A stretch of DNA of 64,000 nucleotides from the human T2T-CHM13v2.0 reference genome, Homo sapiens, in the NCBI GenBank assembly GCA_009914755.4, contig CP068257.2, positions 896,001-960,000 of the forward strand. The letters run 5' to 3'. The position numbers were made by a program, and so were the translations under genes. How positions within the stretch are numbered: position 1 is the stretch's first letter; each line of letters begins with the position of its first letter. Under the pieces are notes generated by a model. That model was given only the letters and a program-made list of their open reading frames with translations. It did not search any database and was not told where the DNA came from. Positions 1 to 64,000 of the stretch are shown piece by piece.

Positions 1-24
1 ATGTAACCCTTGTCTAGGATCTCC
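1..24. repeat. Tail of the upstream (truncated) HOR copy, landmark phase
   Basis: Bases 1-24 match the 24 bp that precede the landmark in every subsequent HOR copy. Confidence 0.8.
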
Positions 25-1998
25 CTAAATTAACTTTGTGACATAACCCTGTACTGATCATCCAGGTGATGGGGCTTTTGTCTAGGCTCTGCCTAAGGGG
101 GCATTGTGACATATTTCTGCATTGATCACCCAGGTGGCGAACTCTTCTCTTGGATCTGCCTATGGGGGCATTGTGACAAATCTCTGCACTGATCACCCAG
201 GTGATGTAACTGTTGTGTAACCTCTGCCTACAGGGGAATTGTGAGAGATCTCCCCACTGATCACCCAAGTGATGTAACCATTGTCTAGGCTTTGCGTACA
301 GGGGGCTTTGTGACATACCTTTGCACTGATCACCCAGGTGATGTAACACATCTAAGTTCGGCCTAAAGGAGCTTTGTGACATATCTCTGCACTGATCACT
401 TAGGTGATGTAACACTTTTATAAGCACTGCCTACAGGGAATTTTGACAAATCTCTGCACTGATCACCTAGGTGATGTAACGCTTGTCTACCCTCTGTCCA
501 ACGGCGCATTGTGAAATATCACTGCACTGATCACCCAGGTGATTCAACTCTTGACTAGGATCTGCCTACAGAGGTTATTGTGAAATATCTCTGCACTGAT
601 AAACTAGGTGGTGTAACCCTTATCCAAGCTCTGCCTACAGGGGCGTTTTCACATATCCCTGAAGTGATGACAAAGGTGATGTAACTCTTGCCTAGGCTTT
701 GCCTACAGGGGACTTTGGACATATATCTGCACTGATCACCCAGGTGATGCAACTCTTGCCTAGGCTTTGCCTACAGAGGACATTGTGACATATCGCTTCA
801 ATGATCACCCATGTGATGCAACTCTTGCCTAGGCTTTGCCTACAGGGGACATTGTGACATATCTCTGCACTGATCTCCCAGGTGCTGTAACTTTAGTCTA
901 GACTCTGGCTACACGGCATTGTGACATATCACTGCACTGATCAACCAGGTGATATAACTCTTGTCTAGGCTCTGCCTACAGGGGGCTTGTGACATATCTC
1001 TGCACTGATCACCCAGGTGATATAACTCTTCTCTAGGATCTGCCTACCGGGTGCTTTGTGACATATCCCTGCAATGATCACCCAGGTGATCTAACTCTGG
1101 TTTAAGCTCTGCCTAAAGGGGCATTGTGACAGATCTCTGCACTGATCACTCAGGTGATGAAACTATTGTCTAGGCTCTGCTTAAAGGGGCCTTGTCACAT
1201 ATCTCTGCAATGATCACCCAGGTGAAGTAACTCTTGTCTAGCCTCTGCTTTCACGGCATATTGTGACATATCTATGCACTGATCACCTTAGTGATGTAAC
1301 ACTTGTGTAGGCTCGGCCTACAGGGGAATATTGACATATCTCTGCACTGTTAACCGAGGTGATTTAACTCTTGTCTAGGCTGTGCCCACAGGGGGATTGA
1401 GACATATCTCTGCACTGATCCCGAGGTGATCCAACTGTTGCCTGGTCTCTGCCTACTGGGGACATTGTGACATATCTCTGCACTGATCTCCCAGGTGATG
1501 TAACTTTAGTCTAGGCTCTGGCTACACGGCATTGTGACATATCACTGCACTGATCACCCAGGTGATATAAATCTTGTCTAGGCTCTGCCTACAATGACTT
1601 TGTGACATATCTCTGCACTGATGACCCAGGTGATATAACTCTTCTCTAGGATCTGACCACAGGGTGCTTTGTGGCATTTCCCTGCAATGATCACCCAGGT
1701 GATATACCACTTGCCAACGCTCTGCCTACAGGGGCATTGCAATGTATCTCTGCACTGATCACCTAGGTCTTGTAACTCTTTTCTTCGATCTGCCCTCAGG
1801 GTGCTTTTTGACGTATCCCAGCAAGGATTACCCAGGTGATGTACCTCTCATCAAGGCTCTGCCTACAGGCACATTGCGATGTATCTCTGCACTGATCACC
1901 TAGGTCATGTAACTTTTGTCTAGGCTCTGCCTACGATGGCATTGTGGCATATCTCTGCACTAATCATCCAAGTGATGTAACCCTTGTCTAGGATCTGC
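25..1998. repeat. HOR copy 1, 29 monomers, 1974 bp (phase set arbitrarily at the landmark monomer ctaaattaac...)
   Basis: Landmark ctaaattaactttgtgacataaccctgtactgatcatcc at 25, next at 1999. I enumerated 29 distinct monomer types M1-M29 between them. Confidence 0.85.
954..1021. repeat. Representative consensus-like 68-bp monomer (M15 of HOR copy 1): ataactcttgtctaggctctgcctacagggggcttgtgacatatctctgcactgatcacccaggtgat
   Basis: This monomer is close to the majority base at most positions across the 29 monomer types. It contains TGATCA (Sau3AI/BclI) and the dyad ATCACC-CA-GGTGAT at 1006-1021. Confidence 0.8.
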
Positions 1999-3972
1999 CT
2001 AAATTAACTTTGTGACATAACCCTGTACTGATCATCCAGGTGATGGGGCTTTTGTCTAGGCTCTGCCTAAGGGGGCATTGTGACATATTTCTGCATTGAT
2101 CACCCAGGTGGCGAACTCTTCTCTTGGATCTGCCTATGGGGGCATTGTGACAAATCTCTGCACTGATCACCCAGGTGATGTAACTGTTGTGTAACCTCTG
2201 CCTACAGGGGAATTGTGAGAGATCTCGCCACTGATCACCCAAGTGATGTAACCATTGTCTAGGCTTTGTGTACAGGGGGCTTTGTGACATACCTTTGCAC
2301 TGATCACCCAGGTGATGTAACACATCTAAGTTCGGCCTAATGGAGCTTTGTGACATATCTCTGCACTGATCACTTAGGTGATGTAACACTTTTATAAGCA
2401 CTGCCTACAGGGAATTTTGACAAATCTCTGCACTGATCACCTAGGTGATGTAACGCTTGTCTACCCTCTGTCCAACGGGTCATTGTGAAATATCTCTGCA
2501 CTGATCACCCAGGTGATTCAACTCTTGACTAGGATCTGCCTACAGAGGTTATTGTGAAATATCTCTGCACTGATAAACTAGGTGGTGTAACCCTTATCCA
2601 AGCTCTGCCTACAGGGGCGTTTTCACATATCCCTGAAGTGATGACAAAGGTGATGTAACTCTTGCCTAGGCTTTGCCTACAGGGGACATTGGACATATAT
2701 CTGCACTGATCACCCAGGTGATGCAACTCTTGCCTAGGCTTTGCCTACAGGGGACATTGTGACATATCGCTTCAATGATCACCCGTGTGATGCAACTCTT
2801 GCCTAGGCTTTGCCTACAGGGGACATTGTGACATATCTCTGCACTGATCTCCCAGGTGCTGTAACTTTAGTCTAGACTCTGGCTACACGGCATTGTGACA
2901 TATCACTGCACTGATCAACCAGGTGATATAACTCTTGTCTAGGCTCTGCCTACAGGGGGCTTGTGACATAGCTCAGCACTGATCACCCAGATGATATAAC
3001 TCTTCTCTAGGATCTGCCTACAGGGTGCTTTGTGACATATCCCTGCAATGATCACCCAGGTGATCTAACTCTGGTTTAAGCTCTGCCTAAAGGGGCATTG
3101 TGACAGATCTCTGCACTGATCACTCAGGTGATGTAACTATTGTCTAGGCTCTGCTTAAAGGGGCCTTGTCACATATCTCTGCAATGATCACCCAGGTGAT
3201 GTAACTCTTGTCTAGCCTCTGCTTTCACGGCATATTGTGACATATCTATGCACTGATCACCTTAGTGATGTAACACTTGTGTAGGCTCGGCCTACAGGGG
3301 AATATTGACATATCTCTGCACTGTTAACCGAGGTGATTTAACTCTTGTCTAGGCTGTGCCCACAGGGGGATTGAGACATATCTCTGCACTGATCCCGAGG
3401 TGATCCAACTGTTGCCTGGTCTCTGCCTACTGGTGACATTGTGACATATCTCTGCACTGATCTCCCAGGTGATGTAACTTTAGTCTAGGCTCTGGCTACA
3501 CGGCATTGTGACATATCACTGCACTGATCACCCAGGTGATACAAATCTTGTCTAGGCTCTGCCTACAATGACTTTGTGACATATCTCTGCACTGATGACC
3601 CAGGTGATATAACTCTTCTCTAGGATCTGACCACAGGGTGCTTTGTGGCATTTCCCTGCAATGATCACCCAGGTGATATACCACTTGCCAACGCTCTGCC
3701 TACAGGGGCATTGCAATGTATCTCTGCACTGATCACCTAGGTCTTGTAACTCTTTTCTTCGATCTGCCCTCAGGGTGCTTTTTGACGTATCCCAGCAAGG
3801 ATTACCCAGGTGATGTACCTCTCATCAAGGCTCTGCCTACAGGCACATTGCGATGTATCTCTGCACTGATCACCTAGGTCATGTAACTTTTGTCTAGGCT
3901 CTGCCTACGATGGCATTGTGACATATCTCTGCACTAATCATCCAAGTGATGTAACACTTGTCTAGGATCTGC
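1999..3972. repeat. HOR copy 2, 1974 bp
   Basis: Landmark spacing 1999->3973 is 1974. Minus-strand pseudo-ORFs identical to those of copy 5. Confidence 0.85.
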
Positions 3973-5946
3973 CTAAATTAACTTTGTGACATAACCCTGT
4001 ACTGATCATCCAGGTGATGGGGCTTTTGTCTAGGCTCTGCCTAAGGGGGCATTGTGACATATTTCTGCATTGATCACCCAGGTGGCGAACTCTTCTCTTG
4101 GATCTGCCTATGGGGGCATTGTGACAAATCTCTGCACTGATCACCCAGGTGATGTAACTGTTGTGTAACCTCTGCCTACAGGGGAATTGTGAGAGATCTC
4201 GCCACTGATCACCCAAGTGATGTAACCATTGTCTAGGCTTTGGGTACAGGGGGCTTTGTGGCATACCTTTGCACTGATCACCCAGGTGATGTAACACATC
4301 TAAGTTCGGCCTAATGGAGCTTTGTGACATATCTCTGCACTGATCACTTAGGTGATGTAACACTTTTATAAGCACTGCCTACAGGGAATTTTGACAAATC
4401 TCTGCACTGATCACCTAGGTGATGTAACGTTTGTCTACCCACTGTCCAACGGGGCATTGTGAAATATCTCTGCACTGATCACCCAGGTGATTCAACTCTT
4501 GACTAGGATCTGCCTACAGAGGTTATTGTGAAATATCTCTGCACTGATAAACTAGGTGGTGTAACCCTTATCCAAGCTCTGCCTACAGGGGCGTTTTCAC
4601 ATATCCCTGAAGTGATGACAAAGGTGATGTAACTCTTGCCTAGGCTTTGCCTACAGGGGACAGTGGACATATATCTGCACTGATCACCCAGGTGATGCAA
4701 CTCTTGCCTAGGCTTTGCCTACAGGGGACATTGTGACATATCGCTTCAATGATCACCCGTGTGATGCAACTCTTGCCTAGGCTTTGCCTACAGGGGACAT
4801 TGTGACATATCTCTGCACTGATCTCCCAGGTGCTGTAACTTTAGTCTAGACACTGGCTACACGGCATTGTGACATATCACTGCACTGATCAACCAGGTGA
4901 TATAACTCTTGTCTAGGCTCTGCCTACAGGGGGCTTGTGACATATCTCTGCACTGATCACCCAGGTGATATAACTCTTCTCTAGGATCTGCCTACAGGGT
5001 GCTTTGTGACATATCCCTGCAATGATCACCCAGGTGATCTAACTCTGGTTTAAGCTCTGCCTAAAGGGGCATTGTGACAGATCTCTGCACTGATCACTCA
5101 GGTGATGTAACTATTGTCTAGGCTCTGCTTAAAGGGGCCTTGTCACATATCTCTGCAATGATCACCCAGGTGATGTAACTCTTGTCTAGCCTCTGCTTTC
5201 ACGGCATATTGTGACATATCTATGCACTGATCACCTTAGTGATGTAACACTTGTGTAGGCTCGGCCTACAGGGGAATATTGACATATCTCTGCACTGTTA
5301 ACCGAGGTGATTTAACTCTTGTCTAGGCTGTGCCCACAGGGGGATTGAGACATACCTCTGCACTGATCCCGAGGTGATCCAACTGTTGCCTGGTCTCTGC
5401 CTACTGGGGACATTGTGACATATCTCTGCACTGATCTCCCAGGTGCTGTAACTTTAGTCTAGGCTCTGGCTACACGGCATTGCGACATATCACTGCACTG
5501 ATCACCCAGGTGATATAAATCTTGTCTAGGCTCTGCCTAAAATGGCCTTGTGACATATCTCTGCACTGATCACCCAGGTGATGTAACTCTTCTCTAGGAT
5601 CTGACCACAGGGTGCTTTGTGGCATTGCCCTGCAATGATCACCCAGGTGGTATACCATTTGCCAACGCTCTGCCTACAGGGGCATTGCAATGTATCTCTG
5701 CACTGATCACCTAGGTCTTGTAACTTTTTTCTTCGATCTGCCCTCAGGGTGCTTTTTGACGTATCCCAGCAAGGATTACCCAGGTGATGTACGTCTCATC
5801 AAGGCTCTGCCTACAGGCACATTGCGATGTATCTCTGCACTGATCACCTAGGTCATGTAACTTTTGTCTAGGCTCTGCCTACGATGACATTGTGACATAT
5901 CTCTGCACTAATCATCCAAGTGATGTAACCCTTGTCTAGGATCTCC
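3973..5946. repeat. HOR copy 3, 1974 bp
   Basis: Landmark spacing 3973->5947 is 1974. Confidence 0.85.
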
Positions 5947-7920
5947 CTAAATTAACTTTGTGACATAACCCTGTACTGATCATCCAGGTGATGGGGCTTT
6001 TGTCTAGGCTCTGCCTAAGGGGGCATTGTGACATATTTCTGCATTGATCACCCAGGTGGCGAACTCTTCTCTTGGATCTGCCTATGGGGGCATTGTGACA
6101 AATCTCTGCACTGATCACCCAGGTGATGTAACTGTTGTGTAACCTCTGCCTACAGGGGAATTGTGAGAGATCTCGCCACTGATCACCCAAGTGATGTAAC
6201 CATTGTCTAGGCTTTGCGTACAGGGGGCTTTGTGACATACCTTTGCACTGATCACCCAGGTGATGTAACACATCTAAGTTCGGCCTAAAGGAGCTTTGTG
6301 ACATATCTCTGCACTGATCACTTAGGTGATGTAACACTTTTATAAGCACTGCCTACAGGGAATTTTGACAAATCTCTGCACTGATCACCTAGGTGATGTA
6401 ACTCTTGTCTACCCTCTGTCCAACGGCGCATTGTGAAATATCACTGCACTGATCACCCAGGTGATTCAACTCTTGACTAGGATCTGCCTACAGAGGTTAT
6501 TGTGAAATATCTCTGCACTGATAAACTAGGTGGTGTAACCCTTATCCAAGCTCTGCCTACAGGGGCGTTTTCACATATCCCTGAAGTGATGACAAAGGTG
6601 ATGTAACTCTTGCCTAGGCTTTGCCTACAGGGGACTTTGGACATATATCTGCACTGATCACCCAGGTGATGCAACTCTTGCCTAGGCTTTGCCTACAGAG
6701 GACATTGTGACATATCGCTTCAATGATCACCCATGTGATGCAACTCTTGCCTAGGCTTTGCCTACAGGGGACATTGTGACATATCTCTGCACTGATCTCC
6801 CAGGTGCTGTAACTTTAGTCTAGACTCTGGCTACACGGCATTGTGACATATCACTGCACTGATCAACCAGGTGATATAACTCTTGTCTAGGCTCTGCCTA
6901 CAGGGGGCTTGTGACATATCTCTGCACTGATCACCCAGGTGATATAACTCTTCTCTAGGATCTGCCTACCGGGTGCTTTGTGACATATCCCTGCAATGAT
7001 CACCCAGGTGATCTAACTCTGGTTTAAGCTCTGCCTAAAGGGGCATTGTGACAGATCTCTGCACTGATCACTCAGGTGATGAAACTATTGTCTAGGCTCT
7101 GCTTAAAGGGGCCTTGTCACATATCTCTGCAATGATCACCCAGGTGAAGTAACTCTTGTCTAGCCTCTGCTTTCACGGCATATTGTGACATATCTATGCA
7201 CTGATCACCTTAGTGATGTAACACTTGTGTAGGCTCGGCCTACAGGGGAATATTGACATATCTCTGCACTGTTAACCGAGGTGATTTAACTCTTGTCTAG
7301 GCTGTGCCCACAGGGGGATTGAGACATATCTCTGCACTGATCCCGAGGTGATCCAACTGTTGCCTGGTCTCTGCCTACTGGGGACATTGTGACATATCTC
7401 TGCACTGATCTCCCAGGTGATGTAACTTTAGTCTAGGCTCTGGCTACACGGCATTGTGACATATCACTGCACTGATCACCCAGGTGATATAAATCTTGTC
7501 TAGGCTCTGCCTACAATGACTTTGTGACATATCTCTGCACTGATGACCCAGGTGATATAACTCTTCTCTAGGATCTGACCACAGGGTGCTTTGTGGCATT
7601 TCCCTGCAATGATCACCCAGGTGATATACCACTTGCCAACGCTCTGCCTACAGGGGCATTGCAATGTATCTCTGCACTGATCACCTAGGTCTTGTAACTC
7701 TTTTCTTCGATCTGCCCTCAGGGTGCTTTTTGACGTATCCCAGCAAGGATTACCCAGGTGATGTACCTCTCATCAAGGCTCTGCCTACAGGCACATTGCG
7801 ATGTATCTCTGCACTGATCACCTAGGTCATGTAACTTTTGTCTAGGCTCTGCCTACGATGGCATTGTGGCATATCTCTGCACTAATCATCCAAGTGATGT
7901 AACCCTTGTCTAGGATCTGC
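5947..7920. repeat. HOR copy 4, 1974 bp (super-repeat counterpart of copy 1)
   Basis: Landmark spacing is 1974. The 137-aa pseudo-ORF differs from that of copy 1 at one residue. Confidence 0.85.
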
Positions 7921-9894
7921 CTAAATTAACTTTGTGACATAACCCTGTACTGATCATCCAGGTGATGGGGCTTTTGTCTAGGCTCTGCCTAAGGGGGCAT
8001 TGTGACATATTTCTGCATTGATCACCCAGGTGGCGAACTCTTCTCTTGGATCTGCCTATGGGGGCATTGTGACAAATCTCTGCACTGATCACCCAGGTGA
8101 TGTAACTGTTGTGTAACCTCTGCCTACAGGGGAATTGTGAGAGATCTCGCCACTGATCACCCAAGTGATGTAACCATTGTCTAGGCTTTGTGTACAGGGG
8201 GCTTTGTGACATACCTTTGCACTGATCACCCAGGTGATGTAACACATCTAAGTTCGGCCTAATGGAGCTTTGTGACATATCTCTGCACTGATCACTTAGG
8301 TGATGTAACACTTTTATAAGCACTGCCTACAGGGAATTTTGACAAATCTCTGCACTGATCACCTAGGTGATGTAACGCTTGTCTACCCTCTGTCCAACGG
8401 GTCATTGTGAAATATCTCTGCACTGATCACCCAGGTGATTCAACTCTTGACTAGGATCTGCCTACAGAGGTTATTGTGAAATATCTCTGCACTGATAAAC
8501 TAGGTGGTGTAACCCTTATCCAAGCTCTGCCTACAGGGGCGTTTTCACATATCCCTGAAGTGATGACAAAGGTGATGTAACTCTTGCCTAGGCTTTGCCT
8601 ACAGGGGACATTGGACATATATCTGCACTGATCACCCAGGTGATGCAACTCTTGCCTAGGCTTTGCCTACAGGGGACATTGTGACATATCGCTTCAATGA
8701 TCACCCGTGTGATGCAACTCTTGCCTAGGCTTTGCCTACAGGGGACATTGTGACATATCTCTGCACTGATCTCCCAGGTGCTGTAACTTTAGTCTAGACT
8801 CTGGCTACACGGCATTGTGACATATCACTGCACTGATCAACCAGGTGATATAACTCTTGTCTAGGCTCTGCCTACAGGGGGCTTGTGACATAGCTCAGCA
8901 CTGATCACCCAGATGATATAACTCTTCTCTAGGATCTGCCTACAGGGTGCTTTGTGACATATCCCTGCAATGATCACCCAGGTGATCTAACTCTGGTTTA
9001 AGCTCTGCCTAAAGGGGCATTGTGACAGATCTCTGCACTGATCACTCAGGTGATGTAACTATTGTCTAGGCTCTGCTTAAAGGGGCCTTGTCACATATCT
9101 CTGCAATGATCACCCAGGTGATGTAACTCTTGTCTAGCCTCTGCTTTCACGGCATATTGTGACATATCTATGCACTGATCACCTTAGTGATGTAACACTT
9201 GTGTAGGCTCGGCCTACAGGGGAATATTGACATATCTCTGCACTGTTAACCGAGGTGATTTAACTCTTGTCTAGGCTGTGCCCACAGGGGGATTGAGACA
9301 TATCTCTGCACTGATCCCGAGGTGATCCAACTGTTGCCTGGTCTCTGCCTACTGGTGACATTGTGACATATCTCTGCACTGATCTCCCAGGTGATGTAAC
9401 TTTAGTCTAGGCTCTGGCTACACGGCATTGTGACATATCACTGCACTGATCACCCAGGTGATACAAATCTTGTCTAGGCTCTGCCTACAATGACTTTGTG
9501 ACATATCTCTGCACTGATGACCCAGGTGATATAACTCTTCTCTAGGATCTGACCACAGGGTGCTTTGTGGCATTTCCCTGCAATGATCACCCAGGTGATA
9601 TACCACTTGCCAACGCTCTGCCTACAGGGGCATTGCAATGTATCTCTGCACTGATCACCTAGGTCTTGTAACTCTTTTCTTCGATCTGCCCTCAGGGTGC
9701 TTTTTGACGTATCCCAGCAAGGATTACCCAGGTGATGTACCTCTCATCAAGGCTCTGCCTACAGGCACATTGCGATGTATCTCTGCACTGATCACCTAGG
9801 TCATGTAACTTTTGTCTAGGCTCTGCCTACGATGGCATTGTGACATATCTCTGCACTAATCATCCAAGTGATGTAACACTTGTCTAGGATCTGC
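7921..9894. repeat. HOR copy 5, 1974 bp (counterpart of copy 2)
   Basis: Landmark spacing is 1974. Pseudo-ORFs at 7910, 8451 and 9418 are identical to those at 1988, 2529 and 3496. Confidence 0.85.
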
Positions 9895-11868
9895 CTAAAT
9901 TAACTTTGTGACATAACCCTGTACTGATCATCCAGGTGATGGGGCTTTTGTCTAGGCTCTGCCTAAGGGGGCATTGTGACATATTTCTGCATTGATCACC
10001 CAGGTGGCGAACTCTTCTCTTGGATCTGCCTATGGGGGCATTGTGACAAATCTCTGCACTGATCACCCAGGTGATGTAACTGTTGTGTAACCTCTGCCTA
10101 CAGGGGAATTGTGAGAGATCTCGCCACTGATCACCCAAGTGATGTAACCATTGTCTAGGCTTTGCGTACAGGGGGCTTTGTGGCATACCTTTGCACTGAT
10201 CACCCAGGTGATGTAACACATCTAAGTTCGGCCTAATGGAGCTTTGTGACATATCTCTGCACTGATCACTTAGGTGATGTAACACTTTTATAAGCACTGC
10301 CTACAGGGAATTTTGACAAATCTCTGCACTGATCACCTAGGTGATGTAACGTTTGTCTACCCTCTGTCCAACGGGGCATTGTGAAATATCTCTGCACTGA
10401 TCACCCAGGTGATTCAACTCTTGACTAGGATCTGCCTACAGAGGTTATTGTGAAATATCTCTGCACTGATAAACTAGGTGGTGTAACCCTTATCCAAGCT
10501 CTGCCTACAGGGGCGTTTTCACATATCCCTGAAGTGATGACAAAGGTGATGTAACTCTTGCCTAGGCTTTGCCTACAGGGGACAGTGGACATATATCTGC
10601 ACTGATCACCCAGGTGATGCAACTCTTGCCTAGGCTTTGCCTACAGGGGACATTGTGACATATCGCTTCAATGATCACCCGTGTGATGCAACTCTTGCCT
10701 AGGCTTTGCCTACAGGGGACATTGTGACATATCTCTGCACTGATCTCCCAGGTGCTGTAACTTTAGTCTAGACACTGGCTACACGGCATTGTGACATATC
10801 ACTGCACTGATCAACCAGGTGATATAACTCTTGTCTAGGCTCTGCCTACAGGGGGCTTGTGACATATCTCTGCACTGATCACCCAGGTGATATAACTCTT
10901 CTCTAGGATCTGCCTACAGGGTGCTTTGTGACATATCCCTGCAATGATCACCCAGGTGATCTAACTCTGGTTTAAGCTCTGCCTAAAGGGGCATTGTGAC
11001 AGATCTCTGCACTGATCACTCAGGTGATGTAACTATTGTCTAGGCTCTGCTTAAAGGGGCCTTGTCACATATCTCTGCAATGATCACCCAGGTGATGTAA
11101 CTCTTGTCTAGCCTCTGCTTTCACGGCATATTGTGACATATCTATGCACTGATCACCTTAGTGATGTAACACTTGTGTAGGCTCGGCCTACAGGGGAATA
11201 TTGACATATCTCTGCACTGTTAACCGAGGTGATTTAACTCTTGTCTAGGCTGTGCCCACAGGGGGATTGAGACATACCTCTGCACTGATCCCGAGGTGAT
11301 CCAACTGTTGCCTGGTCTCTGCCTACTGGGGACATTGTGACATATCTCTGCACTGATCTCCCAGGTGCTGTAACTTTAGTCTAGGCTCTGGCTACACGGC
11401 ATTGCGACATATCACTGCACTGATCACCCAGGTGATATAAATCTTGTCTAGGCTCTGCCTAAAATGGCCTTGTGACATATCTCTGCACTGATCACCCAGG
11501 TGATGTAACTCTTCTCTAGGATCTGACCACAGGGTGCTTTGTGGCATTGCCCTGCAATGATCACCCAGGTGGTATACCATTTGCCAACGCTCTGCCTACA
11601 GGGGCATTGCAATGTATCTCTGCACTGATCACCTAGGTCTTGTAACTTTTTTCTTCGATCTGCCCTCAGGGTGCTTTTTGACGTATCCCAGCAAGGATTA
11701 CCCAGGTGATGTACGTCTCATCAAGGCTCTGCCTACAGGCACATTGCGATGTATCTCTGCACTGATCACCTAGGTCATGTAACTTTTGTCTAGGCTCTGC
11801 CTACGATGACATTGTGACATATCTCTGCACTAATCATCCAAGTGATGTAACCCTTGTCTAGGATCTCC
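9895..11868. repeat. HOR copy 6, 1974 bp (counterpart of copy 3)
   Basis: Landmark spacing is 1974. It shares the GMPQSP and HCRAMPQ variants with copy 3. Confidence 0.85.
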
Positions 11869-13842
11869 CTAAATTAACTTTGTGACATAACCCTGTACTG
11901 ATCATCCAGGTGATGGGGCTTTTGTCTAGGCTCTGCCTAAGGGGGCATTGTGACATATTTCTGCATTGATCACCCAGGTGGCGAACTCTTCTCTTGGATC
12001 TGCCTATGGGGGCATTGTGACAAATCTCTGCACTGATCACCCAGGTGATGTAACTGTTGTGTAACCTCTGCCTACAGGGGAATTGTGAGAGATCTCGCCA
12101 CTGATCACCCAAGTGATGTAACCATTGTCTAGGCTTTGCGTACAGGGGGCTTTGTGACATACCTTTGCACTGATCACCCAGGTGATGTAACACATCTAAG
12201 TTCGGCCTAAAGGAGCTTTGTGACATATCTCTGCACTGATCACTTAGGTGATGTAACACTTTTATAAGCACTGCCTACAGGGAATTTTGACAAATCTCTG
12301 CACTGATCACCTAGGTGATGTAACTCTTGTCTACCCTCTGTCCAACGGCGCATTGTGAAATATCACTGCACTGATCACCCAGGTGATTCAACTCTTGACT
12401 AGGATCTGCCTACAGAGGTTATTGTGAAATATCTCTGCACTGATAAACTAGGTGGTGTAACCCTTATCCAAGCTCTGCCTACAGGGGCGTTTTCACATAT
12501 CCCTGAAGTGATGACAAAGGTGATGTAACTCTTGCCTAGGCTTTGCCTACAGGGGACTTTGGACATATATCTGCACTGATCACCCAGGTGATGCAACTCT
12601 TGCCTAGGCTTTGCCTACAGAGGACATTGTGACATATCGCTTCAATGATCACCCATGTGATGCAACTCTTGCCTAGGCTTTGCCTACAGGGGACATTGTG
12701 ACATATCTCTGCACTGATCTCCCAGGTGCTGTAACTTTAGTCTAGACTCTGGCTACACGGCATTGTGACATATCACTGCACTGATCAACCAGGTGATATA
12801 ACTCTTGTCTAGGCTCTGCCTACAGGGGGCTTGTGACATATCTCTGCACTGATCACCCAGGTGATATAACTCTTCTCTAGGATCTGCCTACCGGGTGCTT
12901 TGTGACATATCCCTGCAATGATCACCCAGGTGATCTAACTCTGGTTTAAGCTCTGCCTAAAGGGGCATTGTGACAGATCTCTGCACTGATCACTCAGGTG
13001 ATGAAACTATTGTCTAGGCTCTGCTTAAAGGGGCCTTGTCACATATCTCTGCAATGATCACCCAGGTGAAGTAACTCTTGTCTAGCCTCTGCTTTCACGG
13101 CATATTGTGACATATCTATGCACTGATCACCTTAGTGATGTAACACTTGTGTAGGCTCGGCCTACAGGGGAATATTGACATATCTCTGCACTGTTAACCG
13201 AGGTGATTTAACTCTTGTCTAGGCTGTGCCCACAGGGGGATTGAGACATATCTCTGCACTGATCCCGAGGTGATCCAACTGTTGCCTGGTCTCTGCCTAC
13301 TGGGGACATTGTGACATATCTCTGCACTGATCTCCCAGGTGATGTAACTTTAGTCTAGGCTCTGGCTACACGGCATTGTGACATATCACTGCACTGATCA
13401 CCCAGGTGATATAAATCTTGTCTAGGCTCTGCCTACAATGACTTTGTGACATATCTCTGCACTGATGACCCAGGTGATATAACTCTTCTCTAGGATCTGA
13501 CCACAGGGTGCTTTGTGGCATTTCCCTGCAATGATCACCCAGGTGATATACCACTTGCCAACGCTCTGCCTACAGGGGCATTGCAATGTATCTCTGCACT
13601 GATCACCTAGGTCTTGTAACTCTTTTCTTCGATCTGCCCTCAGGGTGCTTTTTGACGTATCCCAGCAAGGATTACCCAGGTGATGTACCTCTCATCAAGG
13701 CTCTGCCTACAGGCACATTGCGATGTATCTCTGCACTGATCACCTAGGTCATGTAACTTTTGTCTAGGCTCTGCCTACGATGGCATTGTGGCATATCTCT
13801 GCACTAATCATCCAAGTGATGTAACCCTTGTCTAGGATCTGC
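11869..13842. repeat. HOR copy 7, 1974 bp (counterpart of copies 1 and 4)
   Basis: Landmark spacing is 1974. The 137-aa pseudo-ORF is identical to that of copy 4. Confidence 0.85.
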
Positions 13843-15816
13843 CTAAATTAACTTTGTGACATAACCCTGTACTGATCATCCAGGTGATGGGGCTTTTGTC
13901 TAGGCTCTGCCTAAGGGGGCATTGTGACATATTTCTGCATTGATCACCCAGGTGGCGAACTCTTCTCTTGGATCTGCCTATGGGGGCATTGTGACAAATC
14001 TCTGCACTGATCACCCAGGTGATGTAACTGTTGTGTAACCTCTGCCTACAGGGGAATTGTGAGAGATCTCGCCACTGATCACCCAAGTGATGTAACCATT
14101 GTCTAGGCTTTGTGTACAGGGGGCTTTGTGACATACCTTTGCACTGATCACCCAGGTGATGTAACACATCTAAGTTCGGCCTAAAGGAGCTTTGTGACAT
14201 ATCTCTGCACTGATCACTTAGGTGATGTAACACTTTTATAAGCACTGCCTACAGGGAATTTTGACAAATCTCTGCACTGATCACCTAGGTGATGTAACGC
14301 TTGTCTACCCTCTGTCCAACGGGTCATTGTGAAATATCTCTGCACTAATCACCCAGGTGATTCAACTCTTGACTAGGATCTGCCTACAGAGGTTATTGTG
14401 AAATATCTCTGCACTGATAAACTAGGTGGTGTAACCCTTATCCAAGCTCTGCCTACAGGGGCGTTTTCACATATCCCTGAAGTGATGACAAAGGTGATGT
14501 AACTCTTGCCTAGGCTTTGCCTACAGGGGACATTGGACATATATCTGCACTGATCACCCAGGTGATGCAACTCTAACCTAGGCTTTGCCTACAGGGGACA
14601 TTGTGACATATCGCTTCAATGATCACCCGTGTGATGCAACTCTTGCCTAGGCTTTGCCTACAGGGGACATTGTGACATATCTCTGCACTGATCTCCCAGG
14701 TGCTGTAACTTTAGTCTAGACTCTGGCTACACGGCATTGTGACATATCACTGCACTGATCAACCAGGTGATATAACTCTTGTCTAGGCTCTGCCTACAGG
14801 GGGCTTGTGACATAGCTCAGCACTGATCACCCAGATGATATAACTCTTCTCTAGGATCTGCCTACAGGGTGCTTTGTGACATATCCCTGCAATGATCACC
14901 CAGGTGATCTAACTCTGGTTTAAGCTCTGCCTAAAGGGGCATTGTGACAGATCTCTGCACTGATCACTCAGGTGATGTAACTATTGTCTAGGCTCTGCTT
15001 AAAGGGGCCTTGTCACATATCTCTGCAATGATCACCCAGGTGATGTAACTCTTGTCTAGCCTCTGCTTTCACGGCATATTGTGACATATCTATGCACTGA
15101 TCACCTTAGTGATGTAACACTTGTGTAGGCTCGGCCTACAGGGGAATATTGACATATCTCTGCACTGTTAACCGAGGTGATTTAACTCTTGTCTAGGCTG
15201 TGCCCACAGGGGGATTGAGACATACCTCTGCACTGATCCCGAGGTGATCCAACTGTTGCCTGGTCTCTGCCTACTGGTGACATTGTGACATATCTCTGCA
15301 CTGATCTCCCAGGTGCTGTAACTTTAGTCTAGGCTCTGGCTACACGGCATTGTGACATATCACTGCACTGATCACCCAGGTGATATAAATATTGTCTAGG
15401 CTCTGCCTAAAATGGCCTTGTGACATATCTCTGCACTGATCACCCAGGTGATATAACTCTTCTCTAGGATCTGACCACAGGGTGCTTTGTGGTACTTCCC
15501 TGCAATGATCACCCAGGTGATATACCACTTGCCAAGGCTCTGCCTACAGGGGCATTGCAATGTAACTCTGCACTGATCACCTAGGTCTTGTAACTCTTTT
15601 CTTCAATGGGCCCTCAGGATGCTTTTTGACGTATCCCAGCAAGGATTACCCAGGTGTTGTACCTCTCATCAAGGCTCTGCCTACAGGCACATTGCGATGT
15701 ATCTCTGCACTGATCACCTAGGTCATGTAACTTTTGTCTAGGCTCTGCCTACGATGGCATTGTGACATATCTCTGCACTAATCATCGAAGTGATGTAAAC
15801 CTTGTCTAGGATCTGC
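13843..15816. repeat. HOR copy 8, 1974 bp (counterpart of copies 2 and 5, slightly diverged)
   Basis: Landmark spacing is 1974. Confidence 0.85.
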
Positions 15817-17791
15817 CTAAATTAACTTTGTGACATAACCCTGTACTGATCATCCAGGTGATGGGGCTTTTGTCTAGGCTCTGCCTAAGGGGGCATTGTG
15901 ACATATTTCTGCATTGATCACCCAGGTGGCGAACTCTTCTCTTGGATCTGCCTATGGGGGCATTGTGACAAAACTCTGCACAGATCACCCAGGTGATGTA
16001 ACTGTTGTGTAACCTCTGCCTACAGGGGAATTGTGAGAGATCTCGCCACTGATCACCCAAGTGATGTAACCATTGTCTAGGCTTTGCGTACAGGGGGCTT
16101 TGTGACATACCTTTGCACTGATCACCCAGGTGATGTAACACATCTATGTTCGGCCTAAAGGAGCTTTGTGACATATCTCTGCACTGATCATTTAGGTGAT
16201 GTAACACTTTTATAAGCACTGCCTACAGGGAATTTTGACAAATCTCTGCACTGATCACCTAGGTGATGTAACGCTTGTCTACCCTCTGTCCAACGGGGCA
16301 TTGTGAAATATCTCTGCACTGATCACCCAGGCGATTCAATTCTTGACTAGGATCTGCCTACAGAGGTTATTGTGAAATATCTCTGCACTGATAAACTAGG
16401 TGGTGTAACCCTTATCCAAGCTCTGCCTACAGGGGCGTTTTCACATATCCCTGAAGTGATGACAAAGGTGATGTAACTGTTGCCTATGCTTTGCCTACAA
16501 GGGGACATTGGACATATATCTGCACTGATCACCCAGGTGATGCAACTCTTGCCTAGGCTTTGCCTACAGGGGACATTGTGACATATCGCTTCAATGATCA
16601 CCCATGTGATGCAACTCTTGCCTAGGCTTTGCCTACAGGGAACATTGTGACATATCTCTGCACTGATCTCCCAGGTGCTGTAACTTTAGTCTAGACTCTG
16701 GCTACACGGCATTGTGACATATCACTGCACTGATCAACCAGGTGATATAACTCTTGTCTAGGCTCTGCCTACAGGGGGCTTGTGACATATCTCTGCACTG
16801 ATCACCCAGGTGATATAACTCTTCTCTAGGATCTGCCTACAGGGTGCTTTGTGACATATCCCTGCAATGATCACCCAGGTGATCTAACTCTGGTTTAAGC
16901 TCTGCCTAAAGGGGCATTGTGACAGATCTCTGCACTGATCACTCAGGTGATGAAACTATTGTCTAGGCTCTGCTTAAAGGGGCCTTGTCACATATCTCTG
17001 CAATGATCACCCAGGTGATGTAACTCTTGTCTAGCCTCTGCTTCCACGGCATATTGTGACATATCTATGCACTGATCACCTTAGTGATGTAACACTTGTG
17101 TAGGCTCGGCCTACAGGGGAATATTGACATATCTCTGCACTGTTAACCGAGGTGATTTAACTCTTGTCTAGGCTGTGCCCACAGGGGGATTGAGACATAT
17201 CTCTGCACTGATCCCGAGGTGATCCAACTGTTCCCTGGTCTCTGCCTACTGGGGACATTGTGACATATCTCTGCACTGATCTCCCAGGTGCTGTAACTTT
17301 AGTCTAGGCTCTGGCTACACGGCATTGCGACATATCACTGCACTGATCACCCAGGTGATATAAATCTTGTCTAGGCTCTGCCTAAAATGGCCTTGTGACA
17401 TATCTCTGCACTGATCACCCAGGTGATATAACTCTTCTCTAGGATCTGACCACAGGGTGCTTTGTGGCATTTCCCTGCAATGATCACCCAGGTGATATAC
17501 CAATTGCCAACGCTCTGCCTACAGGGGCATTGCAATGTATCTCTGCACTGATCACCTAGGTCTTGTAACTCTTTTCTTCGATCTGCCCTCAGGGTGCTTT
17601 TTGACGTATCCCAGCAAGGATTACCCAGGTGATGTACCTCTCATCAAGGCTCTGCCTACAGGCACATTGCGATGTATCTCTGCACTGATCACCTAGGTCA
17701 TGTAACTTTTGTCTAGGCTCTGCCTACGATGGCATTGTGACATATCTCTGCACTAATCATCCAAGTGATGTAAACCTTGTCTACGATCTGC
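15817..17791. repeat. HOR copy 9, 1975 bp (breaks the 3-HOR pattern; distinct variants)
   Basis: Landmark spacing 15817->17792 is 1975. There is a 1-bp insertion and several private substitutions. Confidence 0.8.
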
Positions 17792-19151
17792 CTAAATTAA
17801 CTTTGTGACATAACCCTGTACTGATCATCCAGGTGATGGGGCTTTTGTCTAGGCTCTACCTAAGGGGGCATTGTGACATATTTCTGCATTGATCACCCAG
17901 GTGGCGAACTATTCTCTTGGATCTGCCTATGGGGGCATTGTGACAAATCTCTGCACTGATCACCCAGGTGATGTAACTGTTGTGTAACCTCTGCCTACAG
18001 GGGAATTGTGAGAGATCTCGCCACTGATCACCCAAGTGATGTAACAATTGTCTGGGCTTTGCGTACAGGGGGCTTTGTGACATACCTTTGCACTGATCAC
18101 CCAGGTGATGTAACACATCTATGTTCGGCCTAAAGGAGCTTTGTGACATATCTCTGCACTGATCACCCAGGTGATATAACTCTTCTCTAGGATCTGCCTA
18201 CAGGGTGCTTTGTGACATATCCCTGCAATGATCACCCAGGTGATCTAACTCTGGTTTAAGCTCTGCCTAAAGGGGCATTGTGACAGATCTCTGCACTGAT
18301 CACTCAGGTGATGAAACTATTGTCTAGGCTCTGCTTAACGGGGCCTTGTCACATATCTCTGCAATGATCACCCAGGTGATGTAACTCTTGTCTAGCCTCT
18401 GCTTCCACGGCATATTGTGACATATCATGCACTGATCACCTTAGTGATGTAACACTTGTGTAGGCTCGGCCTACAGGGGAATATTGACATATCTCTGCAC
18501 TGTTAACTGAGGTGATTTAACTCTTGTCTAGGCTGTGCCCACAGGGGGATTGAGACATATCTCTGCACTGATCCCGAGGTGATCCAACTGTTGCCTGGTC
18601 TCTGCCTACTGGTGACATTGTGACATATCTCTGCACTGATCTCCCAGGTGCTGTAACTTTAGTCTAGGCTTTGGCTACACGGCATTGTGACATATCACTG
18701 CACTGATCACCCAGGTGATATAAATCTTGTCTAGGCTCTGCCTAAAATGGCCTTGTGACATATCTCTGCACTGATCACCCAGGTGATATAACTCTTCTCT
18801 AGGATCTGACCGCAGGGTGCTTTGTGGCATTTCCCTGCAATGATCACCCAGGTGATATACCACTTGCCAACGCTCTGCCTACAGGGGCATTGCAATGTAT
18901 CTCTGCACTGATCACCTAGGTCTTGTAACTCTTTTCTTCGATCTGCCTTCAGGGTGCTTTTTGACGTATCCCAGCAAGGATTACCCAGGTGATGTACCTC
19001 TCATCAAGGGTCTGCCTACAGGCACATTGCCATGTATCTCTGCACTGATCACCTAGGTCATGTAACTTTTGTCTAGGCTCTGCCTACGATGGCATTGTGA
19101 CATATCTCTGCACTAATCATCCAAGTGATGTAAACCTTGTCTACGATCTGC
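17792..19151. repeat. HOR copy 10, 1360 bp: 20-monomer copy carrying a 9-monomer (~614 bp) deletion (M7-M15 lost)
   Basis: Landmark spacing is 1360. At about 18140-18180 monomer M6 (..ggagctttgtgacatatctctgcactgatcac) runs directly into M16 (ccaggtgatataactcttctctaggatctgcctacagggtgc). Separately, there is a 2-bp loss at about 18421. Confidence 0.85.
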
Positions 19152-21056
19152 CTAAATTAACTTTGTGACATAACCCTGTACTGATCATCCAGGTGATGGG
19201 GCTTTTGTCTAGGCTCTGCCTAAGGGGGCATTGTGACATATTTCTGCATTGATCACCCAGGTGGCGAACTCTTCTCTTGGATCTGCCTATGGGGACATTG
19301 TGACAAATCTCTGCAATGGTCACCCAGGTGATGTAACTGTTGTGTAACCTCTGCCTACAGAGGAATTGTGAGAGATCTCGCCACTGATCACCCAAGTGAT
19401 GTAACCATAGTCTAGGCTTTGCGTACAGGTGGCTTTGTGACATACCTTTGCACTGATCACCCAGGTGATGTAACACATCTAAGTTCGGACTAAAGGAGCT
19501 TTGTGACATATCTCTGCACTGATCACTTAGGTGATGTAACACTTTTATAAGCATGGCCTACAGGGAATTTTGACAAATCTCTGCACTGATCACCTAGGTG
19601 ATGTAACGCTTGTCTACCCTCTGTGCAACGGGGCATTGTGAAATATCTGTGCACTGATCACCCAGGTGATTCAACTCTTGACTAGGATCAGCCTACAGAG
19701 GTTATTGTGAAATATCTCTGCACTGATAAACTAGGTGGTGTAACCCTTATCCAAGCTCTGCCTACAGGGGCGTTTTCACATATCCCTGAAGTGATGACAA
19801 AGGTGATGTAACTCTTGCCTAGGCTTTGCCTACAGGGGACATTGGACATATATCTGCACTGATCACCCAGGTGATGCAACTCTTGCCTAGGCTTTGCCTA
19901 CAGGGGACATTGTGACATATCTCTGCACTGATCTCCCAGGTGCTGTAACTTTAGTCTAGACTCTGGCTACACGGCATTGTGACATATCACTGCACTGATC
20001 AACCAGGTGATATAACTCTTGTATAGGCTCTGCCTACAGGGGGCTTGTGACATATCTCTGCACTGGTCACCCAGGTGATATAACTCTTCTCTAGGATCTG
20101 CCTACAGGGTGCTTTGTGACATAACCCTGCAATGATCACCCAGGTGATCTAACTCTGGTTTAAGCTCTGCCTAAAGGGGCATTGTGACAGATCTCTGCAC
20201 TGATCACTCAGGTGATGTAACTATTGTCTAGGCTCTGCTTAAAGGGGCCTTGTCACATATCTCTGCAATGATCACCCAGGTGATGTAACTCTTGTCTAGC
20301 CTCTACTTTCACGGCATATTGTGACATATCTATGCACTGATAACCTTAGTGATGTAACACTTGTGTAGGCTCGGCCTACAGGGGAATATAGACATATCTC
20401 TGCACTGTTAACCGAGGTGATTTAACTCTTGTCTAGGCTGTGCCCACAGGGGGATTGAGACATATCTCTGCACTGATCCCGAGGTGATCCAACTGTTGCC
20501 TGGTCTCTGCCTACTGGGGACATTGTGACATATCTCTGCACTGATATCCCAGGTGCTGTAACTTTAGTCTAGGCTCTGGCTACACGGCATTGTGACATAT
20601 CACTGCACTGATCACCCAGGTGATATAAATCTTGTCTAGGCTCTGCCTACAAAGGCCTTGTGACATATCTCTGCACTGATCACCCAGGTGATATAACTCT
20701 TCTCTAGGATCTGACCACAGGGTGCTTTGTGGCATTTCCCTGCAATGATCGCCCAGGTGATATACCACTTGCCAAGGCTCTGCCTACAGGGGCATTGCAA
20801 TGTATCTCTGCACTGATCACCTAGGTCTTGTAACTCTTTTCTAGGATCTGCCCACAGGGTGCTTTTTGACGTATCCCAGCAAGGATTACCCAGGTGATGT
20901 ACCTCTCATCAAGGCTCTGCCTACAGGCACATTGCGATGTATCTCTGCACTGATCACCTAGGTCATGTAACTTTTGTGTAGGCTCTGCCTGCGTTGGCAT
21001 TGTGAGATATCTCTGCACTAATCATCCAAGTGATGTAACCCTTGTCTAGGATCTGC
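19152..21056. repeat. HOR copy 11, 1905 bp: 28-monomer variant (one monomer of the M11-M13 triplet lost)
   Basis: Landmark spacing is 1905. At about 19860-19930 M11 is followed directly by M13. The tatcgcttcaatgatcacccatgtgat monomer is absent. Confidence 0.85.
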
Positions 21057-23030
21057 CTAAATTAACTTTGTGACATAACCCTGTACTGATCATCCAGGTG
21101 ATGGGGCTTTTGTCTAGGCTCTGCCTAAGGGGGCATTGTGACATATTTCTGCATTGATCACCCAGGTGGCGAACTCTTCTCTTGGATCTGCCTATGGGGG
21201 CATTGTGACAAATCTCTGCACTGATCACCCAGGTGATGTAAATGTTGTGTAACCTCTGGCTACAGGGGAATTGTGAGAGATCTCGCCACTGATCACCCAA
21301 GTGATGTAACCATTGTCTAGGCTTTGCATACAGGGGGCTTTGTGACATACCTTTGCACTGATCACCCTGGTGATGTAACACATCTATGTTCGGCCTAAAG
21401 GAGCTTTGTGACATATCTCTGCACTGATCACTTAGGTGATGTAACACTTTTATAAGCACTGCCTACAGGGAATTTTGACAAATCTCTGCACTGATCACCT
21501 AGGTGATGTAACGCTTGTCTACCCTCTGTCCAACGGGGCATTGTGAAATATCTCTGCACTGATCACCCAGGTGATTCAACTCTTGACTAGGATCTGCCTA
21601 CAGAGGTTATTGTGAAATATCTCTGCACTGATAAACTAGGTGGTGTAACCCTTATCCAAGCTCTGCCTACAGGGGTGTTTTCACATATCCCTGAAGTGAT
21701 GACAAAGGTGATGTAACTCTTGCCTAGGCTTTGCCTACAGGGGACATTGGACATATATCTGCACTGATCACCCAGGTGATGCAACTCTTGCCTAGGCTTT
21801 GCCTACAGGGGACATTGTGATATATCGCTTCAATGATCACCCATGTGATGCAACTCTTGCCTAGGCTTTGCCTACAGGGGACATTGTGACATATCTCTGC
21901 ACTGATCTCCCAGGTGCTGTAACTTTAGTCTAGACTCTGGCTACACGATATTGTGACATATCACTGCAATGATCAACCAGGTGATATAACTCTTGTCTAG
22001 GCTCTGCCTACAGGGGGCTTGTGACATATCTCTGCACTGATCACCCAGGTGATATAACTCTTCTCTAGGGTCTGCCTACAGGGTGCTTTGTGACATATCC
22101 CTGCAATGATCACCCAGGTGATCTAACTCTGGTTTAAGCTCTGCCTAAAGGGGCATTGTGACAGATCTCTACACTGATCACTCAGGTGATGAAACTATTG
22201 TCTAGGCTCTGCTTAAAGGGGCCTTGTCACATATCTCTGCAATGATCACCCAGGTGATGTAACTCTTGTCTAGCCTCTGCTTCCACGGCATATTGTGACA
22301 TATCTATGCACTGATCACCTTAGTGATGTAACACTTGTGTAGCCTCGGCCTACAGGGGAATATTGACATATCTCTGCACTGTTAACCGAGGTGATTTAAC
22401 TCTTGTCTAGGCTGTGCCCACAGGGGGATTGAGACATATCTCTGCACTGAACCCGAGGTGATCCAACTGTTGCCTGGTCTCTGCTTACTGGGGACATTGT
22501 GACATATCTCTGCACTGATCTCCTAGGTGCTGTAACTTTAGTCTAGGATCTGGCTACACGGCATTGTGACATATCACTGCACTGATCACCCAGGTGATAT
22601 AAATCTTGTCTAGGCTCTGCCTACAATGGCCTTGTGACATATCTCTGCACTGATCACCCAGGTGATATAACTCTTCTCTAGGATCTGACCACAGGGTGCT
22701 TTGTGGCATTTCCCTGCAATGATCACCCAGGTGATATACCACTTGCCAATGCTCTGCCTACAGGGGCATTGCAATGTATCTCTGCACTGATCACCTAGGT
22801 CTTGTAACTCTTTCCTAGGATCTGCCCACAGGGTGTTTTTTGACGTATCCCAGCAAGGATTACCCAGGTGATGTACCGCTCATCAAGGCTCTGCCTACAG
22901 GCACATTGCGATGTATCTCTGCACTGATCACCTAGGTCATGTAACTTTTGTCTAGGCTCTGCCTACCATGGCATTGTGACATATCTCTGCACTAATCATC
23001 CAAGTGATGTAACGCTTGTCTAGGATCTGC
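21057..23030. repeat. HOR copy 12, 1974 bp
   Basis: Landmark spacing is 1974. Confidence 0.85.
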
Positions 23031-24935
23031 CTAAATTAACTTTGTGACATAACCCTGTACTGATCATCCAGGTGATGGGGCTTTTGTCTAGGCTCTGCCT
23101 AAGGGGGCATTGTGACATATTTCTGCATTGGTCACCCAGGTGGCGAACTCTTCTCTTGGATCTGCCTATGGGGGCATTGTGACAAATCTCTGCACTGATC
23201 ACCCAGGTGATGTAACAGTTGTGTAACCTCTGCCTACAGGGGAATTGTGAGAGATCTCGCCACTGATCACCCAACTGATGTAACCATTGTCTAGGCTTTG
23301 CGTACAGGGGGCTTTGTGACATACCTTTGCACTGATCACCCAGGTGATGTAACACATCTAAGTTCGGCCTAAAGGAGCTTTGTGACATATCTCTGCACTG
23401 ATCACTTAGGTGATGTAACACTTTTATAAGCACTGCCTACAGGGAATTTTGACAAATCTCTGCACTGATCACCTAGGTGATGTAACGCTTGTCTACCCTC
23501 TGTCCAACGGGGCATTGTGAAATATCTCTGCACTGATCACCCAGGTGATTCAACTCTTGACTAGGATCTGCCTACAGAGTTTATTGTGAAATATCTCTGC
23601 ACTGATAAACTAGGTGGTGTAACCCTTATCCAAGCTCTGCCTACAGGGGCGTTTTCACGTATCCCTGAAGTGATGACAAAGGTGATGTAACTCTTGCCTA
23701 GGCTTTGCCTACAGGGGACATTGGACATATATCTGCACTGATCACCCAGGTGATGCAAATCTTGCCTAGGCTTTGCCTACAGGGGATATTTTGACATATC
23801 TCTGCACTGATCTCCCAGGTGCTGTAACTTTAGTCTAGACTCTGGCTACACGGCATTGTGACATATCACTGCACTGATCAACCAGGTGATATAACTCTTG
23901 TCTAGTCTCTGCCTACAGGTGGCTTGTGACATATCTCTGCACTGGTCACCCAGGTGATATAATTCTTCTCTACGATCTGCCTACAGGGTGCTTTGTGACA
24001 TATCCCTGCAATGATCACCCAGGTGATCCAACTCTGGTTTAAGCTCTGCCTAAAGGGGCATTGTTACAGATCTCTGCACTGATCACTCAGGTGATGTAAC
24101 TATTGTCTAGGGTCTGCTTAAAGGGGCCTTGTCACATATCTCTGCAATGATCACCCAGGTGATGTAACTCTTGTCTAGCCTCTGCTTCCACGGCATATTG
24201 TGACATATCTATGCACTGATCACCTTAGTGATGTAACACTTGTGTAGGCTCGGCCTACAGGGGAATATTGACATATCTCTGCACTGTTAACCGAGGTGAT
24301 TTATCTCTTGTCTACGCTGTGCCCACAGGGGGATTGATTCATATCTCTGCACTGATCCCGAGGTGATCCAACTCTTGCCTGGTCTCTGCCTACTGGGGAC
24401 ATTGTGACATATCTCTGCACTGATCTCCCAGGTGCTGTAACTTTAGTCTAGGCTCTGGCTACACGGCATTGTGACATATCACTGCACTGATCAGCCAGGT
24501 GATATAAATCTTGTCTAGGCTCTGCCTACAATGGCCTTGTGACATATCTCTGCACTGATCACCCAGGTGATATAACTCTTCTCTAGGATCTGACCACAGG
24601 GTGCTTTGTGGCATTTCCCTGCAATGATCACCCAGGTGATATACCACTTGCCAAGGCTCTGCCTACAGGGGCATTGCAATGTATCTCTGCACTGATCACC
24701 TAGGTCTTGTAACTCTTTTCTAGGATCTGCCCACAGGGTGTTTTTTGACGTATCCCAGCAAGGATTACCCAGGTGATGTACCGCTCATCAAGGCTCTGCC
24801 TACAGGCACATTGCGATGTATCTCTGCACTGATCACCTAGGTCATGTAACTTTTGTCTAGGCTCTGCCTACCATGGCATTGTGACATATCTCTGCACTAA
24901 TCATCCAAGTGATGTAACCCTTGTCCAGGATATGC
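23031..24935. repeat. HOR copy 13, 1905 bp: 28-monomer variant (M12 lost)
   Basis: Landmark spacing is 1905. At about 23750-23830 the tatcgcttcaatgat monomer is missing. Confidence 0.85.
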
Positions 24936-26909
24936 CTAAATTAACTTTGTGACATAACCCTGTACTGATCATCCAGATGAAGGGGCTTTTTTCTAGGCTC
25001 TGCCTAAGGGGGCATTGTGACATATTTTTGCATTGATCACCCAGGTGGCGAACTCTTCTCTTGGATCTGCCTATGGGGGCATTGTGACAAATCTCTGCAC
25101 TGATCACCCAGGTGATGTAACTGTTGTGTAACCTCTGCCTACAGGGGAATTGTGAGAGATCTCGCCACTGATCACCCAAGTGATGTAACCATTGTCTAGG
25201 CTTTGCGTACACGGGGCTTTGTGACATACCTTTGCACTGATCACCCAGGTGATGTAATACATCTAAGTTCGGCCTAAAGGAGCTTTGTGACATATGTCTG
25301 CACTCATCACTTAGGTGATGTAACACTTTTATAAGCACTGCCTACAGGGAATTTTGACAAATCTCTGCACTGATCACCTAGGTGATGTAACGCTTGTCTA
25401 CCCTCTGTCCAACGGAGCATTGTGAAATATCTCTGCACTGATCACCCAGGTGATTCAACTCTTGACTAGGATCTGCCTACAGAGTTTATTGTGAAATATC
25501 TCTGCACTGATAAACTAGGTGGTGTAACCCTTATCCAAGCTCTGCCTACAGGGGCGTTTTCACGTATCCCTGAAGTGATGACAAAGGTGATGTAACTCTT
25601 GCCTAGGCTTTGCCTACAGGGGACATTGGACATATATCTGCACTGATCACCCAGGTGATGCAAATCTTGCCTAGGCTTTGCCTACAGGGGACATTGTGAC
25701 ATATCGCTTCAATGATCACCCATGTGATGCAACACTTGCCTAGGCTTTGCCTACAGCGGACATTGTGACATATCTCTGCACTGATCTCCCAGGTGCTGTA
25801 ACTTTAGTCTAGACTCTGGCTACACGGCATTGTGACATATCACTGCACTGATCAACCAGGTGATATAACTCTTGTCTAGGCTCTGCCTACAGGGGGCTTG
25901 TGACATATCTCTGCACTGGTCACCCAGGTGATATAATTCTTCTCTACGATCTGCCTACAGGGTGCTTTGTGACATATCCCTGCAATGATCACCCAGGTGA
26001 TCCAACTCTGGTTTAAGCTCTGCCTAAAGGGGCATTGTTACAGATCTCTGCACTGATCACTCAGGTGATGTAACTATTGTCTAGGCTCTGCTTAAAGGGG
26101 CCTTGTCACATATCTCTGCAATGATCACCCAGGTGATGTAACTCTTGTCTAGCCTCTGCTTCCACGGCATATTGTGACATATCTATGCACTGATCACCTT
26201 AGTGATGTAACACTTGTGTAGCCTCGGCCTACAGGGGAATATTGACATATCTCTGCACTGTTAACCGAGGTGATTTATCTCTTGTCTACGCTGTGCCCAC
26301 AGGGGGATTGATTCATATCTCTGCACTGATCCCGAGGTGATCCAACTGTTGCCTGGTCTCTGCCTACTGGGGACATTGTGACATATCTCTGCACTGATCT
26401 CCCAGGTGCTGTAACTTTAGTCTAGGCTCTGGCTACACGGCATTGTGACATATCACTGCACTGATCACCCAGGTGATATAAATCTTGTCTAGGCTCTGCC
26501 TACAATGGCCTTGTGACATATCTCTGCACTGATCACCCAGGTGATATAACTCTTCTCTAGGATCTGACCACAGGGTGCTTTGTGGCATTTCCCTGCAATG
26601 ATCACCCAGTTGATATACCACTTGCCAAGGCTCTGCCTACAGGGGCATTGCAATGTATCTCTGCACTGATCACCTAGGTCTTGTAACTCTTTTCTAGGAT
26701 CTGCCCACAGGGTGTTTTTTGACGTATCCCAGCAAGGATTACCCAGGTGATGTACCTCTCATCAAGGCTCTGCCTACAGGCACATTGCGATGTATCTCTG
26801 CACTGATCACCTAGGTCATGTAACTTTTGTCTAGGCTCTGCCTACCATGGCATTGTGACATATCTCTGCACTAATCATCCAAGTGATATAACCCTTGTCT
26901 AGGATCTGC
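24936..26909. repeat. HOR copy 14, 1974 bp
   Basis: Landmark spacing is 1974. The landmark variant ccaggatatgcc removes the usual minus-strand stop, which explains the longer 145-aa pseudo-ORF. Confidence 0.85.
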
Positions 26910-28883
26910 CTAAATTAACTTTGTGACATAACCCTGTACTGATCATCCAGGTGATGGGGCTTTTGTCTAGGCTCTGCCTAAGGGGGCATTGTGACATATT
27001 TCTGCATTGATCACCCAGGTGGCGAACTCTTCTCTTGGATCTGCCTATGGGGGCATTGTGACAAATCTCTGCACTGATCACCCAGGTGATGTAACTGTTG
27101 TGTAACCTCTGCCTACAAGGGAATTGTGAGAGATCTCGCCACTGATCACCCAAGTGATGTAACCATTGTCTAGGCTTTGCGTACAGGGGGCTTTGTGACA
27201 TACCTTTGCACTGATCACCCAGGTGATGTAACACATCTAAGTTCGGCCTAAAGGAGCTTTGTGACATATCTCTGCACTGATCACGTAGGTGATGTAACAC
27301 TTTTATAAGCACTGCCTACAGGGAATTTTGACAAATCTCTGCACTGATCACCTAGGTGATGTAACGCTTGTCTACCCTCTGTCCAACGGGGCATTGTGAA
27401 ATATCTCTGCACTGATCACCCAGGTGATTCAACTCTTGACTAGGATCTGCCTACAGAGGTTATTGTGAAATATCTCTGCACTGATAAACTAGGTGGTGTA
27501 ACCCTTATCCAAGCTCTGCCTACAGGGGCGTTTTCACGTATCCCTGAAGTGATGACAAAGGTGATGTAACTCTTGCCTAGGCTTTGCCTACAGGGGACAT
27601 TGGACATATATCTGCACTGATCACCCAGGTGATGCAAATCTTGCCTAGGCTTTGCCTACAGGGGACATTGTGACATATCGCTTCAATGATCACCCATGTG
27701 ATGCAACACTTGCCTAGGCTTTGCCTACAGGGGACATTGTGACATATCTCTGCACTGATCTCCCAGGTGCTGTAACTTTAGTCTAGACTCTGGCTACACG
27801 GCATTGTGACATATCACTGCACTGATCAACCAGGTGATATAACTCTTGTCTAGGCTCTGCCTACAGGGGGCTTGTGACATATCTCTACACTGGTCACCCA
27901 GGTGATATAACTCTTCTCTACGATCTGCCTACAGGGTGCTTTGTGACATATCCCTGCAATGATCACCCAGGTGATCTAACTCTGGTTTAAGCTCTGCCTA
28001 AAGGGGCATTGTGACAGATCTCTGCACTGATCACTCAGGTGATGTAACTATTGTCTAGGCTCTGCTTAAAGGGGCCTTGTCACATATCTCTGCAATGATC
28101 ACCCAGGTGATGTAACTCTTGTCTAGCCTCTGCTTCCACGGCATATTGTGACATATCTATGCACTGATCACCTTAGTGATGTAACACTTGTGTAGGCTCG
28201 GCCTACAGGGGAATATTGACATATCTCTGCACTGTTAACCGAGGTGATTTATCTCTTGTCTACGCTGTGCCCACAGGGGGATTGAGACATATCTCTGCAC
28301 TGATCCCGAGGTGATCCAACTGTTGCCTGGTCTCTGCCTACTGGGGACATTGTGACATATCTCTGCACTGATCTCCCAGGTGCTGTAACTTTAGTCTAGG
28401 CTCTGGCTGCACGGCATTGTGACATATCACTGCACTGATCACCCAGGTGATATAAATCTTTTCTAGGCTCTGCCTACAATGGCCTTGTGACATATATCTG
28501 CACTGATCACCCAGGTGATATAACTCTTCTCTAGGATCTGACCACAAGGTGCTTTGTGGCATTTCCCTGCAATGATCACCCAGGTGATATACCACTTGCC
28601 AAGGCTCTGCCTACAGGGGCATTTCAATGTATCTCTGCACTGATCACCTAGGTCTTGTAACTCTTTTCTAGGATCTGCCCACAGGGTGTTTTTTGACGTA
28701 TCCCAGCAAGGATTACCCAGGTGATGTACCGCTCATCAAGGCTCTGCCTACAGGCACATTGCGATGTATCTCTGCACTGATCACCTAGGTCATGTAACTT
28801 TTGTCTAGGCTCTGCCTACCATGGCATTGTGACATATCTCTGCACTAATCATCCAAGTGATGTAACCCTTGTCTAGGATCTGC
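26910..28883. repeat. HOR copy 15, 1974 bp
   Basis: Landmark spacing is 1974. Confidence 0.85.
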
Positions 28884-30857
28884 CTAAATTAACTTTGTGA
28901 CATAACCCTGTACTGATCATCCAGATGATGGGGCTTTTTTCTAGGCTCTGCCTAAGGGGGCATTGTGACATATTTCTGCATTGATCACCCAGGTGGCGAA
29001 CTCTTCTCTTGGATCTGCCTATGGGGGCATTGTGACAAATCTCTGCACTGATCACACAGGTGATGTAACTGTTGTGTAACCTCTGCCTACAGGGGAATTG
29101 CGAGAGATCTCGCCACTGATCAACCAAGTGATGTAACCATTGTCTAGGCTTTGCGTACAGGGGGCTTTGTGACATACCTTTGCACTGATCACCCAGGTGA
29201 TGTAACACATCTAAGTTCGGCCTAAAGGAGCTTTGTGACATATCTCTGCACTGATCACTTAGGTGATGTAACACTTTTATAAGCACTGCCTACAGGGAAT
29301 TTTGACAAATCTCTGCACTGATCACCTAGGTGATGTAACGCTTGTCTACCCTCTGTCCAACGGGGCATTGTGAAATATCTCTGCACTGATCACCCAGGTG
29401 ATTCAACTCTTGACTAGGATCTGCCTACAGAGGTTATTGTGAAATATCTCTGCACTGATAAACTAGGTGGTGTAACCCTTATCCAAGCTCTGCCTACAGG
29501 GGCGTTTTCACATATCCCTGAAGTGATGACAAAGGTGATATAACTCTTTCCTAGGCTTTGCCTACAGGGGACATTGGACATATATCTGCACTGATCACCC
29601 AGGTGATGCAACTCTTGCCTAGGCTTTTCCTACAGGGGACATTGTGACATATCGCTTCAATGATCACCCATGTGATGCAACTCTTGCCTAGGCTTTGCCT
29701 ACAGGGGACATTGTGACATATCTCTGCACTGATCTCCCAGGTGCTGTAACTTTAGTCTAGACTCTGGCTACACGGCATTGTGACATATCACTGCACTGAT
29801 CAACCAGGTGATATAACTCTTGTCTAGGCTCTGCCTACAGGGGGCTTGTGACATATCTCTGCACTGATCACCCAGCTGATATAACTCTTCTCTAGGATCT
29901 GCCTACAGGGTGCTTTGTGACATATCCCTGCAATGATCACCCAGGTGATCTAACTCTGGTTTAAGCTCTGCCTAAAGGGGCATTGTGACAGATCTCTGCA
30001 CTGATCACTCAGGTGATGTAACTATTGTCTAGGCTCTGCTTAAAGGGGCCTTGTCACATATCTCTGCAATGATCACCCAGGTGATGTAACTCCTGTCTAG
30101 CCTCTGCTTTCACGGCATATTGTGACATATCTATGCACTGATCACCTTAGTGATTTACCACTTGTGCAGGCTCGGCCTACAGGGGAATATTGACATATCT
30201 CTGCACTGTTAACCGAGGTGATTTAACTCTTGTCTAGGCTGTGCCCACAGGGGGATTGAGACATATCTCTGCACTGATCCCGAGGTGATCCAACTGTTGC
30301 CTGGTCTCTGCCTACTGGGGACATTGTGACATATCTCTGCACTGATCTCCCAGGTGCTGTAACTTTAGTCTAGGCTCTGGCTACACGGCATTGTGACATA
30401 TCACTGCACTGATGACCCAGGTGATATAAATCTTGTCTAGGCTCTGCCTACAATGGCCTTGTGACATATCTCTGCACTGATCACCCAGGTGATATAACTC
30501 TTCTCTAGGATCTGACCACAGGGTGCTTTGTGGCATTTCCCTGCAATGATCACCCAGGTGATATACCACTTGCCAACGCTCTGCCTACAGGGGCATTGCA
30601 ATGTGTCTCTGCACTGATCACCTAGGTCTTGTAACTCTTTTCTTCGATCTGCCCTCAGGGTGCTTTTTGACGTATCCCAGCAAGGATTACCCAGGTGATG
30701 TACCTCTCATCAAGGCTCTGCCTACCGACACATTGCGATGTATCTCTGCACTGATCACCTAGGTCATGTAACTTTTGTCTAGGCTCTGCCTACGATGGCA
30801 TTGTGACATATCTCTGCACTAATCATCCAAGTGATGTAACCCTTGTCTAGAATCTGT
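28884..30857. repeat. HOR copy 16, 1974 bp
   Basis: Landmark spacing is 1974. Confidence 0.85.
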
Positions 30858-32831
30858 CTAAATTAACTTTGTGACATAACCCTGTACTAATCATCCGGGT
30901 GATGGGGCTTTTGTCTAGGCTCTGCCTAAGGGGGCATTGTGACATATTTCTACATTGATCACCCAGGTGGCGAACTCTTCTCTTGGATCTGCCTATGGGG
31001 GCATTGTGACAAATCTCTGCACTGATCGCCCAGGTGATGAAACTGTTGTGTAACCTCTGCCTACAGGGGAATTGTGAGAGATCTCGCCACTGATCACCCA
31101 AGTGATGTAACCATTGTCTAGGCTTTGCGTACAGGGGGCTTTGTGACATACATTTGCACTGATCACCCAGGTGATGTAACACATCTATGTTCGGCCTAAA
31201 GGAGCTTTGTGACATATCTCTGCACTGATCACTTAGGTGATGTAACACTTTTATAAGCACTGCCTACAGGGAATTTTGACAAATCTCTGCACTGATCACC
31301 TAGGTGATGTAACGCTTGTCTACCCTCTGTCCAACGGGGCATTGTGAAATATCTCTACACTGATCACACAGGTGATTCAACTCTTGGCTAGGATCTGCCT
31401 ACAGAGGTTATTGTGAAATATCTCTGCACTGATAAACTAGGTGGTGTAACCCTTATCCAAGCTTTGCCTACAGGGGCGTTTTCACATATCCCTGAAGTGA
31501 TGACAAAGGTGATGTAACTCTTGCCTAGGCTTTGCCTACAGGAGACATTGGACATATATCTGCACTGATCACCCAGGTGATTCAACTCTTGCCTAGGCTT
31601 TGCCTACAGGAGACATTGTGACATATCGCTTCAATGATCACCCATGTGATGCAACTCTTCCCTGGGCTTTGCCTACAGGGGACATTGTGACATATCTCTG
31701 TACTGATCTCCCAGGTGCTGTAACTTTAGTCTAGACTCTGGCTACACGGCATTGTGACATATCACTGCACTCATCAACCAGGTGATATAACTCTTGTCTA
31801 GGCTCTGCCTACAGGGGGCTAGTGACATATCTCTGCACTGATCACCCAGGTGATATAACTCTTCTCTAGGATCTGCCTACAGGGTGCTTTGTGACATATC
31901 CCTGCAATGATCACCCAGGTGATCTAACTCTGGTTTAAGCTCTGCCTAAAGGGGCATTGTGACAGATCTCTGCACTGATCACTCAGGTGATGTAACTATT
32001 GTCTAGGCTCTGCTTAAAGGGGCCTTGTCACATATCTCTGCACTGATCACCCAGGTGATGTAACTCTTGTCTAGCCTCTGCTTTCACGGCATATTGTGAC
32101 ATATCTATGCACTGATCACCTTAGTGATGTAACAATTGTGTAGGCTCGGCCTACAGGGGAATATTGACATATCTCTGCACTGTTAACCGAGGTGATTTAA
32201 CTCTTGTCTAGGCTGTGCCCACAGGGGGATTGAGACATATCTCTGCACTGATCCCGAGGTGATCCAACTGTTGCCTGGTCTCTGCCTACTGGGGACATCG
32301 TGACATATCTCTGCACTGATCTCCCAGGTGCTGTAACTTTAGTCTAGGCTCTGGCTACACGGCATTGTGACATATCACTGCACTGATGACCCAGGTGATA
32401 TAAATCTTGTCTAGGCTCTGCCTACAATGGCCTTGTGACATATCTCTGCACTGATCACCCAGGTGATATAACTCTTCTCTAGGATCTGACCACAGGGTGC
32501 TTTGTGGCATTTCCCTGCAATGATCACCCAGGTGATATACCACTTGCCAAGGCTCTGCCTACAGGGGCATTGCAATGTATCTCTGCACTAATCACCTAGG
32601 TCTTGTAACTCTTTTCTTCGATCTGCCCTCAGGGTGCTTTTTGACGTATCCCAGCAAGGATTACCCAGGTGATGTACCTCTCATCAAGGCTCTGCCTACA
32701 GACACATTGCGATGTATCTCTGCACTGATCACCTAGGTCATGTAACTTTTGTCTAGGCTCTGCCTACGATGGCATTGTGACATATCTCTGCACTAATCAT
32801 CCAAGTGATGTAACCCTTGTCTAGGATCTGC
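30858..32831. repeat. HOR copy 17, 1974 bp
   Basis: Landmark spacing is 1974. Confidence 0.85.
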
Positions 32832-34805
32832 CTAAATTAACTTTGTGACATAACCCTGTACTGATCATCCGGGTGATAGGGCTTTTTTCTAGGCTCTGCC
32901 TAAGGGGGCATTGTGACATATTTCTGCATTGATCACCCAGGTGGCGAACTCTTCTCTTGGATCTGCCTATGGGGGCATTGTGACAAATCTCTGCACTGAT
33001 CACCCAGGTGATGTAACTGTTGTGTAACCTCTGCCTACAGGGGAATTGTGAAAGATCTCGCCACTGATCACCCAAGTGATGTAACCATTGTCTAGGCTTT
33101 GCGTACAGGGGGCTTTGTGACATACCTTTGCACTGATCACCCAGGTGATGTAACACATCTAAGTTCGGCCTAAAGGAGCTTTGTGACATATCTCTGCACT
33201 GATCACTTAGGTGATGTAACACTTTTTTAACCACTGCCTACAGGGAATTTTGACAAATCTCTGCACTGATCACCTAGGTGATGTAACGCTTGTCTACTCT
33301 CTGTCCAACGGGGCATTTTGAAATATCTCTGCACTGATCACCCAGGTGATTCAACTCTTGACTAGGATCTGCCTACAGAGGTTATTGTGAAATATCTCTG
33401 CACTGATAAACTAGGTGGTGTAACCCTTATCCAAGCTCTGCCTACAGACTCGTTTTCACATATCCCTAAAGTGATGACAAAGGAGATGTAACTCTTGCCT
33501 AGGCTTTCCCTACGGGGGACATTGGACATATATCTGCACTGATCACCCAGGTGATACAACTCTTGCCTAGGCTTTCCCTACAGGGGACATTGTGACATAT
33601 CGCTTCAATGATCACTCATGTGATGCAACTCTTGCCTAGGCTTTGCCTACAGGGGACATTGTGACATATCTCTGCACTGATCTCCCAGGTGCTGTAACTT
33701 TAGACTAGACTCTGGCTACACGGCATTGTGACATATCACTGCACTGATCAACCAGGTGATATAACTCTTGTCTAGGCTCTGCCTACAGGGGGCTAGTGAC
33801 ATATCTCTGCACTGATCACCCAGGTGATATAACTCTTCTCTAGGATCTGCCTACAGGGTGCTTTGTGACATATCCCTGCAATGATCACCCAGGTGATCTA
33901 ACTCTGGTTTAAGCTCTGCCTAAAGGGGCATTGTGACAGATCTCTGCACTGATCACTCAGGTGATGAAACTATTGTCTAGGCTCTGCTTAAAGGGGCCTT
34001 GTCACATATCTCTGCAATGATCACCCAGGAGAGGTAACTCTTGTCTAGCCTCTGCTTCCGCGGCATATTGTGACATATCTATGCACTGATCACCTTAGTG
34101 ATGTAACACTTGTGTAGGCTCGGCCTACAGGGGAATATTGACATATCTCTGCACTGTTAACCGAGGTGACTTAACTCTTGTCTAGGCTGTGCCCACAGGG
34201 GGATTGAGACATATCTCTGCACTGATCCCGAGGTGATCCAACTGTTGCCTGGTCTCTGCCTACTGGGGACATTGTGACATATCTCTGCACTGATCTCCCA
34301 GGTGCTGTAAATATAGTCCAGGCTCTGGCTACACGGCATTGTGACATATCACTGCACTGATCACCCAGGTGATATAAATCTTGTCTAGGCTCTGCCTACA
34401 ATGGCCTTGTGACATATCTCTGCACTGATCACCCAGGTGATATAACTCTTCTCTAGGATCTGACCACAGGGTGCTTTGTGGCATTTCCCTGCAATGATCA
34501 CCCAGGTGATATACCACTCGCCAACGCTCTGCCTACAGGGGCATTGCAATTTATCTCTGCACTGTTCACCTAGGTCTTGTAACTCTTTTCTTCGATCTGC
34601 CCACAGGGTGATTTTTGACGTATCCCAGCAAGGATTACCCAGGTGATGTACCTCTCATCAAGGCTCTGCCTACAAGCACATTGCGATGTATCTCTGCACT
34701 GATCACCTAGGTCATGTAACTTTTGTCTAGGCTCTGCCTACGATGGCATTGTGACATATCTCTGCACTAATCATCCAAGTGATGTAACACTTCTCTAGGA
34801 TCTGC
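32832..34805. repeat. HOR copy 18, 1974 bp (type A' of the 5854-bp super-repeat; carries the 3'-half variant block)
   Basis: Landmark spacing is 1974. Its pseudo-ORFs are near-identical (one residue) or identical to those of copy 21. The variant block ccaggagaggtaac / cttccgcggc / gtgacttaac / gtaaatatagtccagg lies at 34021-34330. Confidence 0.85.
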
Positions 34806-36711
34806 CTAAATTAACTTTGTGACATAACCCTGTACTGATCATCCAGGTGATGGGGCTTTTGTCTAGGCTCTGCCTAAGGGGGCATTGTGACATATTTCTG
34901 CATTGATCACCCAGGTGGCGAACTCTTCTCTTGGATCTGCCTATGGGGGCATTGTGACAAATCTCTGCACTGATCACCCAGGTGATGTAACTGTTGTGTA
35001 ACCTCTGCCTACAGGGGAATTGTGAGAGATCTCGCCACTGATCACCCAAGTGATGTAACCATTGTCTAGGCTTTGCGTACTGGGGGCTTTGTGACATACC
35101 TTTGCACTGATCACCCAGGTTATGTAACACATCTAAGTTCGGCCTAAAGGAGCTTTGTGACATATCTCTGCACTGATCACTTAGGTGATGTAACACTTTT
35201 ATAAGCACTGCCTACAGGAAATTTTGACAAATCTCTGCACTGATCACCTAGGTGATGTAACGCTTGTCTACCCTCTGTCCAACGGGGCATTGTGAAATAT
35301 CTCTGCACTGATCACCCAGGTGATTCAACTCTTGACTAGGATCTGCCTACAGAGGTTATTGTGAAATATCTCTGCACTGATAAACTAGGTGGTGTAACCC
35401 TTATCCAAGCTCTGCCTACAGGGGCGTTTTCACATATCCCTGAAGTGATGACAAAGGTGATGTAACTCTTGCCTAGGCTTTGCCTACAGGGGACATTGTG
35501 ACATATCGCTTCAATGATCACCCATTTGATGCAACTCTTGCCTAGGCTTTGCCTACAGGGGACATTGTGACATATCTCTGCACTGATCTCCCAGGTGCTG
35601 TAACTTTAGTCTAGACTCTGGCTACACGGCATTGTGACATATCACTGCACTGATCAACCAGGTGATATAACCCTTGTCTAGGCTCTGCCTACAGGGGGCT
35701 TGTGACATAGCTCTGCACTGATCACCCAGGTGATATAACTCTTCTCTAGGATCTGCCTACAGGGTGCTTTGTGACATATCCCTGCAATGATCACCCAGGT
35801 GATCTAACTCTGGTTTAAGCTCTGCCTAAAGGGGCATTGTGACAGATCTCTGCACTGATCACTCAGGTGATGTAACTATTGTCTAGGCTCTGCTTAAAGG
35901 GGCCTTGTCACATATCTCTGCAATGATCACCCAGGTGATGTAACTCTTGTCTAGCCTCTGCTTTCACGGCATATTGTGACATATCTATGCACTGATCACC
36001 TTAGTGATGTAACACTTGTGCAGGCTCGGCCTACAGGGTAATATTGACATATCCCTGCACTGTTAACCGAGGTGATTTAACTCTTGTCTAGGCTGTGCCC
36101 ACAGGGGGATTGAGACATATCTCTGCACTGATCCCGAGGTGATGCAACTGTTGCCTGGTCTCTGCCTACTGGGGACATTGTGAAATATCTCTGCACTGAT
36201 CTCCCAGGTGCTGTAACTTTAGTCTAGGCTCTGGCTACACGGCATTGTGACATATCACTGCACTGATCACCCAGGTGATATAAATCTTGTCTAGGCTCTG
36301 CCTACAATGGCCTTGTGACATATCTCTGCACTGATCACCCAGGTGATATAACTCTTCTCTAGGATCTGACCACAGGGTGCTTTGTGACATTTCCCTGCAA
36401 TGATCACTCAGGTGATATACCACTTGCCAAGGCTCTGCCTACAGGGGCATTGCAATGTATCTCTGCACTGATCACCTAGGTCTTGTAACTCTTTTCTTTG
36501 ATCTGCCCTCAGGGTGCTTTTTGACGTATCCCAGCAAGGATTACCCAGGTGATGTACCTCTCATCAAGGCTCTGCCTACAGGCACATTGCGATGTATCTC
36601 TTCACTGATCACCTAGGTCATGTAACTTTTGTCTAGGCTCTGCCTACGATTGCATTGTGACATATCTCTGCACTAATCATCCAAGTGATGTAACCCTTGT
36701 CTAGGATCTGC
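34806..36711. repeat. HOR copy 19, 1906 bp: 28-monomer variant (an M11/M12-type monomer lost; type B')
   Basis: Landmark spacing is 1906. At about 35440-35560 M10 is followed by the M12-like tatcgcttcaatgatcacccatttgat monomer with no M11. Confidence 0.85.
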
Positions 36712-38685
36712 CTAAATTAACTTTGTGACGTAACCCTGTACTGATCATCCAGGTGATGGGGCTTTTGTCCAGGCTCTGCCTAAGGGGGCATTGTGACATA
36801 TTTCTGCATTGATAACCCAGGTGGCGAACTCTTCTCTTGGATCTGCCTATGGGGGCATTGTGACAAATCTCTGCACTGATCACCCAGGTGATGTAACTGT
36901 TGTGTAACCTCTGCCTACAGGGGAATTGTGAGAGATCTCGCCACTGATCACCCAAGTGATGTAACCATTGTCTAGGCTTTGCGTACAGGGGGCTTTGTGA
37001 CATACCTTTGCACTGATCACCCAGGTGATGTAACACATCTATGTTCGACCTAAAGGAGCTTTGTGACATATCTCTGCACTGATCACTTAGGTGATGTAAC
37101 ACTTTTATAAACACTGCCTACAGGGAATTTTGACAAATCTCTGCACTGATAACCTAGGTGATGTAACGCTTGTCTACCCTCTGTCCAACGGGGCATTGTG
37201 AAATATCTCTGCACTGATCACCCAGGTGATTCAACTCTTGACTAGGATCTGCCTACAGAGGTTATTGTGAAATATCTCTGCACTGATAAACTAGGTGGTG
37301 TAACACTTATCCAAGCTCTGCCTACAGGGGCGTTTTCACATATCCCTGAAGTGATGACAAAGGTGATGTTACTCTTGCCTAGGCTTTGCCTACAGGGGAC
37401 ATTGGATATATATCTGCACTGATCACCCAGGTGATGCAACTCTTGCCTAGGCTTTTCCTACAGGGGACATTGTGACATATCGCTTCAATGATCACCCATG
37501 TGATGCAACTCTTGCCTAGGCTTTGCCTACAGGGGACATTGTGACATATCTCTGCACTGATCTCCTAGGTGCTGTAACTTTAGTCTAGACTCTGGATACA
37601 CGGCATTGTGACATATCACTGCACTGATCAACCAGGTGATATAACTCTTGTCTAGGCTCTGCCTACAGGGGGCTTGTGACATAGCTCAGCACTGATCACG
37701 CAGGTGATATAACTCTTCTCTAGGATCTGCCTACAGGGTGCTTTGTGACATATCCCTGCAATGATCACCCAGGTGATCTAACTCTGGTTTAAGCTCTGCC
37801 TAAAGGGGCATTGTGACAGATCTCTGCACTGATCACTCAGGTGATGAAACTATTGTCTAGGCTCTGCTTAAAGGGGCCTTGTCACATATCTCTGCAATGA
37901 TCACCCAGGAGAGGTAACTCTTGTCTAGCCTCTGCTTCCGCGGCATATTGTGACATATCTATGCACTGATCACCTTAGTGATGTAACACTTGTGTAGGCT
38001 CGGCCTACAGGGGAATATTGACATATCTCTGCACTGTTAACCGAGGTGACTTAACTCTTGTCTAGGCTGTGCCCACAGGGGGATTGAGACATATCTCTGC
38101 ACTGATCCCGAGGTGATCCAACTGTTGCCTGGTCTCTGCCTACTGGGGACATTGTGACATATCTCTGCACTGATCTCCCAGGTGCTGTAAATATAGTCCA
38201 GGCTCTGGCTACACGGCATTGTGACATATCACTGCACTGATCACCCAGGTGATATAAATCTTGTCTAGGCTCTGCCTACAATGGCCTTGTGACATATCTC
38301 TGCACTGATCACCCAGGTGATATAACTCTTCTCTAGGATCTGACCACAGGGTGCTTTGTGGCATTTCCCTGCAATGATCACCCAGGTGATATACCACTCG
38401 CCAAGGCTCTGCCTACAGGGGCATTGCAATTTATCTCTGCACTGTTCACCTAGGTCTTGTAACTCTTTTCTTCGATCTGCCCACAGGGTGATTTTTGACG
38501 TATCCCAGCAAGGATTACCCAGGTGATGTACCTCTCATCAAGGCTCTGCCTACAAGCACATTGCGATGTATCTCTGCACTGATCACCTAGGTCATGTAAC
38601 TTTTGTCTAGGCTCTGCCTACGATGGCATTGTGACATATCTCTGCACTAATCATCCAAGTGATGTAACACTTGTCTAGGATCTTC
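36712..38685. repeat. HOR copy 20, 1974 bp (type C', mosaic: C' 5' half plus the 3'-half variant block)
   Basis: Landmark spacing is 1974. The 3' block at 37901-38210 is identical to that in copies 18 and 21. Confidence 0.85.
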
Positions 38686-40659
38686 CTAAATTAACTTTGT
38701 GACATAACCCTGTACTGATCATCCGGGTGATGGGGCTTTTGTCTAGGCTCTGCCTAAGGGGGCATTGTGACATATTTCTGCATTGATCACCCAGGTGGCG
38801 AACTCTTCTCTTGGATCTGCCTATGGGGGCATTGTGACAAATCTCTGCACTGATCACCCAGGTGATGTAACTGTTGTGTAACCTCTGCCTACAGGGGAAT
38901 TGTGAAAGATCTCGCCACTGATCACCCAAGTGATGTAACCATTGTCTAGGCTTTGCGTACAGGGGGCTTTGTGACATACCTTTGCACTGATCACCCAGGT
39001 GATGTAACACATCTAAGTTCGGCCTAAAGGAGCTTTGTGACATATCTCTGCACTGATCACTTAGGTGATGTAACACTTTTTTAACCACTGCCTACAGGGA
39101 ATTTTGACAAATCTCTGCACTGATCACCTAGGTGATGTAACGCTTGTCTACTCTCTGTCCAACGGGGCATTTTGAAATATCTCTGCACTGATCACCCAGG
39201 TGATTCAACTCTTGACTAGGATCTGCCTACAGAGGTTATTGTGAAATATCTCTGCACTGATAAACTAGGTGGTGTAACCCTTATCCAAGCTCTGCCTACA
39301 GACTCGTTTTCACATATCCCTAAAGTGATGACAAAGGAGATGTAACTCTTGCCTAGGCTTTCCCTACGGGGGACATTGGACATATATCTGCACTGATCAC
39401 CCAGGTGATACAACTCTTGCCTAGGCTTTCCCTACAGGGGACATTGTGACATATCGCTTCAATGATCACTCATGTGATGCAACTCTTGCCTAGGCTTTGC
39501 CTACAGGGGACATTGTGACATATCTCTGCACTGATCTCCCAGGTGCTGTAACTTTAGACTAGACTCTGGCTACACGGCATTGTGACATATCACTGCACTG
39601 ATCAACCAGGTGATATAACTCTTGTCTAGGCTCTGCCTACAGGGGGCTAGTGACATATCTCTGCACTGATCACCCAGGTGATATAACTCTTCTCTAGGAT
39701 CTGCCTACAGGGTGCTTTGTGACATATCCCTGCAATGATCACCCAGGTGATCTAACTCTGGTTTAAGCTCTGCCTAAAGGGGCATTGTGACAGATCTCTG
39801 CACTGATCACTCAGGTGATGAAACTATTGTCTAGGCTCTGCTTAAAGGGGCCTTGTCACATATCTCTGCAATGATCACCCAGGAGAGGTAACTCTTGTCT
39901 AGCCTCTGCTTCCGCGGCATATTGTGACATATCTATGCACTGATCACCTTAGTGATGTAACACTTGTGTAGGCTCGGCCTACAGGGGAATATTGACATAT
40001 CTCTGCACTGTTAACCGAGGTGACTTAACTCTTGTCTAGGCTGTGCCCACAGGGGGATTGAGACATATCTCTGCACTGATCCCGAGGTGATCCAACTGTT
40101 GCCTGGTCTCTGCCTACTGGGGACATTGTGACATATCTCTGCACTGATCTCCCAGGTGCTGTAAATATAGTCCAGGCTCTGGCTACACGGCATTGTGACA
40201 TATCACTGCACTGATCACCCAGGTGATATAAATCTTGTCTAGGCTCTGCCTACAATGGCCTTGTGACATATCTCTGCACTGATCACCCAGGTGATATAAC
40301 TCTTCTCTAGGATCTGACCACAGGGTGCTTTGTGGCATTTCCCTGCAATGATCACCCAGGTGATATACCACTCGCCAAGGCTCTGCCTACAGGGGCATTG
40401 CAATTTATCTCTGCACTGTTCACCTAGGTCTTGTAACTCTTTTCTTCGATCTGCCCACAGGGTGATTTTTGACGTATCCCAGCAAGGATTACCCAGGTGA
40501 TGTACCTCTCATCAAGGCTCTGCCTACAAGCACATTGCGATGTATCTCTGCACTGATCACCTAGGTCATGTAACTTTTGTCTAGGCTCTGCCTACGATGG
40601 CATTGTGACATATCTCTGCACTAATCATCCAAGTGATGTAACACTTGTCTAGGATCTGC
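38686..40659. repeat. HOR copy 21, 1974 bp (type A', counterpart of copy 18)
   Basis: Landmark spacing is 1974. Pseudo-ORFs at 38675, 39216, 40011 and 40183 match those at 32821 (one residue differs), 33362, 34157 and 34329 (identical). Confidence 0.85.
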
Positions 40660-42565
40660 CTAAATTAACTTTGTGACATAACCCTGTACTGATCATCCAG
40701 GTGATGGGGCTTTTGTCTAGGCTCTGCCTAAGGGGGCATTGTGACATATTTCTGCATTGATCACCCAGGTGGCGAACTCTTCTCTTGGATCTGCCTATGG
40801 GGGCATTGTGACAAATCTCTGCACTGATCACCCAGGTGATGTAACTGTTGTGTAACCTCTGCCTACAGGGGAATTGTGAGAGATCTCGCCACTGATCACC
40901 CAAGTGATGTAACCATTGTCTAGGCTTTGCGTACTGGGGGCTTTGTGACATACCTTTGCACTGATCACCCAGGTGATGTAACACATCTAAGTTCGGCCTA
41001 AAGGAGCTTTGTGACATATCTCTGCACTGATCACTTAGGTGATGTAACACTTTTATAAGCACTGCCTACAGGAAATTTTGACAAATCTCTGCACTGATCA
41101 CCTAGGTGATGTAACGCTTGTCTACCCTCTGTCCAACGGGGCATTGTGAAATATCTCTGCACTGATCACCCAGGTGATTCAACTCTTGACTAGGATCTGC
41201 CTACAGAGGTTATTGTGAAATATCTCTGCACTGATAAACTAGGTGGTGTAACCCTTATCCAAGCTCTGCCTACAGGGGCGTTTTCACATATCCCTGAAGT
41301 GATGACAAAGGTGATGTAACTCTTGCCTAGGCTTTGCCTACAGGGGACATTGTGACATATCGCTTCAATGATCACCCATTTGATGCAACTCTTGCCTAGG
41401 CTTTGCCTACAGGGGACATTGTGACATATCTCTGCACTGATCTCCCAGGTGCTGTAACTTTAGTCTAGACTCTGGCTACACGGCATTGTGACATATCACT
41501 GCACTGATCAACCAGGTGATATAACCCTTGTCTAGGCTCTGCCTACAGGGGGCTTGTGACATAGCTCTGCACTGATCACCCAGGTGATATAACTCTTCTC
41601 TAGGTTCTGCCTACAGGGTGCTTTGTGACATATCCCTGCAATGATCACCCAGGTGATCTAACTCCGGTTTAAGCTCTGCCTAAAGGGGCATTGTGACAGA
41701 TCTCTGCACTGATCACTCAGGTGATGTAACTATTGTCTAGGCTCTGCTTAAAGGGGCCTTGTCACATATCTCTGCAATGATCACCCAGGTGATGTAACTC
41801 TTGTCTAGCCTCTGCTTTCACGGCATATTGTGACATATCTATGCACTGATCACCTTAGTGATGTAACACTTGTGCAGGCTCGGCCTACAGGGTAATATCG
41901 ACATATCCCTGCACTGTTAACCGAGGTGATTTAACTCTTGTCTAGGCTGTGCCCACAGGGGGATTGAGACATATCTCTGCACTGATCCCGAGGTGATGCA
42001 ACTGTTGCCTGGTCTCTGCCTACTGGGGACATTGTGAAATATCTCTGCACTGATCTCCCAGGTGCTGTAACTTTAGTCTAGGCTCTGGCTACACGGCATT
42101 GTGACATATCACTGCACTGATCACCCAGGTGATATAAATCTTGTCTAGGCTCTGCCTACAATGGCCTTGTGACATATCTCTGCACTGATCACCCAGGTGA
42201 TATAACTCTTCTCTAGGATCTGACCACAGGGTGCTTTGTGACATTTCCCTGCAATGATCACTCAGGTGATATACCACTTGCCAAGGCTCTGCCTACAGGG
42301 GCATTGCAATGTATCTCTGCACTGATCACCTAGGTCTTGTAACTCTTTTCTTTGATCTGCCCTCAGGGTGCTTTTTGACGTATCCCAGCAAGGATTACCC
42401 AGGTGATGTACCTCTCATCAAGGCTCTGCCTACAGGCACATTGCGATGTATCTCTGCACTGATCACCTAGGTCATGTAACTTTTGTCTAGGCTCTGCCTA
42501 CGATTGCATTGTGACATATCTCTGCACTAATCATCCAAGTGATGTAACCCTTGTCTAGGATCTGC
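40660..42565. repeat. HOR copy 22, 1906 bp: 28-monomer variant (type B', counterpart of copy 19)
   Basis: Landmark spacing is 1906. Pseudo-ORFs at 40649 and 41190 are identical to those at 34795 and 35336. Confidence 0.85.
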
Positions 42566-44470
42566 CTAAATTAACTTTGTGACGTAACCCTGTACTGATC
42601 ATCCAGGTGATGGGGCTTTTGTCCAGGCTCTGCCTAAGGGGGCATTGTGACATATTTCTGCATTGATAACCCAGGTGGCGAACTCTTCTCTTGGATCTGC
42701 CTATGGGGGCATTGTGACAAATCTCTGCACTGATCACCCAGGTGATGTAACTGTTGTGTAACCTCTGCCTACAGGGGAATTGTGAGAGATCTCGCCACTG
42801 ATCACCCAAGTGATGTAACCATTGTCTAGGCTTTGCGTACAGGGGGCTTTGTGACATACCTTTGCACTGATCACCCAGGTGATGTAACACATCTATGTTC
42901 GACCTAAAGGAGCTTTGTGACATATCTCTGCACTGATCACTTAGGTGATGTAACACTTTTATAAACACTGCCTACAGGGAATTTTGACAAATCTCTGCAC
43001 TGATAACCTAGGTGATGTAACGCTTGTCTACCCTCTGTCCAACGGGGCATTGTGAAATATCTCTGCACTGATCACCCAGGTGATTCAACTCTTGACTAGG
43101 ATCTGCCTACAGAGGTTATTGTGAAATATCTCTGCACTGATAAACTAGGTGGTGTAACACTTATCCAAGCTCTGCCTACAGGGGCGTTTTCACATATCCC
43201 TGAAGTGATGACAAAGGTGATGTAACTCTTGCCTAGGCTTTGCCTACAGGGGACATTGGATATATATCTGCACTGATCACCCAGGTGATGCAACTCTTGC
43301 CTAGGCTTTGCCTACAGGGGACATTGTGACATATCTGTGCACTGATCTCCCAGGTGCTGTAACTTTAGTCTAGACTCTGGCTACACGGCATTGTGACATA
43401 TCACTGCACTGATCAACCAGGTGATATAACCCTTGTCTAGGCTCTGCCTACAGGGGGCTTGTGACATAGCTCTGCACTGATCACCCAGGTGATATAACTC
43501 TTCTCTAGGATCTGCCTACAGGGTGCTTTGTGACATATCCCTGCAATGATCACCCAGGTGATCTAACTCTGGTTTAAGCTCTGCCTAAAGGGGCATTGTG
43601 ACAGATCTCTGCACTGATCACTCAGGTGATGTAACTATTGTCTAGGCTCTGCTTAAAGGGGCCTTGTCACATATCTCTGCAATGATCACCCAGGTGATGT
43701 AACTCTTGTCTAGCCTCTGCTTTCACGGCATATTGTGACATATCTATGCACTGATCACCTTAGTGATGTAACACTTGTGCAGGCTCGGCCTACAGGGTAA
43801 TATTGACATATCCCTGCACTGTTAACCGAGGTGATTTAACTCTTGTCTAGGCTGTGCCCACAGGGGGATTGAGACATATCTCTGCACTGATCCCGAGGTG
43901 ATGCAACTGTTGCCTGGTCTCTGCCTACTGGGGACATTGTGAAATATCTCTGCACTGATCTCCCAGGTGCTGTAACTTTAGTCTAGGCTCTGGCTACACG
44001 GCATTGTGACATATCACTGCACTGATCACCCAGGTGATATAAATCTTGTCTAGGCTCTGCCTACAATGGCCTTGTGACATATCTCTGCACTGATCACCCA
44101 GGTGATATAACTCTTCTCTAGGATCTGACCACAGGGTGCTTTGTGACATTTCCCTGCAATGATCACTCAGGTGATATACCACTTGCCAAGGCTCTGCCTA
44201 CAGGGGCATTGCAATGTATCTCTGCACTGATCACCTAGGTCTTGTAACTCTTTTCTTTGATCTGCTCTCAGGGTGCTTTTTGACGTATCCCAGCAAGGAT
44301 TACCCAGGTGATGTACCTCTCATCAAGGCTCTGCCTACAGGCACATTGCGATGTATCTCTGCACTGATCACCTAGGTCATGTAACTTTTGTCTAGGCTCT
44401 GCCTACGATTGCATTGTGACATATCTCTGCACTAATCATCCAAGTGATGTAACCCTTGTCTAGGATCTGC
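42566..44470. repeat. HOR copy 23, 1905 bp: 28-monomer variant (type C' with M12 lost)
   Basis: Landmark spacing is 1905. The tatcgcttcaatgat monomer is missing at about 43290-43340. Confidence 0.85.
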
Positions 44471-46444
44471 CTAAATTAACTTTGTGACGTAACCCTGTAC
44501 TGATCATCCAGGTGATGGGGCTTTTGTCCAGGCTCTGCCTAAGGGGGCATTGTGACATATTTCTGCATTGATAACCCAGGTGGCGAACTCTTCTCTTGGA
44601 TCTGCCTATGGGGGCATTGTGACAAATCTCTGCACTGATCACCCAGGTGATGTAACTGTTGTGTAACCTCTGCCTACAGGGGAATTGTGAGAGATCTCGC
44701 CACTGATCACCCAAGTGATGTAACCATTGTCTACGCTTTGTGTACAGGGGGCTTTGTGACATACCTTTGCACTGATCACCCAGGTGATGTAACACATCTA
44801 TGTTCGACCTAAAGGAGCTTTGTGACATATCTCTGCACTGATCACTTAGGTGATGTAACACTTTTATAAACACTGCCTACAGGGAATTTTGACAAATCTC
44901 TGCACTGATAACCTAGGTGATGTAACGCTTGTCTACCCTCTGTCCAACGGGGCATTGTGAAATATCTCTGCACTGATCACCCAGGTGATTCAACTCTTGA
45001 CTAGGATCTGCCTACAGAGGTTATTGTGAAATATCTCTGCACTGATAAACTAGGTGGTGTAACACTTATCCAAGCTCTGCCTACAGGGGCGTTTTCACAT
45101 ATCCCTGAAGTGATGACAAAGGTGATGTAACTCTTGCCTAGGCTTTGCCTACAGAGGACATTGGATATATATCTGCACTGATCACCCAGGTGATGCAACT
45201 CTTGCCTTGGCTTTTCCTACAGGGGACATTGTGACATATCGCTTCAATGATCACCCATGTGATGCAACTCTTGCCTAGGCTTTGCCTACAGGGGACATTG
45301 TGACATATCTCTGCACTGATCTCCTAGGTGCTGTAACTTTAGTCTAGACTCTGGCTACACGGCATTGTGACATATCACTGCACTGATCAACCAAGTGATA
45401 TAACTCTTGTCTAGGCTCTGCCTACAGGGGGCTTGTGACATAGCTCAGCACTGATCACCCAGGTGATATAACTCTTCTCTAGGATCTGCCTACAGGGTGC
45501 TTTGTGACATATCCCTGCAATGATCACCCAGGTGATCTAACTCTGGTTTAAGCTCTGCCTAAAGGGGCATTGTGACAGATCTCTGCACTGATCACTCAGG
45601 TGATGTAACTATTGTCTAGGCTCTGCTTAAAGGGGCCTTGTCACATATCTCTGCAATGATCACCCAGGTGATGTAACTGTTGTCTAGCCTCTGCTTTCAC
45701 GGCATATTGTGACATATCTATGCACTGATCACCTTAGTGATGTAACACTTGTGCAGGCTCGGCCTACAGGGTAATATTGACATATCTCTGCACTGTTAAC
45801 CGAGGTGATTTAACTCTTGTCTAGGCTGTGCCCACAGGGGGATTGAGACATATCTCTGCACTGATCCCGAGGTGATCCAACTGTTGCCTGGTCTCTGCCT
45901 ACTGGGGACATTGTGACATATCTCTGCACTGATCTCCCAGGTGCTGTAACTTTAGTCTAGGCTCTGGCTACACGGCATTGTGACATATCACTGCACTGAT
46001 CACCCAGGTGATATAAATCTTGTCTAGGCTCTGCCTACAATGGCCTTGTGACATATCTCTGCACTGATCACCCAGGTGATATAACTCTTCTCTAGGATCT
46101 GACCACAGGGTGCTTTGTGACATTTCCCTGCAATGATCACCCAGGTGATATACCACTCGCCAAGGCTCTGCCTACAGGGGCATTGCAATGTATCTCTGCA
46201 CTGATCACCTAGGTCTTGTAACTCTTTTCTTTGATCTGCCCTCAGGGTGCTTTTTGACGTATCCCAGCAAGGATTACCCAGGTGATGTACCTCTCATCAA
46301 GGCTCTGCCTACAGGCACATTGCGATGTATCTCTGCACTGATCACCTAGGTCATGTAACTTTTGTCTAGGCTCTGCCTAGGATTGCATTGTGACATATCT
46401 CTGCACTAATCATCCAAGTGATGTAACACTTGTCTAGGATCTGC
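44471..46444. repeat. HOR copy 24, 1974 bp (type C'-like)
   Basis: Landmark spacing is 1974. Confidence 0.85.
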
Positions 46445-49030
46445 CTAAATCAACTTTGTGACATAACCCTGTACTGATCATCCAGGTGATGGGGCTTTTG
46501 TCTAGGCTCTGCCTAAGGGGGCATTGTGACATATTTCTGTATTGATCACCCAGGTGGCGAACTCTTCTCTTGGATCTGCCTATGGGGGCATTGTGACAAA
46601 TCTCTGCACTGATCACCCAGGTGATGTAACTCTTGTGTAACCTCTGCCTACAGGGGAATTGTGAGAGATCTCGCCACTGATCACCCAAGTGATGTAACCA
46701 TTGTCTAGGTTTTGCGTACAGGGGGCTTTTTGACATACCTTTGCACTGATCACCCAGGTGATGTAACACATCTAAGTTCGGACTAAAGGAGCTTTGTGAC
46801 ATATCTCTGCACTGATCACTTAGGTGATGTAACACTTTTATAAGCACTGCCTACAGGGAATTTTGAAAAATCTCTGCACTGATCACCTAGGTGATGTAAC
46901 GCTTGTCTACCCTCTGTCCAACGGGGCATTGTGAAATATCTCTGCACTGATCACCCAGGTGATTCAACTCTTGACTAGGATCTGCCTACAGAGGTTATTG
47001 TGAAATATCTCTGCACTGATAACTAGGTGGTGTAACACTTATCCAAGCTCTGCCTACAGGGGCGTTTTCACATATCCCTGAAGTGATGACAAAGGTGATG
47101 TAACTCTTGCCTAGGCTTTGCCTACAGGGGACATTGGATATATATCTGCACTGATCACCCAGGTGATGCAACTCTTGCCTAGGATTTTCCTACAGGGGAC
47201 ATGGTGACATATCGCTTCAATGATCACCCATGTGATGCAACTCTTGCCTAGGCTTTGCCTACAGGGGACATTGTGACATATCTCTGCACTGATCTCCCAG
47301 GTGCTGTAACTTTAGTCTAGACTCTGGCTACACGGCATTGTGACATATCACTGCACTGATCAACCAGGTGATATAACTCTTGTCTAGGCTCTGCCTACAG
47401 GGGGCTTGTGACATAGCTCAGCACTGATCACCCAGATGATATAACTCTTCTCTAGGATCTGCCTACAGGGTGCTTTGTGACATATCCCTGCAATGATCAC
47501 CCAGGTGATCTAACTCTGGTTTAAGCTCTGCCTAAAGGGGCATTGTGACAGATCTCTGCACTGATCACTCAGGTGATGTAACTATTGTCTAGGCTCTGCT
47601 TAAAGGGGCCTTGTCACATATCTCTGCACTGATCACCCAGGTGATGTAACTCTTGTCTAGCCTCTGCTTTCACGGCATATTGTGACATATCTATGCACTG
47701 ATCACCTTAGTGATGTAACAATTGTGTAGGCTCGGCCTACAGGGGAATATTGACATATCTCTGCACTGTTAACCAAGGTGATTTAACTCTTGTCTAGGCT
47801 GTGCCCACAGGGGGATTGAGACATATCTCTGCACTGATCCCGAGGTGATCCAAATGTTGCCTGGTCTCTGCCTACTGGGGACATTGTGACATATCTCTGC
47901 ACTTATCTCCCAGGTGCTGTAACTTTAGTCTAGGCTCTGGCTCCACGGCATTGTGACATATCACTGCACTGATCACCCAGGTGATATAACCCTTGTCTAG
48001 GCTCTGCCTACAGGGGGCTTGTGACATAGCTCTGCACTGATCACCCAGGTGATATAACTCTTCTCTAGGATCTGCCTACAGGGTGCTTTGTGACATATCC
48101 CTGCAATGATCACCCAGGTGATCTAACTCTGGTTTAAGCTCTGCCTAAAGGGGCATTGTGACAGATCTCTGCACTGATCACTCAGGTGATGTAACTATTG
48201 TCTAGGCTCTGCTTAAAGGGGCCTTGTCACATATCTCTGCAACGATCACCCAGGTGATGTAACTCTTGTCTAGCCTCTGCTTTCACGGCATATTGTGACA
48301 TATCTATGCACTGATCACCTTAGTGATGTAACACTTGTGCAGGCTCGGCCTACAGGGTAATATTGACATATCTCTGCACTGTTAACCGAGGTGATTTAAC
48401 TCTTGTCTAGGCTGTGCCCACAGGGGGATTGAGACATATCTCTGCACTGATCCCGAGGTGATGCAACTGTTGCCTGGTCTCTGCCTACTGGGGACATTGT
48501 GAAATATCTCTGCACTGATCTCCCAGGTGCTGTAACTTTAGTCTAGGCTCTGGCTACACGGCATTGTGACATATCACTGCACTGATCACCCAGGTGATAT
48601 AAATCTTGTCTAGGCTCTGCCTACAATGGCCTTGTGACATATCTCTGCACTGATCACCCAGGTGATATAACTCTTCTCTAGGATCTGACCACAGGGTGCT
48701 TTGTGACATTTCCCTGCAATGATCACTCAGGTGATATACCACTTGCCAAGGCTCTGCCTACAGGGGCATTGCAATGTATCTCTGCACTGATCACCTAGGT
48801 CTTGTAACTCTTTTCTTTGATCTGCCCTCAGGGTGCTTTTTGACGTATCCCAGCAAGGATTACCCAGGTGATGTACCTCTCATCAAAGCTCTGCCTACAG
48901 GCACATTGCGATGTATCTCTGCACTGATCACCTAGGTCATGTAACTTTTGTCTAGGCTCTGCCTACGATTGCATTGTGACATATCTCTGCACTAATCATC
49001 CAAGTGATGTAACCCTTGTCTAGGATCTGC
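46445..49030. repeat. HOR copy 25, 2586 bp: 38-monomer copy carrying a tandem duplication of 9 monomers (M15-M23, 614 bp)
   Basis: Landmark spacing 46445->49031 is 1974+612. Segment 47371-47984 is repeated as 47985-48598. At the junction M23 (..ctggctccacggcattgtgacatatcactgcactgatcacccaggtgatataa) is followed by M15 (cccttgtctaggctctgcctacagggggcttgtgacatagctct) instead of M24. There is also a 1-bp loss at about 46990. Confidence 0.85.
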
Positions 49031-51004
49031 CTAAATTAACTTTGTGACGTAACCCTGTACTGATCATCCAAGTGATGGGGCTTTTGTCCAGGCTCTTCCT
49101 AAGGGGGCATTGTGACATATTTCTGCATTGATAACCCAGGTGGCGAACTCTTCTCTTGGATCTGCCTATGGGGGCATTGTGACAAATCTCTGCACTGATC
49201 ACCCAGGTGATGTAACTGTTGTGTAACCTCTGCCTACAGGGGAATTGTGAGAGATCTCGCCACTGATCACCCAAGTGATGTAACCATTGTCTAGGCTTTG
49301 CGTACAGGGGGCTTTGTGACATACCTTTGCACTGATCACCCAGGTGATGTAACACATCTATGTTCGACCTAAAGGAGCTTTGTGACATATCTCTGCACTG
49401 ATCACTTAGGTGATGTAACACTTTTATAAACACTGCCTACAGGGAATTTTGACAAATCTCTGCACTGATCACCTAGGTGATGTAACGCTTGTCTACCCTC
49501 TGTCCAACGGGGCATTGTGAAATATCTCTGCACTGATCACCCAGGTGATTCAACTCTTGACTAGGATCTGCCTACAGAGGTTATTGTGAAATATCTCTGC
49601 ACTGATAAACTAGGTGGTGTAACACTTATCCAAGCTCTGCCTACATGGGCGTTTTCACATATCCCTGAAGTGATGACAAAGGTGATGTAACTCCTGCCTA
49701 GGCTTTGCCTATAGGGGACATTGGATATATATCTGCACTGATCACCCAGGTGATGCAACTCTTGCCTAGGCTTTTCCTACAGGGGACATTGTGACATATC
49801 GCTTCAATGATCACCCATGTGATGCAACTCTTGCCTAGGCTTTGCCTACAGGGGACATTGTGACATATCTCTGCACTGATCTCCTAGGTGCTGTAACTTT
49901 AGTCTAGACTCTGGCTACACGGCATTGTGACATATCACTGCACTGATCAACCAGGTGATATAACTCTTGTCTAGGCTCTGCCTACAGGGGGCTTGTGACA
50001 TAGCTCAGCACTGATCACCCAGGTGATATAACTCTTCTCTAGGATCTGCCTACAGGGTGCTTTGTGACATATCCCTGCAATGATCACCGAGGTGATCTAA
50101 CTCTGGTTTAAGCTCTGCCTAAAGGGGCATTGTGACAGATCTCTGCACTGATCACTCAGGTGATGTAACTATTGTCTAGGCTCTGCTTAAAGGGGCCTTG
50201 TCACATATCTCTGCAATGATCACCCAGGTGATGTAACTCTTGTCTAGCCTCTGCTTTCACGGCATATTGTGACATATCTATGCACTGATCACCTTAGTGA
50301 TGTAACACTTGTGCAGGCTCGGCCTACAGGGTAATATTGACATATCTCTGCACTGTTAACCGAGGTGATTTAACTCTTGTCTAGGCTGTGCCCACAGGGG
50401 GATTGAGACATATCTCTGCACTGATCCCGAGGTGATCCAACTGTTGCCTGGTCTCTGCCTACTGGGGACATTGTGACATATCTCTGCACTGATCTCCCAG
50501 GTGCTGTAACTTTAGTCTAGGCTCTGGCTACACGGCATTGTGACATATCACTGCACTGATCACCCAGGTGATATAAATCTTGTCTAGGCTCTGCCTACAA
50601 TGGCCTTGTGACATATCTCTGCACTGATCACCCAGGTGATATAACTCTTCTCTAGGATCTGACCACAGGGTGCTTTGTGACATTTCCCTGCAATGATCAC
50701 CCAGGTGATATACCACTTGCCAAGACTCTGCCTACAGGGGCATTGCAATGTATCTCTGCACTGATCACCTAGGTCTTGTAACTCTTTTCTTTGATCTGCC
50801 CTCAGGGTGCTTTTTGACGTATCCCAGCAAGGATTACCCAGGTGATGTACCTCTCATCAAGGCTCTGCCTACAGGCACATTGCGATGTATCTCTGCACTG
50901 ATCACCTAGGTCATGTAACTTTTGTCTAGGCTCTGCCTACGATTGCATTGTGACATATCTCTGCACTAATCATCCAAGTGATGTAACACTTGTCTAGGAT
51001 CTGC
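49031..51004. repeat. HOR copy 26, 1974 bp (type C'-like)
   Basis: Landmark spacing is 1974. Confidence 0.85.
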
Positions 51005-52906
51005 CTAAATTAACTTTGTGACATAACCCTGTACTGATCATCCAGGTGATGGGGCTTTTGTCTAGGCTCCTAAGGGGGCATTGTGACATATTTCTGCATT
51101 GATCACCCAGGTGGCGAACTCTTCTCTTGGATCTGCCTATGGGGGCATTGTGACAAATCTCTGCACTGATCACCCAGGTGATATAACTCTTGTGTAAACT
51201 CTGCCTACAGGGGAATTGTGAAAGATCTCGCCACTGATCACCCAAGTGATGTAACCATTGTCTAGGCTTTGCGTACAGGGGGCTTTGTGACATACCTTTG
51301 CACTGATCACCCAGGTGATGTAACACATCTAAGTTCGGACTAAAGGAGCTTTGTGACATATCTCTGCACTGATCACTTAGGTGATGTAACACTTTTATAA
51401 GCACTGCCTACAGGGAATTTTGAAAAATCTCTGCACTGATCACCTAGGTGATGTAACGCTTGTCTACCCTCTGTCCAACGGCGAATTGTGAAATATCTCT
51501 GCACTGATCACCCAGGTGATTCAACTCTTGACTAGGATCTGCCTACAGAGGTTATTGTGAAATATCTCTGCACTGATAAACTAGGTGGTGTAACACTTAT
51601 CCAAGCTATGCCTATAGGGGCGTTTTCACATATCCCTGAAGTGATAACAAAGGTGATGTAACTCTTGCCTAGGCTTTGCCTACAGGGGACATTGGATATA
51701 TATCTGCACTGATCACCCAGGTGATGCAACTCTTGCCTAGGATTTTCCTACAGGGGACATTGTGACATATCTCTGCACTGATCTCCCAGGTGCTGTAACT
51801 TTAGTCTAGACTCTGGCTACACGGCATTGTGACATATCACTGCACTGATCAACCAGGTGATATAACTCTTGTCTAGGCTCTGCCTACAGGGGGCTTGTGA
51901 CATAGCTCAGCACTGATCACCCAGATGATATAACTCTTCTCTAGGATCTGCCTACAGGGTGCTTTGTGACATATCCCTGCAATGATCACCCAGGTGATCT
52001 AACTCTGGTTTAAGCTCTGCCTAAAGGGGCATTGTGACAGATCTCTGCACTGATCACTCAGGTGATGTAACTATTGTCTAGGCTCTGCTTAAAGGGGCCT
52101 TGTCACATATCTCTGCACTGATCACCCAGGTGATGTAACTCTTGTCTAGCCTCTGCTTTCACGGCATATTGTGACATATCTATGCACTGATCACCTTAGT
52201 GATGTAACAATTGTGTAGGCTCGGCCTACAGGGGAATATTGACATATCTCTGCACTGTTAACCGAGGTGATTTAACTCTTGTCTAGGCTGTGCCCACAGG
52301 GGGATTGAGACATATCTCTGCACTGATCCCGAGGTGATCCAAATGTTGCCTGGTCTCTGCCTACTGGGGACATTGTGACATATCTCTGCACTGATCTCCC
52401 AGGTGCTGTAACTTTAGTCTAGGCTCTGGCTACATGGCATTGTGACATATCACTGCACTGATCACCCAGGTGATATAAATCTTGTCTAGGCTCTGCCTAC
52501 AATGGCCTTGTGACATATCTCTGCACTGATCACCCAGGTGATATAACTCTTCTCTAGGATCTGACCACAGGGTGCTTTGTGGCATTTCCCTGCAATGATC
52601 ACCCAGGTGATATACCACTTGCCAAGACTCTGCCTACAGGGGCATTGCAATGTATCTCTGCACTGATCACCTAGGTCTTGTAACTCTTTTCTTTGATCTG
52701 CCCTCAGGGTGCTTTTTGACGTATCCCAGCAAGGATTACCCAGGTGATGTACCTCTCATCAAGGCTCTGCCTACAGGCACATTGCGATGTATCTCTGCAC
52801 TGATCACCTAGGTCATGTAACTTTTGTCTAGGCTCTGCCTACGATTGCATTGTGACATATCTCTGCACTAATCATCCAAGTGATGTAACACTTGTCTAGG
52901 ATCTGC
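51005..52906. repeat. HOR copy 27, 1902 bp: 28-monomer variant (M12 lost) plus two 3-bp microdeletions
   Basis: Landmark spacing is 1902. There is a 3-bp loss at about 51066 (tctaggctcctaaggggg). A second 3-bp loss is inferred from a missing codon in the 136-aa pseudo-ORF; I did not locate it in the sequence. Around 51730-51790 the tatcgcttcaatgat monomer is absent. Confidence 0.85.
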
Positions 52907-54880
52907 CTAAATTAACTTTGTGACATAACCCTGTACTGATCATCCAGGTGATGGGGCTTTTGTCTAGGCTCTGCCTAAGGGGGCATTGTGACATATTTCT
53001 GCATTGATCACCCAGGTGGCGAACTCTTCTCTTGGATCTGCCTATGGGGGCATTGTGACAAATCTCTGCACTGATCACCCAGGTGATGTAACTCTTGTGT
53101 AAACTCTGCCTACAGGGGAATTGTGAGAGATCTCGCCACTGATCACCCAAGTGATGTAACCATTGTCTAGGCTTTGCGTACAGGGGGCTTTGTGACATAC
53201 CTTTGCACTGATCACCCAGGTGATGTAACACATCTAAGTTCGGACTAAAGGAGCTTTGTGACATATCTCTGCACTGATCACTTAGGTGATGTAACACTTT
53301 TATAAGCACTGCCTACAGGGAATTTTGACAAATCTCTGCACTGATCACCTAGGTGATGTAACGCTTGTCTACCCTCTGTCCAACGGCGCATTGTGAAATA
53401 TCTCTGCACTGATCACCCAGGTGATTCAACTCTTGACTAGGATCTGCCTACAGAGGTTATTGTGAAATATCTCTGCACTGATAAACTAGGTGGTGTAACA
53501 CTTATCCAAGCTCTGCCTATAGGGGCGTTTTCACATATCCCTGAAGTGATAACAAAGGTGATGTAACTCTTGCCTAGGCTTTGCCTACAGGGGACATTGG
53601 ATATATATCTGCACTGATCACCCAGGTGATGCAACTCTTGCCTAGGATTTTCCTACAGGGGACATTGTGACATATCGCTTCAATGATCACCCATGTGATG
53701 CAACCCTTGCCTAGGCTTTGCCTACAGGGGACATTGTGACATATCTCTGCACTGATCTCCCAGGTGCTGTAACTTTAGTCTAGACTCTGGCTACACGGCA
53801 TTGTGACATATCACTGCACTGATCAACCAGGTGATATAACCCTTGTATAGGCTCTGCCTACAGGGGGCTTGTGACATAGCTCTGCACTGATCACCCAGGT
53901 GATATAACTCTTCTCTAGGATCTGCCTACAGGGTGCTTTGTGACATATCCCTGCAATGATCACCCAGGTGATCTAACTCTGGTTTAAGCTCTGCCTAAAG
54001 GGGCACTGTGACAGATCTCTGCACAGATCACTCAGGTGATGTAACTATTGTCTAGGCTCTGCTTAAAGGGGCCTTGTCACATATCTCTGCAATGATCACC
54101 CAGGAGATGTAACTCTTGTCTAGCCTCTGCTTCCGCGGCATATTGTGACATATCTATGCACTGATCACCTTAGTGATGTAACACTTGTGTAGGCTCGGCC
54201 TACAGGGGAATATTGACATATCTCTGCACTGTTAACCGAGGTGATTTAACTCTTGTCTAGGCTGTGCCCACAGGGGGATTGAGACATATCTCTCCACTGA
54301 TCCCGAGGTGATGCAACTGTTGCCTGGTCTCTGCCTACTGGGGACATTGTGACATATCTCTGCACTGATCTCCCAGGTGCTGTAAATTTAGTCCAGGCTC
54401 TGGCTACACGGCATTGTGACATATCACTGCACTGATCACCCAGGTGATATAAATCTTGTCTAGGCTCTGCCTACAATGGCCTTGTGACATATCTCTGCAC
54501 TGATCACCCAGGTGATATAACTCTTCTCTAGGATCTGACCACAGGGTGCTTTGTGGCATTTCCCTGCAATGATCACCCAGGTGATATACCACTCGCCAAG
54601 GCTCTGCCTACAGGGGCATTGCAATTTATCTCTGCACTGTTCACCTAGGTCTTGTAACTCTTTTCTTCGATGTGCCCTCAGGGTGATTTTTGACGTATCC
54701 CAGCAAGGATTACCCAGGTGATGTACCTCTCATCAAGGCTCTGCCTACAAGCACATTGCGATGTATCTCTGCACTGATCACCTAGGTCATGTAACTTTTG
54801 TCTAGGCTCTGCCTACGATGGCATTGTGACATATCTCTGCACTAATCATCCAAGTGATGTAACACTTGTCTAGGATCTGC
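52907..54880. repeat. HOR copy 28, 1974 bp (3' half partly resembles the variant block of copies 18/20/21)
   Basis: Landmark spacing is 1974. At 54101-54400 it carries ccaggagatgtaac, cttccgcggc and gtaaatttagtccagg. Confidence 0.85.
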
Positions 54881-56785
54881 CTAAATTAACTTTGTGACAT
54901 AACCCTGTACTGATCATCCAGGTGATGGGGCTTTTGTCTAGGCTCTGCCTAAGGGGGCATTGTGACATATTTCTGCATTGATCACCCAGGTGGCGAACTC
55001 TTCTCTTGGATCTGCCTATGGGGGCATTGTGACAAATCTCTGCACTGATCACCCAGGTGATGTAACTCTTGTGTAACCTCTGCCTACAGGGGAATTGTGA
55101 GAGATCTCGCCACTGATCACCCAAGTGATGTAACCATTGTCTAGGCTTTGCGTACTGGGGGCTTTGTGACATACCTTTGCACTGATCACCCAGGTGATGA
55201 AACACATCTAAGATCGGCCTAAAGGAGCTTTGTGACATATCTCTGCACTGATCACTTAGGTGATGTAACACTTTTATAAGCACTGCCTACAGGGAATTTT
55301 GACAAATCTCTGCACTGATCACCTAGGTGATGTAACGCTTGTCTACCCTCTGTCCAACGGGGCATTGTGAAATATCTCTGCACTGATCACCCAGGTGATT
55401 CAACTCTTGACTAGGATCTGCCTACAGAGTTTATTGTGAAATATCTCTGCACTGATAAACTAGGTGGTGTAACCCTTATCCAAGCTCTGCCTACAGGGGT
55501 GTTTTCACATATCCCTGAAGTGATGACAAAGGTGATGTAACTCTTGCCTAGGCTTTGCCTACAGGGGACATTGGACATATATCTGCACTGATCACCCGGG
55601 TGATGCAACTCTTGCCTAGGCTTTGCCTACAGGGGACATTGTGACATATCTCTGCACTGATCTCCCAGGTGCTGTAACTTTAGTCTAGACTCTGGCTACA
55701 CGGCATTGTGACATATCACTGCACTGATCAACCAGGTGATATAACTCTTGTCTAGGCTCTGCCTACAGGGGGCTTGGGACATAGCTCTGCACTGATCACC
55801 CTGGTGATATAACTCTTCTCTAGGATCTGCCTACAGGGTGCTTTGTGACATATCCCTGCAATGATCACCCAGGTGATCTAACTCTGATTTAAGCTCTGCC
55901 TAAAGGGGCATTGTGACAGATCTCTGCACTGATCACTCAGGTGATGTAACTATTGTCTAGGCTCTGCTTAAAGGGGCCTTGTCACATATCTCTGCAATGA
56001 TCACCCAGGTGATGTAACTCTTGTCTAGCCTCTGCTTTCACGGCATATTGTGACATATCTATGCACTGATCACCTTAGTGATGTAACACTTGTGTAGGCT
56101 CGGCCTACATGGTAATATTGACATATCTCTGCACTGTTAACCGAGGTGATTTAACTCTTGTCTAGGCTGTGCCCACAGGGGGATTGAGACATATCTCTGC
56201 ACTGATCCCGAGGTGATACAACTGTTGCCTGGTTTCTGCCTACTGGGGACATTGTGACATATCTCTGCACTGATCGCCCAGGTGCTGTAACTTTAGTCTA
56301 GGCTCTGGCTACACGGCATTGTGACATATCACTGCACTGATCACCCAGGTGATATAAATCTTGTCTAGGCTCTGCCTACAATGGCCTTGTGACATATCTC
56401 TGCACTGATCACCCAGATGATATAACTCTTCTCTAGGATCTGACCACAGGGTGCTTTGTGACATTTCCCTGCAATGATCACACAGGTGATATACCACTTG
56501 CCAAGGCTCTGCCCACAGGGGCATTGCAATGTATCTCTGCACTGATCACCTAGGTCTTGTAACTCTTTTCTTCGATCTGCCCTCAGGGTGCTTTTTGACG
56601 TATCCCAGCAAGGATTACCTAGGTGATGTACCTCTCATCAAGGCTCAGCCTACAGGCACATTGCGATGTATCTCTGCACTGATCACCTAGGTCATGTAAC
56701 TTTTGTCTAGGCTCTGCCTACGATGGCATTGTGACATATCTCTGCACAAATCATCCAAGTGATGTAACACTTGTCTAGGATCTGC
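54881..56785. repeat. HOR copy 29, 1905 bp: 28-monomer variant (M12 lost)
   Basis: Landmark spacing is 1905. Around 55600-55680 M11 is followed directly by M13. Confidence 0.85.
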
Positions 56786-58690
56786 CTAAATTAACTTTGT
56801 GACATAACCCTGTACTGATCATCCAGGTGATGGGGCTTTTGTCTAGGCTCTGCCTAAGGGGGCATTTTGACATATTTCTGCATTGATCACCCAGGTGGCG
56901 AACTCTTCTCTTGGATCTGCGTATGGGGGCATTGTGACAAATCTCTGCACTGATCACCCAGGTGATGTAACTGTTGTGTAACCTCTGCCTACAGGGGAAT
57001 TGTGAGAGATCTCGCCACTGATCACCCAAGTGATGTAACCATTGTCTAGGCTTTGCGTACAGGGGTCTTTGTGACATACCTTTGCACTGATCACCCAGGT
57101 GATGTAACACATCTATGTTCGGCCTAAAGGAGCTTTGTGACATACCTCTGCACTGATCACTTAGGTGATGTAACAGTTTTATAAGCACTGCCTACAGGGA
57201 ATTTTGACAAATCTCTGCACTGATCACCTAGGTGATGTAACGCTTGTGTACCCTCTGTCCAACGGGGCATTGTGAAATATCTCTGCACTGATCACCCAGG
57301 TGATTCAACTCTTGACTAGGATCTGCCTACAGAGGTTATTGTGAAATATCTCTGCACTGATAAACTAGGTGGTGTAACCCTTATCCAAGCTCTGCCTATA
57401 GGGGCGTTTTCACATATCCCTGAAGTGATGACAAAGATGATGTAACTCTTGCCTAGACTTTGCCTACAGGGGACATTGGACATATATCTGCACTGATCAC
57501 CCAGGTGATGCAACTCTTGCCTAGGCTTTGCCTACAGGGGACATTGTGACATATCTCTGCACTGATCTCCCAGGTGCTGTAACATTAGTCTAGACTCTGG
57601 CTACACGGCATTGTGACATATCACTGCACTGATCAACCAGGTGATATAACTCTTGTCTAGGCTCTGCCTACAGGGGTCTTGTGACATAGCTCTGCACTGA
57701 TCACCCAGGTGATATAACTCTTCTCTAGGATCTGCCTACAGGGTGCTTTGTGACATATCCCTGCAATGATCACCCAGGTGATCTAACTCTGGTTTAAGCT
57801 CTGCCTAAAGGGGCATTGTGACAGATCTCTGCACTGATCACTCAGGTGATGTAACTATTGTCTAGGCTCTGCTTAAAGGGGCCTTGTCACATATCTCTGC
57901 AATGATCACCCAGGTGATGTAACTCTTGTCTAGCCTCTGCTTTCACGGCATATAGTGACATATCTATGCACTGATCACCTTAGTGATGTAACACTTGTGT
58001 AGGCTCGGCCTACAGGGGAATATTGACATATCTCTGCACTGTTAACCGAGGTGATTTAACTCTTGTCTAGGCTGTGCCCACAGGGGGATTGAGACATATC
58101 TCTGCACTGATCCCGAGGTGATCCAACTGTTGCCTGGTCTCTGCCTACTGGGGACATTGTGACATATCTCTGCACTGATCTCCCAGGTGCTGTAACTTTA
58201 GTCTAGGCTCTGGCTACACGGCATTGTGACATATCACTGCACTGATCACCCAGGTGATATAAATCTTGTCTAGGCTCTGCCTACAATGGCCTTGTGACAT
58301 ATCTCTGCACTGATCACCCAGGTGATATAACTCTTCTCTAGGATCTGACCACAGGGTGCTTTGTGACATTTCCCTGCAATGATCACCCAGGTGATATACC
58401 ACTTGCCAAGGCTCTGCCTACAGGGGCATTGCAATGTATCTCTGCACTGATCACCTAGGTCTTGTAACTCTTTTCTAGGATCTGCCCACAGGGTGATTTT
58501 TGACGTATCCCAGCAAGGATTACCCAGGTGATGTACCTCTCATCAAGGCTCTGCCTACAGGCACATTGCGATGTATCTCTGCACTGATCACCTGGGTCAT
58601 GTAACTTTTGTCTAGGCTCTGCCTACGATGGCATTGTGACATATCTCTGCACTAATCATCCAAGTGATGTAAACAATGTCTAGGATCTGC
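56786..58690. repeat. HOR copy 30, 1905 bp: 28-monomer variant (M12 lost)
   Basis: Landmark spacing is 1905. Around 57480-57570 M11 is followed directly by M13. Confidence 0.85.
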
Positions 58691-60460
58691 CTAAATTAAC
58701 TTTGTGACATAATCCTGTACTGATCATCCAGGTGATGGGGCTTTTGTCTAGGCTCTGCCTAAGGGTGCATTGTGACATATTTCTGCATTGATCACCCAGG
58801 TGGCGAACTCTTCTCTTGGATCTGCCTATGGGGGCATTGTGAGAAATCTCTGCACTGATCACCCAGGTGATGTAACTGTTGTGTAACCTCTGCCTACAGG
58901 GGAATTGTGAGAGATCTCTCCACTGATCACCCAAGTGATGTTACCATTGTCTAGGCTTTGCGTACAGGGGGCTTTGTGACATACCTTTGCACTGATCACC
59001 CAGGTGATGTAACATATCTAAGTTCGGCCTAAAGGAGCTTTGTGACATATCTCTGCACTGATCACTTAGGTGATGTAACACTTTTATAAGCACTGCCTAC
59101 AGGGAATTTTGACAAATCTCTGCACTCATCACCTAGGTGATGTAACGCTTGTCTACCCTCTGTCCAACGGGGCATTGTGAAATATCTCTGCACTGATCAC
59201 CCTGGTGATTCAACTCTTGACTAGTATCTGCCTACAGAGGTTATTGTGAAATATCTCTGCATTGATAAACTAGGTGTTGTAACCCTTGTCCAAGCTCTGC
59301 CTATAGGGACGTTTTCACATATCCCTGAAGTGATGACAAAGGTGATGTAACTCTTGCCTAGGCTTTTCCTACAGGGGACATTGTGACATATCGCTTCAAT
59401 GATCACCCATGTGATGCAACTCTTGCCTAGGCTTTGCCTACAGGGGACATTGTGACATATCTCTCCACTGATCTCCCATGTGCTGTAACTTTAGTCTAGG
59501 CTCTGGCTACATGGCACTGTGACATATCACTGCACTGATCAACCAGGTGATATAACACTTCTATAGGCTCTGCCTACAGGGGGCTTGTGACATACCTCTG
59601 CACTGATCACACAGGTGATATAACTCCTCTCTAGGATCTACCTACTGGGTGCTTGGTGACATATCCCTGCACTGATCACCCAGGTGATCTAACTCTCGTC
59701 TGAGCTCTGCCTAAAGGGCATTGTGACAGATCTCTGCACTGATCACCCAGGTGATGTAACTCTTGTCTAGGCTCTCCTTGCAGGGCATATTGTGACATAT
59801 CTATGCACTGATCACCTTAGTGATGTAACACTTGTGTATGCTCGGCCTACAGGGAAATCTTGACATATCTCTGCACTGTTAACCGAGGTGATTTAACTCT
59901 TGCCTAGGCTGTGCCCACAGGGGGATTGAGACATATCTCCGCACTGATCCCGAGGTGATCCAACTCTTGCCTGGTCTCTGCCTACTGGGGACATTGTGAC
60001 ATATCTCTGCACTGATCAACCAGGTGATATAACTCTTGTCTAGGCTCTGCCTACAATGGTCTTGTGACATACCTCTGCACTGACCACCCAGGTGATATAA
60101 CTCTTCTCTAGGATCTGACCACAGGGTGCTTTGTGACATATCCCTGCAATGATCACCCAGGTGATATACCACTTGCCAAGGTTCTGCCTACTGGGGCATT
60201 GCAATGTATCTCTGCACTAATCACCTTGGTCTTGTAAATCTTTTCTAGAATCTGCCCACAGGGTGCTTTGTGACGTATCCCAGCAAGGATTACCCAGGTG
60301 ATGTACCTCTCATCAAGGCTCTGCCTACAGGCACATTGCGATGTATCTCTGCACTGATCATATAGGTCATGTAACTTTTGTCTAGGCTCTGCCTACGATA
60401 GCATTGTGACATATGTCTGCACTAATCATCCAAGTGATGTAACACTTGTCTAGGATCTGC
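58691..60460. repeat. HOR copy 31, 1770 bp: 26-monomer divergent variant (three separate single-monomer fusions: M11/M12, M17/M18, M22/M23)
   Basis: Landmark spacing is 1770 (1974 minus 3x68). There are three fusion junctions. About 59340-59410 is an M11/M12 hybrid. About 59690-59760 has M17 followed by M19. About 59940-60060 has an M22 ending in gatcaaccaggtgat followed by M24. Point substitutions are visibly denser than in copies 1-30. Confidence 0.8.
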
Positions 60461-62365
60461 CTAAATTAACTTTGTGACATAACCCTGTACTGATCATCCA
60501 GGTGATGGGGCTTTTCTCTAGGCTCTGTCTAAGGGGGCATTGTGACATATTTCTGCATTGATCACCCACGTGGCGAACTCTTCTCTTGGATCTGCCTATG
60601 GGGGCATTGTGACAAATCTCTGCACTGATCACCCAGGTGATGTAACTGTTGTGTAACCTCTGCCTACAGGGAAATTGTGAGAGATCTCTCCACTGATCAC
60701 CCAAGTGATGTAACCATTGTCTAGGCTTGGCTTACAGGGGGATTTGTGACATACCTTTGCACTGATCACCCAGGTGATGTAACACATCTAAGTTCGGCCT
60801 AAAGGAGCTTTGTGACATATCTCTGCACTGATCACTTAGGTGATGTAACACTTTTATAAGCACTGCCTACAGGGAATTTTGACAAATCTCTGCACTGATC
60901 ACCTAAGTGATGTAACGCTCGTCTACCCTCTGTCCAACGGGGCATTGTGAAATATCTCTGCACTGATCACCCAGGTGATTCAACTCTTGACTAGGATCTG
61001 CCTACAGAGGTTATTGTGAAATATCTCTGCACTGATAAACTAGGTGGTGTATCCCTTATCCAAGCTCTGCCTACAGGGGCGTTTTCACATATCCCTGAAG
61101 TGATGACAAAGGTGATGTAACTCTTGCCTAGGCTTTGCCTACAGGGGACATTGGACATATATCTGCACTGATCACCCATGTGATGTAACTCTTGCCTAGG
61201 CTTTGCCTACAGGGGACATTGTGACATATCTCTGCACTGATCTCCCAGGTGCTGTAACTTTAGTCTAGACTCTGGCTACACGGCATTGTGACATATCACT
61301 GCACTGATCAACCAGGTGATATAACTCTTGTCTAGGCTCTGCCTACAGGGGGCTTGTGACATATCTCTGCACTGATCACCCAGGTGATATAACTCTTCTC
61401 TAGGATCTGCCTACAGGGTGCTTTGTGACATATCCCTGCAATGATCACCCAGGTGATCTAACTCTGGTTTAAGCTCTGCCTAAAGGGGCATTGTGACAGA
61501 TCTCTGCACTGATCACTCAGGTGATGTAACTATTGTCTAGGCTCTGCTTAAAGGGGCCTTGTCACATATCTCTGCACTGATCACCCAGGTGATGTAACTC
61601 TTGTCTAGCCTCTGCTTTCACGGCATATTGTGACATATCTATGCACTGATCACCTTAGTGATGTAACACTTGTGTAGGCTCGGCCTACGGGGGAACATTG
61701 ACATATCTCTGCACTGTTAACCGAGGTGATTTAACTCTTGTCTAGGCTGTGCCCACAGGGGGATTGAGACATATCTCTGCACTGATCCCGAGGTGATCCA
61801 ACTTTTGCCTGGTCTCTGCCTACTGGGGACATTGTGACATATCTCTGCATTGATCTCCCAGGTGCTGTAACTTTAGTCTAGGCTCTGACTACACGTCATT
61901 GTGACATATCACTGCACTGATCACCCAGGTGATATAAATCTTGTCTAGGCTCTGCCTACAATGGCCTTGTGACATATCTCTGCACTGATCACCCAGGTGA
62001 TATAACTCTTCTCTAGGATCTGACCACAGGGTGCTTTGTGACATTTCCCTGCAATGATCACCCAGGTGATATACCACTTGCCAAGGCTCTGCCTACAGGG
62101 GCATTGCAATGTATCTCTGCACTGATCACCTAGGTATTGTAACTCTTTTCTAGGATCTGCCCACTGGGTGCTTTTTGACGTATCCCAGCAAGGATTACGC
62201 AGGTGATGTACCTCTCATCAAGGCTCTGCCTACAGGCACATTGCGATGTATCTCTGCACTGATCACCTGGGTCATGTAACTTTTGTCTAGGCTCTGCCTA
62301 CGATGGCATTGTGACATATCTCTGCACTAATCATCCAAGTGATGTAACCAATGTCTAGTATCTGC
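60461..62365. repeat. HOR copy 32, 1905 bp: 28-monomer variant (M11/M12 hybrid)
   Basis: Landmark spacing is 1905. Around 61150-61200 one monomer reads ctgcactgatcacccatgtgatgtaactcttgcctagg. Confidence 0.8.
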
Positions 62366-64000
62366 CTAAATTAACTTTGTGACATAACCCTGTACTGATC
62401 ATCCAGGTGATGGGGCTTTTGTCTAGGCTCTGCCTAAGAGTGCATTGTGACATATTTCTGCATTGATCACCCAGGTGGCGAACTCTTCTCTTGGATCTGC
62501 CTATGGGGGCATTGTGAGAAATCTCTGCACTGCTCACCCAGGTGATGTAACTGTTGTGTAACCTCTGCCTACAGGGGAATTGTGAGAGATCTCTCCACTG
62601 ATCACCCAAGTGATGTTACCATTGTCTAGGCTTTGCGTACAGGGGGCTTTGTGACATACCTTTGCACTGATCACCCAGTTGATGTAACACATCTAAGTTC
62701 GGCCTAAAGGAGCTTTGTGACATATCTCTGCACTGATCACTTAGGTGATGTAACACTTTTATAAGCACTGCCTACAGGGAATTTTGACAAATCTCTGCAC
62801 TGATCACCTAGGTGATGTAACGCTTGTCTACCCTCTGTCCAACGGGGCATTGTGAAATATCTCTGCACTGATCACCCTGGTGATTCAACTCTTGACTAGT
62901 ATCTGCCTACAGAGGTTATTGTGAAATATCTCTGCATTGATAAACTAGGTGTTGTAACCCTTGTCCAAGCTCTGCCTATAGGGACGTTTTCACATATCCC
63001 TGAACTGATGACAAAGGTGATGTAACTATTGCCTAGGCTTTGCCTACAGGGGATATTGGACATATATCTGCACTGATCACTCAGGTGATGCAACTCTTGC
63101 CTAGGCTTTGCCTACAGGGGACATTGTGACATATCTCTCCACTGATCTCCCATGTGCTGTAACTTTAGTCTAGGCTCTGGCTACATGGCATTGTGACATA
63201 TCACTGCACTGATCAACCAGGTGATATAACACTTCTATAGGCTCTGCCTACAGGGGGCTTGTGACATACCTCTGCACTGATCACACAGGTGATATAACTC
63301 CTCTCTAGGATCTACCTACTGGGTGCTTGGTGACATATCCCTGCACTGATCACCCAGGTGATCTAACTCTCGTCTGAGCTCTGCCTAAAGGGCATTGTGA
63401 CAGATCTCTGCACTGATCACCCAGGTGATGTAACTCTTGTCTAGGCTCTCCTTGCAGGGCATATTGTGACATATCTGTGCACTGATCACCTTAGTGATGT
63501 AACACTTGTGTAGGCTCGGCCTACAGGGAAATCTTGACATATCTCTGCACTGTTAACCGAGGTGATTTAACTCTTGCCTAGGCTGTGCCCACAGGGGGAT
63601 TGAGACATATCTCCGCACTGATCCCGAGGTGATCTAACTCTTGCCTGGTCTCTGCCTACTGGGGACATTGTGACATATCTCTGCACTGATCAACCAGGTG
63701 ATATAGCTCTTGTCTAGGCTCTGCCTACAATGGTCGTGTGACATATCTCTGCACTGATCACCCAGGTGATATAACTCTTCTCTAGCATCTGACCACAGGG
63801 TGCTTTGTGACATATCCCTGCAATGATCACCCAGGTGATATACCACTTGCCAAGGTTCTGCCTACTGGGGCATTGCAATGTATCTCTGCACTAATCACCT
63901 TGGTCTTGTAAATCTTTTCTAGAATCTGCCCACAGGGTGCTTTGTGACGTATCCCAGCAAGGATTACCCAGGTGATGTACCTCTCATCAAGGCTCTGCCT
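62366..64000. repeat. HOR copy 33 (partial, truncated by the window end), same divergent 26-monomer type as copy 31
   Basis: It shares private variants with copy 31: aatgtctag, agag/ggtgcattgtgac, gagaaatctctgc, ctctccactgatctcccatgtgctg, and the M22 to M24 fusion at about 63660-63740. Confidence 0.75.

What the first reader, a model, noticed from the sequence alone, without database searches (positions are those of the whole stretch)
25..15816. Third-level periodicity: 5922-bp super-repeat made of three distinct HOR variants (A-B-C)
HOR copies 1/4/7, 2/5/8 and 3/6 are almost base-identical to each other. For example, the pseudo-ORF translations of copies 2 and 5 are identical over 137, 65 and 62 aa, and copies 1 and 4 differ at 1 of 137 residues. 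Neighbouring copies differ at several diagnostic positions (A: SSFRPNL..YAKPRQ; B: SSIRPNL..YTKPRQ; C: GMPQSPLY[P/A]KPRQ and HCRAMPQ..GHFRQ). So the most recent amplification unit here was a 3-HOR, 5.9-kb block, not the single HOR. Copy 9 breaks the pattern.
Basis: seen in the sequence. Interest (0 to 1): 0.55.

Follow-up and report, generated by a model that had tools for sequence, protein, structure and literature searches.

The report
Recent three-HOR duplication in satellite array
Inside a long array of 68-bp satellite DNA, a 5.9-kb block of three slightly different 2-kb repeat units was copied in tandem at least twice very recently; this is real, but it is the ordinary way such arrays grow.

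Summary

- **Array:** the whole window is one head-to-tail array of 68-bp monomers. They form a 29-monomer, 1974-bp higher-order repeat (HOR), with 32 full copies.
- **Lag-3 stripe:** copies 1/4/7 differ by 0-2 bases, 2/5 by 0 and 3/6 by 2. Neighbouring copies differ by 19-32.
- **Extent:** window 1-8262 matches 5923-14184 with 4 mismatches (99.95%).
- **Copy 8:** it is not near-identical to copies 2/5 (24 mismatches). The near-perfect repeat ends inside copy 8 at about 14184, not at 15816.
- **Left edge:** the block runs off the window. Bases 1-24 carry a C-type private allele.
- **Order of events:** one derived base shared by units 2 and 3, plus three private changes in unit 1, show at least two successive duplications.

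The best explanation is out-of-register (three-HOR offset) unequal exchange within the array.

It is a local event, not an array-wide period. Copies 9-32 show no general lag-3 signal, though a second, independent three-HOR duplicate lies at 32638-43341.

The monomer fits primate beta satellite (Sau3A family). Multi-HOR "superHOR" blocks and nested recent duplications are already documented in alpha satellite. Interest is low.

The parts
1..64000 (+). Uninterrupted head-to-tail array of 68-bp monomers (940 monomers), organised as a 29-monomer, 1974-bp HOR. No inverted copies and no interspersed elements.
   Evidence: TRF period 68, 940 copies. Monomer decomposition and typing. No 20-mer shared with the reverse complement. 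No inverted repeats.
1..24 (+). Tail of a preceding C-type HOR copy ('copy 0'). It shows that the super-repeat continues to the left of the window.
   Evidence: Bases 1-24 are identical to 5923-5946 but mismatch at position 23 at lags 1974 and 3948. Position 23 is HOR offset 1973, where the C-type allele occurs in 0 of the 25 other copies.
1..5922 (+). Super-repeat unit 1: copy 1 = type A (25-1998), copy 2 = type B (1999-3972), copy 3 = type C (3973-5946).
   Evidence: 4 mismatches to unit 2 over 5922 bp. Three of them (253, 4243, 4441) are private derived bases of unit 1.
5923..11844 (+). Super-repeat unit 2: copy 4 = A (5947-7920), copy 5 = B (7921-9894), copy 6 = C (9895-11868).
   Evidence: It shares the derived T at 6403 (= 481 + 5922) with unit 3.
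11845..14184 (+). Super-repeat unit 3, truncated: copy 7 = A (11869-13842) plus the first 342 bp of copy 8.
   Evidence: 0 mismatches to unit 2 over 2340 bp and 2 mismatches to unit 1.
14185..15816 (+). Remainder of copy 8 (B-prime), an older relative of type B rather than part of the young duplicate. There are 5 mismatches to B in HOR offset 343-1460 and 19 in offset 1461-1974, 11 of them private.
   Evidence: It shares rare B alleles at HOR offsets 271, 482, 993 and 1436. The rise in mismatch rate after 8263/14185 has Poisson P = 2e-4.
32638..43341 (+). Second, independent and slightly older three-HOR duplicate. 32638-37487 matches 38492-43341 at lag 5854 (1974 + 1906 + 1974).
   Evidence: 18 mismatches in 4850 bp, 99.63%. 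Copies 18/21 differ by 0.2% and 19/22 by 0.3%.

Best explanation
The window is non-coding satellite DNA: 68-bp monomers of the beta-satellite (Sau3A) type, arranged as a 29-monomer, 1974-bp HOR. Within it, a block of three neighbouring HOR copies (A, B, C), which had already diverged by 1.0-1.6%, was duplicated in tandem as one 5922-bp unit at least twice in succession. Unit 1 separated from the ancestor of units 2 and 3 first. Units 2 and 3 separated later.

The most likely mechanism is homologous exchange between array copies misaligned by exactly three HORs. This could be unequal sister-chromatid or interhomologue crossover, or template switching or break-induced replication in the same register. 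Such an exchange adds whole HORs without creating any novel junction. The right-hand exchange point lies in the first roughly 340 bp of copy 8. Copy 8 itself is an older relative of type B, so an earlier round of duplication preceded these two.

Shown: the array structure, the identity pattern, the in-register junctions, the order of events and the local extent on the right. Inferred: the molecular mechanism, the timing and the beta-satellite family name.
For: 1. The lag is exact: 5922 = 3 x 1974 bp, in direct orientation. All of copies 1-9 are canonical 29-mers with no junction sequence.
2. 8262 colinear bp have 4 mismatches, against 19-32 per 1974 bp at lags 1 and 2.
3. A, B and C differ at 36 fixed sites. 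Most of the variant-specific alleles occur in 0-2 of the other 25 copies and are absent from related copies in metagenome contigs L002 and L003. They are therefore derived and were copied together.
4. Polarised differences give the order: 253, 4243 and 4441 are private to unit 1, and the T at 481 + 5922 is shared by units 2 and 3. The topology is (U1,(U2,U3)), which needs at least two steps.
5. Identity at the right edge is graded: 99.95%, then about 99.5%, then about 96%. Copy 8 carries rare B alleles, which points to an older layer.
6. The same kind of event occurs independently at 32638-43341. The 20-mer and 38-mer HOR variants differ by exactly the 9-monomer spacing of an internal duplication. 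Both are signatures of out-of-register exchange in this array.
7. Literature: beta satellite is a 68-bp Sau3A family organised in HORs. SuperHORs and nested recent duplications are described in alpha-satellite arrays.
Against: - The mechanism is inferred from the end product only. Unequal crossover, replication template switching and reintegration of a circular 5.9-kb intermediate all give in-register tandem copies.
- The left end is outside the window, so the copy number and the full unit are unknown.
- No reads are available to rule out an assembly error.
- The beta-satellite assignment rests on period, Sau3A site, HOR organisation and my memory of the consensus. No reference sequence could be retrieved, and the sequence searches of papers found nothing.
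- Copy 8's dense private variants in its last quarter are not explained by simple duplication.
Confidence: 0.82

Rival explanations
1. The ABC triplet is the established repeating unit of a larger domain that extends upstream of the window, a true superHOR with many copies. On this reading the window shows only its right-hand end.
For: Bases 1-24 carry the C-private allele, so at least part of another unit precedes copy 1. SuperHORs of 2-9 HORs occupy large fractions of some alpha-satellite arrays. A second three-HOR duplicate lies in the same window.
Against: Only 2.4 near-perfect units are visible. The rest of the 64-kb window (copies 9-32) contains no A-, B- or C-type copies and shows no general lag-3 signal. 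Unit 1 already carries three private changes, which fits the edge of a small, young family.
Confidence: 0.12
2. Assembly artefact: a false tandem duplication, or misplaced reads in a near-identical satellite, produced extra ABC units.
For: Satellite arrays at 98-100% identity are the hardest regions to assemble. Units 2 and 3 are identical over their 2340 shared bp. No read data are available here.
Against: Unit 1 differs from unit 2 at four substitution sites. One of them is a derived state shared consistently by units 2 and 3, which is what real sequential copies give. None of these sites is an indel of the kind consensus errors typically produce. The block is in perfect register. The second, older block at 32638-43341 shows that the same process operates in the array.
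Confidence: 0.04
3. Long-tract gene conversion homogenised pre-existing copies three HORs apart, with no change in copy number.
For: Conversion is known to homogenise tandem repeats. Patchy features elsewhere look conversion-like: the block of 4 derived sites shared by A and B at HOR offset 1474-1599, and the cluster of private variants in copy 8.
Against: The identical tract is at least 8.3 kb long, contiguous and colinear at one constant lag across three HOR types. That is far longer than conversion tracts usually are (my general knowledge, not tested here). It would also need to have happened twice in the same register.
Confidence: 0.02

Closest known systems
SuperHORs, HOR-haplotype blocks and nested recent duplications in human alpha-satellite arrays (CentromereArchitect, PMC8336445; T2T-CHM13 centromere maps, bioRxiv 10.1101/2021.07.12.452052; T2T-HG002, PMC13477032)
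   Same: Runs of distinguishable HOR variants recur as a multi-HOR unit. They are interpreted as recent local duplication within an otherwise homogeneous array. The sizes described are n = 2-9 HORs.
   Different: This is a 68-bp satellite with a 29-monomer HOR, not the 171-bp alpha satellite. Only about 2.4 near-perfect units are visible, below the 'at least three consecutive repeats' used in the HG002 annotation. No link to centromere function can be tested.
Primate beta satellite (Sau3A family) HOR arrays, for example the pB3 (chromosome 9) and pB4 (acrocentric) subsets described by Waye and Willard 1989
   Same: The monomer is about 68 bp, with a Sau3A (GATC) site at a fixed position in most monomers. 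Diverged monomers (mean 77% identity) are grouped into a multimeric HOR whose copies are 97-99% alike. The array is pure, with no interspersed LSau elements (descriptions).
   Different: I could not identify which chromosome, subset or even species this 1974-bp HOR belongs to. No published HOR length or consensus could be retrieved for comparison.
Unequal-crossover model of tandem-repeat evolution (Smith 1976; from my knowledge, not read here)
   Same: Out-of-register exchange between similar repeats produces duplications of whole numbers of units and makes longer periodicities appear spontaneously. That matches the exact 3 x 1974 lag and the plus or minus 9-monomer HOR variants.
   Different: The model is generic. 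Nothing here separates crossover from replication-based routes.

Membership tests
Beta satellite (Sau3A family) | Tandem array with a monomer of about 68 bp | tested here: met
   TRF finds period 68 with 940 copies across all 64 kb. Monomer lengths are 65-69 bp, mode 68.
Beta satellite (Sau3A family) | A Sau3A (GATC) site once per monomer, giving a 68-bp ladder on digestion | tested here: met
   736 of 940 monomers have GATC at the conserved TGATCA position. 578 monomers have exactly one site.
Beta satellite (Sau3A family) | Diverged monomers organised into multimeric HORs that are much more alike than the monomers | tested here: met
   Monomers within a HOR are 64-96% identical, mean 77%. HOR copies are mostly 97-100% identical.
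Beta satellite (Sau3A family) | Sequence similarity to the published beta-satellite consensus | not testable with these tools
   No eukaryotic repeat library is available. Searches of paper texts for 20-25-mers of the consensus found nothing. The resemblance is from memory only.
Beta satellite (Sau3A family) | Primate genome, in a pericentromeric or acrocentric short-arm location | not testable with these tools
   The source is unknown. Indirect hints are a CpG observed/expected ratio of 0.18 and the same HOR on four metagenome contigs, plausibly host contamination.
SuperHOR (as annotated for T2T-HG002 alpha satellite) | An n-mer of HORs (n = 2-9) in which at least one HOR belongs to a different variant class | tested here: met
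   n = 3. Types A, B and C differ by 19-32 bases, with private alleles.
SuperHOR (as annotated for T2T-HG002 alpha satellite) | [quoted passage not shown] | tested here: inconclusive
   There are 2.4 near-perfect units in the window. A third would count only if the unseen copy 0 is a full C-type copy and the diverged copy 8 is accepted as B. The left edge is off the window.
SuperHOR (as annotated for T2T-HG002 alpha satellite) | It lies in an alpha-satellite HOR array | tested here: not met
   The monomer is 68 bp, not 171 bp. The term applies here by analogy only.

The most novel reading that the evidence does not exclude
Beta-satellite arrays may have a preferred multi-HOR amplification unit of about three HORs (roughly 5.9 kb). 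On this reading the array currently grows by superHOR-sized steps rather than single HORs, and the ABC block is the edge of a larger superHOR domain upstream. The support is limited. Both of the youngest duplications in this 64-kb window are three-HOR blocks (lags 5922 and 5854). An older two-HOR unit lies at the window end. No adjacent pair is closer than 0.9%.
Probability: 0.15. Interest if true: 0.35.

Novelty: new member of a known kind. Interest (0 to 1): 0.15.

Why it matters
It matters little on its own. It is a clean, datable example of how a satellite array expands: stepwise, in register and several HORs at a time. It comes from a satellite family (68-bp, beta type) whose fine structure has been studied much less than that of alpha satellite.

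There are two practical uses:
- The A-, B- and C-private alleles are unique markers that could anchor reads in an otherwise almost unmappable array.
- Copy-number differences of 5922 bp at this spot would be a simple polymorphism for tracing array haplotypes.

If multi-HOR steps prove to be the rule across beta-satellite arrays, that would constrain models of the exchange register in heterochromatin.

Tried and rejected
- **BLAST self-comparison:** it returned only the trivial self-hit. I replaced it with an exhaustive ungapped diagonal scan.
- **MAFFT alignment of all 32 copies:** it misplaced the large gaps of the 20-, 26- and 38-monomer variants and inflated their divergence to 4-14%. I recomputed with pairwise alignments that allow long gaps. 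Copies 10 and 25 then fall in the normal 1-3% range. Copy 31 stays at 4.1-5.1%.
- **Identifying the source:**
  - Searching paper texts for consensus 20-25-mers found nothing.
  - Waye and Willard 1989 is not held.
  - Bacterial and archaeal genome contigs have no match.
  - Exact look-ups of three pseudo-ORFs found only one 690-bp metagenome contig.
  - Metagenome contigs L001-L004 contain related HOR copies but say nothing about chromosome or species.
- **Coding potential:** the 137-, 65- and 62-residue pseudo-ORFs have no Pfam match. I treat them as accidental frames of a repeat whose period is not a multiple of three.
- **Transversions as a sign of sequencing error:** all four differences between units 1 and 2 are transversions. 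However, 60% of all variant alleles in the array are transversions, so four out of four has P of about 0.13 and is unremarkable.
- **Conversion from the internal paralogue:** I considered that the block of 4 derived sites shared by A and B (HOR offset 1474-1599) was converted from the paralogous monomers 613 bp upstream. At the one site I compared by eye, the other copies match the paralogue and A/B do not. I did not pursue it further.
- **Large protein-database searches:** not run, because their result would not bear on the finding.
Full report
**What the window is**

Tandem Repeats Finder reports a single array over 1-64000, with a 68-bp unit and 940 copies. Base composition is flat at 47% G+C.

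My monomer decomposition gives 940 monomers of 65-69 bp. Of these, 736 carry GATC at the same conserved position.

No 20-mer is shared with the reverse strand, and there are no inverted repeats. Everything is therefore head to tail.

The CpG observed/expected ratio is 0.18. That is what a heavily methylated vertebrate genome would give, which is my inference.

The monomers form a 29-monomer higher-order repeat (HOR) of 1974 bp.
- Monomers within one HOR are 64-96% identical, mean 77%.
- HOR copies are mostly 97-100% identical.
- Monomers 13-16 and 22-25 are an internal duplicate, 90-96% identical and 613 bp apart.

There are 32 full HOR copies:
- twenty canonical 29-mers;
- nine 28-mers;
- one 20-mer;
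- one 38-mer;
- one 26-mer.

The features above match the published description of primate beta satellite, the Sau3A family: a 68-bp monomer, a Sau3A ladder and multimeric HORs. I also recall the consensus as similar. I could not retrieve any reference sequence to test that. The family name is therefore well supported by features but not proven by sequence.

**Checking the observation**

| Comparison | Result |
|---|---|
| Copies 1/4/7, mismatches over 1974 ungapped bases | 2, 2, 0 |
| Copies 2/5 | 0 |
| Copies 3/6 | 2 |
| Every lag-1 or lag-2 pair among copies 1-7 | 19-32 |
| Mean divergence, copies 1-8, lag 1 / lag 2 / lag 3 | 1.39% / 1.38% / 0.28% |

- If lag-3 pairs behaved like neighbouring pairs, 2 or fewer mismatches would have probability 1e-6 to 2e-9 per pair.
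- Clustering at 0.15% divergence recovers exactly {1,4,7}, {2,5}, {3,6}.
- An exhaustive scan of every diagonal found only two long blocks at 99.4% identity or better in the whole window. The lag-5922 block is one of them.

Copy 8 differs from copies 2/5 at 24 positions, as much as ordinary neighbours do.

At lag 5922 the mismatches fall at 253, 481, 4243 and 4441, then none until 8263. So 1-8262 matches 5923-14184 at 99.95%, and the near-perfect block ends inside copy 8.

Beyond that point:
- There are 5 mismatches in the next roughly 1100 bp. This is a real rise in rate (Poisson P = 2e-4).
- There are then 19 mismatches in the last 514 bp of copy 8, and 11 of them are private to copy 8.
- Copy 8 still shares rare B alleles at HOR offsets 271, 482, 993 and 1436. 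It is an older relative of type B, not a member of the young family.

On the left, bases 1-24 equal the end of copy 3. They carry the C-private allele at HOR offset 1973, which is found in none of the other 25 copies. The block therefore runs off the window.

**History**

Types A, B and C differ at 36 fixed sites. Most of the variant-specific alleles occur in 0-2 of the other 25 copies. They are also absent from related HOR copies on metagenome contigs L002 and L003, which are 95-98% identical per copy. These alleles are therefore derived, and they were copied together as a block.

The four differences between units 1 and 2 can be polarised against all 32 copies:
- The bases at 253, 4243 and 4441 are private changes in unit 1.
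- The T at 481 + 5922 is a derived base shared by units 2 and 3.

The order is therefore (U1,(U2,U3)), which needs at least two successive duplications. The B/B-prime relationship points to a still earlier round.

The divergence between units 1 and 2 is 6.8e-4. At a generic primate substitution rate of about 0.5e-9 per site per year (an assumption, not tested here), that is a few hundred thousand years. It would be less if satellites mutate faster. The A/B/C split is about 15-25 times older.

**Mechanism**

Four features are what exchange between array copies misaligned by three HORs would produce:
- The lag is an exact multiple of the HOR.
- The copies are in direct orientation.
- There is no junction sequence. 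Copies 1-9 are all canonical 29-mers.
- The build-up is stepwise.

The array shows the same process elsewhere:
- A second three-HOR duplicate lies at 32638-37487 and 38492-43341, at lag 5854 and 99.63% identity.
- An older two-HOR unit lies at the window end, at lag 3675. Identity is 98.0-98.4% at that lag, against 95.3% for neighbours.
- The 20-mer and 38-mer HOR variants lose or gain exactly the 9 monomers that separate the internal duplicate.

I cannot separate unequal crossover from replication-based routes or from reintegration of a circular intermediate. That step is inference.

**Rival explanations**

- **Assembly artefact.** This cannot be excluded without reads. It fits poorly with four substitution differences that form a consistent tree.
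- **Gene conversion without a copy-number change.** This would need an 8-kb colinear tract, twice, in the same register.
- **Larger superHOR domain upstream.** This remains possible because the left edge is unseen. Nothing in copies 9-32 resembles A, B or C, and there is no general lag-3 signal there: 2.20%, 2.21% and 2.12% at lags 1-3.

**Comparison with what is known**

Recurring multi-HOR units are described for alpha satellite:
- They were defined computationally as 'superHORs' by CentromereArchitect.
- They were annotated in T2T-HG002 as n-mers of 2-9 HORs repeated at least three times.
- The T2T-CHM13 centromere study reports nested recent duplications, locally varying periodicity and newly found beta-satellite HORs.

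This finding is one more instance of that phenomenon, in a beta-type array. It just fails the 'three consecutive repeats' criterion within the window.

**Verdict**

The feature is real and was correctly read as a recent 5.9-kb amplification unit. It was over-described as a third level of periodicity and was mis-bounded on both sides. It is ordinary satellite dynamics, so interest is low.

Noticed in passing
window 32638-37487 and 38492-43341: A second, independent three-HOR duplicate at lag 5854 (1974 + 1906 + 1974), with 18 mismatches in 4850 bp (99.63%). Copies 18/21 differ by 0.2% and 19/22 by 0.3%. It ends where a 29-mer and a 28-mer lose register.
   Followed up: partly
window 56762-64000: A 28-mer and a 26-mer HOR alternate. 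Identity at lag 3675 is 98.0-98.4%, against 95.3% between neighbours. This looks like an older two-HOR amplification unit that runs off the right edge.
   Followed up: partly
window 17768-19127 and 46421-49006: A 20-monomer HOR (monomers G-O lost) and a 38-monomer HOR (monomers O-W doubled) differ from the canonical 29-mer by exactly 9 monomers. That is the spacing of the internal duplicate (monomers 13-16 and 22-25, 90-96% identical). Nine further copies are 28-mers lacking one of the similar monomers K, L or M.
   Followed up: partly
window about 15303-15816 (last quarter of copy 8): Eleven variants private to this copy fall within about 410 bp. That is several times the density elsewhere. 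It may be a conversion patch from a copy outside the window. It remains unexplained.
   Followed up: no
HOR offset 1474-1599 in copies 1, 2, 4, 5 and 7 (for example window 1498-1623): Types A and B share four derived bases here. At three of these sites none of the other copies carries them, at the fourth one copy does, and metagenome contig L002 lacks all four. Yet A and B differ elsewhere. This suggests an older exchange or conversion between them.
   Followed up: no
whole window: Variant alleles among HOR copies are 60% transversions (210 against 142 transitions). The CpG observed/expected ratio is 0.18.
   Followed up: no
window 58691-60460 (copy 31): This is the most divergent HOR copy, 4.1-5.1% from every other copy even after careful alignment.
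   Followed up: no
L002 (3949 bp), L003, L001, L004, L005: Metagenome contigs from five different projects carry this satellite. L002 has the same HOR as a 1906-bp 28-mer with partial flanking copies, 97-98% identical per copy to the window. This is most simply host-DNA contamination of metagenomes.
   Followed up: partly

What the first reader, a model, noticed from the sequence alone, without database searches (positions are those of the whole stretch)
818..1703. Ancient internal duplication inside the HOR: monomers M13-M16 are paralogous to M22-M25 (lag 9); M2-M3 resemble M15-M16 (lag 13)
M14 (887-953) and M23 (1500-1566) share almost identical text, apart from ctagactct vs ctaggctct and gatcaaccaggtgat vs gatcacccaggtgat. 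The shared text is gtaactttagtctag[a/g]ctctggctacacggcattgtgacatatcactgcactgatca[a/c]ccaggtgat. M16 (1022-1090) and M25 (1635-1703) share ataactcttctctaggatctg[c/a]c..gggtgctttgtg[a/g]cat[a/t]tccctgcaatgatcacccaggtgat. M13/M22 share the rare gatctcccaggtg ending. M6 and M15 share a near-identical 3' half. The 29-mer therefore contains a roughly 9-monomer ancestral duplication. This supplies the homology for the 9-monomer indels seen elsewhere in the window.
Basis: seen in the sequence. Interest (0 to 1): 0.55.

Follow-up and report, generated by a model that had tools for sequence, protein, structure and literature searches.

The report
Copied four-monomer patch inside satellite repeat
Inside the 29-monomer repeat unit of a 68-bp (beta-type) satellite, a roughly 250-bp stretch occurs twice, 613 bp apart, because one stretch was copied over another; this is ordinary satellite evolution and explains some of the unit-length variants in the array.

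Summary
The lag-9 resemblance is real. With window-wide consensus monomers, M14/M23 (97%), M15/M24 (94%), M16/M25 (94%) and M13/M22 (91%) are sister pairs against a 76% background. No permutation of monomer order (0/5000) gives such a run.

It is not a 9-monomer duplication. Only about 3.6 monomers (246 bp, M13 position 28 to the end of M16) are repeated, at a 613-bp offset. The other five lag-9 pairs sit at background. M13 is a mosaic: its 5' 46 nt equal M12 and its 3' 42 nt equal M22.

Older, diverged copies in related contigs keep M22-M25 in place. They carry unrelated monomers (X, a, and an M3-like b) where M14-M16 now sit. The best reading is therefore a two-junction, in-register overwrite, either a gene-conversion-like patch or two unequal exchanges, from M22-M25 onto M13-M16. 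This happened before the present array amplified.

The patch holds the longest out-of-register identity in the unit (57 nt). One 38-mer variant has its junction inside the patch. The 20-mer variant is in the same 613-bp register, but its junction (M6/M15) lies outside.

The lag-13 claim (M2-M3/M15-M16) is not supported as stated.

This is a known kind of process, documented here in a probable human acrocentric beta-satellite repeat unit. Interest is low to moderate.

The parts
3..1976 (+). First complete 29-monomer repeat unit (1974 bp) of a 68-bp satellite. The window holds 33 units, the last one cut off by the window end.
   Evidence: TRF finds period 68 over 1-64000. The best self-identity lag is 1974 bp.
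845..1090 (+). Block A, inferred to be the secondary copy: M13 position 28 to its end, plus M14, M15 and M16 (246 bp).
   Evidence: In each unit copy it differs from block B by 11-19 mismatches out of 246, at an exact 613-bp offset. The consensus blocks differ at 10 sites.
1458..1703 (+). Block B, inferred to be the original and the donor: M22 position 28 to its end, plus M23, M24 and M25 (246 bp).
   Evidence: The M21-M22-M23-M24-M25-M26 order is kept in older diverged copies L011 and L018, and in the L003/L004 flank, with rank-1 matches.
818..886 (+). M13, a mosaic monomer holding the left junction. Positions 1-46 are identical to M12 (749-794). Positions 28-69 are identical to the M22 consensus. 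Over positions 1-27, M13 and M22 differ at 6 sites, which is background level.
   Evidence: A version with an ordinary 3' end (GATCACCCAGGTGAT, here called 'M13o') sits at an array edge in L003 and L004.
1076..1095 (+). Right boundary of the homology, at the M16 to M17 transition. The matching point in block B is M25 to M26, at 1689-1708. Identity stops after the conserved ATCACCCAGGTGAT.
   Evidence: M17 begins CTAACTCTGGTTTAAG and M26 begins ATACCACTTGCCAA. M17/M26 identity is 74%.
1091..1457 (+). The spacer between the two blocks: M17-M21 plus the 5' 27 nt of M22. It has no lag-9 paralogue.
   Evidence: Lag-9 identities for M17-M21 are 71-77%, equal to background.
46423..49008 (+). A 38-monomer variant unit, M1-M23 followed by M15-M29. 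The exchange interval is 47977-47989, between the M23-type C at position 58 and the M15-type C at position 5.
   Evidence: Both M15 copies in this unit share a private G at position 44, so the event is recent.
17770..19129 (+). A 20-monomer variant unit, M1-M6 followed by M16-M29. The junction monomer at 18110-18175 is the M6 5' part joined to an M15-type 3' end (CACCCAGG).
   Evidence: The M6 and M15 3' halves share 26 nt and are in register at the same 613-bp shift.
58669..60438 (+). A divergent 26-monomer subtype that recurs at 62344-64000. It carries both blocks, with fewer differences between them: M25 has A40 and A44, M24 has C5, and M14 has G16.
   Evidence: It differs from other copies by 45-59 sites per kb.

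Best explanation
The window is an array of a 29-monomer repeat unit of a 68-bp satellite, most likely human-type beta satellite from an acrocentric short arm.

Inferred history: before the present array was amplified, about 246 bp (the 3' two-thirds of M22 plus M23, M24 and M25) was copied, in monomer phase, onto the stretch 613 bp (9 monomers) upstream. It replaced the 3' end of an M12-like monomer ('M13o') and three unrelated monomers (X, a, and an M3-like b). The copy has two junctions. One lies in a 19-nt tract shared by M12, M13 and M22 (M13 positions 28-46). The other lies in the conserved ATCACCCAGGTGAT at the monomer end. It is therefore a non-reciprocal patch: one gene-conversion event between misaligned repeats, or equivalently two successive unequal exchanges in the same 9-monomer register. 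It is not one tandem duplication. Amplification of the resulting unit then fixed it.

Shown: the patch is now a 94-96% identical direct repeat that holds the longest out-of-register identity in the unit. It has served as substrate for at least one +9-monomer exchange, the 38-mer.

Inferred: the donor direction, the replacement, and the recombination mechanism.
For: - Extent and boundaries. Homology runs from M13 position 28 to the end of M16. The consensus blocks differ at 10 of 246 sites, and flanking pairs are at background.
- Mosaic M13. It has 0 differences from M12 over positions 1-46 and 6 over positions 47-69. It has 6 differences from M22 over positions 1-27 and 0 over positions 28-69.
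- Older copies in related contigs. These came from a 37-mer scan. One of them (L011) lies next to a DUX4-like pseudogene (E=6e-67 to human DUX4).
  - L011 reads M2' M3' M17 M18 ... M22 M23 M24 M25 M26.
  - L018 reads M11 M13o X M19' M20 M21 M22 M23 M24 M25 M26.
  - The L003/L004 array edge reads M11 (100%), M12 (99%), M13o, X, a, b (M3-like), M17', ... M21', M22', M23''.
  - Block B is collinear with rank-1 matches. The monomer after M13o has 0 of 7 M14-specific states. The monomer before M17 has 0-1 of 7 M16-specific states.
- X-type monomers are absent from the window.
- GATCTCCCAGGTGC is an M22 feature in all the older copies and occurs elsewhere only in M13.
- Older position-24 and position-25 monomers are 91-96% identical to the window's M15 and M16. 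So M15 and M16 preserve the ancestral donor sequence.
- Consequence. The longest exact out-of-register tract in the unit is 57 nt, at shift 613. The 38-mer junction lies inside the block.
Against: - The outgroup copies come from short-read metagenome assemblies of host DNA, which can be chimeric in repeats. Some contigs show block A carrying block-B states, which may be assembly collapse.
- The M17' call in the L003/L004 flank is weak (85% identity, 2 of 7 specific states). The claim that the number of monomers was preserved, meaning replacement rather than insertion, is therefore only moderately supported.
- L018's unit lacks M14-M18 altogether. This could be read as an ancestral shorter unit.
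- Substitutions since the copy are lopsided: 8 on M24 and M25, 0 on M15 and M16, and 2 on M14. A simple clock does not predict this.
- A single conversion cannot be told apart from two sequential crossovers.
Confidence: 0.6

Rival explanations
1. One unequal crossover made a tandem duplication of nine monomers (for example M13-M21 giving M22-M30), or the unit encloses 1.4 copies of an ancestral 9-monomer unit. Five of the nine pairs later diverged or were replaced.
For: The offset is exactly nine monomers and the lengths are in phase. Lags of 613 and 1361 bp are among the strongest self-identity lags. Contig L002 reads M17-M23 then M15-M22, which looks like a 9-monomer period.
Against: Five of the nine lag-9 pairs are at background (71-78%) while four are at 91-97%. 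Nothing explains why divergence would be that uneven within one event. There are two homology boundaries instead of one hybrid junction. Older copies have M3-like or X-type monomers, not M14-M16 types, upstream of M17. L002 is a 2.6-kb short-read contig and has the same junction as the recent 38-mer.
Confidence: 0.08
2. The unit grew by insertion rather than overwrite. A shorter ancestral unit of about 25 monomers, like the one in L018 (M13o X M19 ...), gained a copy of M22(3')-M25 together with M17-M18. Block A therefore added length instead of replacing X-a-b.
For: The L018, L009 and L020 units lack M14-M18 and have M13o-X directly before an M19-like monomer. Evidence that the flank holds three monomers between M13o and M17' rests on a weak M17' assignment.
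Against: Older edge copies (L011, L019, L002, L021) already have M17-M18-M19 adjacent, preceded by an M3-like monomer. The absence of M17-M18 in L018 therefore looks like a deletion. The L003/L004 flank keeps X, a and b, then an M17-like monomer, in the same count as M14-M16.
Confidence: 0.2
3. The resemblance is not due to a copying event. It reflects chance, or convergence of consensus-like monomers.
For: M15 is consensus-like, and M15/M24 share only one derived state in the window.
Against: M14/M23 share 8 derived states, 3 of them exclusive to the pair. M16/M25 share 8, and M13/M22 share 2 exclusive states. Four consecutive pairs lie at one lag with identical length order. No permutation out of 5000 reaches the score.
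Confidence: 0.02

Closest known systems
Beta satellite (Sau3A family) repeat unit of human acrocentric short arms. The SRF paper (PMC10760446) reports a 1906-bp unit of 28 monomers at 77% mean identity. It is tandem 39 times on CHM13 chr22:1.53-1.61 Mb and 31 times on chr15:0.58-0.64 Mb.
   Same: The monomer is 68 bp and GC is 0.47. GATC occurs in 85% of monomers. Mean identity between monomers is 77%. The window contains 28-monomer variants of 1905-1906 bp alongside the 1974-bp 29-mer.
   Different: I could not compare the sequences themselves. The dominant unit here is the 29-mer, not the 28-mer. No held paper describes the internal paralogy.
'Cascading' alpha-satellite repeat units, in which a monomer type occurs more than once per unit and creates sub-periods (Gluncic et al. 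2024, PMC11050224).
   Same: M14 and M23 are as alike (97%) as copies of the same monomer in different units (about 98%). This gives extra periodicities of 9 and 20 monomers: lags of 613 and 1361 bp.
   Different: The satellite family and monomer size differ (68 bp against 171 bp). Only about 4 of 29 monomers are repeated, at 91-97%, so only M14/M23 would clearly pass a same-type threshold.
Evolution of satellite repeat units by unequal crossing-over and gene conversion. This is the classical model for alpha satellite, for example variant unit lengths arising by exchange between similar monomers. I cite it from general knowledge, not from a paper read here.
   Same: The length variants here (28-, 20- and 38-monomer units) have hybrid-monomer junctions inside the longest shared tracts.
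   Different: The founding event has two junctions and preserves register. That fits a conversion patch better than the single-junction crossover usually invoked.

Membership tests
Beta satellite (Sau3A family) | Tandem monomer of about 68 bp | tested here: met
   TRF finds period 68 over the whole window. The 940 monomers are 65-69 bp long. The definition is taken from PMC8125562 and bioRxiv 2021.07.12.452052.
Beta satellite (Sau3A family) | Relatively G+C-rich (about 47-50%), with a Sau3A (GATC) site in nearly every monomer | tested here: met
   GC is 0.463-0.474 in all 2-kb windows. GATC occurs in 85% of monomers, and three monomer types lack it. The criterion comes from bioRxiv 589531.
Beta satellite (Sau3A family) | Sequence identity to a reference beta-satellite consensus (Repbase BSR or Waye & Willard clones) | not testable with these tools
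   No reference sequence is available. Waye & Willard 1989 is not held. Sequence-string searches of the paper library found nothing relevant.
Beta satellite (Sau3A family) | Primate genomic context, with linkage to D4Z4/DUX4-type repeats and acrocentric short arms | tested here: inconclusive
   Related contig L011 carries monomers of this unit next to a DUX4-like pseudogene (E=6e-67 to human DUX4, PDB entry 6e8c). The window itself has no flanking DNA. The chromosomal origin is inferred only from the match to the SRF description.
Repeat unit containing repeated monomer types ('cascading' type) | [quoted passage not shown] | tested here: met
   M14/M23 are 97% identical, against about 98% between unit copies. 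Lags of 613 bp and 1361 bp are prominent. The other three pairs (91-94%) are borderline.
Single tandem duplication of nine monomers by unequal crossover | All nine consecutive lag-9 pairs paralogous at similar divergence, with one hybrid junction | tested here: not met
   Only 3.6 monomers are similar, and the other five pairs are at 71-78%, equal to background. There are two boundaries.
Gene-conversion-type patch (non-reciprocal, in-register replacement) | Two junctions in shared sequence, donor unchanged, recipient's earlier sequence still present in copies that escaped the event, and length preserved | tested here: inconclusive
   Two junctions and an intact donor context are shown. Earlier occupants (M13o, X, a, b) are seen at an array edge and in a relative's unit. 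These rest on short-read contigs, and the length-preservation point rests on a weak M17' call.

The most novel reading that the evidence does not exclude
The 246-bp patch does more than record a past event. It sets a preferred misalignment frame (613 bp) for recombination in these arrays. In that case ±9-monomer units (20- and 38-mers) arise recurrently, even when the exchange resolves outside the patch, as at the M6/M15 junction. The states at the 10 block-diagnostic sites could then serve as markers for tracing sequence exchange among the five human acrocentric short arms.
Probability: 0.25. Interest if true: 0.4.

Novelty: new member of a known kind. Interest (0 to 1): 0.25.

Why it matters
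The finding gives a concrete, datable example of how a long satellite repeat unit is assembled and then varies. An internal conversion-like patch creates the longest out-of-register homology in the unit. The length variants seen in the same 64 kb fall on the two longest internal identity tracts: ±9 monomers at the patch, and -1 monomer at M11-M13. For work on acrocentric short arms, the 10 sites that distinguish the two blocks could be useful markers of exchange between arrays. So could the ancestral 'M13o-X-a-b' edge sequence. The finding does not reveal a new kind of element or mechanism.

Tried and rejected
- The repeat finder on one unit copy returned only generic monomer families and did not isolate the block. 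I used direct alignment instead.
- Classifying monomers against the first unit copy mislabelled M24 as M15 in copy 11, which suggested an M15-to-M24 conversion. Reclassifying against window consensus showed an ordinary M24 with one change. I dropped the idea.
- Permuting summed shared-derived scores along diagonals was dominated by a few strong pairs and was uninformative. A run-length statistic was used instead.
- Deeper lag-13 paralogy: a run of seven consecutive pairs (M3-M9 with M16-M22) shares derived states. P is 0.003 at a threshold chosen after the fact and 0.02-0.07 at the two nearest other thresholds, falling to 0.5 at the strictest. This is suggestive only, and it does not include M2/M15.
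- Ongoing conversion between the blocks within the window: diagnostic sites are almost fixed. The few shared states are retained ancestral polymorphisms, such as M25 A40. There is no evidence for conversion.
- Literature searches for a printed beta-satellite consensus, or for a described 28- or 29-mer internal structure, found only the SRF note. Waye & Willard 1989 is not held.
- Contigs reading '13 23 24 16 17' (L004, L010, L012, L017) were not used as evidence of further conversion, because short-read collapse of the two blocks would look the same.

Full report
**What the window is.** The whole 64 kb is one tandem array of a 68-bp monomer (TRF) with uniform GC of 0.46-0.47. The strongest self-identity lag is 1974 bp. 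A lag of 613 bp is the best lag that is not a multiple of 1974, and it beats 68 bp.

A wraparound alignment to the monomer consensus cuts the window into 940 monomers of 65-69 bp. The array has 33 repeat units. Most are 29 monomers long. There are twelve 28-mers, one 20-mer, one 38-mer and two copies of a divergent 26-mer.

The features fit beta satellite as the literature defines it:
- a 68-bp monomer;
- GC of 47%;
- GATC in 85% of monomers;
- organisation into a higher-order repeat unit.

The SRF paper describes a 1906-bp, 28-monomer beta-satellite unit with 77% mean monomer identity on CHM13 chr22 and chr15 short arms (PMC10760446). This matches the window's 1905-1906-bp 28-mers and its 77% monomer identity. 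I could not compare the sequences themselves, so this identification is probable, not proven.

**Checking the observation.** In the first unit the identities are M14/M23 97%, M16/M25 93%, M13/M22 90% and M15/M24 90%. The background is 77% with sd 5. The two blocks have the same order of monomer lengths: 69, 67, 68, 69.

I then built consensus monomers from all units. The four pairs rise to 97.1, 94.2, 91.3 and 94.2%. All four are sister pairs in an NJ tree, with bootstrap 99.6%, 78%, 66% and 43%. None of 5000 permutations of monomer order gives four consecutive pairs at one lag with so high a summed identity.

Shared derived states agree with this:
- M14/M23 share eight, three of them exclusive to the pair.
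- M16/M25 share eight.
- M13/M22 share two exclusive ones: T in GATCTCCC, and the GCT end.

From the first unit alone, only M14/M23 and M16/M25 are strict sisters. M24 carries private mutations there, and M13 groups with M12.

The lag-13 claim fails as stated. M2/M15 and M3/M16 are essentially never sisters. M15 is simply consensus-like, being the best hit of many monomers.

**What is actually duplicated.** Aligning M11-M18 against M20-M27 shows that homology begins inside M13 and ends at the end of M16.
- Over M13 positions 1-27, M13 and M22 differ at 6 sites, which is background.
- From position 28 to the end of M16, the consensus blocks differ at only 10 of 246 sites. Individual units show 11-19 differences, always at an exact 613-bp offset.
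- M12/M21 (78%) and M17/M26 (74%) are at background, as are M18/M27, M19/M28, M20/M29 and M21/M1 (71-77%).

Nine monomers is therefore the spacing, not the size. About 3.6 monomers are repeated.

M13 is a mosaic. Its first 46 nt are identical to M12, and its last 42 nt are identical to M22. The 19 nt in between are shared by all three monomers. A single unequal crossover would give nine equally similar pairs and one hybrid junction. Here there are two homology boundaries.

**Evidence from related sequences.** A scan of metagenome contigs with the 37-mer shared by M14 and M23 returned 21 contigs. They are evidently host DNA. One of them (L011) carries a DUX4-like pseudogene next to the satellite, with E=6e-67 to human DUX4.

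Many contigs hold the same unit. Several also hold older, more diverged copies at array edges, or a relative's unit:
- **L011:** M2' M3' M17 M18 M19 M20 M21 M22 M23 M24 M25 M26 Z M27 M28 M29 M1 M2 M3. M17-M26 match at 87-97% and are collinear with M17-M26: eight are rank-1 matches, and positions 24 and 25 match M15/M16 slightly better than M24/M25.
- **L018:** M11 M13o X M19' M20 M21 M22 M23 M24 M25 M26.
- **L003 and L004** (two different samples), at the array edge: M11 (100%), M12 (99%), then 'M13o'. This is M13 with an ordinary GATCACCCAGGTGAT end instead of the M22-type end. Then follow X (GCAACTCTTCTCTATGCTCTGCC...), a, b (M3-like), an M17-like monomer, and on to M21', M22' and M23''.

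In all three contexts block B sits in its place, and its M23-type states are already present. The monomer after M13o has 0 of 7 M14-specific states. The monomer before M17 has 0-1 of 7 M16-specific states. Four contigs agree that an M3-like monomer preceded M17. X-type monomers do not occur anywhere in the window.

The monomers at positions 24 and 25 in the old copies are closer to the window's M15 and M16 (91-96%) than to its M24 and M25 (87-90%). So eight of the ten consensus differences arose on M24/M25 and two on M14.

**Interpretation.** The most economical reading is as follows. M22(3')-M25 is the resident sequence. It was copied in register onto M13o(3')-X-a-b, 613 bp upstream. This was either a conversion-type patch between misaligned repeats, or two successive unequal exchanges in the same register: for example a 20-mer intermediate M1-M13h-M23-M29, later rejoined to M17.

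The event predates the split of the two unit subtypes in the window, since both carry both blocks. Its divergence (4% on consensus) is similar to the divergence between subtypes (4.5-5.9%).

These steps are inferred, and the caveats are real:
- The outgroup contigs are short-read assemblies.
- The M17-like call in the flank is weak (85%).
- L018's shorter unit could instead be read as ancestral, which would mean insertion rather than replacement.
- The 8:0 asymmetry of later changes is unexplained.

**Consequences for array variation.** In the consensus unit, the longest exact tracts between the unit and a shifted copy of itself are these:
- 57 nt at a shift of 613 bp (M13 position 28 to M14 position 15, against M22-M23);
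- 51 and 35 nt at shifts of 68-69 bp (M11-M13).

These are exactly the two classes of length variant present.
- The 38-mer (46423-49008) has its exchange point in the 13 nt between M23 position 58 and M15 position 5, inside the patch. Its two M15 copies share a private variant, so the event is recent.
- The 28-mers lack M12, or carry an M11/M12 hybrid, with junctions in the shared tracts.
- The 20-mer (17770-19129) is different. Its junction is an M6/M15 hybrid in a 26-nt tract that is merely consensus-like. However, it is in the same 613-bp register.

For the other it is only register-consistent.

**Comparison with what is known, and novelty.** Internal repeats of monomer types within a repeat unit, with the sub-periods they create, have been described for alpha satellite as 'cascading' units (PMC11050224). 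Unequal exchange and conversion are the standard model of satellite evolution. I found no description of this structure for the beta-satellite 28/29-mer.

This is a new example of a known kind of process, with a reasonably well supported reconstruction of the ancestral state. It is of modest interest, mainly as a marker system and as a worked example for acrocentric short-arm satellites.

Noticed in passing
window 3-15800; also units 18-22 (about 32810-42540): There are super-repeats of three repeat units. Units 1/4/7, 2/5 and 3/6 differ by 0-1 sites per kb, while neighbouring units differ by 10-17 per kb. Units 18/21 and 19/22 differ by 3 per kb. This indicates recent amplification of 5.9-kb blocks.
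   Followed up: partly
window 58669-60438 and 62344-64000: A divergent 26-monomer subtype lacks M11 and M18 and has an M22/M23 fusion. It differs from all other units by 45-59 sites per kb, but its two copies differ by only 11 per kb. It alternates with a 28-mer.
   Followed up: partly
window, twelve 28-monomer units (e.g. 19130-21034, 34784-36689): There are two classes of one-monomer deletion in the M11-M12-M13 triplet. Nine units go from M11 directly to M13. Three go from M10 to an M11/M12 hybrid. The junctions lie in the 35-51-nt tracts these monomers share.
   Followed up: yes
window 1635-1908 (M25-M28): An older lag-2 paralogy is present. M26/M28 are 87% identical with five exclusive shared states, and M25/M27 are 81%. 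In older relatives (L011, L018) an extra monomer Z sits between M26 and M27, which suggests a former three-monomer period.
   Followed up: partly
window 139-612 versus 1022-1499 (M3-M9 versus M16-M22): A weak collinear lag-13 signal appears as seven consecutive pairs sharing rare derived states, for example G43 in M4/M17, A7 in M5/M18 and AAT..TTGACA in M7/M20. P is 0.003 at a threshold chosen after the fact and 0.02-0.07 at the two nearest other thresholds, falling to 0.5 at the strictest. Old edge copies place an M3-like monomer directly before M17. This may be a trace of an older unit of about 16 monomers. It remains unresolved.
   Followed up: partly
L011 2700-4700 (locus + strand): A DUX4-like double-homeobox pseudogene, with in-frame stops, lies next to diverged monomers of this satellite. 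It matches human DUX4 at E=6e-67. This is the known D4Z4/beta-satellite type of cluster.
   Followed up: partly
L004, L010, L012, L017 (block A positions): These contigs read M13 followed by M23-type, M24-type and M16-type monomers. That is block A carrying block-B states. It could be further conversion in other arrays, or short-read assembly collapse of the two blocks.
   Followed up: no
L016 1-6700 and L017 1-2300 (oriented as): The array edge begins at an M25-type monomer directly next to several kb of non-satellite DNA, which I did not identify.
   Followed up: no
window M24/M25 versus M15/M16 (e.g. 1567-1703 versus 954-1090): Change since the copying event is lopsided. Judged against older copies, eight consensus differences are derived on M24/M25 and none on M15/M16. 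This is unexplained. The donor may have been a different unit variant.
   Followed up: partly

What the first reader, a model, noticed from the sequence alone, without database searches (positions are those of the whole stretch)
32832..44470. Second, independent super-repeat of 5854 bp (A'-B'-C') including a fixed 28-monomer member
Copies 18-20 and 21-23 repeat with period 5854. Type A' is MVKKVLHH / MYHLGDQCRYMSNVPRRESLGKSYISFVITLG. Type B' is LHNLGDQ..PQYAKPRQ and is already the 1906-bp deletion form. Type C' is MFIKVLHH..SSFRSNIDV..LGYQCRNM. Most pseudo-ORFs are identical at lag 5854. The deletion variant B' was therefore amplified as part of a larger unit. This documents at least two separate block-amplification events within one 64 kb window. 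C'-type copies recur outside the block (copies 24 and 26) without clean periodicity.
Basis: seen in the sequence. Interest (0 to 1): 0.5.

Follow-up and report, generated by a model that had tools for sequence, protein, structure and literature searches.

The report
Local block duplication in beta satellite
The window is one long primate-type beta-satellite array, and the reported "super-repeat" is a real but incomplete, later-patched 4.6-kb duplication spanning about two and a half of its 2-kb repeat units, which is ordinary satellite-DNA turnover and not a gene or a new kind of element.

Summary
The whole 64-kb window is a single head-to-tail array of 68-bp monomers, of the beta-satellite / Sau3A type. 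They are organised in a 29-monomer, 1974-bp higher-order repeat (HOR), with 32 full copies.

The lag-5854 signal is real. Positions 32888-37481 match 38742-43335 with 9 mismatches in 4594 bp (99.8%). The flanks, and most other HOR pairs, differ by about 2.9%. By copy, c18/c21 differ at 4 sites, c19/c22 at 5, and c20/c23 at 34.

The repeat is not two clean A'-B'-C' units:
- The second "unit" is 5785 bp, not 5854 bp.
- c23 is a 1905-bp hybrid: C' up to monomer 10, monomer 11 missing, then a B' 3' part.
- c20 is also a hybrid: a C' 5' half joined to an A' 3' kilobase that is identical to c21.
- An overlapping lag-1905 duplication links c22/c23 to c23/c24.

B' (1906 bp) carries a monomer-10/11 hybrid. 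This is a different deletion from the common 1905-bp form.

Best reading: a three-HOR out-of-register exchange duplicated A'-B'-C', and further exchange or conversion followed.

Interest is low.

The parts
1..64000 (.). Continuous 68-bp satellite array of beta-satellite / Sau3A type, in one orientation. It holds 32 complete copies of a 29-monomer HOR (modal length 1974 bp), plus partial copies at both ends.
   Evidence: TRF gives a single array over 1-64000 with period 68. The best self-match lag is 1974. Anchor hits define 33 copy starts. GC is 0.465-0.474 throughout. No inverted repeats were found in 30000-47000.
32888..37481 (+). First copy of the near-identical tract: A' from offset 57, all of B', and C' up to monomers 10/11.
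   Evidence: 9 mismatches to 38742-43335 at lag 5854. The tract was also recovered by an all-lag scan at >=99.5% identity. 300-nt probes at 33453, 35359 and 35500 match at 100% only at +5854.
38742..43335 (+). Second copy of the near-identical tract. Strictly it ends at 43287, the end of monomer 10 of c23. The last 48 nt align c23's monomer 12 to c20's monomer 11.
32832..34805 (+). HOR copy c18, type A', 1974 bp.
   Evidence: 4 mismatches to c21.
34806..36711 (+). HOR copy c19, type B', 1906 bp, 28 monomers. The monomer-10/11 hybrid lies at about 35460-35528.
   Evidence: The hybrid monomer has the 5' end of m10 and the 3' end of m11. 5 mismatches to c22.
36712..38685 (+). HOR copy c20, a recombinant. 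It is C'-type from offset 1 to about 990. The A'-type 3' part, 37701-38683, is identical to c21 and differs from c18 at 2 sites.
   Evidence: Lag 1974 gives zero mismatches over 37701-38683, and lag 3880 gives two. Segment matrices are and the painting.
38686..40659 (+). HOR copy c21, type A', 1974 bp.
40660..42565 (+). HOR copy c22, type B', 1906 bp, with the same m10/11 hybrid at about 41314-41382.
   Evidence: It has three private substitutions relative to c19 and c23.
42566..44470 (+). HOR copy c23, 1905 bp, a recombinant. It is C'-type through monomer 10 (to 43287). Monomer 11 is absent. From 43288 it is B'-type, with 0 differences to c19 in columns 1001-1640.
   Evidence: Lag 7759 (c19 3' part to c23 3' part) gives 4 mismatches over 35527-36981.
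41381..45240 (+). Overlapping tandem duplication of period 1905. The B' 3' part plus C' 5' part occurs twice: c22/c23, then c23/c24.
   Evidence: Lag 1905 gives 10 mismatches between 41381 and 43335. Also listed.
44471..46444 (+). HOR copy c24, a full-length C' type (C' 5' part, middle and its own 3' part). It lies just outside the reported block.
   Evidence: 2/650 differences from c20 and c23 in the 5' part, and 2/640 from c26 in the 3' part.

Best explanation
The window is non-coding beta-satellite DNA of the hominoid type. It is a simple array without LSau or D4Z4 interspersion. A 29-monomer, 1974-bp HOR is being homogenised by out-of-register homologous exchange.

The reported feature is most likely a tandem segmental duplication. 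Unequal sister-chromatid or homologue exchange, misaligned by three HOR units (1974+1906+1974 = 5854 bp), copied an A'-B'-C' stretch. That stretch included a 28-monomer variant that had already lost 68 bp through a monomer-10/monomer-11 exchange.

The block was then overwritten by at least two more events of the same kind.
1. An exchange between a C' copy and a B' copy, one monomer out of register within the near-identical monomers 10-12. This created the 1905-bp hybrid c23 and the lag-1905 duplicate.
2. A roughly 1-kb exchange or conversion that put an A' 3' part into c20.

What is shown: the tracts, their boundaries, the mosaic composition and the two distinct deletion junctions. What is inferred: the order of events, and crossover as opposed to conversion. 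No function beyond being satellite DNA is implied.
For: Array identity:
- 68-bp period over the whole window.
- HOR period 1974 bp, made of 29 monomers of 66-69 bp.
- 1056 GATC sites for about 940 monomers, with modal spacings of 68, 69 and 67.
- GC 0.47 and CpG observed/expected 0.18.
[quoted passage not shown] That this primer lies in the 4qA beta-satellite is my own recollection.
- The literature definition is 68-bp monomers, a Sau3A site in nearly every unit and multimeric HORs (PMC8125562, 10.1101/589531, 10.1101/2021.07.12.452052).

Duplication:
- 99.8% identity over 4594 bp at lag 5854, against 2.9% divergence in both flanks.
- c18/c21 = 4 and c19/c22 = 5 mismatches, against a typical 30-60.
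- The 1906-bp m10/11 hybrid is shared by c19 and c22 and occurs otherwise only in the divergent c31.

Later events:
- c20's 3' part equals c21's, with 0 mismatches over 983 bp.
- c23's 5' part equals c20's (0/650). Its 3' part equals c19's (0/640). The switch falls exactly where monomer 11 is missing.
- Private substitutions form star-like patterns among c19/c22/c23 and among c20/c23/c24. This points to a short burst of events.

General mechanism: unequal crossover and gene conversion are the accepted drivers of satellite HOR variation (PMC9859433).
Against: - A single unequal crossover predicts identity over the full 5854 bp. Only 4.55-4.6 kb is seen, so secondary events have to be invoked, and I could not find a unique, fully parsimonious order for them.
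- Gene conversion without any copy-number change would leave the same pattern in a single haplotype.
- The assembly itself cannot be validated here. Near-identical satellite blocks are where assemblies err.
- No reference beta-satellite consensus or primate genome was available in the tools. Family assignment therefore rests on defining features plus one published primer, not on a direct alignment to a reference. Species and chromosome are unknown.
Confidence: 0.75

Rival explanations
1. Long-tract gene conversion (non-crossover) rather than duplication. Under this reading, pre-existing HOR copies c21-c23 were overwritten by sequence copied from c18-c20 (or the reverse), including the 68-bp deletion, with no gain of copies.
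For: The mosaic contains tracts best described as patches. One is 983 bp of A' sequence inside c20 with 0 mismatches to c21. c23 switches donor at one point. Conversion within homogeneous satellite arrays is documented for alpha satellite (Schindelhauer and Schwarz 2002, cited in PMC9859433).
Against: A 4.6-kb continuous tract that carries a length variant and crosses two HOR boundaries is long for conversion. The lag-1905 tract creates an extra hybrid copy (c23) between a B' and a full C' (c24). That is the expected product of a crossover, not of a patch repair.
Confidence: 0.15
2. Assembly artefact. The two near-identical tracts could be one genomic tract placed twice, or reads from different array positions or homologous acrocentric arrays merged together.
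For: Nothing in the sequence points to this. It is a generic risk for 97-100% identical satellite blocks. The T2T authors themselves ran separate validation of BSat arrays (PMC9186530).
Against: The two tracts are not identical. There are 9 scattered differences, several of them private to one copy and consistent across three-way comparisons. Boundaries coincide with biologically sensible points, namely monomer 10/11/12 paralogy. The neighbouring mosaic is internally coherent.
Confidence: 0.07
3. A functional super-unit. The A'-B'-C' order, or the 137-codon open frame present once per HOR, would be maintained by selection, for example as a coding or protein-binding module.
For: A 137-codon open frame on the minus strand is present in almost every HOR copy.
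Against: Among 69 distinct variants in that frame, 14 are synonymous and 55 non-synonymous. That is 20% synonymous, against 21% expected with no constraint. They fall evenly over codon positions (25/21/23). The A'-B'-C' order occurs fewer than two times and is already broken by recombinants.
Confidence: 0.02

Closest known systems
Human beta satellite (Sau3A family) higher-order repeat arrays, e.g. pB3 on chromosome 9 and pB4 on the acrocentric short arms (Waye and Willard 1989, as summarised in PMC8125562)
   Same: 68-bp monomers, a GATC site in nearly every monomer, about 47% GC, a multimeric HOR tandemly reiterated at 97-100% identity, and a simple array with no interspersed LSau.
   Different: I could not align the window to the published pB3/pB4 units or to any reference genome. 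Whether this 29-monomer, 1974-bp HOR is one of the described subfamilies, and which chromosome or species it comes from, is open.
Alpha-satellite superHORs, i.e. recurring combinations of HOR haplotypes (T2T-HG002 annotation, PMC13477032)
   Same: A run of distinguishable HOR variants (A', B', C') recurs as a block with a period of several HOR units.
   Different: The satellite family is different. The operational definition there needs the n-mer to repeat at least three times consecutively. Here there are about 1.8 units, and the third member differs between units.
HOR length variants produced by homologous unequal crossing-over between paralogous monomers (alpha satellite of chromosome 17, Waye and Willard 1986, cited in PMC9859433)
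   Same: The 28-monomer forms arise by loss of exactly one monomer between highly similar neighbouring monomers (m10, m11 and m12 are 85-90% alike). This leaves a hybrid monomer, and the variants then spread within the array.
   Different: Two different junctions (m10/11 hybrid, 1906 bp; m11 loss, 1905 bp) coexist within 64 kb. One 1905-bp copy (c23) appears to have arisen anew from a C' x B' exchange.
Intrachromosomal conversion within homogeneous alpha-satellite arrays (Schindelhauer and Schwarz 2002, cited in PMC9859433)
   Same: Kilobase-scale patches of identical sequence are shared by non-adjacent HOR copies, for example the A' 3' part in c18, c20 and c21.
   Different: That work used variant mapping in DXZ1. 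Here the inference comes from one assembled haplotype only.

Membership tests
Beta satellite (Sau3A family) | Tandem array of diverged monomers of about 68 bp | tested here: met
   TRF gives period 68 over 1-64000 at 74% matches. The 29 monomers of c18 are 66-69 bp long and 58-93% alike.
Beta satellite (Sau3A family) | Sau3A (GATC) site in nearly every monomer | tested here: met
   1056 GATC sites in about 940 monomers, with the most frequent spacings 68, 69 and 67. The criterion is taken from 10.1101/589531.
Beta satellite (Sau3A family) | Monomers organised in multimeric higher-order repeats that are nearly identical to each other | tested here: met
   The HOR is 1974 bp. Copies differ at 0-90 sites, typically 1.5-3%.
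Beta satellite (Sau3A family) | Sequence homology to the reference beta-satellite monomer | tested here: inconclusive
   No reference consensus was available. [quoted passage not shown] That the primer lies in the 4qA beta-satellite, and that the consensus otherwise agrees with beta satellite, rests on my recollection. PMC297815 is not held.
Beta satellite (Sau3A family) | Hominoid genome, pericentromeric or acrocentric short-arm location | not testable with these tools
   No primate genome collection is available. CpG observed/expected of 0.18 fits methylated vertebrate DNA. Only contaminant fragments were found in the public collections.
superHOR (definition used for alpha satellite in PMC13477032) | Unit is an n-mer (n = 2-9) of HORs, of which at least one is a different HOR haplotype | tested here: met
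   A', B' and C' differ from each other at 37-51 sites, and B' differs in length.
superHOR (definition used for alpha satellite in PMC13477032) | [quoted passage not shown] | tested here: not met
   The identity tract is 4.55-4.6 kb of a 5.85-kb period. There is no continuation upstream (c15-17 against c18-20: 55, 33 and 56 mismatches) or downstream.
Simple tandem duplication by one unequal crossover | Two adjacent head-to-tail copies whose identity is far above background | tested here: met
Simple tandem duplication by one unequal crossover | The near-identity spans one full period | tested here: not met
   4594 of 5854 bp. The remaining ~1.26 kb differs by 2.9% and by a 69-bp indel. Secondary events are therefore required.
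Simple tandem duplication by one unequal crossover | Copy-number difference between haplotypes at the site | not testable with these tools
   Only one haplotype is available.

The most novel reading that the evidence does not exclude
The triplet of near-identical monomers 10-12 may act as a preferred site for out-of-register exchange in this beta-satellite HOR. It would repeatedly generate 28-monomer variants: at least two junction types, and probably three or four independent events in 64 kb. It would also seed multi-HOR block duplications. On this reading, beta-satellite arrays build short-lived local 'superHORs' by the same process seen in alpha satellite, with breakpoints that can be predicted from monomer paralogy.
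Probability: 0.3. Interest if true: 0.25.

Novelty: new member of a known kind. Interest (0 to 1): 0.1.

Why it matters
It matters little beyond bookkeeping. The block shows, at base-pair resolution, how a beta-satellite HOR array turns over. Single-monomer deletions arise between paralogous monomers. Multi-HOR blocks are duplicated. Kilobase patches are exchanged. All of this sits within about 12 kb, at 0.1-0.5% divergence.

The diagnostic junctions could serve as markers. These are the m10/11 hybrid of B', the m10|m12 junction of c23 and the C'/A' switch in c20. They could be used to follow this array between haplotypes or between acrocentric chromosomes, and to check assemblies. None of this changes what is known about satellite evolution.

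Tried and rejected
1. The 137-codon minus-strand frame varies neutrally, with 14 synonymous and 55 non-synonymous variants and flat codon positions.
2. MAFFT alignment of all copies placed one common 69-bp deletion plus a 1-bp insertion in B'. Direct inspection shows this is an alignment artefact. The 1906-bp and 1905-bp forms have different junctions.
3. Single-crossover models for the whole c18-c24 arrangement. I tried several (C x A exchange at offset ~990; c17 x c23 exchange at lag 5854; duplication first against 1905-bp insertion first). None reproduces the present order without an extra conversion or exchange, so the order of events is left open.
4. Relative age of the two blocks: 7/8653 against 9/4594 mismatches is not significantly different (binomial p = 0.063). 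Their independence therefore rests on unit length and sequence type, not on divergence.
5. The repeat finder is capped at 300-nt reference copies and is swamped by the satellite. It was useful only for three 100% probes at +5854.
6. External collections. One HOR-specific 28-mer found only a 674-bp low-coverage contig in a bacterial assembly (87% identical, a different beta-satellite subfamily) and a chimeric 1443-bp metagenome contig whose first 524 bp are 96.5-97% identical. Neither is long enough to test whether the A'-B'-C' order exists elsewhere.
7. Literature. I found no paper describing this HOR or beta-satellite superHORs. The original description, PMC297815, is not held.
Full report
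**What the window is.**
Tandem Repeats Finder reports a single array over 1-64000 with a 68-bp unit. Composition is flat, at GC 0.465-0.474. Self-comparison peaks at lag 1974 and its multiples.

The modal length is 1974 bp. Variants measure 1975, 1906 (c19, c22), 1905 (c11, c13, c23, c29, c30, c32), 1902 (c27), 1770 (c31), 1360 (c10) and 2586 bp (c25).

Copy c18 splits into 29 monomers of 66-69 bp. GATC occurs 1056 times for about 940 monomers, with modal spacings of 68, 69 and 67. CpG observed/expected is 0.18.

These are the defining features of beta satellite, the Sau3A family: 68-bp monomers, a Sau3A site in nearly every unit and multimeric HORs. The family is enriched on acrocentric short arms and in several pericentromeres (PMC8125562, 10.1101/589531, 10.1101/2021.07.12.452052).

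[quoted passage not shown] That this primer sits in the 4qA beta-satellite is my own recollection. I had no reference consensus or primate genome to align against. The family assignment is therefore strong but not formally closed, and species and chromosome are unknown.

**Checking the observation.**
At lag 5854 there are only nine mismatches between 32888 and 37481: at 34525, 34793, 35121, 35751, 35811, 36045, 36602, 37370 and 37456. That is 99.80% identity over 4594 bp.

| Stretch | Comparison | Mismatches | Divergence |
|---|---|---|---|
| 32888-37481 | lag 5854 | 9 in 4594 bp | 0.20% |
| Left flank 30858-32887 | lag 5854 | 58 in 2030 bp | 2.86% |
| Right flank 37551-38685 | lag 5785 | 33 in 1135 bp | 2.91% |

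The probability of nine or fewer mismatches at a 2.5% background is about 1e-37.

A scan of all lags from 1000 to 62000 for tracts of at least 99.5% identity finds this as the second longest in the window. The longest is the lag-5922 block at 1-14575.

Pairwise global alignments give 4 mismatches for c18/c21 and 5 for c19/c22. Pairs outside the two blocks typically give 30-60.

For the third pair it is only partly met. c20/c23 differ at 34 sites. Two lie in the first ~770 bp, and the rest of the pair is at background level. c23 is 1905 bp, so the second 'unit' is 5785 bp.

All of them fall at HOR offsets 86-725. This explains why the 3' differences went unnoticed.

**Anatomy of the block.**
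I painted the variant sites and built separate mismatch matrices for three sections: the 5' part (columns 1-650), the middle (800-1000) and the 3' part (1001-1640). The result is a clear mosaic.

| Copy | Length | Composition |
|---|---|---|
| c18 | 1974 bp | A' throughout |
| c19 | 1906 bp | B' throughout |
| c20 | 1974 bp | C' to about offset 990, then A' |
| c21 | 1974 bp | A' throughout |
| c22 | 1906 bp | B' throughout |
| c23 | 1905 bp | C' through monomer 10, monomer 11 missing, then B' |
| c24 | 1974 bp | C' throughout |

- In c20 the A' part, 37701-38683, has zero mismatches to c21 at lag 1974 and two to c18 at lag 3880.
- c23 has 0/650 differences from c20 in the 5' part. It has 0/640 differences from c19 and 3 from c22 in the 3' part.
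- c24 is a full C', and c26 is a close relative of it.

A second tandem duplication of period 1905 overlaps the block. Positions 41381-43335 (c22 3' part plus c23 5' part) match 43286-45240 (c23 3' part plus c24 5' part) with 10 mismatches.

Three-way comparison assigns the few substitutions to single copies: one private to c19, three to c22 and two to c23. Among the C' 5' parts, one is private to c20, one to c23 and four to c24. The copies of each type therefore separated at about the same time.

**The 28-monomer forms.**
MAFFT aligned all short copies with one common 69-bp gap. Reading the monomers directly shows two different junctions.

- B' (c19, c22, and also the otherwise much-deleted c31) has a hybrid monomer with the 5' end of m10 and the 3' end of m11. 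The loss is 68 bp, giving 1906 bp.
- The 1905-bp copies keep an intact m10 followed directly by m12, a loss of 69 bp.
- Monomers 10, 11 and 12 are 85-90% identical to one another. This is the substrate expected for exchange one monomer out of register.
- c23 joins a C'-type m10 to a B'-type m12 and 3' part. Its loss of m11 is best explained by the C' x B' exchange itself, independently of the other 1905-bp copies.
- c27 carries an m11/m12 hybrid with a C'-type 5' signature (TTTTCC). That is a further distinct breakpoint.

**How it most likely arose.**
The simplest account uses known satellite mechanisms, namely unequal crossover and gene conversion (PMC9859433).

First, an exchange misaligned by three HOR units (1974+1906+1974 = 5854 bp) duplicated an A'-B'-C' stretch. 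Then a C' x B' exchange within monomers 10-12 inserted the 1905-bp hybrid c23. Finally, a roughly 1-kb exchange or conversion gave c20 an A' 3' part.

I could not find a unique order of events. Several single-crossover schemes fail to reproduce the present order without one extra step. A conversion-only history cannot be excluded from one haplotype. An assembly artefact also cannot be excluded here. However, the scattered and internally consistent private differences argue against it.

**Independence from the first block.**
The lag-5922 block consists of three 1974-bp copies. Positions 1-8653 match 5923-14575 with 7 mismatches, and a partial third unit appears at lag 11844.

Its copies are not specially related to A', B' and C': c1/c18 = 47, c2/c19 = 29 and c3/c20 = 52 mismatches. 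Two separate block events in the window are therefore supported. The two divergences (0.08% and 0.20%) do not differ significantly (p = 0.063).

**Not a gene.**
The only open frames of 70 codons or more in the block are one 137-codon minus-strand frame per HOR copy. Among 69 distinct variants in that frame, 14 are synonymous and 55 non-synonymous. That is 20% synonymous, against 21% expected without constraint. The variants fall evenly on codon positions (25/21/23). The 'pseudo-ORFs' are convenient fingerprints only.

**Comparison with what is known.**
The block works like the superHORs annotated in alpha satellite (PMC13477032). It fails that operational definition, which needs at least three consecutive repeats.

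The one-monomer deletions match the classic unequal-crossover HOR variants of alpha satellite (Waye and Willard 1986, cited in PMC9859433). HOR organisation of beta satellite has been known since 1989 (summarised in PMC8125562).

I found no paper describing this particular HOR or block.

Public collections yielded two contaminant fragments. One is a 674-bp contig, 87% identical. The other is a chimeric contig whose first 524 bp are 96.5-97% identical in register. The second shows the HOR family exists in at least one other data set. Neither is long enough to test the A'-B'-C' order.

**Verdict.**
The feature is real, the coordinates are essentially right, and the 'block duplication' reading is broadly right. 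It is not two clean units, and it is ordinary satellite turnover. Interest is low.

Noticed in passing
window 1-15390: The other super-repeat, of period 5922 (three 1974-bp HORs). Positions 1-8653 match 5923-14575 with 7 mismatches, and 1-2731 match again at lag 11844. That makes about 2.5 units, cut off by the window start. c2 = c5, c4 = c7 and c1/c4 = 2 mismatches.
   Followed up: partly
every HOR copy, e.g. window 33623-33899 vs 34236-34512 (c18 monomers 12-15 vs 21-24): The HOR has an internal 9-monomer sub-period (lag 613). Monomers 12-15 resemble 21-24 at 90-93%. Two copies look like exchanges in this register. c10 (17792-19151, 1360 bp) lacks 9 monomers. c25 (46445-49030, 2586 bp) has 9 extra.
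   Followed up: partly
window 58691-60460 (c31): This is the most divergent HOR copy, with 73-90 mismatches to all others. It is 1770 bp and has three separate one-monomer deletions. One of them is the same m10/11 hybrid junction as B'.
   Followed up: no
monomers 10-12 of all copies (HOR offsets 655-860): One-monomer deletions recur here, with at least two junction types and probably three or four independent events: B'/c31; the c11/13/29/30/32 group; c23; and c27 with an m11/m12 hybrid. 11 of 33 copies are affected. This may be a hotspot for out-of-register exchange.
   Followed up: partly
window 43384-46450 vs 47944-51010: A further patchy duplication at lag 4560. The c23 3' part plus c24 matches the c25 3' part plus c26. 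Two tracts of 1153 and 1242 bp reach at least 99.5%, separated by a less similar stretch. The B' 3' type also reappears in c25 (lag 12319 from c19).
   Followed up: partly
minus strand, once per HOR, e.g. window 32821-33234: A 137-codon open frame (GTG start) is present in about 28 of 32 HOR copies. Its variation is neutral (14 synonymous, 55 non-synonymous; codon positions 25/21/23). It is a by-product of the repeat, not a gene.
   Followed up: yes
whole window: CpG observed/expected is 0.18, and there is a steady negative GC and AT skew along the whole array. This fits heavily methylated vertebrate satellite DNA in a single orientation. No inversion breakpoints occur in this window.
   Followed up: no
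L002 1-524 (ENA OWLM01015575.1) and L001 (WYCU01000056.1, Azonexaceae bacterium assembly): Public microbial data contain beta-satellite fragments. L002 is a chimeric metagenome contig. Its first 524 bp are 96.5-97% identical to this HOR (monomers 25-29 and 1-3) and are fused to high-GC bacterial coding sequence. L001 is a 674-bp contig of 0.13x coverage in a bacterial genome assembly, 87% identical. Both look like host-DNA contamination.
   Followed up: partly

What the first reader, a model, noticed from the sequence alone, without database searches (positions are those of the whole stretch)
47371..48598. Reciprocal-type event: 9-monomer (614 bp) tandem duplication in HOR copy 25 via M14/M23 paralog exchange
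Copy 25 is 2586 bp, which is 1974 + 612. Block 47371-47984 (M15..M23) is immediately repeated at 47985-48598. At the junction, M23 is followed by M15 where M24 would normally come. This is what a crossover between the near-identical M14 and M23 predicts. Together with copy 10, the window shows both a loss and a gain of 9 monomers. The two events have different breakpoints, so they are independent.
Basis: seen in the sequence. Interest (0 to 1): 0.5.

Follow-up and report, generated by a model that had tools for sequence, protein, structure and literature searches.

The report
Nine-monomer gain in a satellite repeat
One unit of a long, almost certainly human, beta-satellite repeat array carries an extra 613-bp block of nine 68-bp monomers, made by misaligned recombination between two near-identical monomers, which is a real but ordinary way for satellite DNA to change.

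Summary
The window is pure 68-bp satellite arranged as a 29-monomer, 1974-bp higher-order repeat (HOR). Copy 25 (46421-49006, 2586 bp) has 38 monomers in the order M1-M23, M15-M23, M24-M29. The repeated blocks are 613 bp each, not 614: 47371-47983 and 47984-48596. They are 97.7% identical with no indels. No other 613-bp window exceeds 77% identity at that offset.

M14 and M23 differ at only two fixed positions. The junction maps to a 13-bp interval, 47977-47989, at the M23|M15 boundary.

New result: the two blocks are not each other's closest relatives. Ten of their 14 differences are variants shared with other HOR copies. Block a matches copy 27; block b plus M24-M29 matches copies 19, 22 and 23. 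Copy 25 is therefore a chimera of two pre-existing repeat haplotypes. This fits unequal exchange, or out-of-register break repair, and argues against in-situ slippage.

The event may have been a 4.56-kb staggered duplication (2 HORs + 9 monomers, 99.1% identity). That is tentative.

Copy 10 is an independent 9-monomer loss with an M6/M15 hybrid monomer.

The mechanism is the textbook one for HOR length variants, so interest is low.

The parts
46421..49006 (+). HOR copy 25, the only 38-monomer variant in the window (M1-M23, M15-M23, M24-M29; 2586 bp)
   Evidence: Monomer typing
47371..47983 (+). Block a: first M15-M23 set (613 bp). Its haplotype is closest to copy 27.
47984..48596 (+). Block b: second M15-M23 set (613 bp). 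It is 97.7% identical to block a, and its haplotype is closest to copies 19 and 23.
47304..47370 (+). M14 of copy 25, the paralogue of M23. It has A at both diagnostic columns, 18 and 61.
47917..47983 (+). Junction monomer M23a. It is M23-type at both diagnostic columns (G at col 18; C at col 61 = position 47976). It carries one private change, at column 28.
47977..47989 (+). Breakpoint interval, CCAGGTGATATAA (13 bp). It lies between the last M23-specific base (47976) and the first M15-specific base (47990).
47235..47507 (+). Paralogous patch M13-M16, the left-hand partner. It is about 93% identical to M22-M25 at a 613-bp offset.
48461..48733 (+). Paralogous patch M22b-M25, the right-hand partner
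43424..47983 (+). Candidate larger duplicated segment S1 (copy 23 M15 to copy 25 M23a; 67 monomers). Tentative.
47984..52472 (+). Candidate larger duplicated segment S2 (copy 25 M15b to copy 27 M23; 66 monomers). It is 99.1% identical to S1 apart from one missing M12. Tentative.
17768..19127 (+). HOR copy 10, a 20-monomer variant (M1-M6, M16-M29). This is the independent 9-monomer loss. The M6/M15 hybrid monomer is at 18108-18173.

Best explanation
The window is a 68-bp beta-satellite array, almost certainly human and of the acrocentric short-arm type, with a 29-monomer (1974-bp) HOR. Inside the HOR, monomers M13-M16 and M22-M25 form a paralogous patch 613 bp (9 monomers) apart. Its core is M14/M23, which is about 97% identical.

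Two HOR copies of different haplotype paired 9 monomers out of register on this patch. One resembled copy 27 and the other resembled copies 19, 22 and 23. They may also have been offset by two whole HORs. A homologous exchange resolved in the 13 bp CCAGGTG|ATATAA at the M23/M14-M15 boundary. It could have been an unequal crossover between sister chromatids, homologues or heterologous acrocentrics, or a non-reciprocal out-of-register break repair.

The recombinant reads through M23 of the left parent and continues with M15 of the right parent. The result is a 38-monomer HOR copy with M15-M23 present twice.

Shown directly: the structure, the breakpoint interval and the two-parent chimerism. Inferred: the type of recombination, the partner molecules and the offset in whole HORs.
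For: - Structure and identity.
- M14 and M23 differ only at columns 18 and 61 in about 30 copies. The junction monomer is G/C (M23-type) and the next monomer is M15-type from column 7. This confines the join to 47977-47989, with no added or lost bases.
- Only 4 of the 14 a/b differences are private. Five rare alleles of block a recur in copy 27 (some also in copies 2, 5, 8, 17). Five rare alleles of block b recur in copies 19, 22 and 23.
- Block a is 4 differences from copy 27 but 14 from block b. Block b is 2 differences from copies 19 and 23. M24-M29 is 1 difference from copies 22 and 23.
- A copying-model path switches donor from copy 27 (1 mismatch over about 9.6 monomers) to copy 23 (5 mismatches over about 16 monomers) between M22a column 43 and the junction. 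The background rate of such switches gives about 0.05 expected in an interval of that size.
- Among offsets of n HORs + 9 monomers, n = 2 gives the best identity across the junction, 99.1%, and both ends fit best at n = 2.
- The 9-monomer register recurs. Copy 10 is a 9-monomer loss with a clean M6/M15 hybrid monomer.
- Satellite identity: 68-bp period with GATC in 800 of 941 monomers. A 1906-bp, 28-monomer beta-satellite HOR is reported on CHM13 chr22 and chr15 short arms (PMC10760446), matching the 28-monomer variants of 1902-1906 bp here. The exact 137-aa ORF product of canonical copies occurs in ENA metagenome assemblies, one of them labelled human gut, on contigs of about 2029 bp = 1974 + 55.
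Against: - The junction monomer shows no hybrid signature. The exchange lies in the shortest identity island of the patch (13 bp, against 57 and 41 bp on its left), so use of M14/M23 homology is inferred from position only.
- The n = 2 staggered-duplication version fits imperfectly. Copy 27 lacks M12 while copy 25 has it. Copy 25 M1-M13 is only about 98% identical to copy 27 and is closer to copy 28. Copies 24 and 26 differ at 15 sites, the same as copies 23 and 24, and share no exclusive rare alleles.
- The reciprocal junction, M14(A) followed by M24, is absent from the window. It is not expected on the same molecule.
- Crossover cannot be told apart from gene conversion, SDSA or BIR.
- Human origin was not tested against a reference genome.
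Confidence: 0.8

Rival explanations
1. In-situ tandem duplication of M15-M23 within one HOR copy, by replication slippage or template switching on the M14/M23 repeat. The blocks then diverged to 97.7% identity.
For: The head-to-tail arrangement and the in-register junction at a direct repeat would look the same.
Against: Ten of the 14 differences are not new mutations. They are alleles shared with other HOR copies, and they split cleanly into a copy-27 set in block a and a copy-19/22/23 set in block b. Each block has closer relatives elsewhere (4 and 2 differences) than its own twin (14 differences). Rescuing this model needs a later conversion that replaced almost a whole block.
Confidence: 0.08
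2. Non-reciprocal repair rather than crossover. A break in a copy-27-like repeat was repaired by out-of-register strand invasion (SDSA or BIR) into a copy-23-like repeat 9 monomers away. This added 613 bp without a reciprocal product.
For: It predicts the same chimeric structure and the same breakpoint. No reciprocal 20-monomer copy with an M14/M24 junction exists in the window. The patchy ancestry of M1-M13 of copy 25 suggests short-tract conversion is common here.
Against: Nothing in the sequence separates it from crossover. The best fit at n = 2 across 4.5 kb is what a true staggered crossover predicts, and less so a short repair tract.
Confidence: 0.3
3. Assembly artefact: a false 613-bp insertion created by mis-joining reads in a repetitive array.
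For: Satellite arrays are error-prone. Read support could not be checked here.
Against: The two blocks are distinguishable at 14 sites and the junction is unique in the window. An overlap shifted by 9 monomers would be only about 77% identical outside the patch, so an assembler would not join reads that way (inference). The flanks continue in perfect HOR register.
Confidence: 0.04
4. The M23-to-M15 adjacency was imported from a second HOR subtype in which the M24 and M25 slots are M15- and M16-like. That subtype has the order '22 23 15 16 26', as in window copies 31 and 33 and many metagenome contigs. The exchange then used M15/M16 homology rather than M14/M23.
For: That subtype exists. In it the paralogous patch is nearly identical over four monomers, making it a better substrate.
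Against: Block a and the left flank resemble copy 27, a normal subtype. M15b is identical to M15 of copies 19 and 23 from column 8 onward, so the breakpoint interval changes by only 1 bp. This is a variant of the main explanation, not an alternative outcome.
Confidence: 0.1

Closest known systems
Alpha-satellite HOR length variants made by homologous unequal crossing-over, for example the chromosome 17 D17Z1 deletion polymorphism (Waye & Willard 1986, Nucleic Acids Res 14:6915; seen here only in the reference list of PMC9859433; details from my own knowledge)
   Same: A whole number of monomers is gained or lost. The junction is in register between two related monomers of the same HOR. Variant units sit inside an otherwise regular array.
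   Different: The satellite family is different: 68-bp beta rather than 171-bp alpha. This is a gain of 9 monomers seen once, not a fixed or polymorphic variant class. The parental haplotypes can be read from neighbouring copies.
Human beta satellite (Sau3A family) HOR arrays on acrocentric short arms: pB4-type, and the 1906-bp 28-monomer HOR on CHM13 chr22 and chr15 (PMC8125562; PMC10760446)
   Same: 68-bp monomers, a GATC site in most monomers, about 77% identity between monomers, and a 28-monomer variant of 1902-1906 bp present in this window.
   Different: The window's main unit is 29 monomers (1974 bp). I found no description of the 38-monomer copy. No direct alignment to a reference beta-satellite sequence or chromosome was possible.
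Non-allelic homologous recombination between intrachromosomal paralogues, as in low-copy-repeat duplication and deletion pairs (general knowledge)
   Same: Direct repeats in tandem orientation give reciprocal gain and loss of the interval. The breakpoint lies within an identity tract.
   Different: The scale is tiny: a homology patch of 113-270 bp and an interval of 613 bp. It sits inside a satellite where every register has some homology.

Membership tests
Human beta satellite (Sau3A family) HOR array | Tandem monomers of about 68 bp | tested here: met
   TRF gives period 68 across 1-64000. There are 941 monomers of 65-69 bp.
Human beta satellite (Sau3A family) HOR array | Sau3A (GATC) site in the monomer | tested here: met
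   GATC is in the consensus and in 800 of 941 monomers.
Human beta satellite (Sau3A family) HOR array | Diverged monomers arranged in a homogeneous multimeric HOR | tested here: met
   Monomer types average 77% identity. Some adjacent HOR copies reach 99.5% identity at lag 1974.
Human beta satellite (Sau3A family) HOR array | Sequence match to a reference beta-satellite consensus, and location on a human acrocentric short arm | not testable with these tools
   No eukaryotic reference was available. Indirect support: the exact ORF product occurs in a human gut metagenome assembly, and a 1906-bp 28-monomer beta-satellite HOR is reported on CHM13 chr22 and chr15. My recollection of the consensus agrees, but that is not a test.
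HOR variant made by homologous unequal exchange | Length change equal to a whole number of monomers, with monomer order otherwise kept | tested here: met
   +9 monomers, 613 bp; order 1..23, 15..23, 24..29.
HOR variant made by homologous unequal exchange | Junction in register inside a tract shared by two non-allelic monomers, with no filler or loss | tested here: met
   The join lies within CCAGGTGATATAA (47977-47989), at the 3' edge of the 2-mismatch M14/M23 pair.
HOR variant made by homologous unequal exchange | Sequence on the two sides of the junction derives from two different parental repeat units | tested here: met
   Shared-allele analysis and the copying model give copy-27-like sequence on the left and copy-23-like on the right. 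The background expectation for a switch in that interval is about 0.05.
HOR variant made by homologous unequal exchange | Existence of the reciprocal product (a 20-monomer copy with an M14/M24 junction) | tested here: inconclusive
   It is absent from the window and from bacterial/archaeal genome contigs. It would lie on another chromatid or lineage, so absence says little.
In-situ slippage duplication | The two copies are each other's nearest relatives and differ only by private mutations | tested here: not met
   Ten of 14 differences are shared with other copies. The nearest relatives are copy 27 and copies 19/23, not the twin block.

The most novel reading that the evidence does not exclude
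The four-monomer paralogous patch M13-M16/M22-M25 may act as a recurrent hotspot that fixes a preferred +/-9-monomer misalignment register in acrocentric beta-satellite arrays. In that case 38- and 20-monomer units would arise repeatedly. Their junction haplotypes could serve as markers for tracing sister, homologous and heterologous acrocentric exchanges across human pangenome assemblies.
Probability: 0.25. Interest if true: 0.35.

Novelty: new member of a known kind. Interest (0 to 1): 0.15.

Why it matters
This is a clean, base-resolved example of how satellite HOR arrays gain and lose monomers. It shows a 13-bp breakpoint interval and two parental haplotypes that can still be identified in the same array. 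It also shows a paralogous patch inside the HOR that sets the 9-monomer register.

It adds nothing conceptually new. Unequal exchange has been the accepted mechanism for such variants since the 1970s and 1980s. Its practical value would be as a marker variant for following recombination in acrocentric short-arm beta satellite across assemblies.

Tried and rejected
- A fuzzy-regex anchor for monomer segmentation gave erratic hits. I replaced it with a wrap-around dynamic-programming alignment.
- A literature search for the monomer sequence as text found nothing. Waye & Willard 1989 (PMC297815) is not held. A search on HOR size terms found nothing relevant.
- The junction probe hit 3 contigs in metagenome contigs, but it is not specific outside the window. 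Many human-associated contigs have the order '23 15 16 26' as their normal arrangement. The one duplication-like contig, L001, could be a short-read path chimera through the shared M15-M16. I therefore do not count it as independent confirmation of the 38-monomer copy.
- The genome-contig scans for the junction and for the predicted reciprocal junction both found nothing.
- The 51-aa ORF spanning the junction is not on record. Another 137-aa ORF variant is not on record either.
- Rfam gave no hits over 44000-53000. The recurrent 137-aa minus-strand ORF has no Pfam hit on record. I treat it as a by-product of the repeat.
- Doubleton sharing gave no exclusive support for copies 24 and 26 being duplicates. 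The 4.56-kb model therefore stays tentative.
- A search for the longest exact tract at each register showed 41 bp for the 9-monomer shift, against 33 bp or less for the others. Private variants shorten the 57-bp consensus tract in individual copies.

Full report
**What the window is**

Tandem Repeats Finder reports one array of 68-bp units across all 64,000 bases. Base composition is flat at 47% GC. Autocorrelation shows a dominant higher-order period of 1974 bp and a secondary peak at 613 bp.

I aligned the window to the cyclic 68-bp consensus. This gave 941 monomers of 65-69 bp, plus one truncated final monomer. In monomer units the period is 29, with a weaker signal at 28. Typing every monomer against the 29 positions gives 33 HOR copies:
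- 29-monomer copies of 1974 bp, which are the most common;
- 28-monomer copies of 1902-1906 bp;
- one 20-monomer copy (copy 10);
- one 38-monomer copy (copy 25);
- two aberrant copies at the right end, a 26-monomer copy and a 25-monomer copy cut off by the end of the window.

The 68-bp unit, the GATC site in 800 of 941 monomers and the multimeric HOR are the defining features of beta satellite (Sau3A family) as reviewed in PMC8125562 and in the T2T centromere preprint. A 1906-bp, 28-monomer beta-satellite HOR is reported in tandem on CHM13 chr22 and chr15 short arms (PMC10760446). That matches the 28-monomer variant seen here.

The exact product of a 137-aa ORF that recurs in canonical copies is on record in 124 blocks of the public collection. 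The records read include a human gut metagenome assembly. Several of these contigs are 2029 bp, which equals 1974 + 55. I read that length as the HOR collapsed by a short-read assembler, an inference from the length alone. I therefore take the array to be human beta satellite. No reference alignment was possible, so this identification is inferred.

**Checking the observation**

Copy 25 spans 46421-49006 (2586 bp) and reads M1-M23, M15-M23, M24-M29. The repeated blocks are 613 bp each, 47371-47983 and 47984-48596. They share 599 of 613 bases with no internal indel.

Over 613-bp windows, identity at offset 613 reaches 97.7% only here. The next best anywhere is 77%. Different monomer types average 77% identity.

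**The junction**

Across the array, M14 and M23 differ at only two columns. Column 18 is A in M14 and G in M23. Column 61 is A in M14 and C in M23. Essentially all copies keep these states.

The monomer before the junction (47917-47983) has G and C, so it is M23 through position 47976. The next monomer is M15-type from its seventh base (47990), where M24 would have A. The join therefore lies in the 13 bp CCAGGTGATATAA (47977-47989), with no inserted or lost bases. An 82-nt probe for this junction is unique in the window.

The homology is broader than one monomer. At a 9-monomer offset only M13/M22, M14/M23, M15/M24 and M16/M25 are similar, with 6, 2, 6 and 4 differences. All other pairs at that offset show 10-25 differences. 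This patch gives about 270 bp at roughly 93% identity, with a core of about 113 bp carrying two mismatches. The 9-monomer register, counted in either direction round the HOR, also holds the longest exact tract of any non-allelic register within single copies.

**Origin of the two blocks**

If the block had been copied in place, the 14 differences should be private mutations. Only four are. Five rare alleles of block a recur in copy 27, and some also in copies 2, 5, 8 and 17. Five rare alleles of block b recur in copies 19, 22 and 23.

Block a is 4 differences from copy 27. Block b is 2 differences from copies 19 and 23. The two blocks differ from each other by 14. The M24-M29 tail is 1 difference from copies 22 and 23.

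A copying-model path through copy 25 uses copy 27 from M13 to M22a with one mismatch. It then uses copy 23 from M22a column 43 to M29 with five mismatches. The same model applied to 20 other copies gives about one switch per copy. That is about 0.05 expected in an interval the size of the one holding the junction.

Copy 25 is thus a chimera of two pre-existing HOR haplotypes joined at the M23|M15 boundary. This is what unequal exchange predicts and what in-place slippage does not.

**Was the event larger?**

If the two parents were copies of the same array, the exchange would have duplicated everything between them. I compared the sequence left and right of the junction for offsets of n HORs + 9 monomers. 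The best fit is n = 2: 43424-47983 against 47984-52472, at 99.1% identity. The first 15 monomers differ at 3 sites and the last 9 at 4 sites. For n = 0 the identity is 97.7%, and for n = 1 it is 98.4%.

The fit is imperfect:
- Copy 27 lacks M12 while copy 25 has it.
- M1-M13 of copy 25 is closer to copy 28 than to copy 27.
- Copies 24 and 26 differ at 15 sites and share no exclusive rare alleles.

I regard the 4.56-kb staggered duplication as plausible, roughly even odds, but not established.

**The loss in copy 10**

Copy 10 (17768-19127) reads M1-M6, M16-M29. The monomer at 18108-18173 is M6 in its 5' part and M15 in its 3' end, with CC in place of TT at columns 62-63. The exchange therefore fell in a 26-bp identical stretch.

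It uses the same 9-monomer register. That could be chance, about 1 in 28, or could reflect pairing guided by the paralogous patch. This last point is speculation.

**Related sequences elsewhere**

The junction probe hit three ENA metagenome contigs.
- Two of them (L002, L003) show the order '22 23 15 16 26'. Most of the roughly 2-kb contigs that carry the canonical ORF show the same order. In that HOR subtype the M24 and M25 slots are M15- and M16-like. It is the same subtype as window copies 31 and 33.
- The third, L001, runs from 945 bp of CpG-rich, non-satellite DNA (72% GC over its first 500 bp) through diverged monomers into 'M17-M23, M15-M23'. This order could be a short-read assembly path through the shared M15-M16.

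None of these is secure independent evidence for the 38-monomer copy. The predicted reciprocal junction, M14(A) followed by M24, is absent from the window and from bacterial genome contigs.

**Other checks**

There are no Rfam matches in 44000-53000. Only one ORF of at least 60 aa overlaps 47300-48700. The ORF across the junction is not on record.

**Verdict**

The finding is correct, and its interpretation is supported and sharpened. The phenomenon is a whole-monomer HOR length variant made by homologous exchange between paralogous monomers. This is the classical mechanism described for alpha satellite (Waye & Willard 1986, listed among the references of PMC9859433). It is a new instance of a known kind and of low general interest.

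Noticed in passing
window 19128-62341 (copies 11, 13, 19, 22, 23, 27, 29, 30, 32): There are two kinds of 28-monomer HOR. One lacks M12 (order '11 13'); the other lacks M11 (order '10 12'). M11, M12 and M13 are close paralogues, 4-8 differences apart. These look like one-monomer unequal exchanges with different breakpoints. The 1905/1906-bp unit matches the 28-monomer beta-satellite HOR reported on CHM13 chr22 and chr15 (PMC10760446).
   Followed up: partly
window 58667-60436 and 62342-64000 (copies 31 and 33): A divergent HOR subtype: '...12 13 14* 15 16 17 19 20 21 22 15' 16 26 27' 28 29'. It lacks M11, M18 and M23. Its M14 is G/A at the diagnostic columns, and its M24 and M25 slots are M15- and M16-like. 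The two copies share 45 exclusive variants. The same '15 16 26 27' motif dominates human-associated metagenome contigs.
   Followed up: partly
window 1-17767 (copies 1-9): The first nine copies show a three-HOR super-period. Copies 1/4/7, 2/5/8 and 3/6(/9) share exclusive variants, consistent with amplification of a 5.9-kb triplet. Copies 18/21 and 13/14 are also near-duplicates.
   Followed up: no
window 24366-24500 (copy 13, M23 slot): The M23 slot of copy 13 has G at column 61, where M23 has C and M14 has A. The monomer was typed as M14-like. This is a private variant in the paralogous patch.
   Followed up: no
L001 1-945 (OGUR01004451.1): This metagenome contig joins beta-satellite monomers to 945 bp of CpG-rich, non-satellite DNA (72% GC over the first 500 bp, 45 CpG). 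It may be an LSau/D4Z4-type element at an array edge. L002 instead abuts AT-rich sequence (35-40% GC).
   Followed up: no
window, minus strand, M1-M6 of most copies (e.g. 5936-6349): A 137-aa ORF recurs in nearly every HOR copy, and gene callers have called it in many metagenome assemblies. It has no Pfam hit on record. It is most likely a by-product of the repeat, and a source of spurious proteins in databases.
   Followed up: partly
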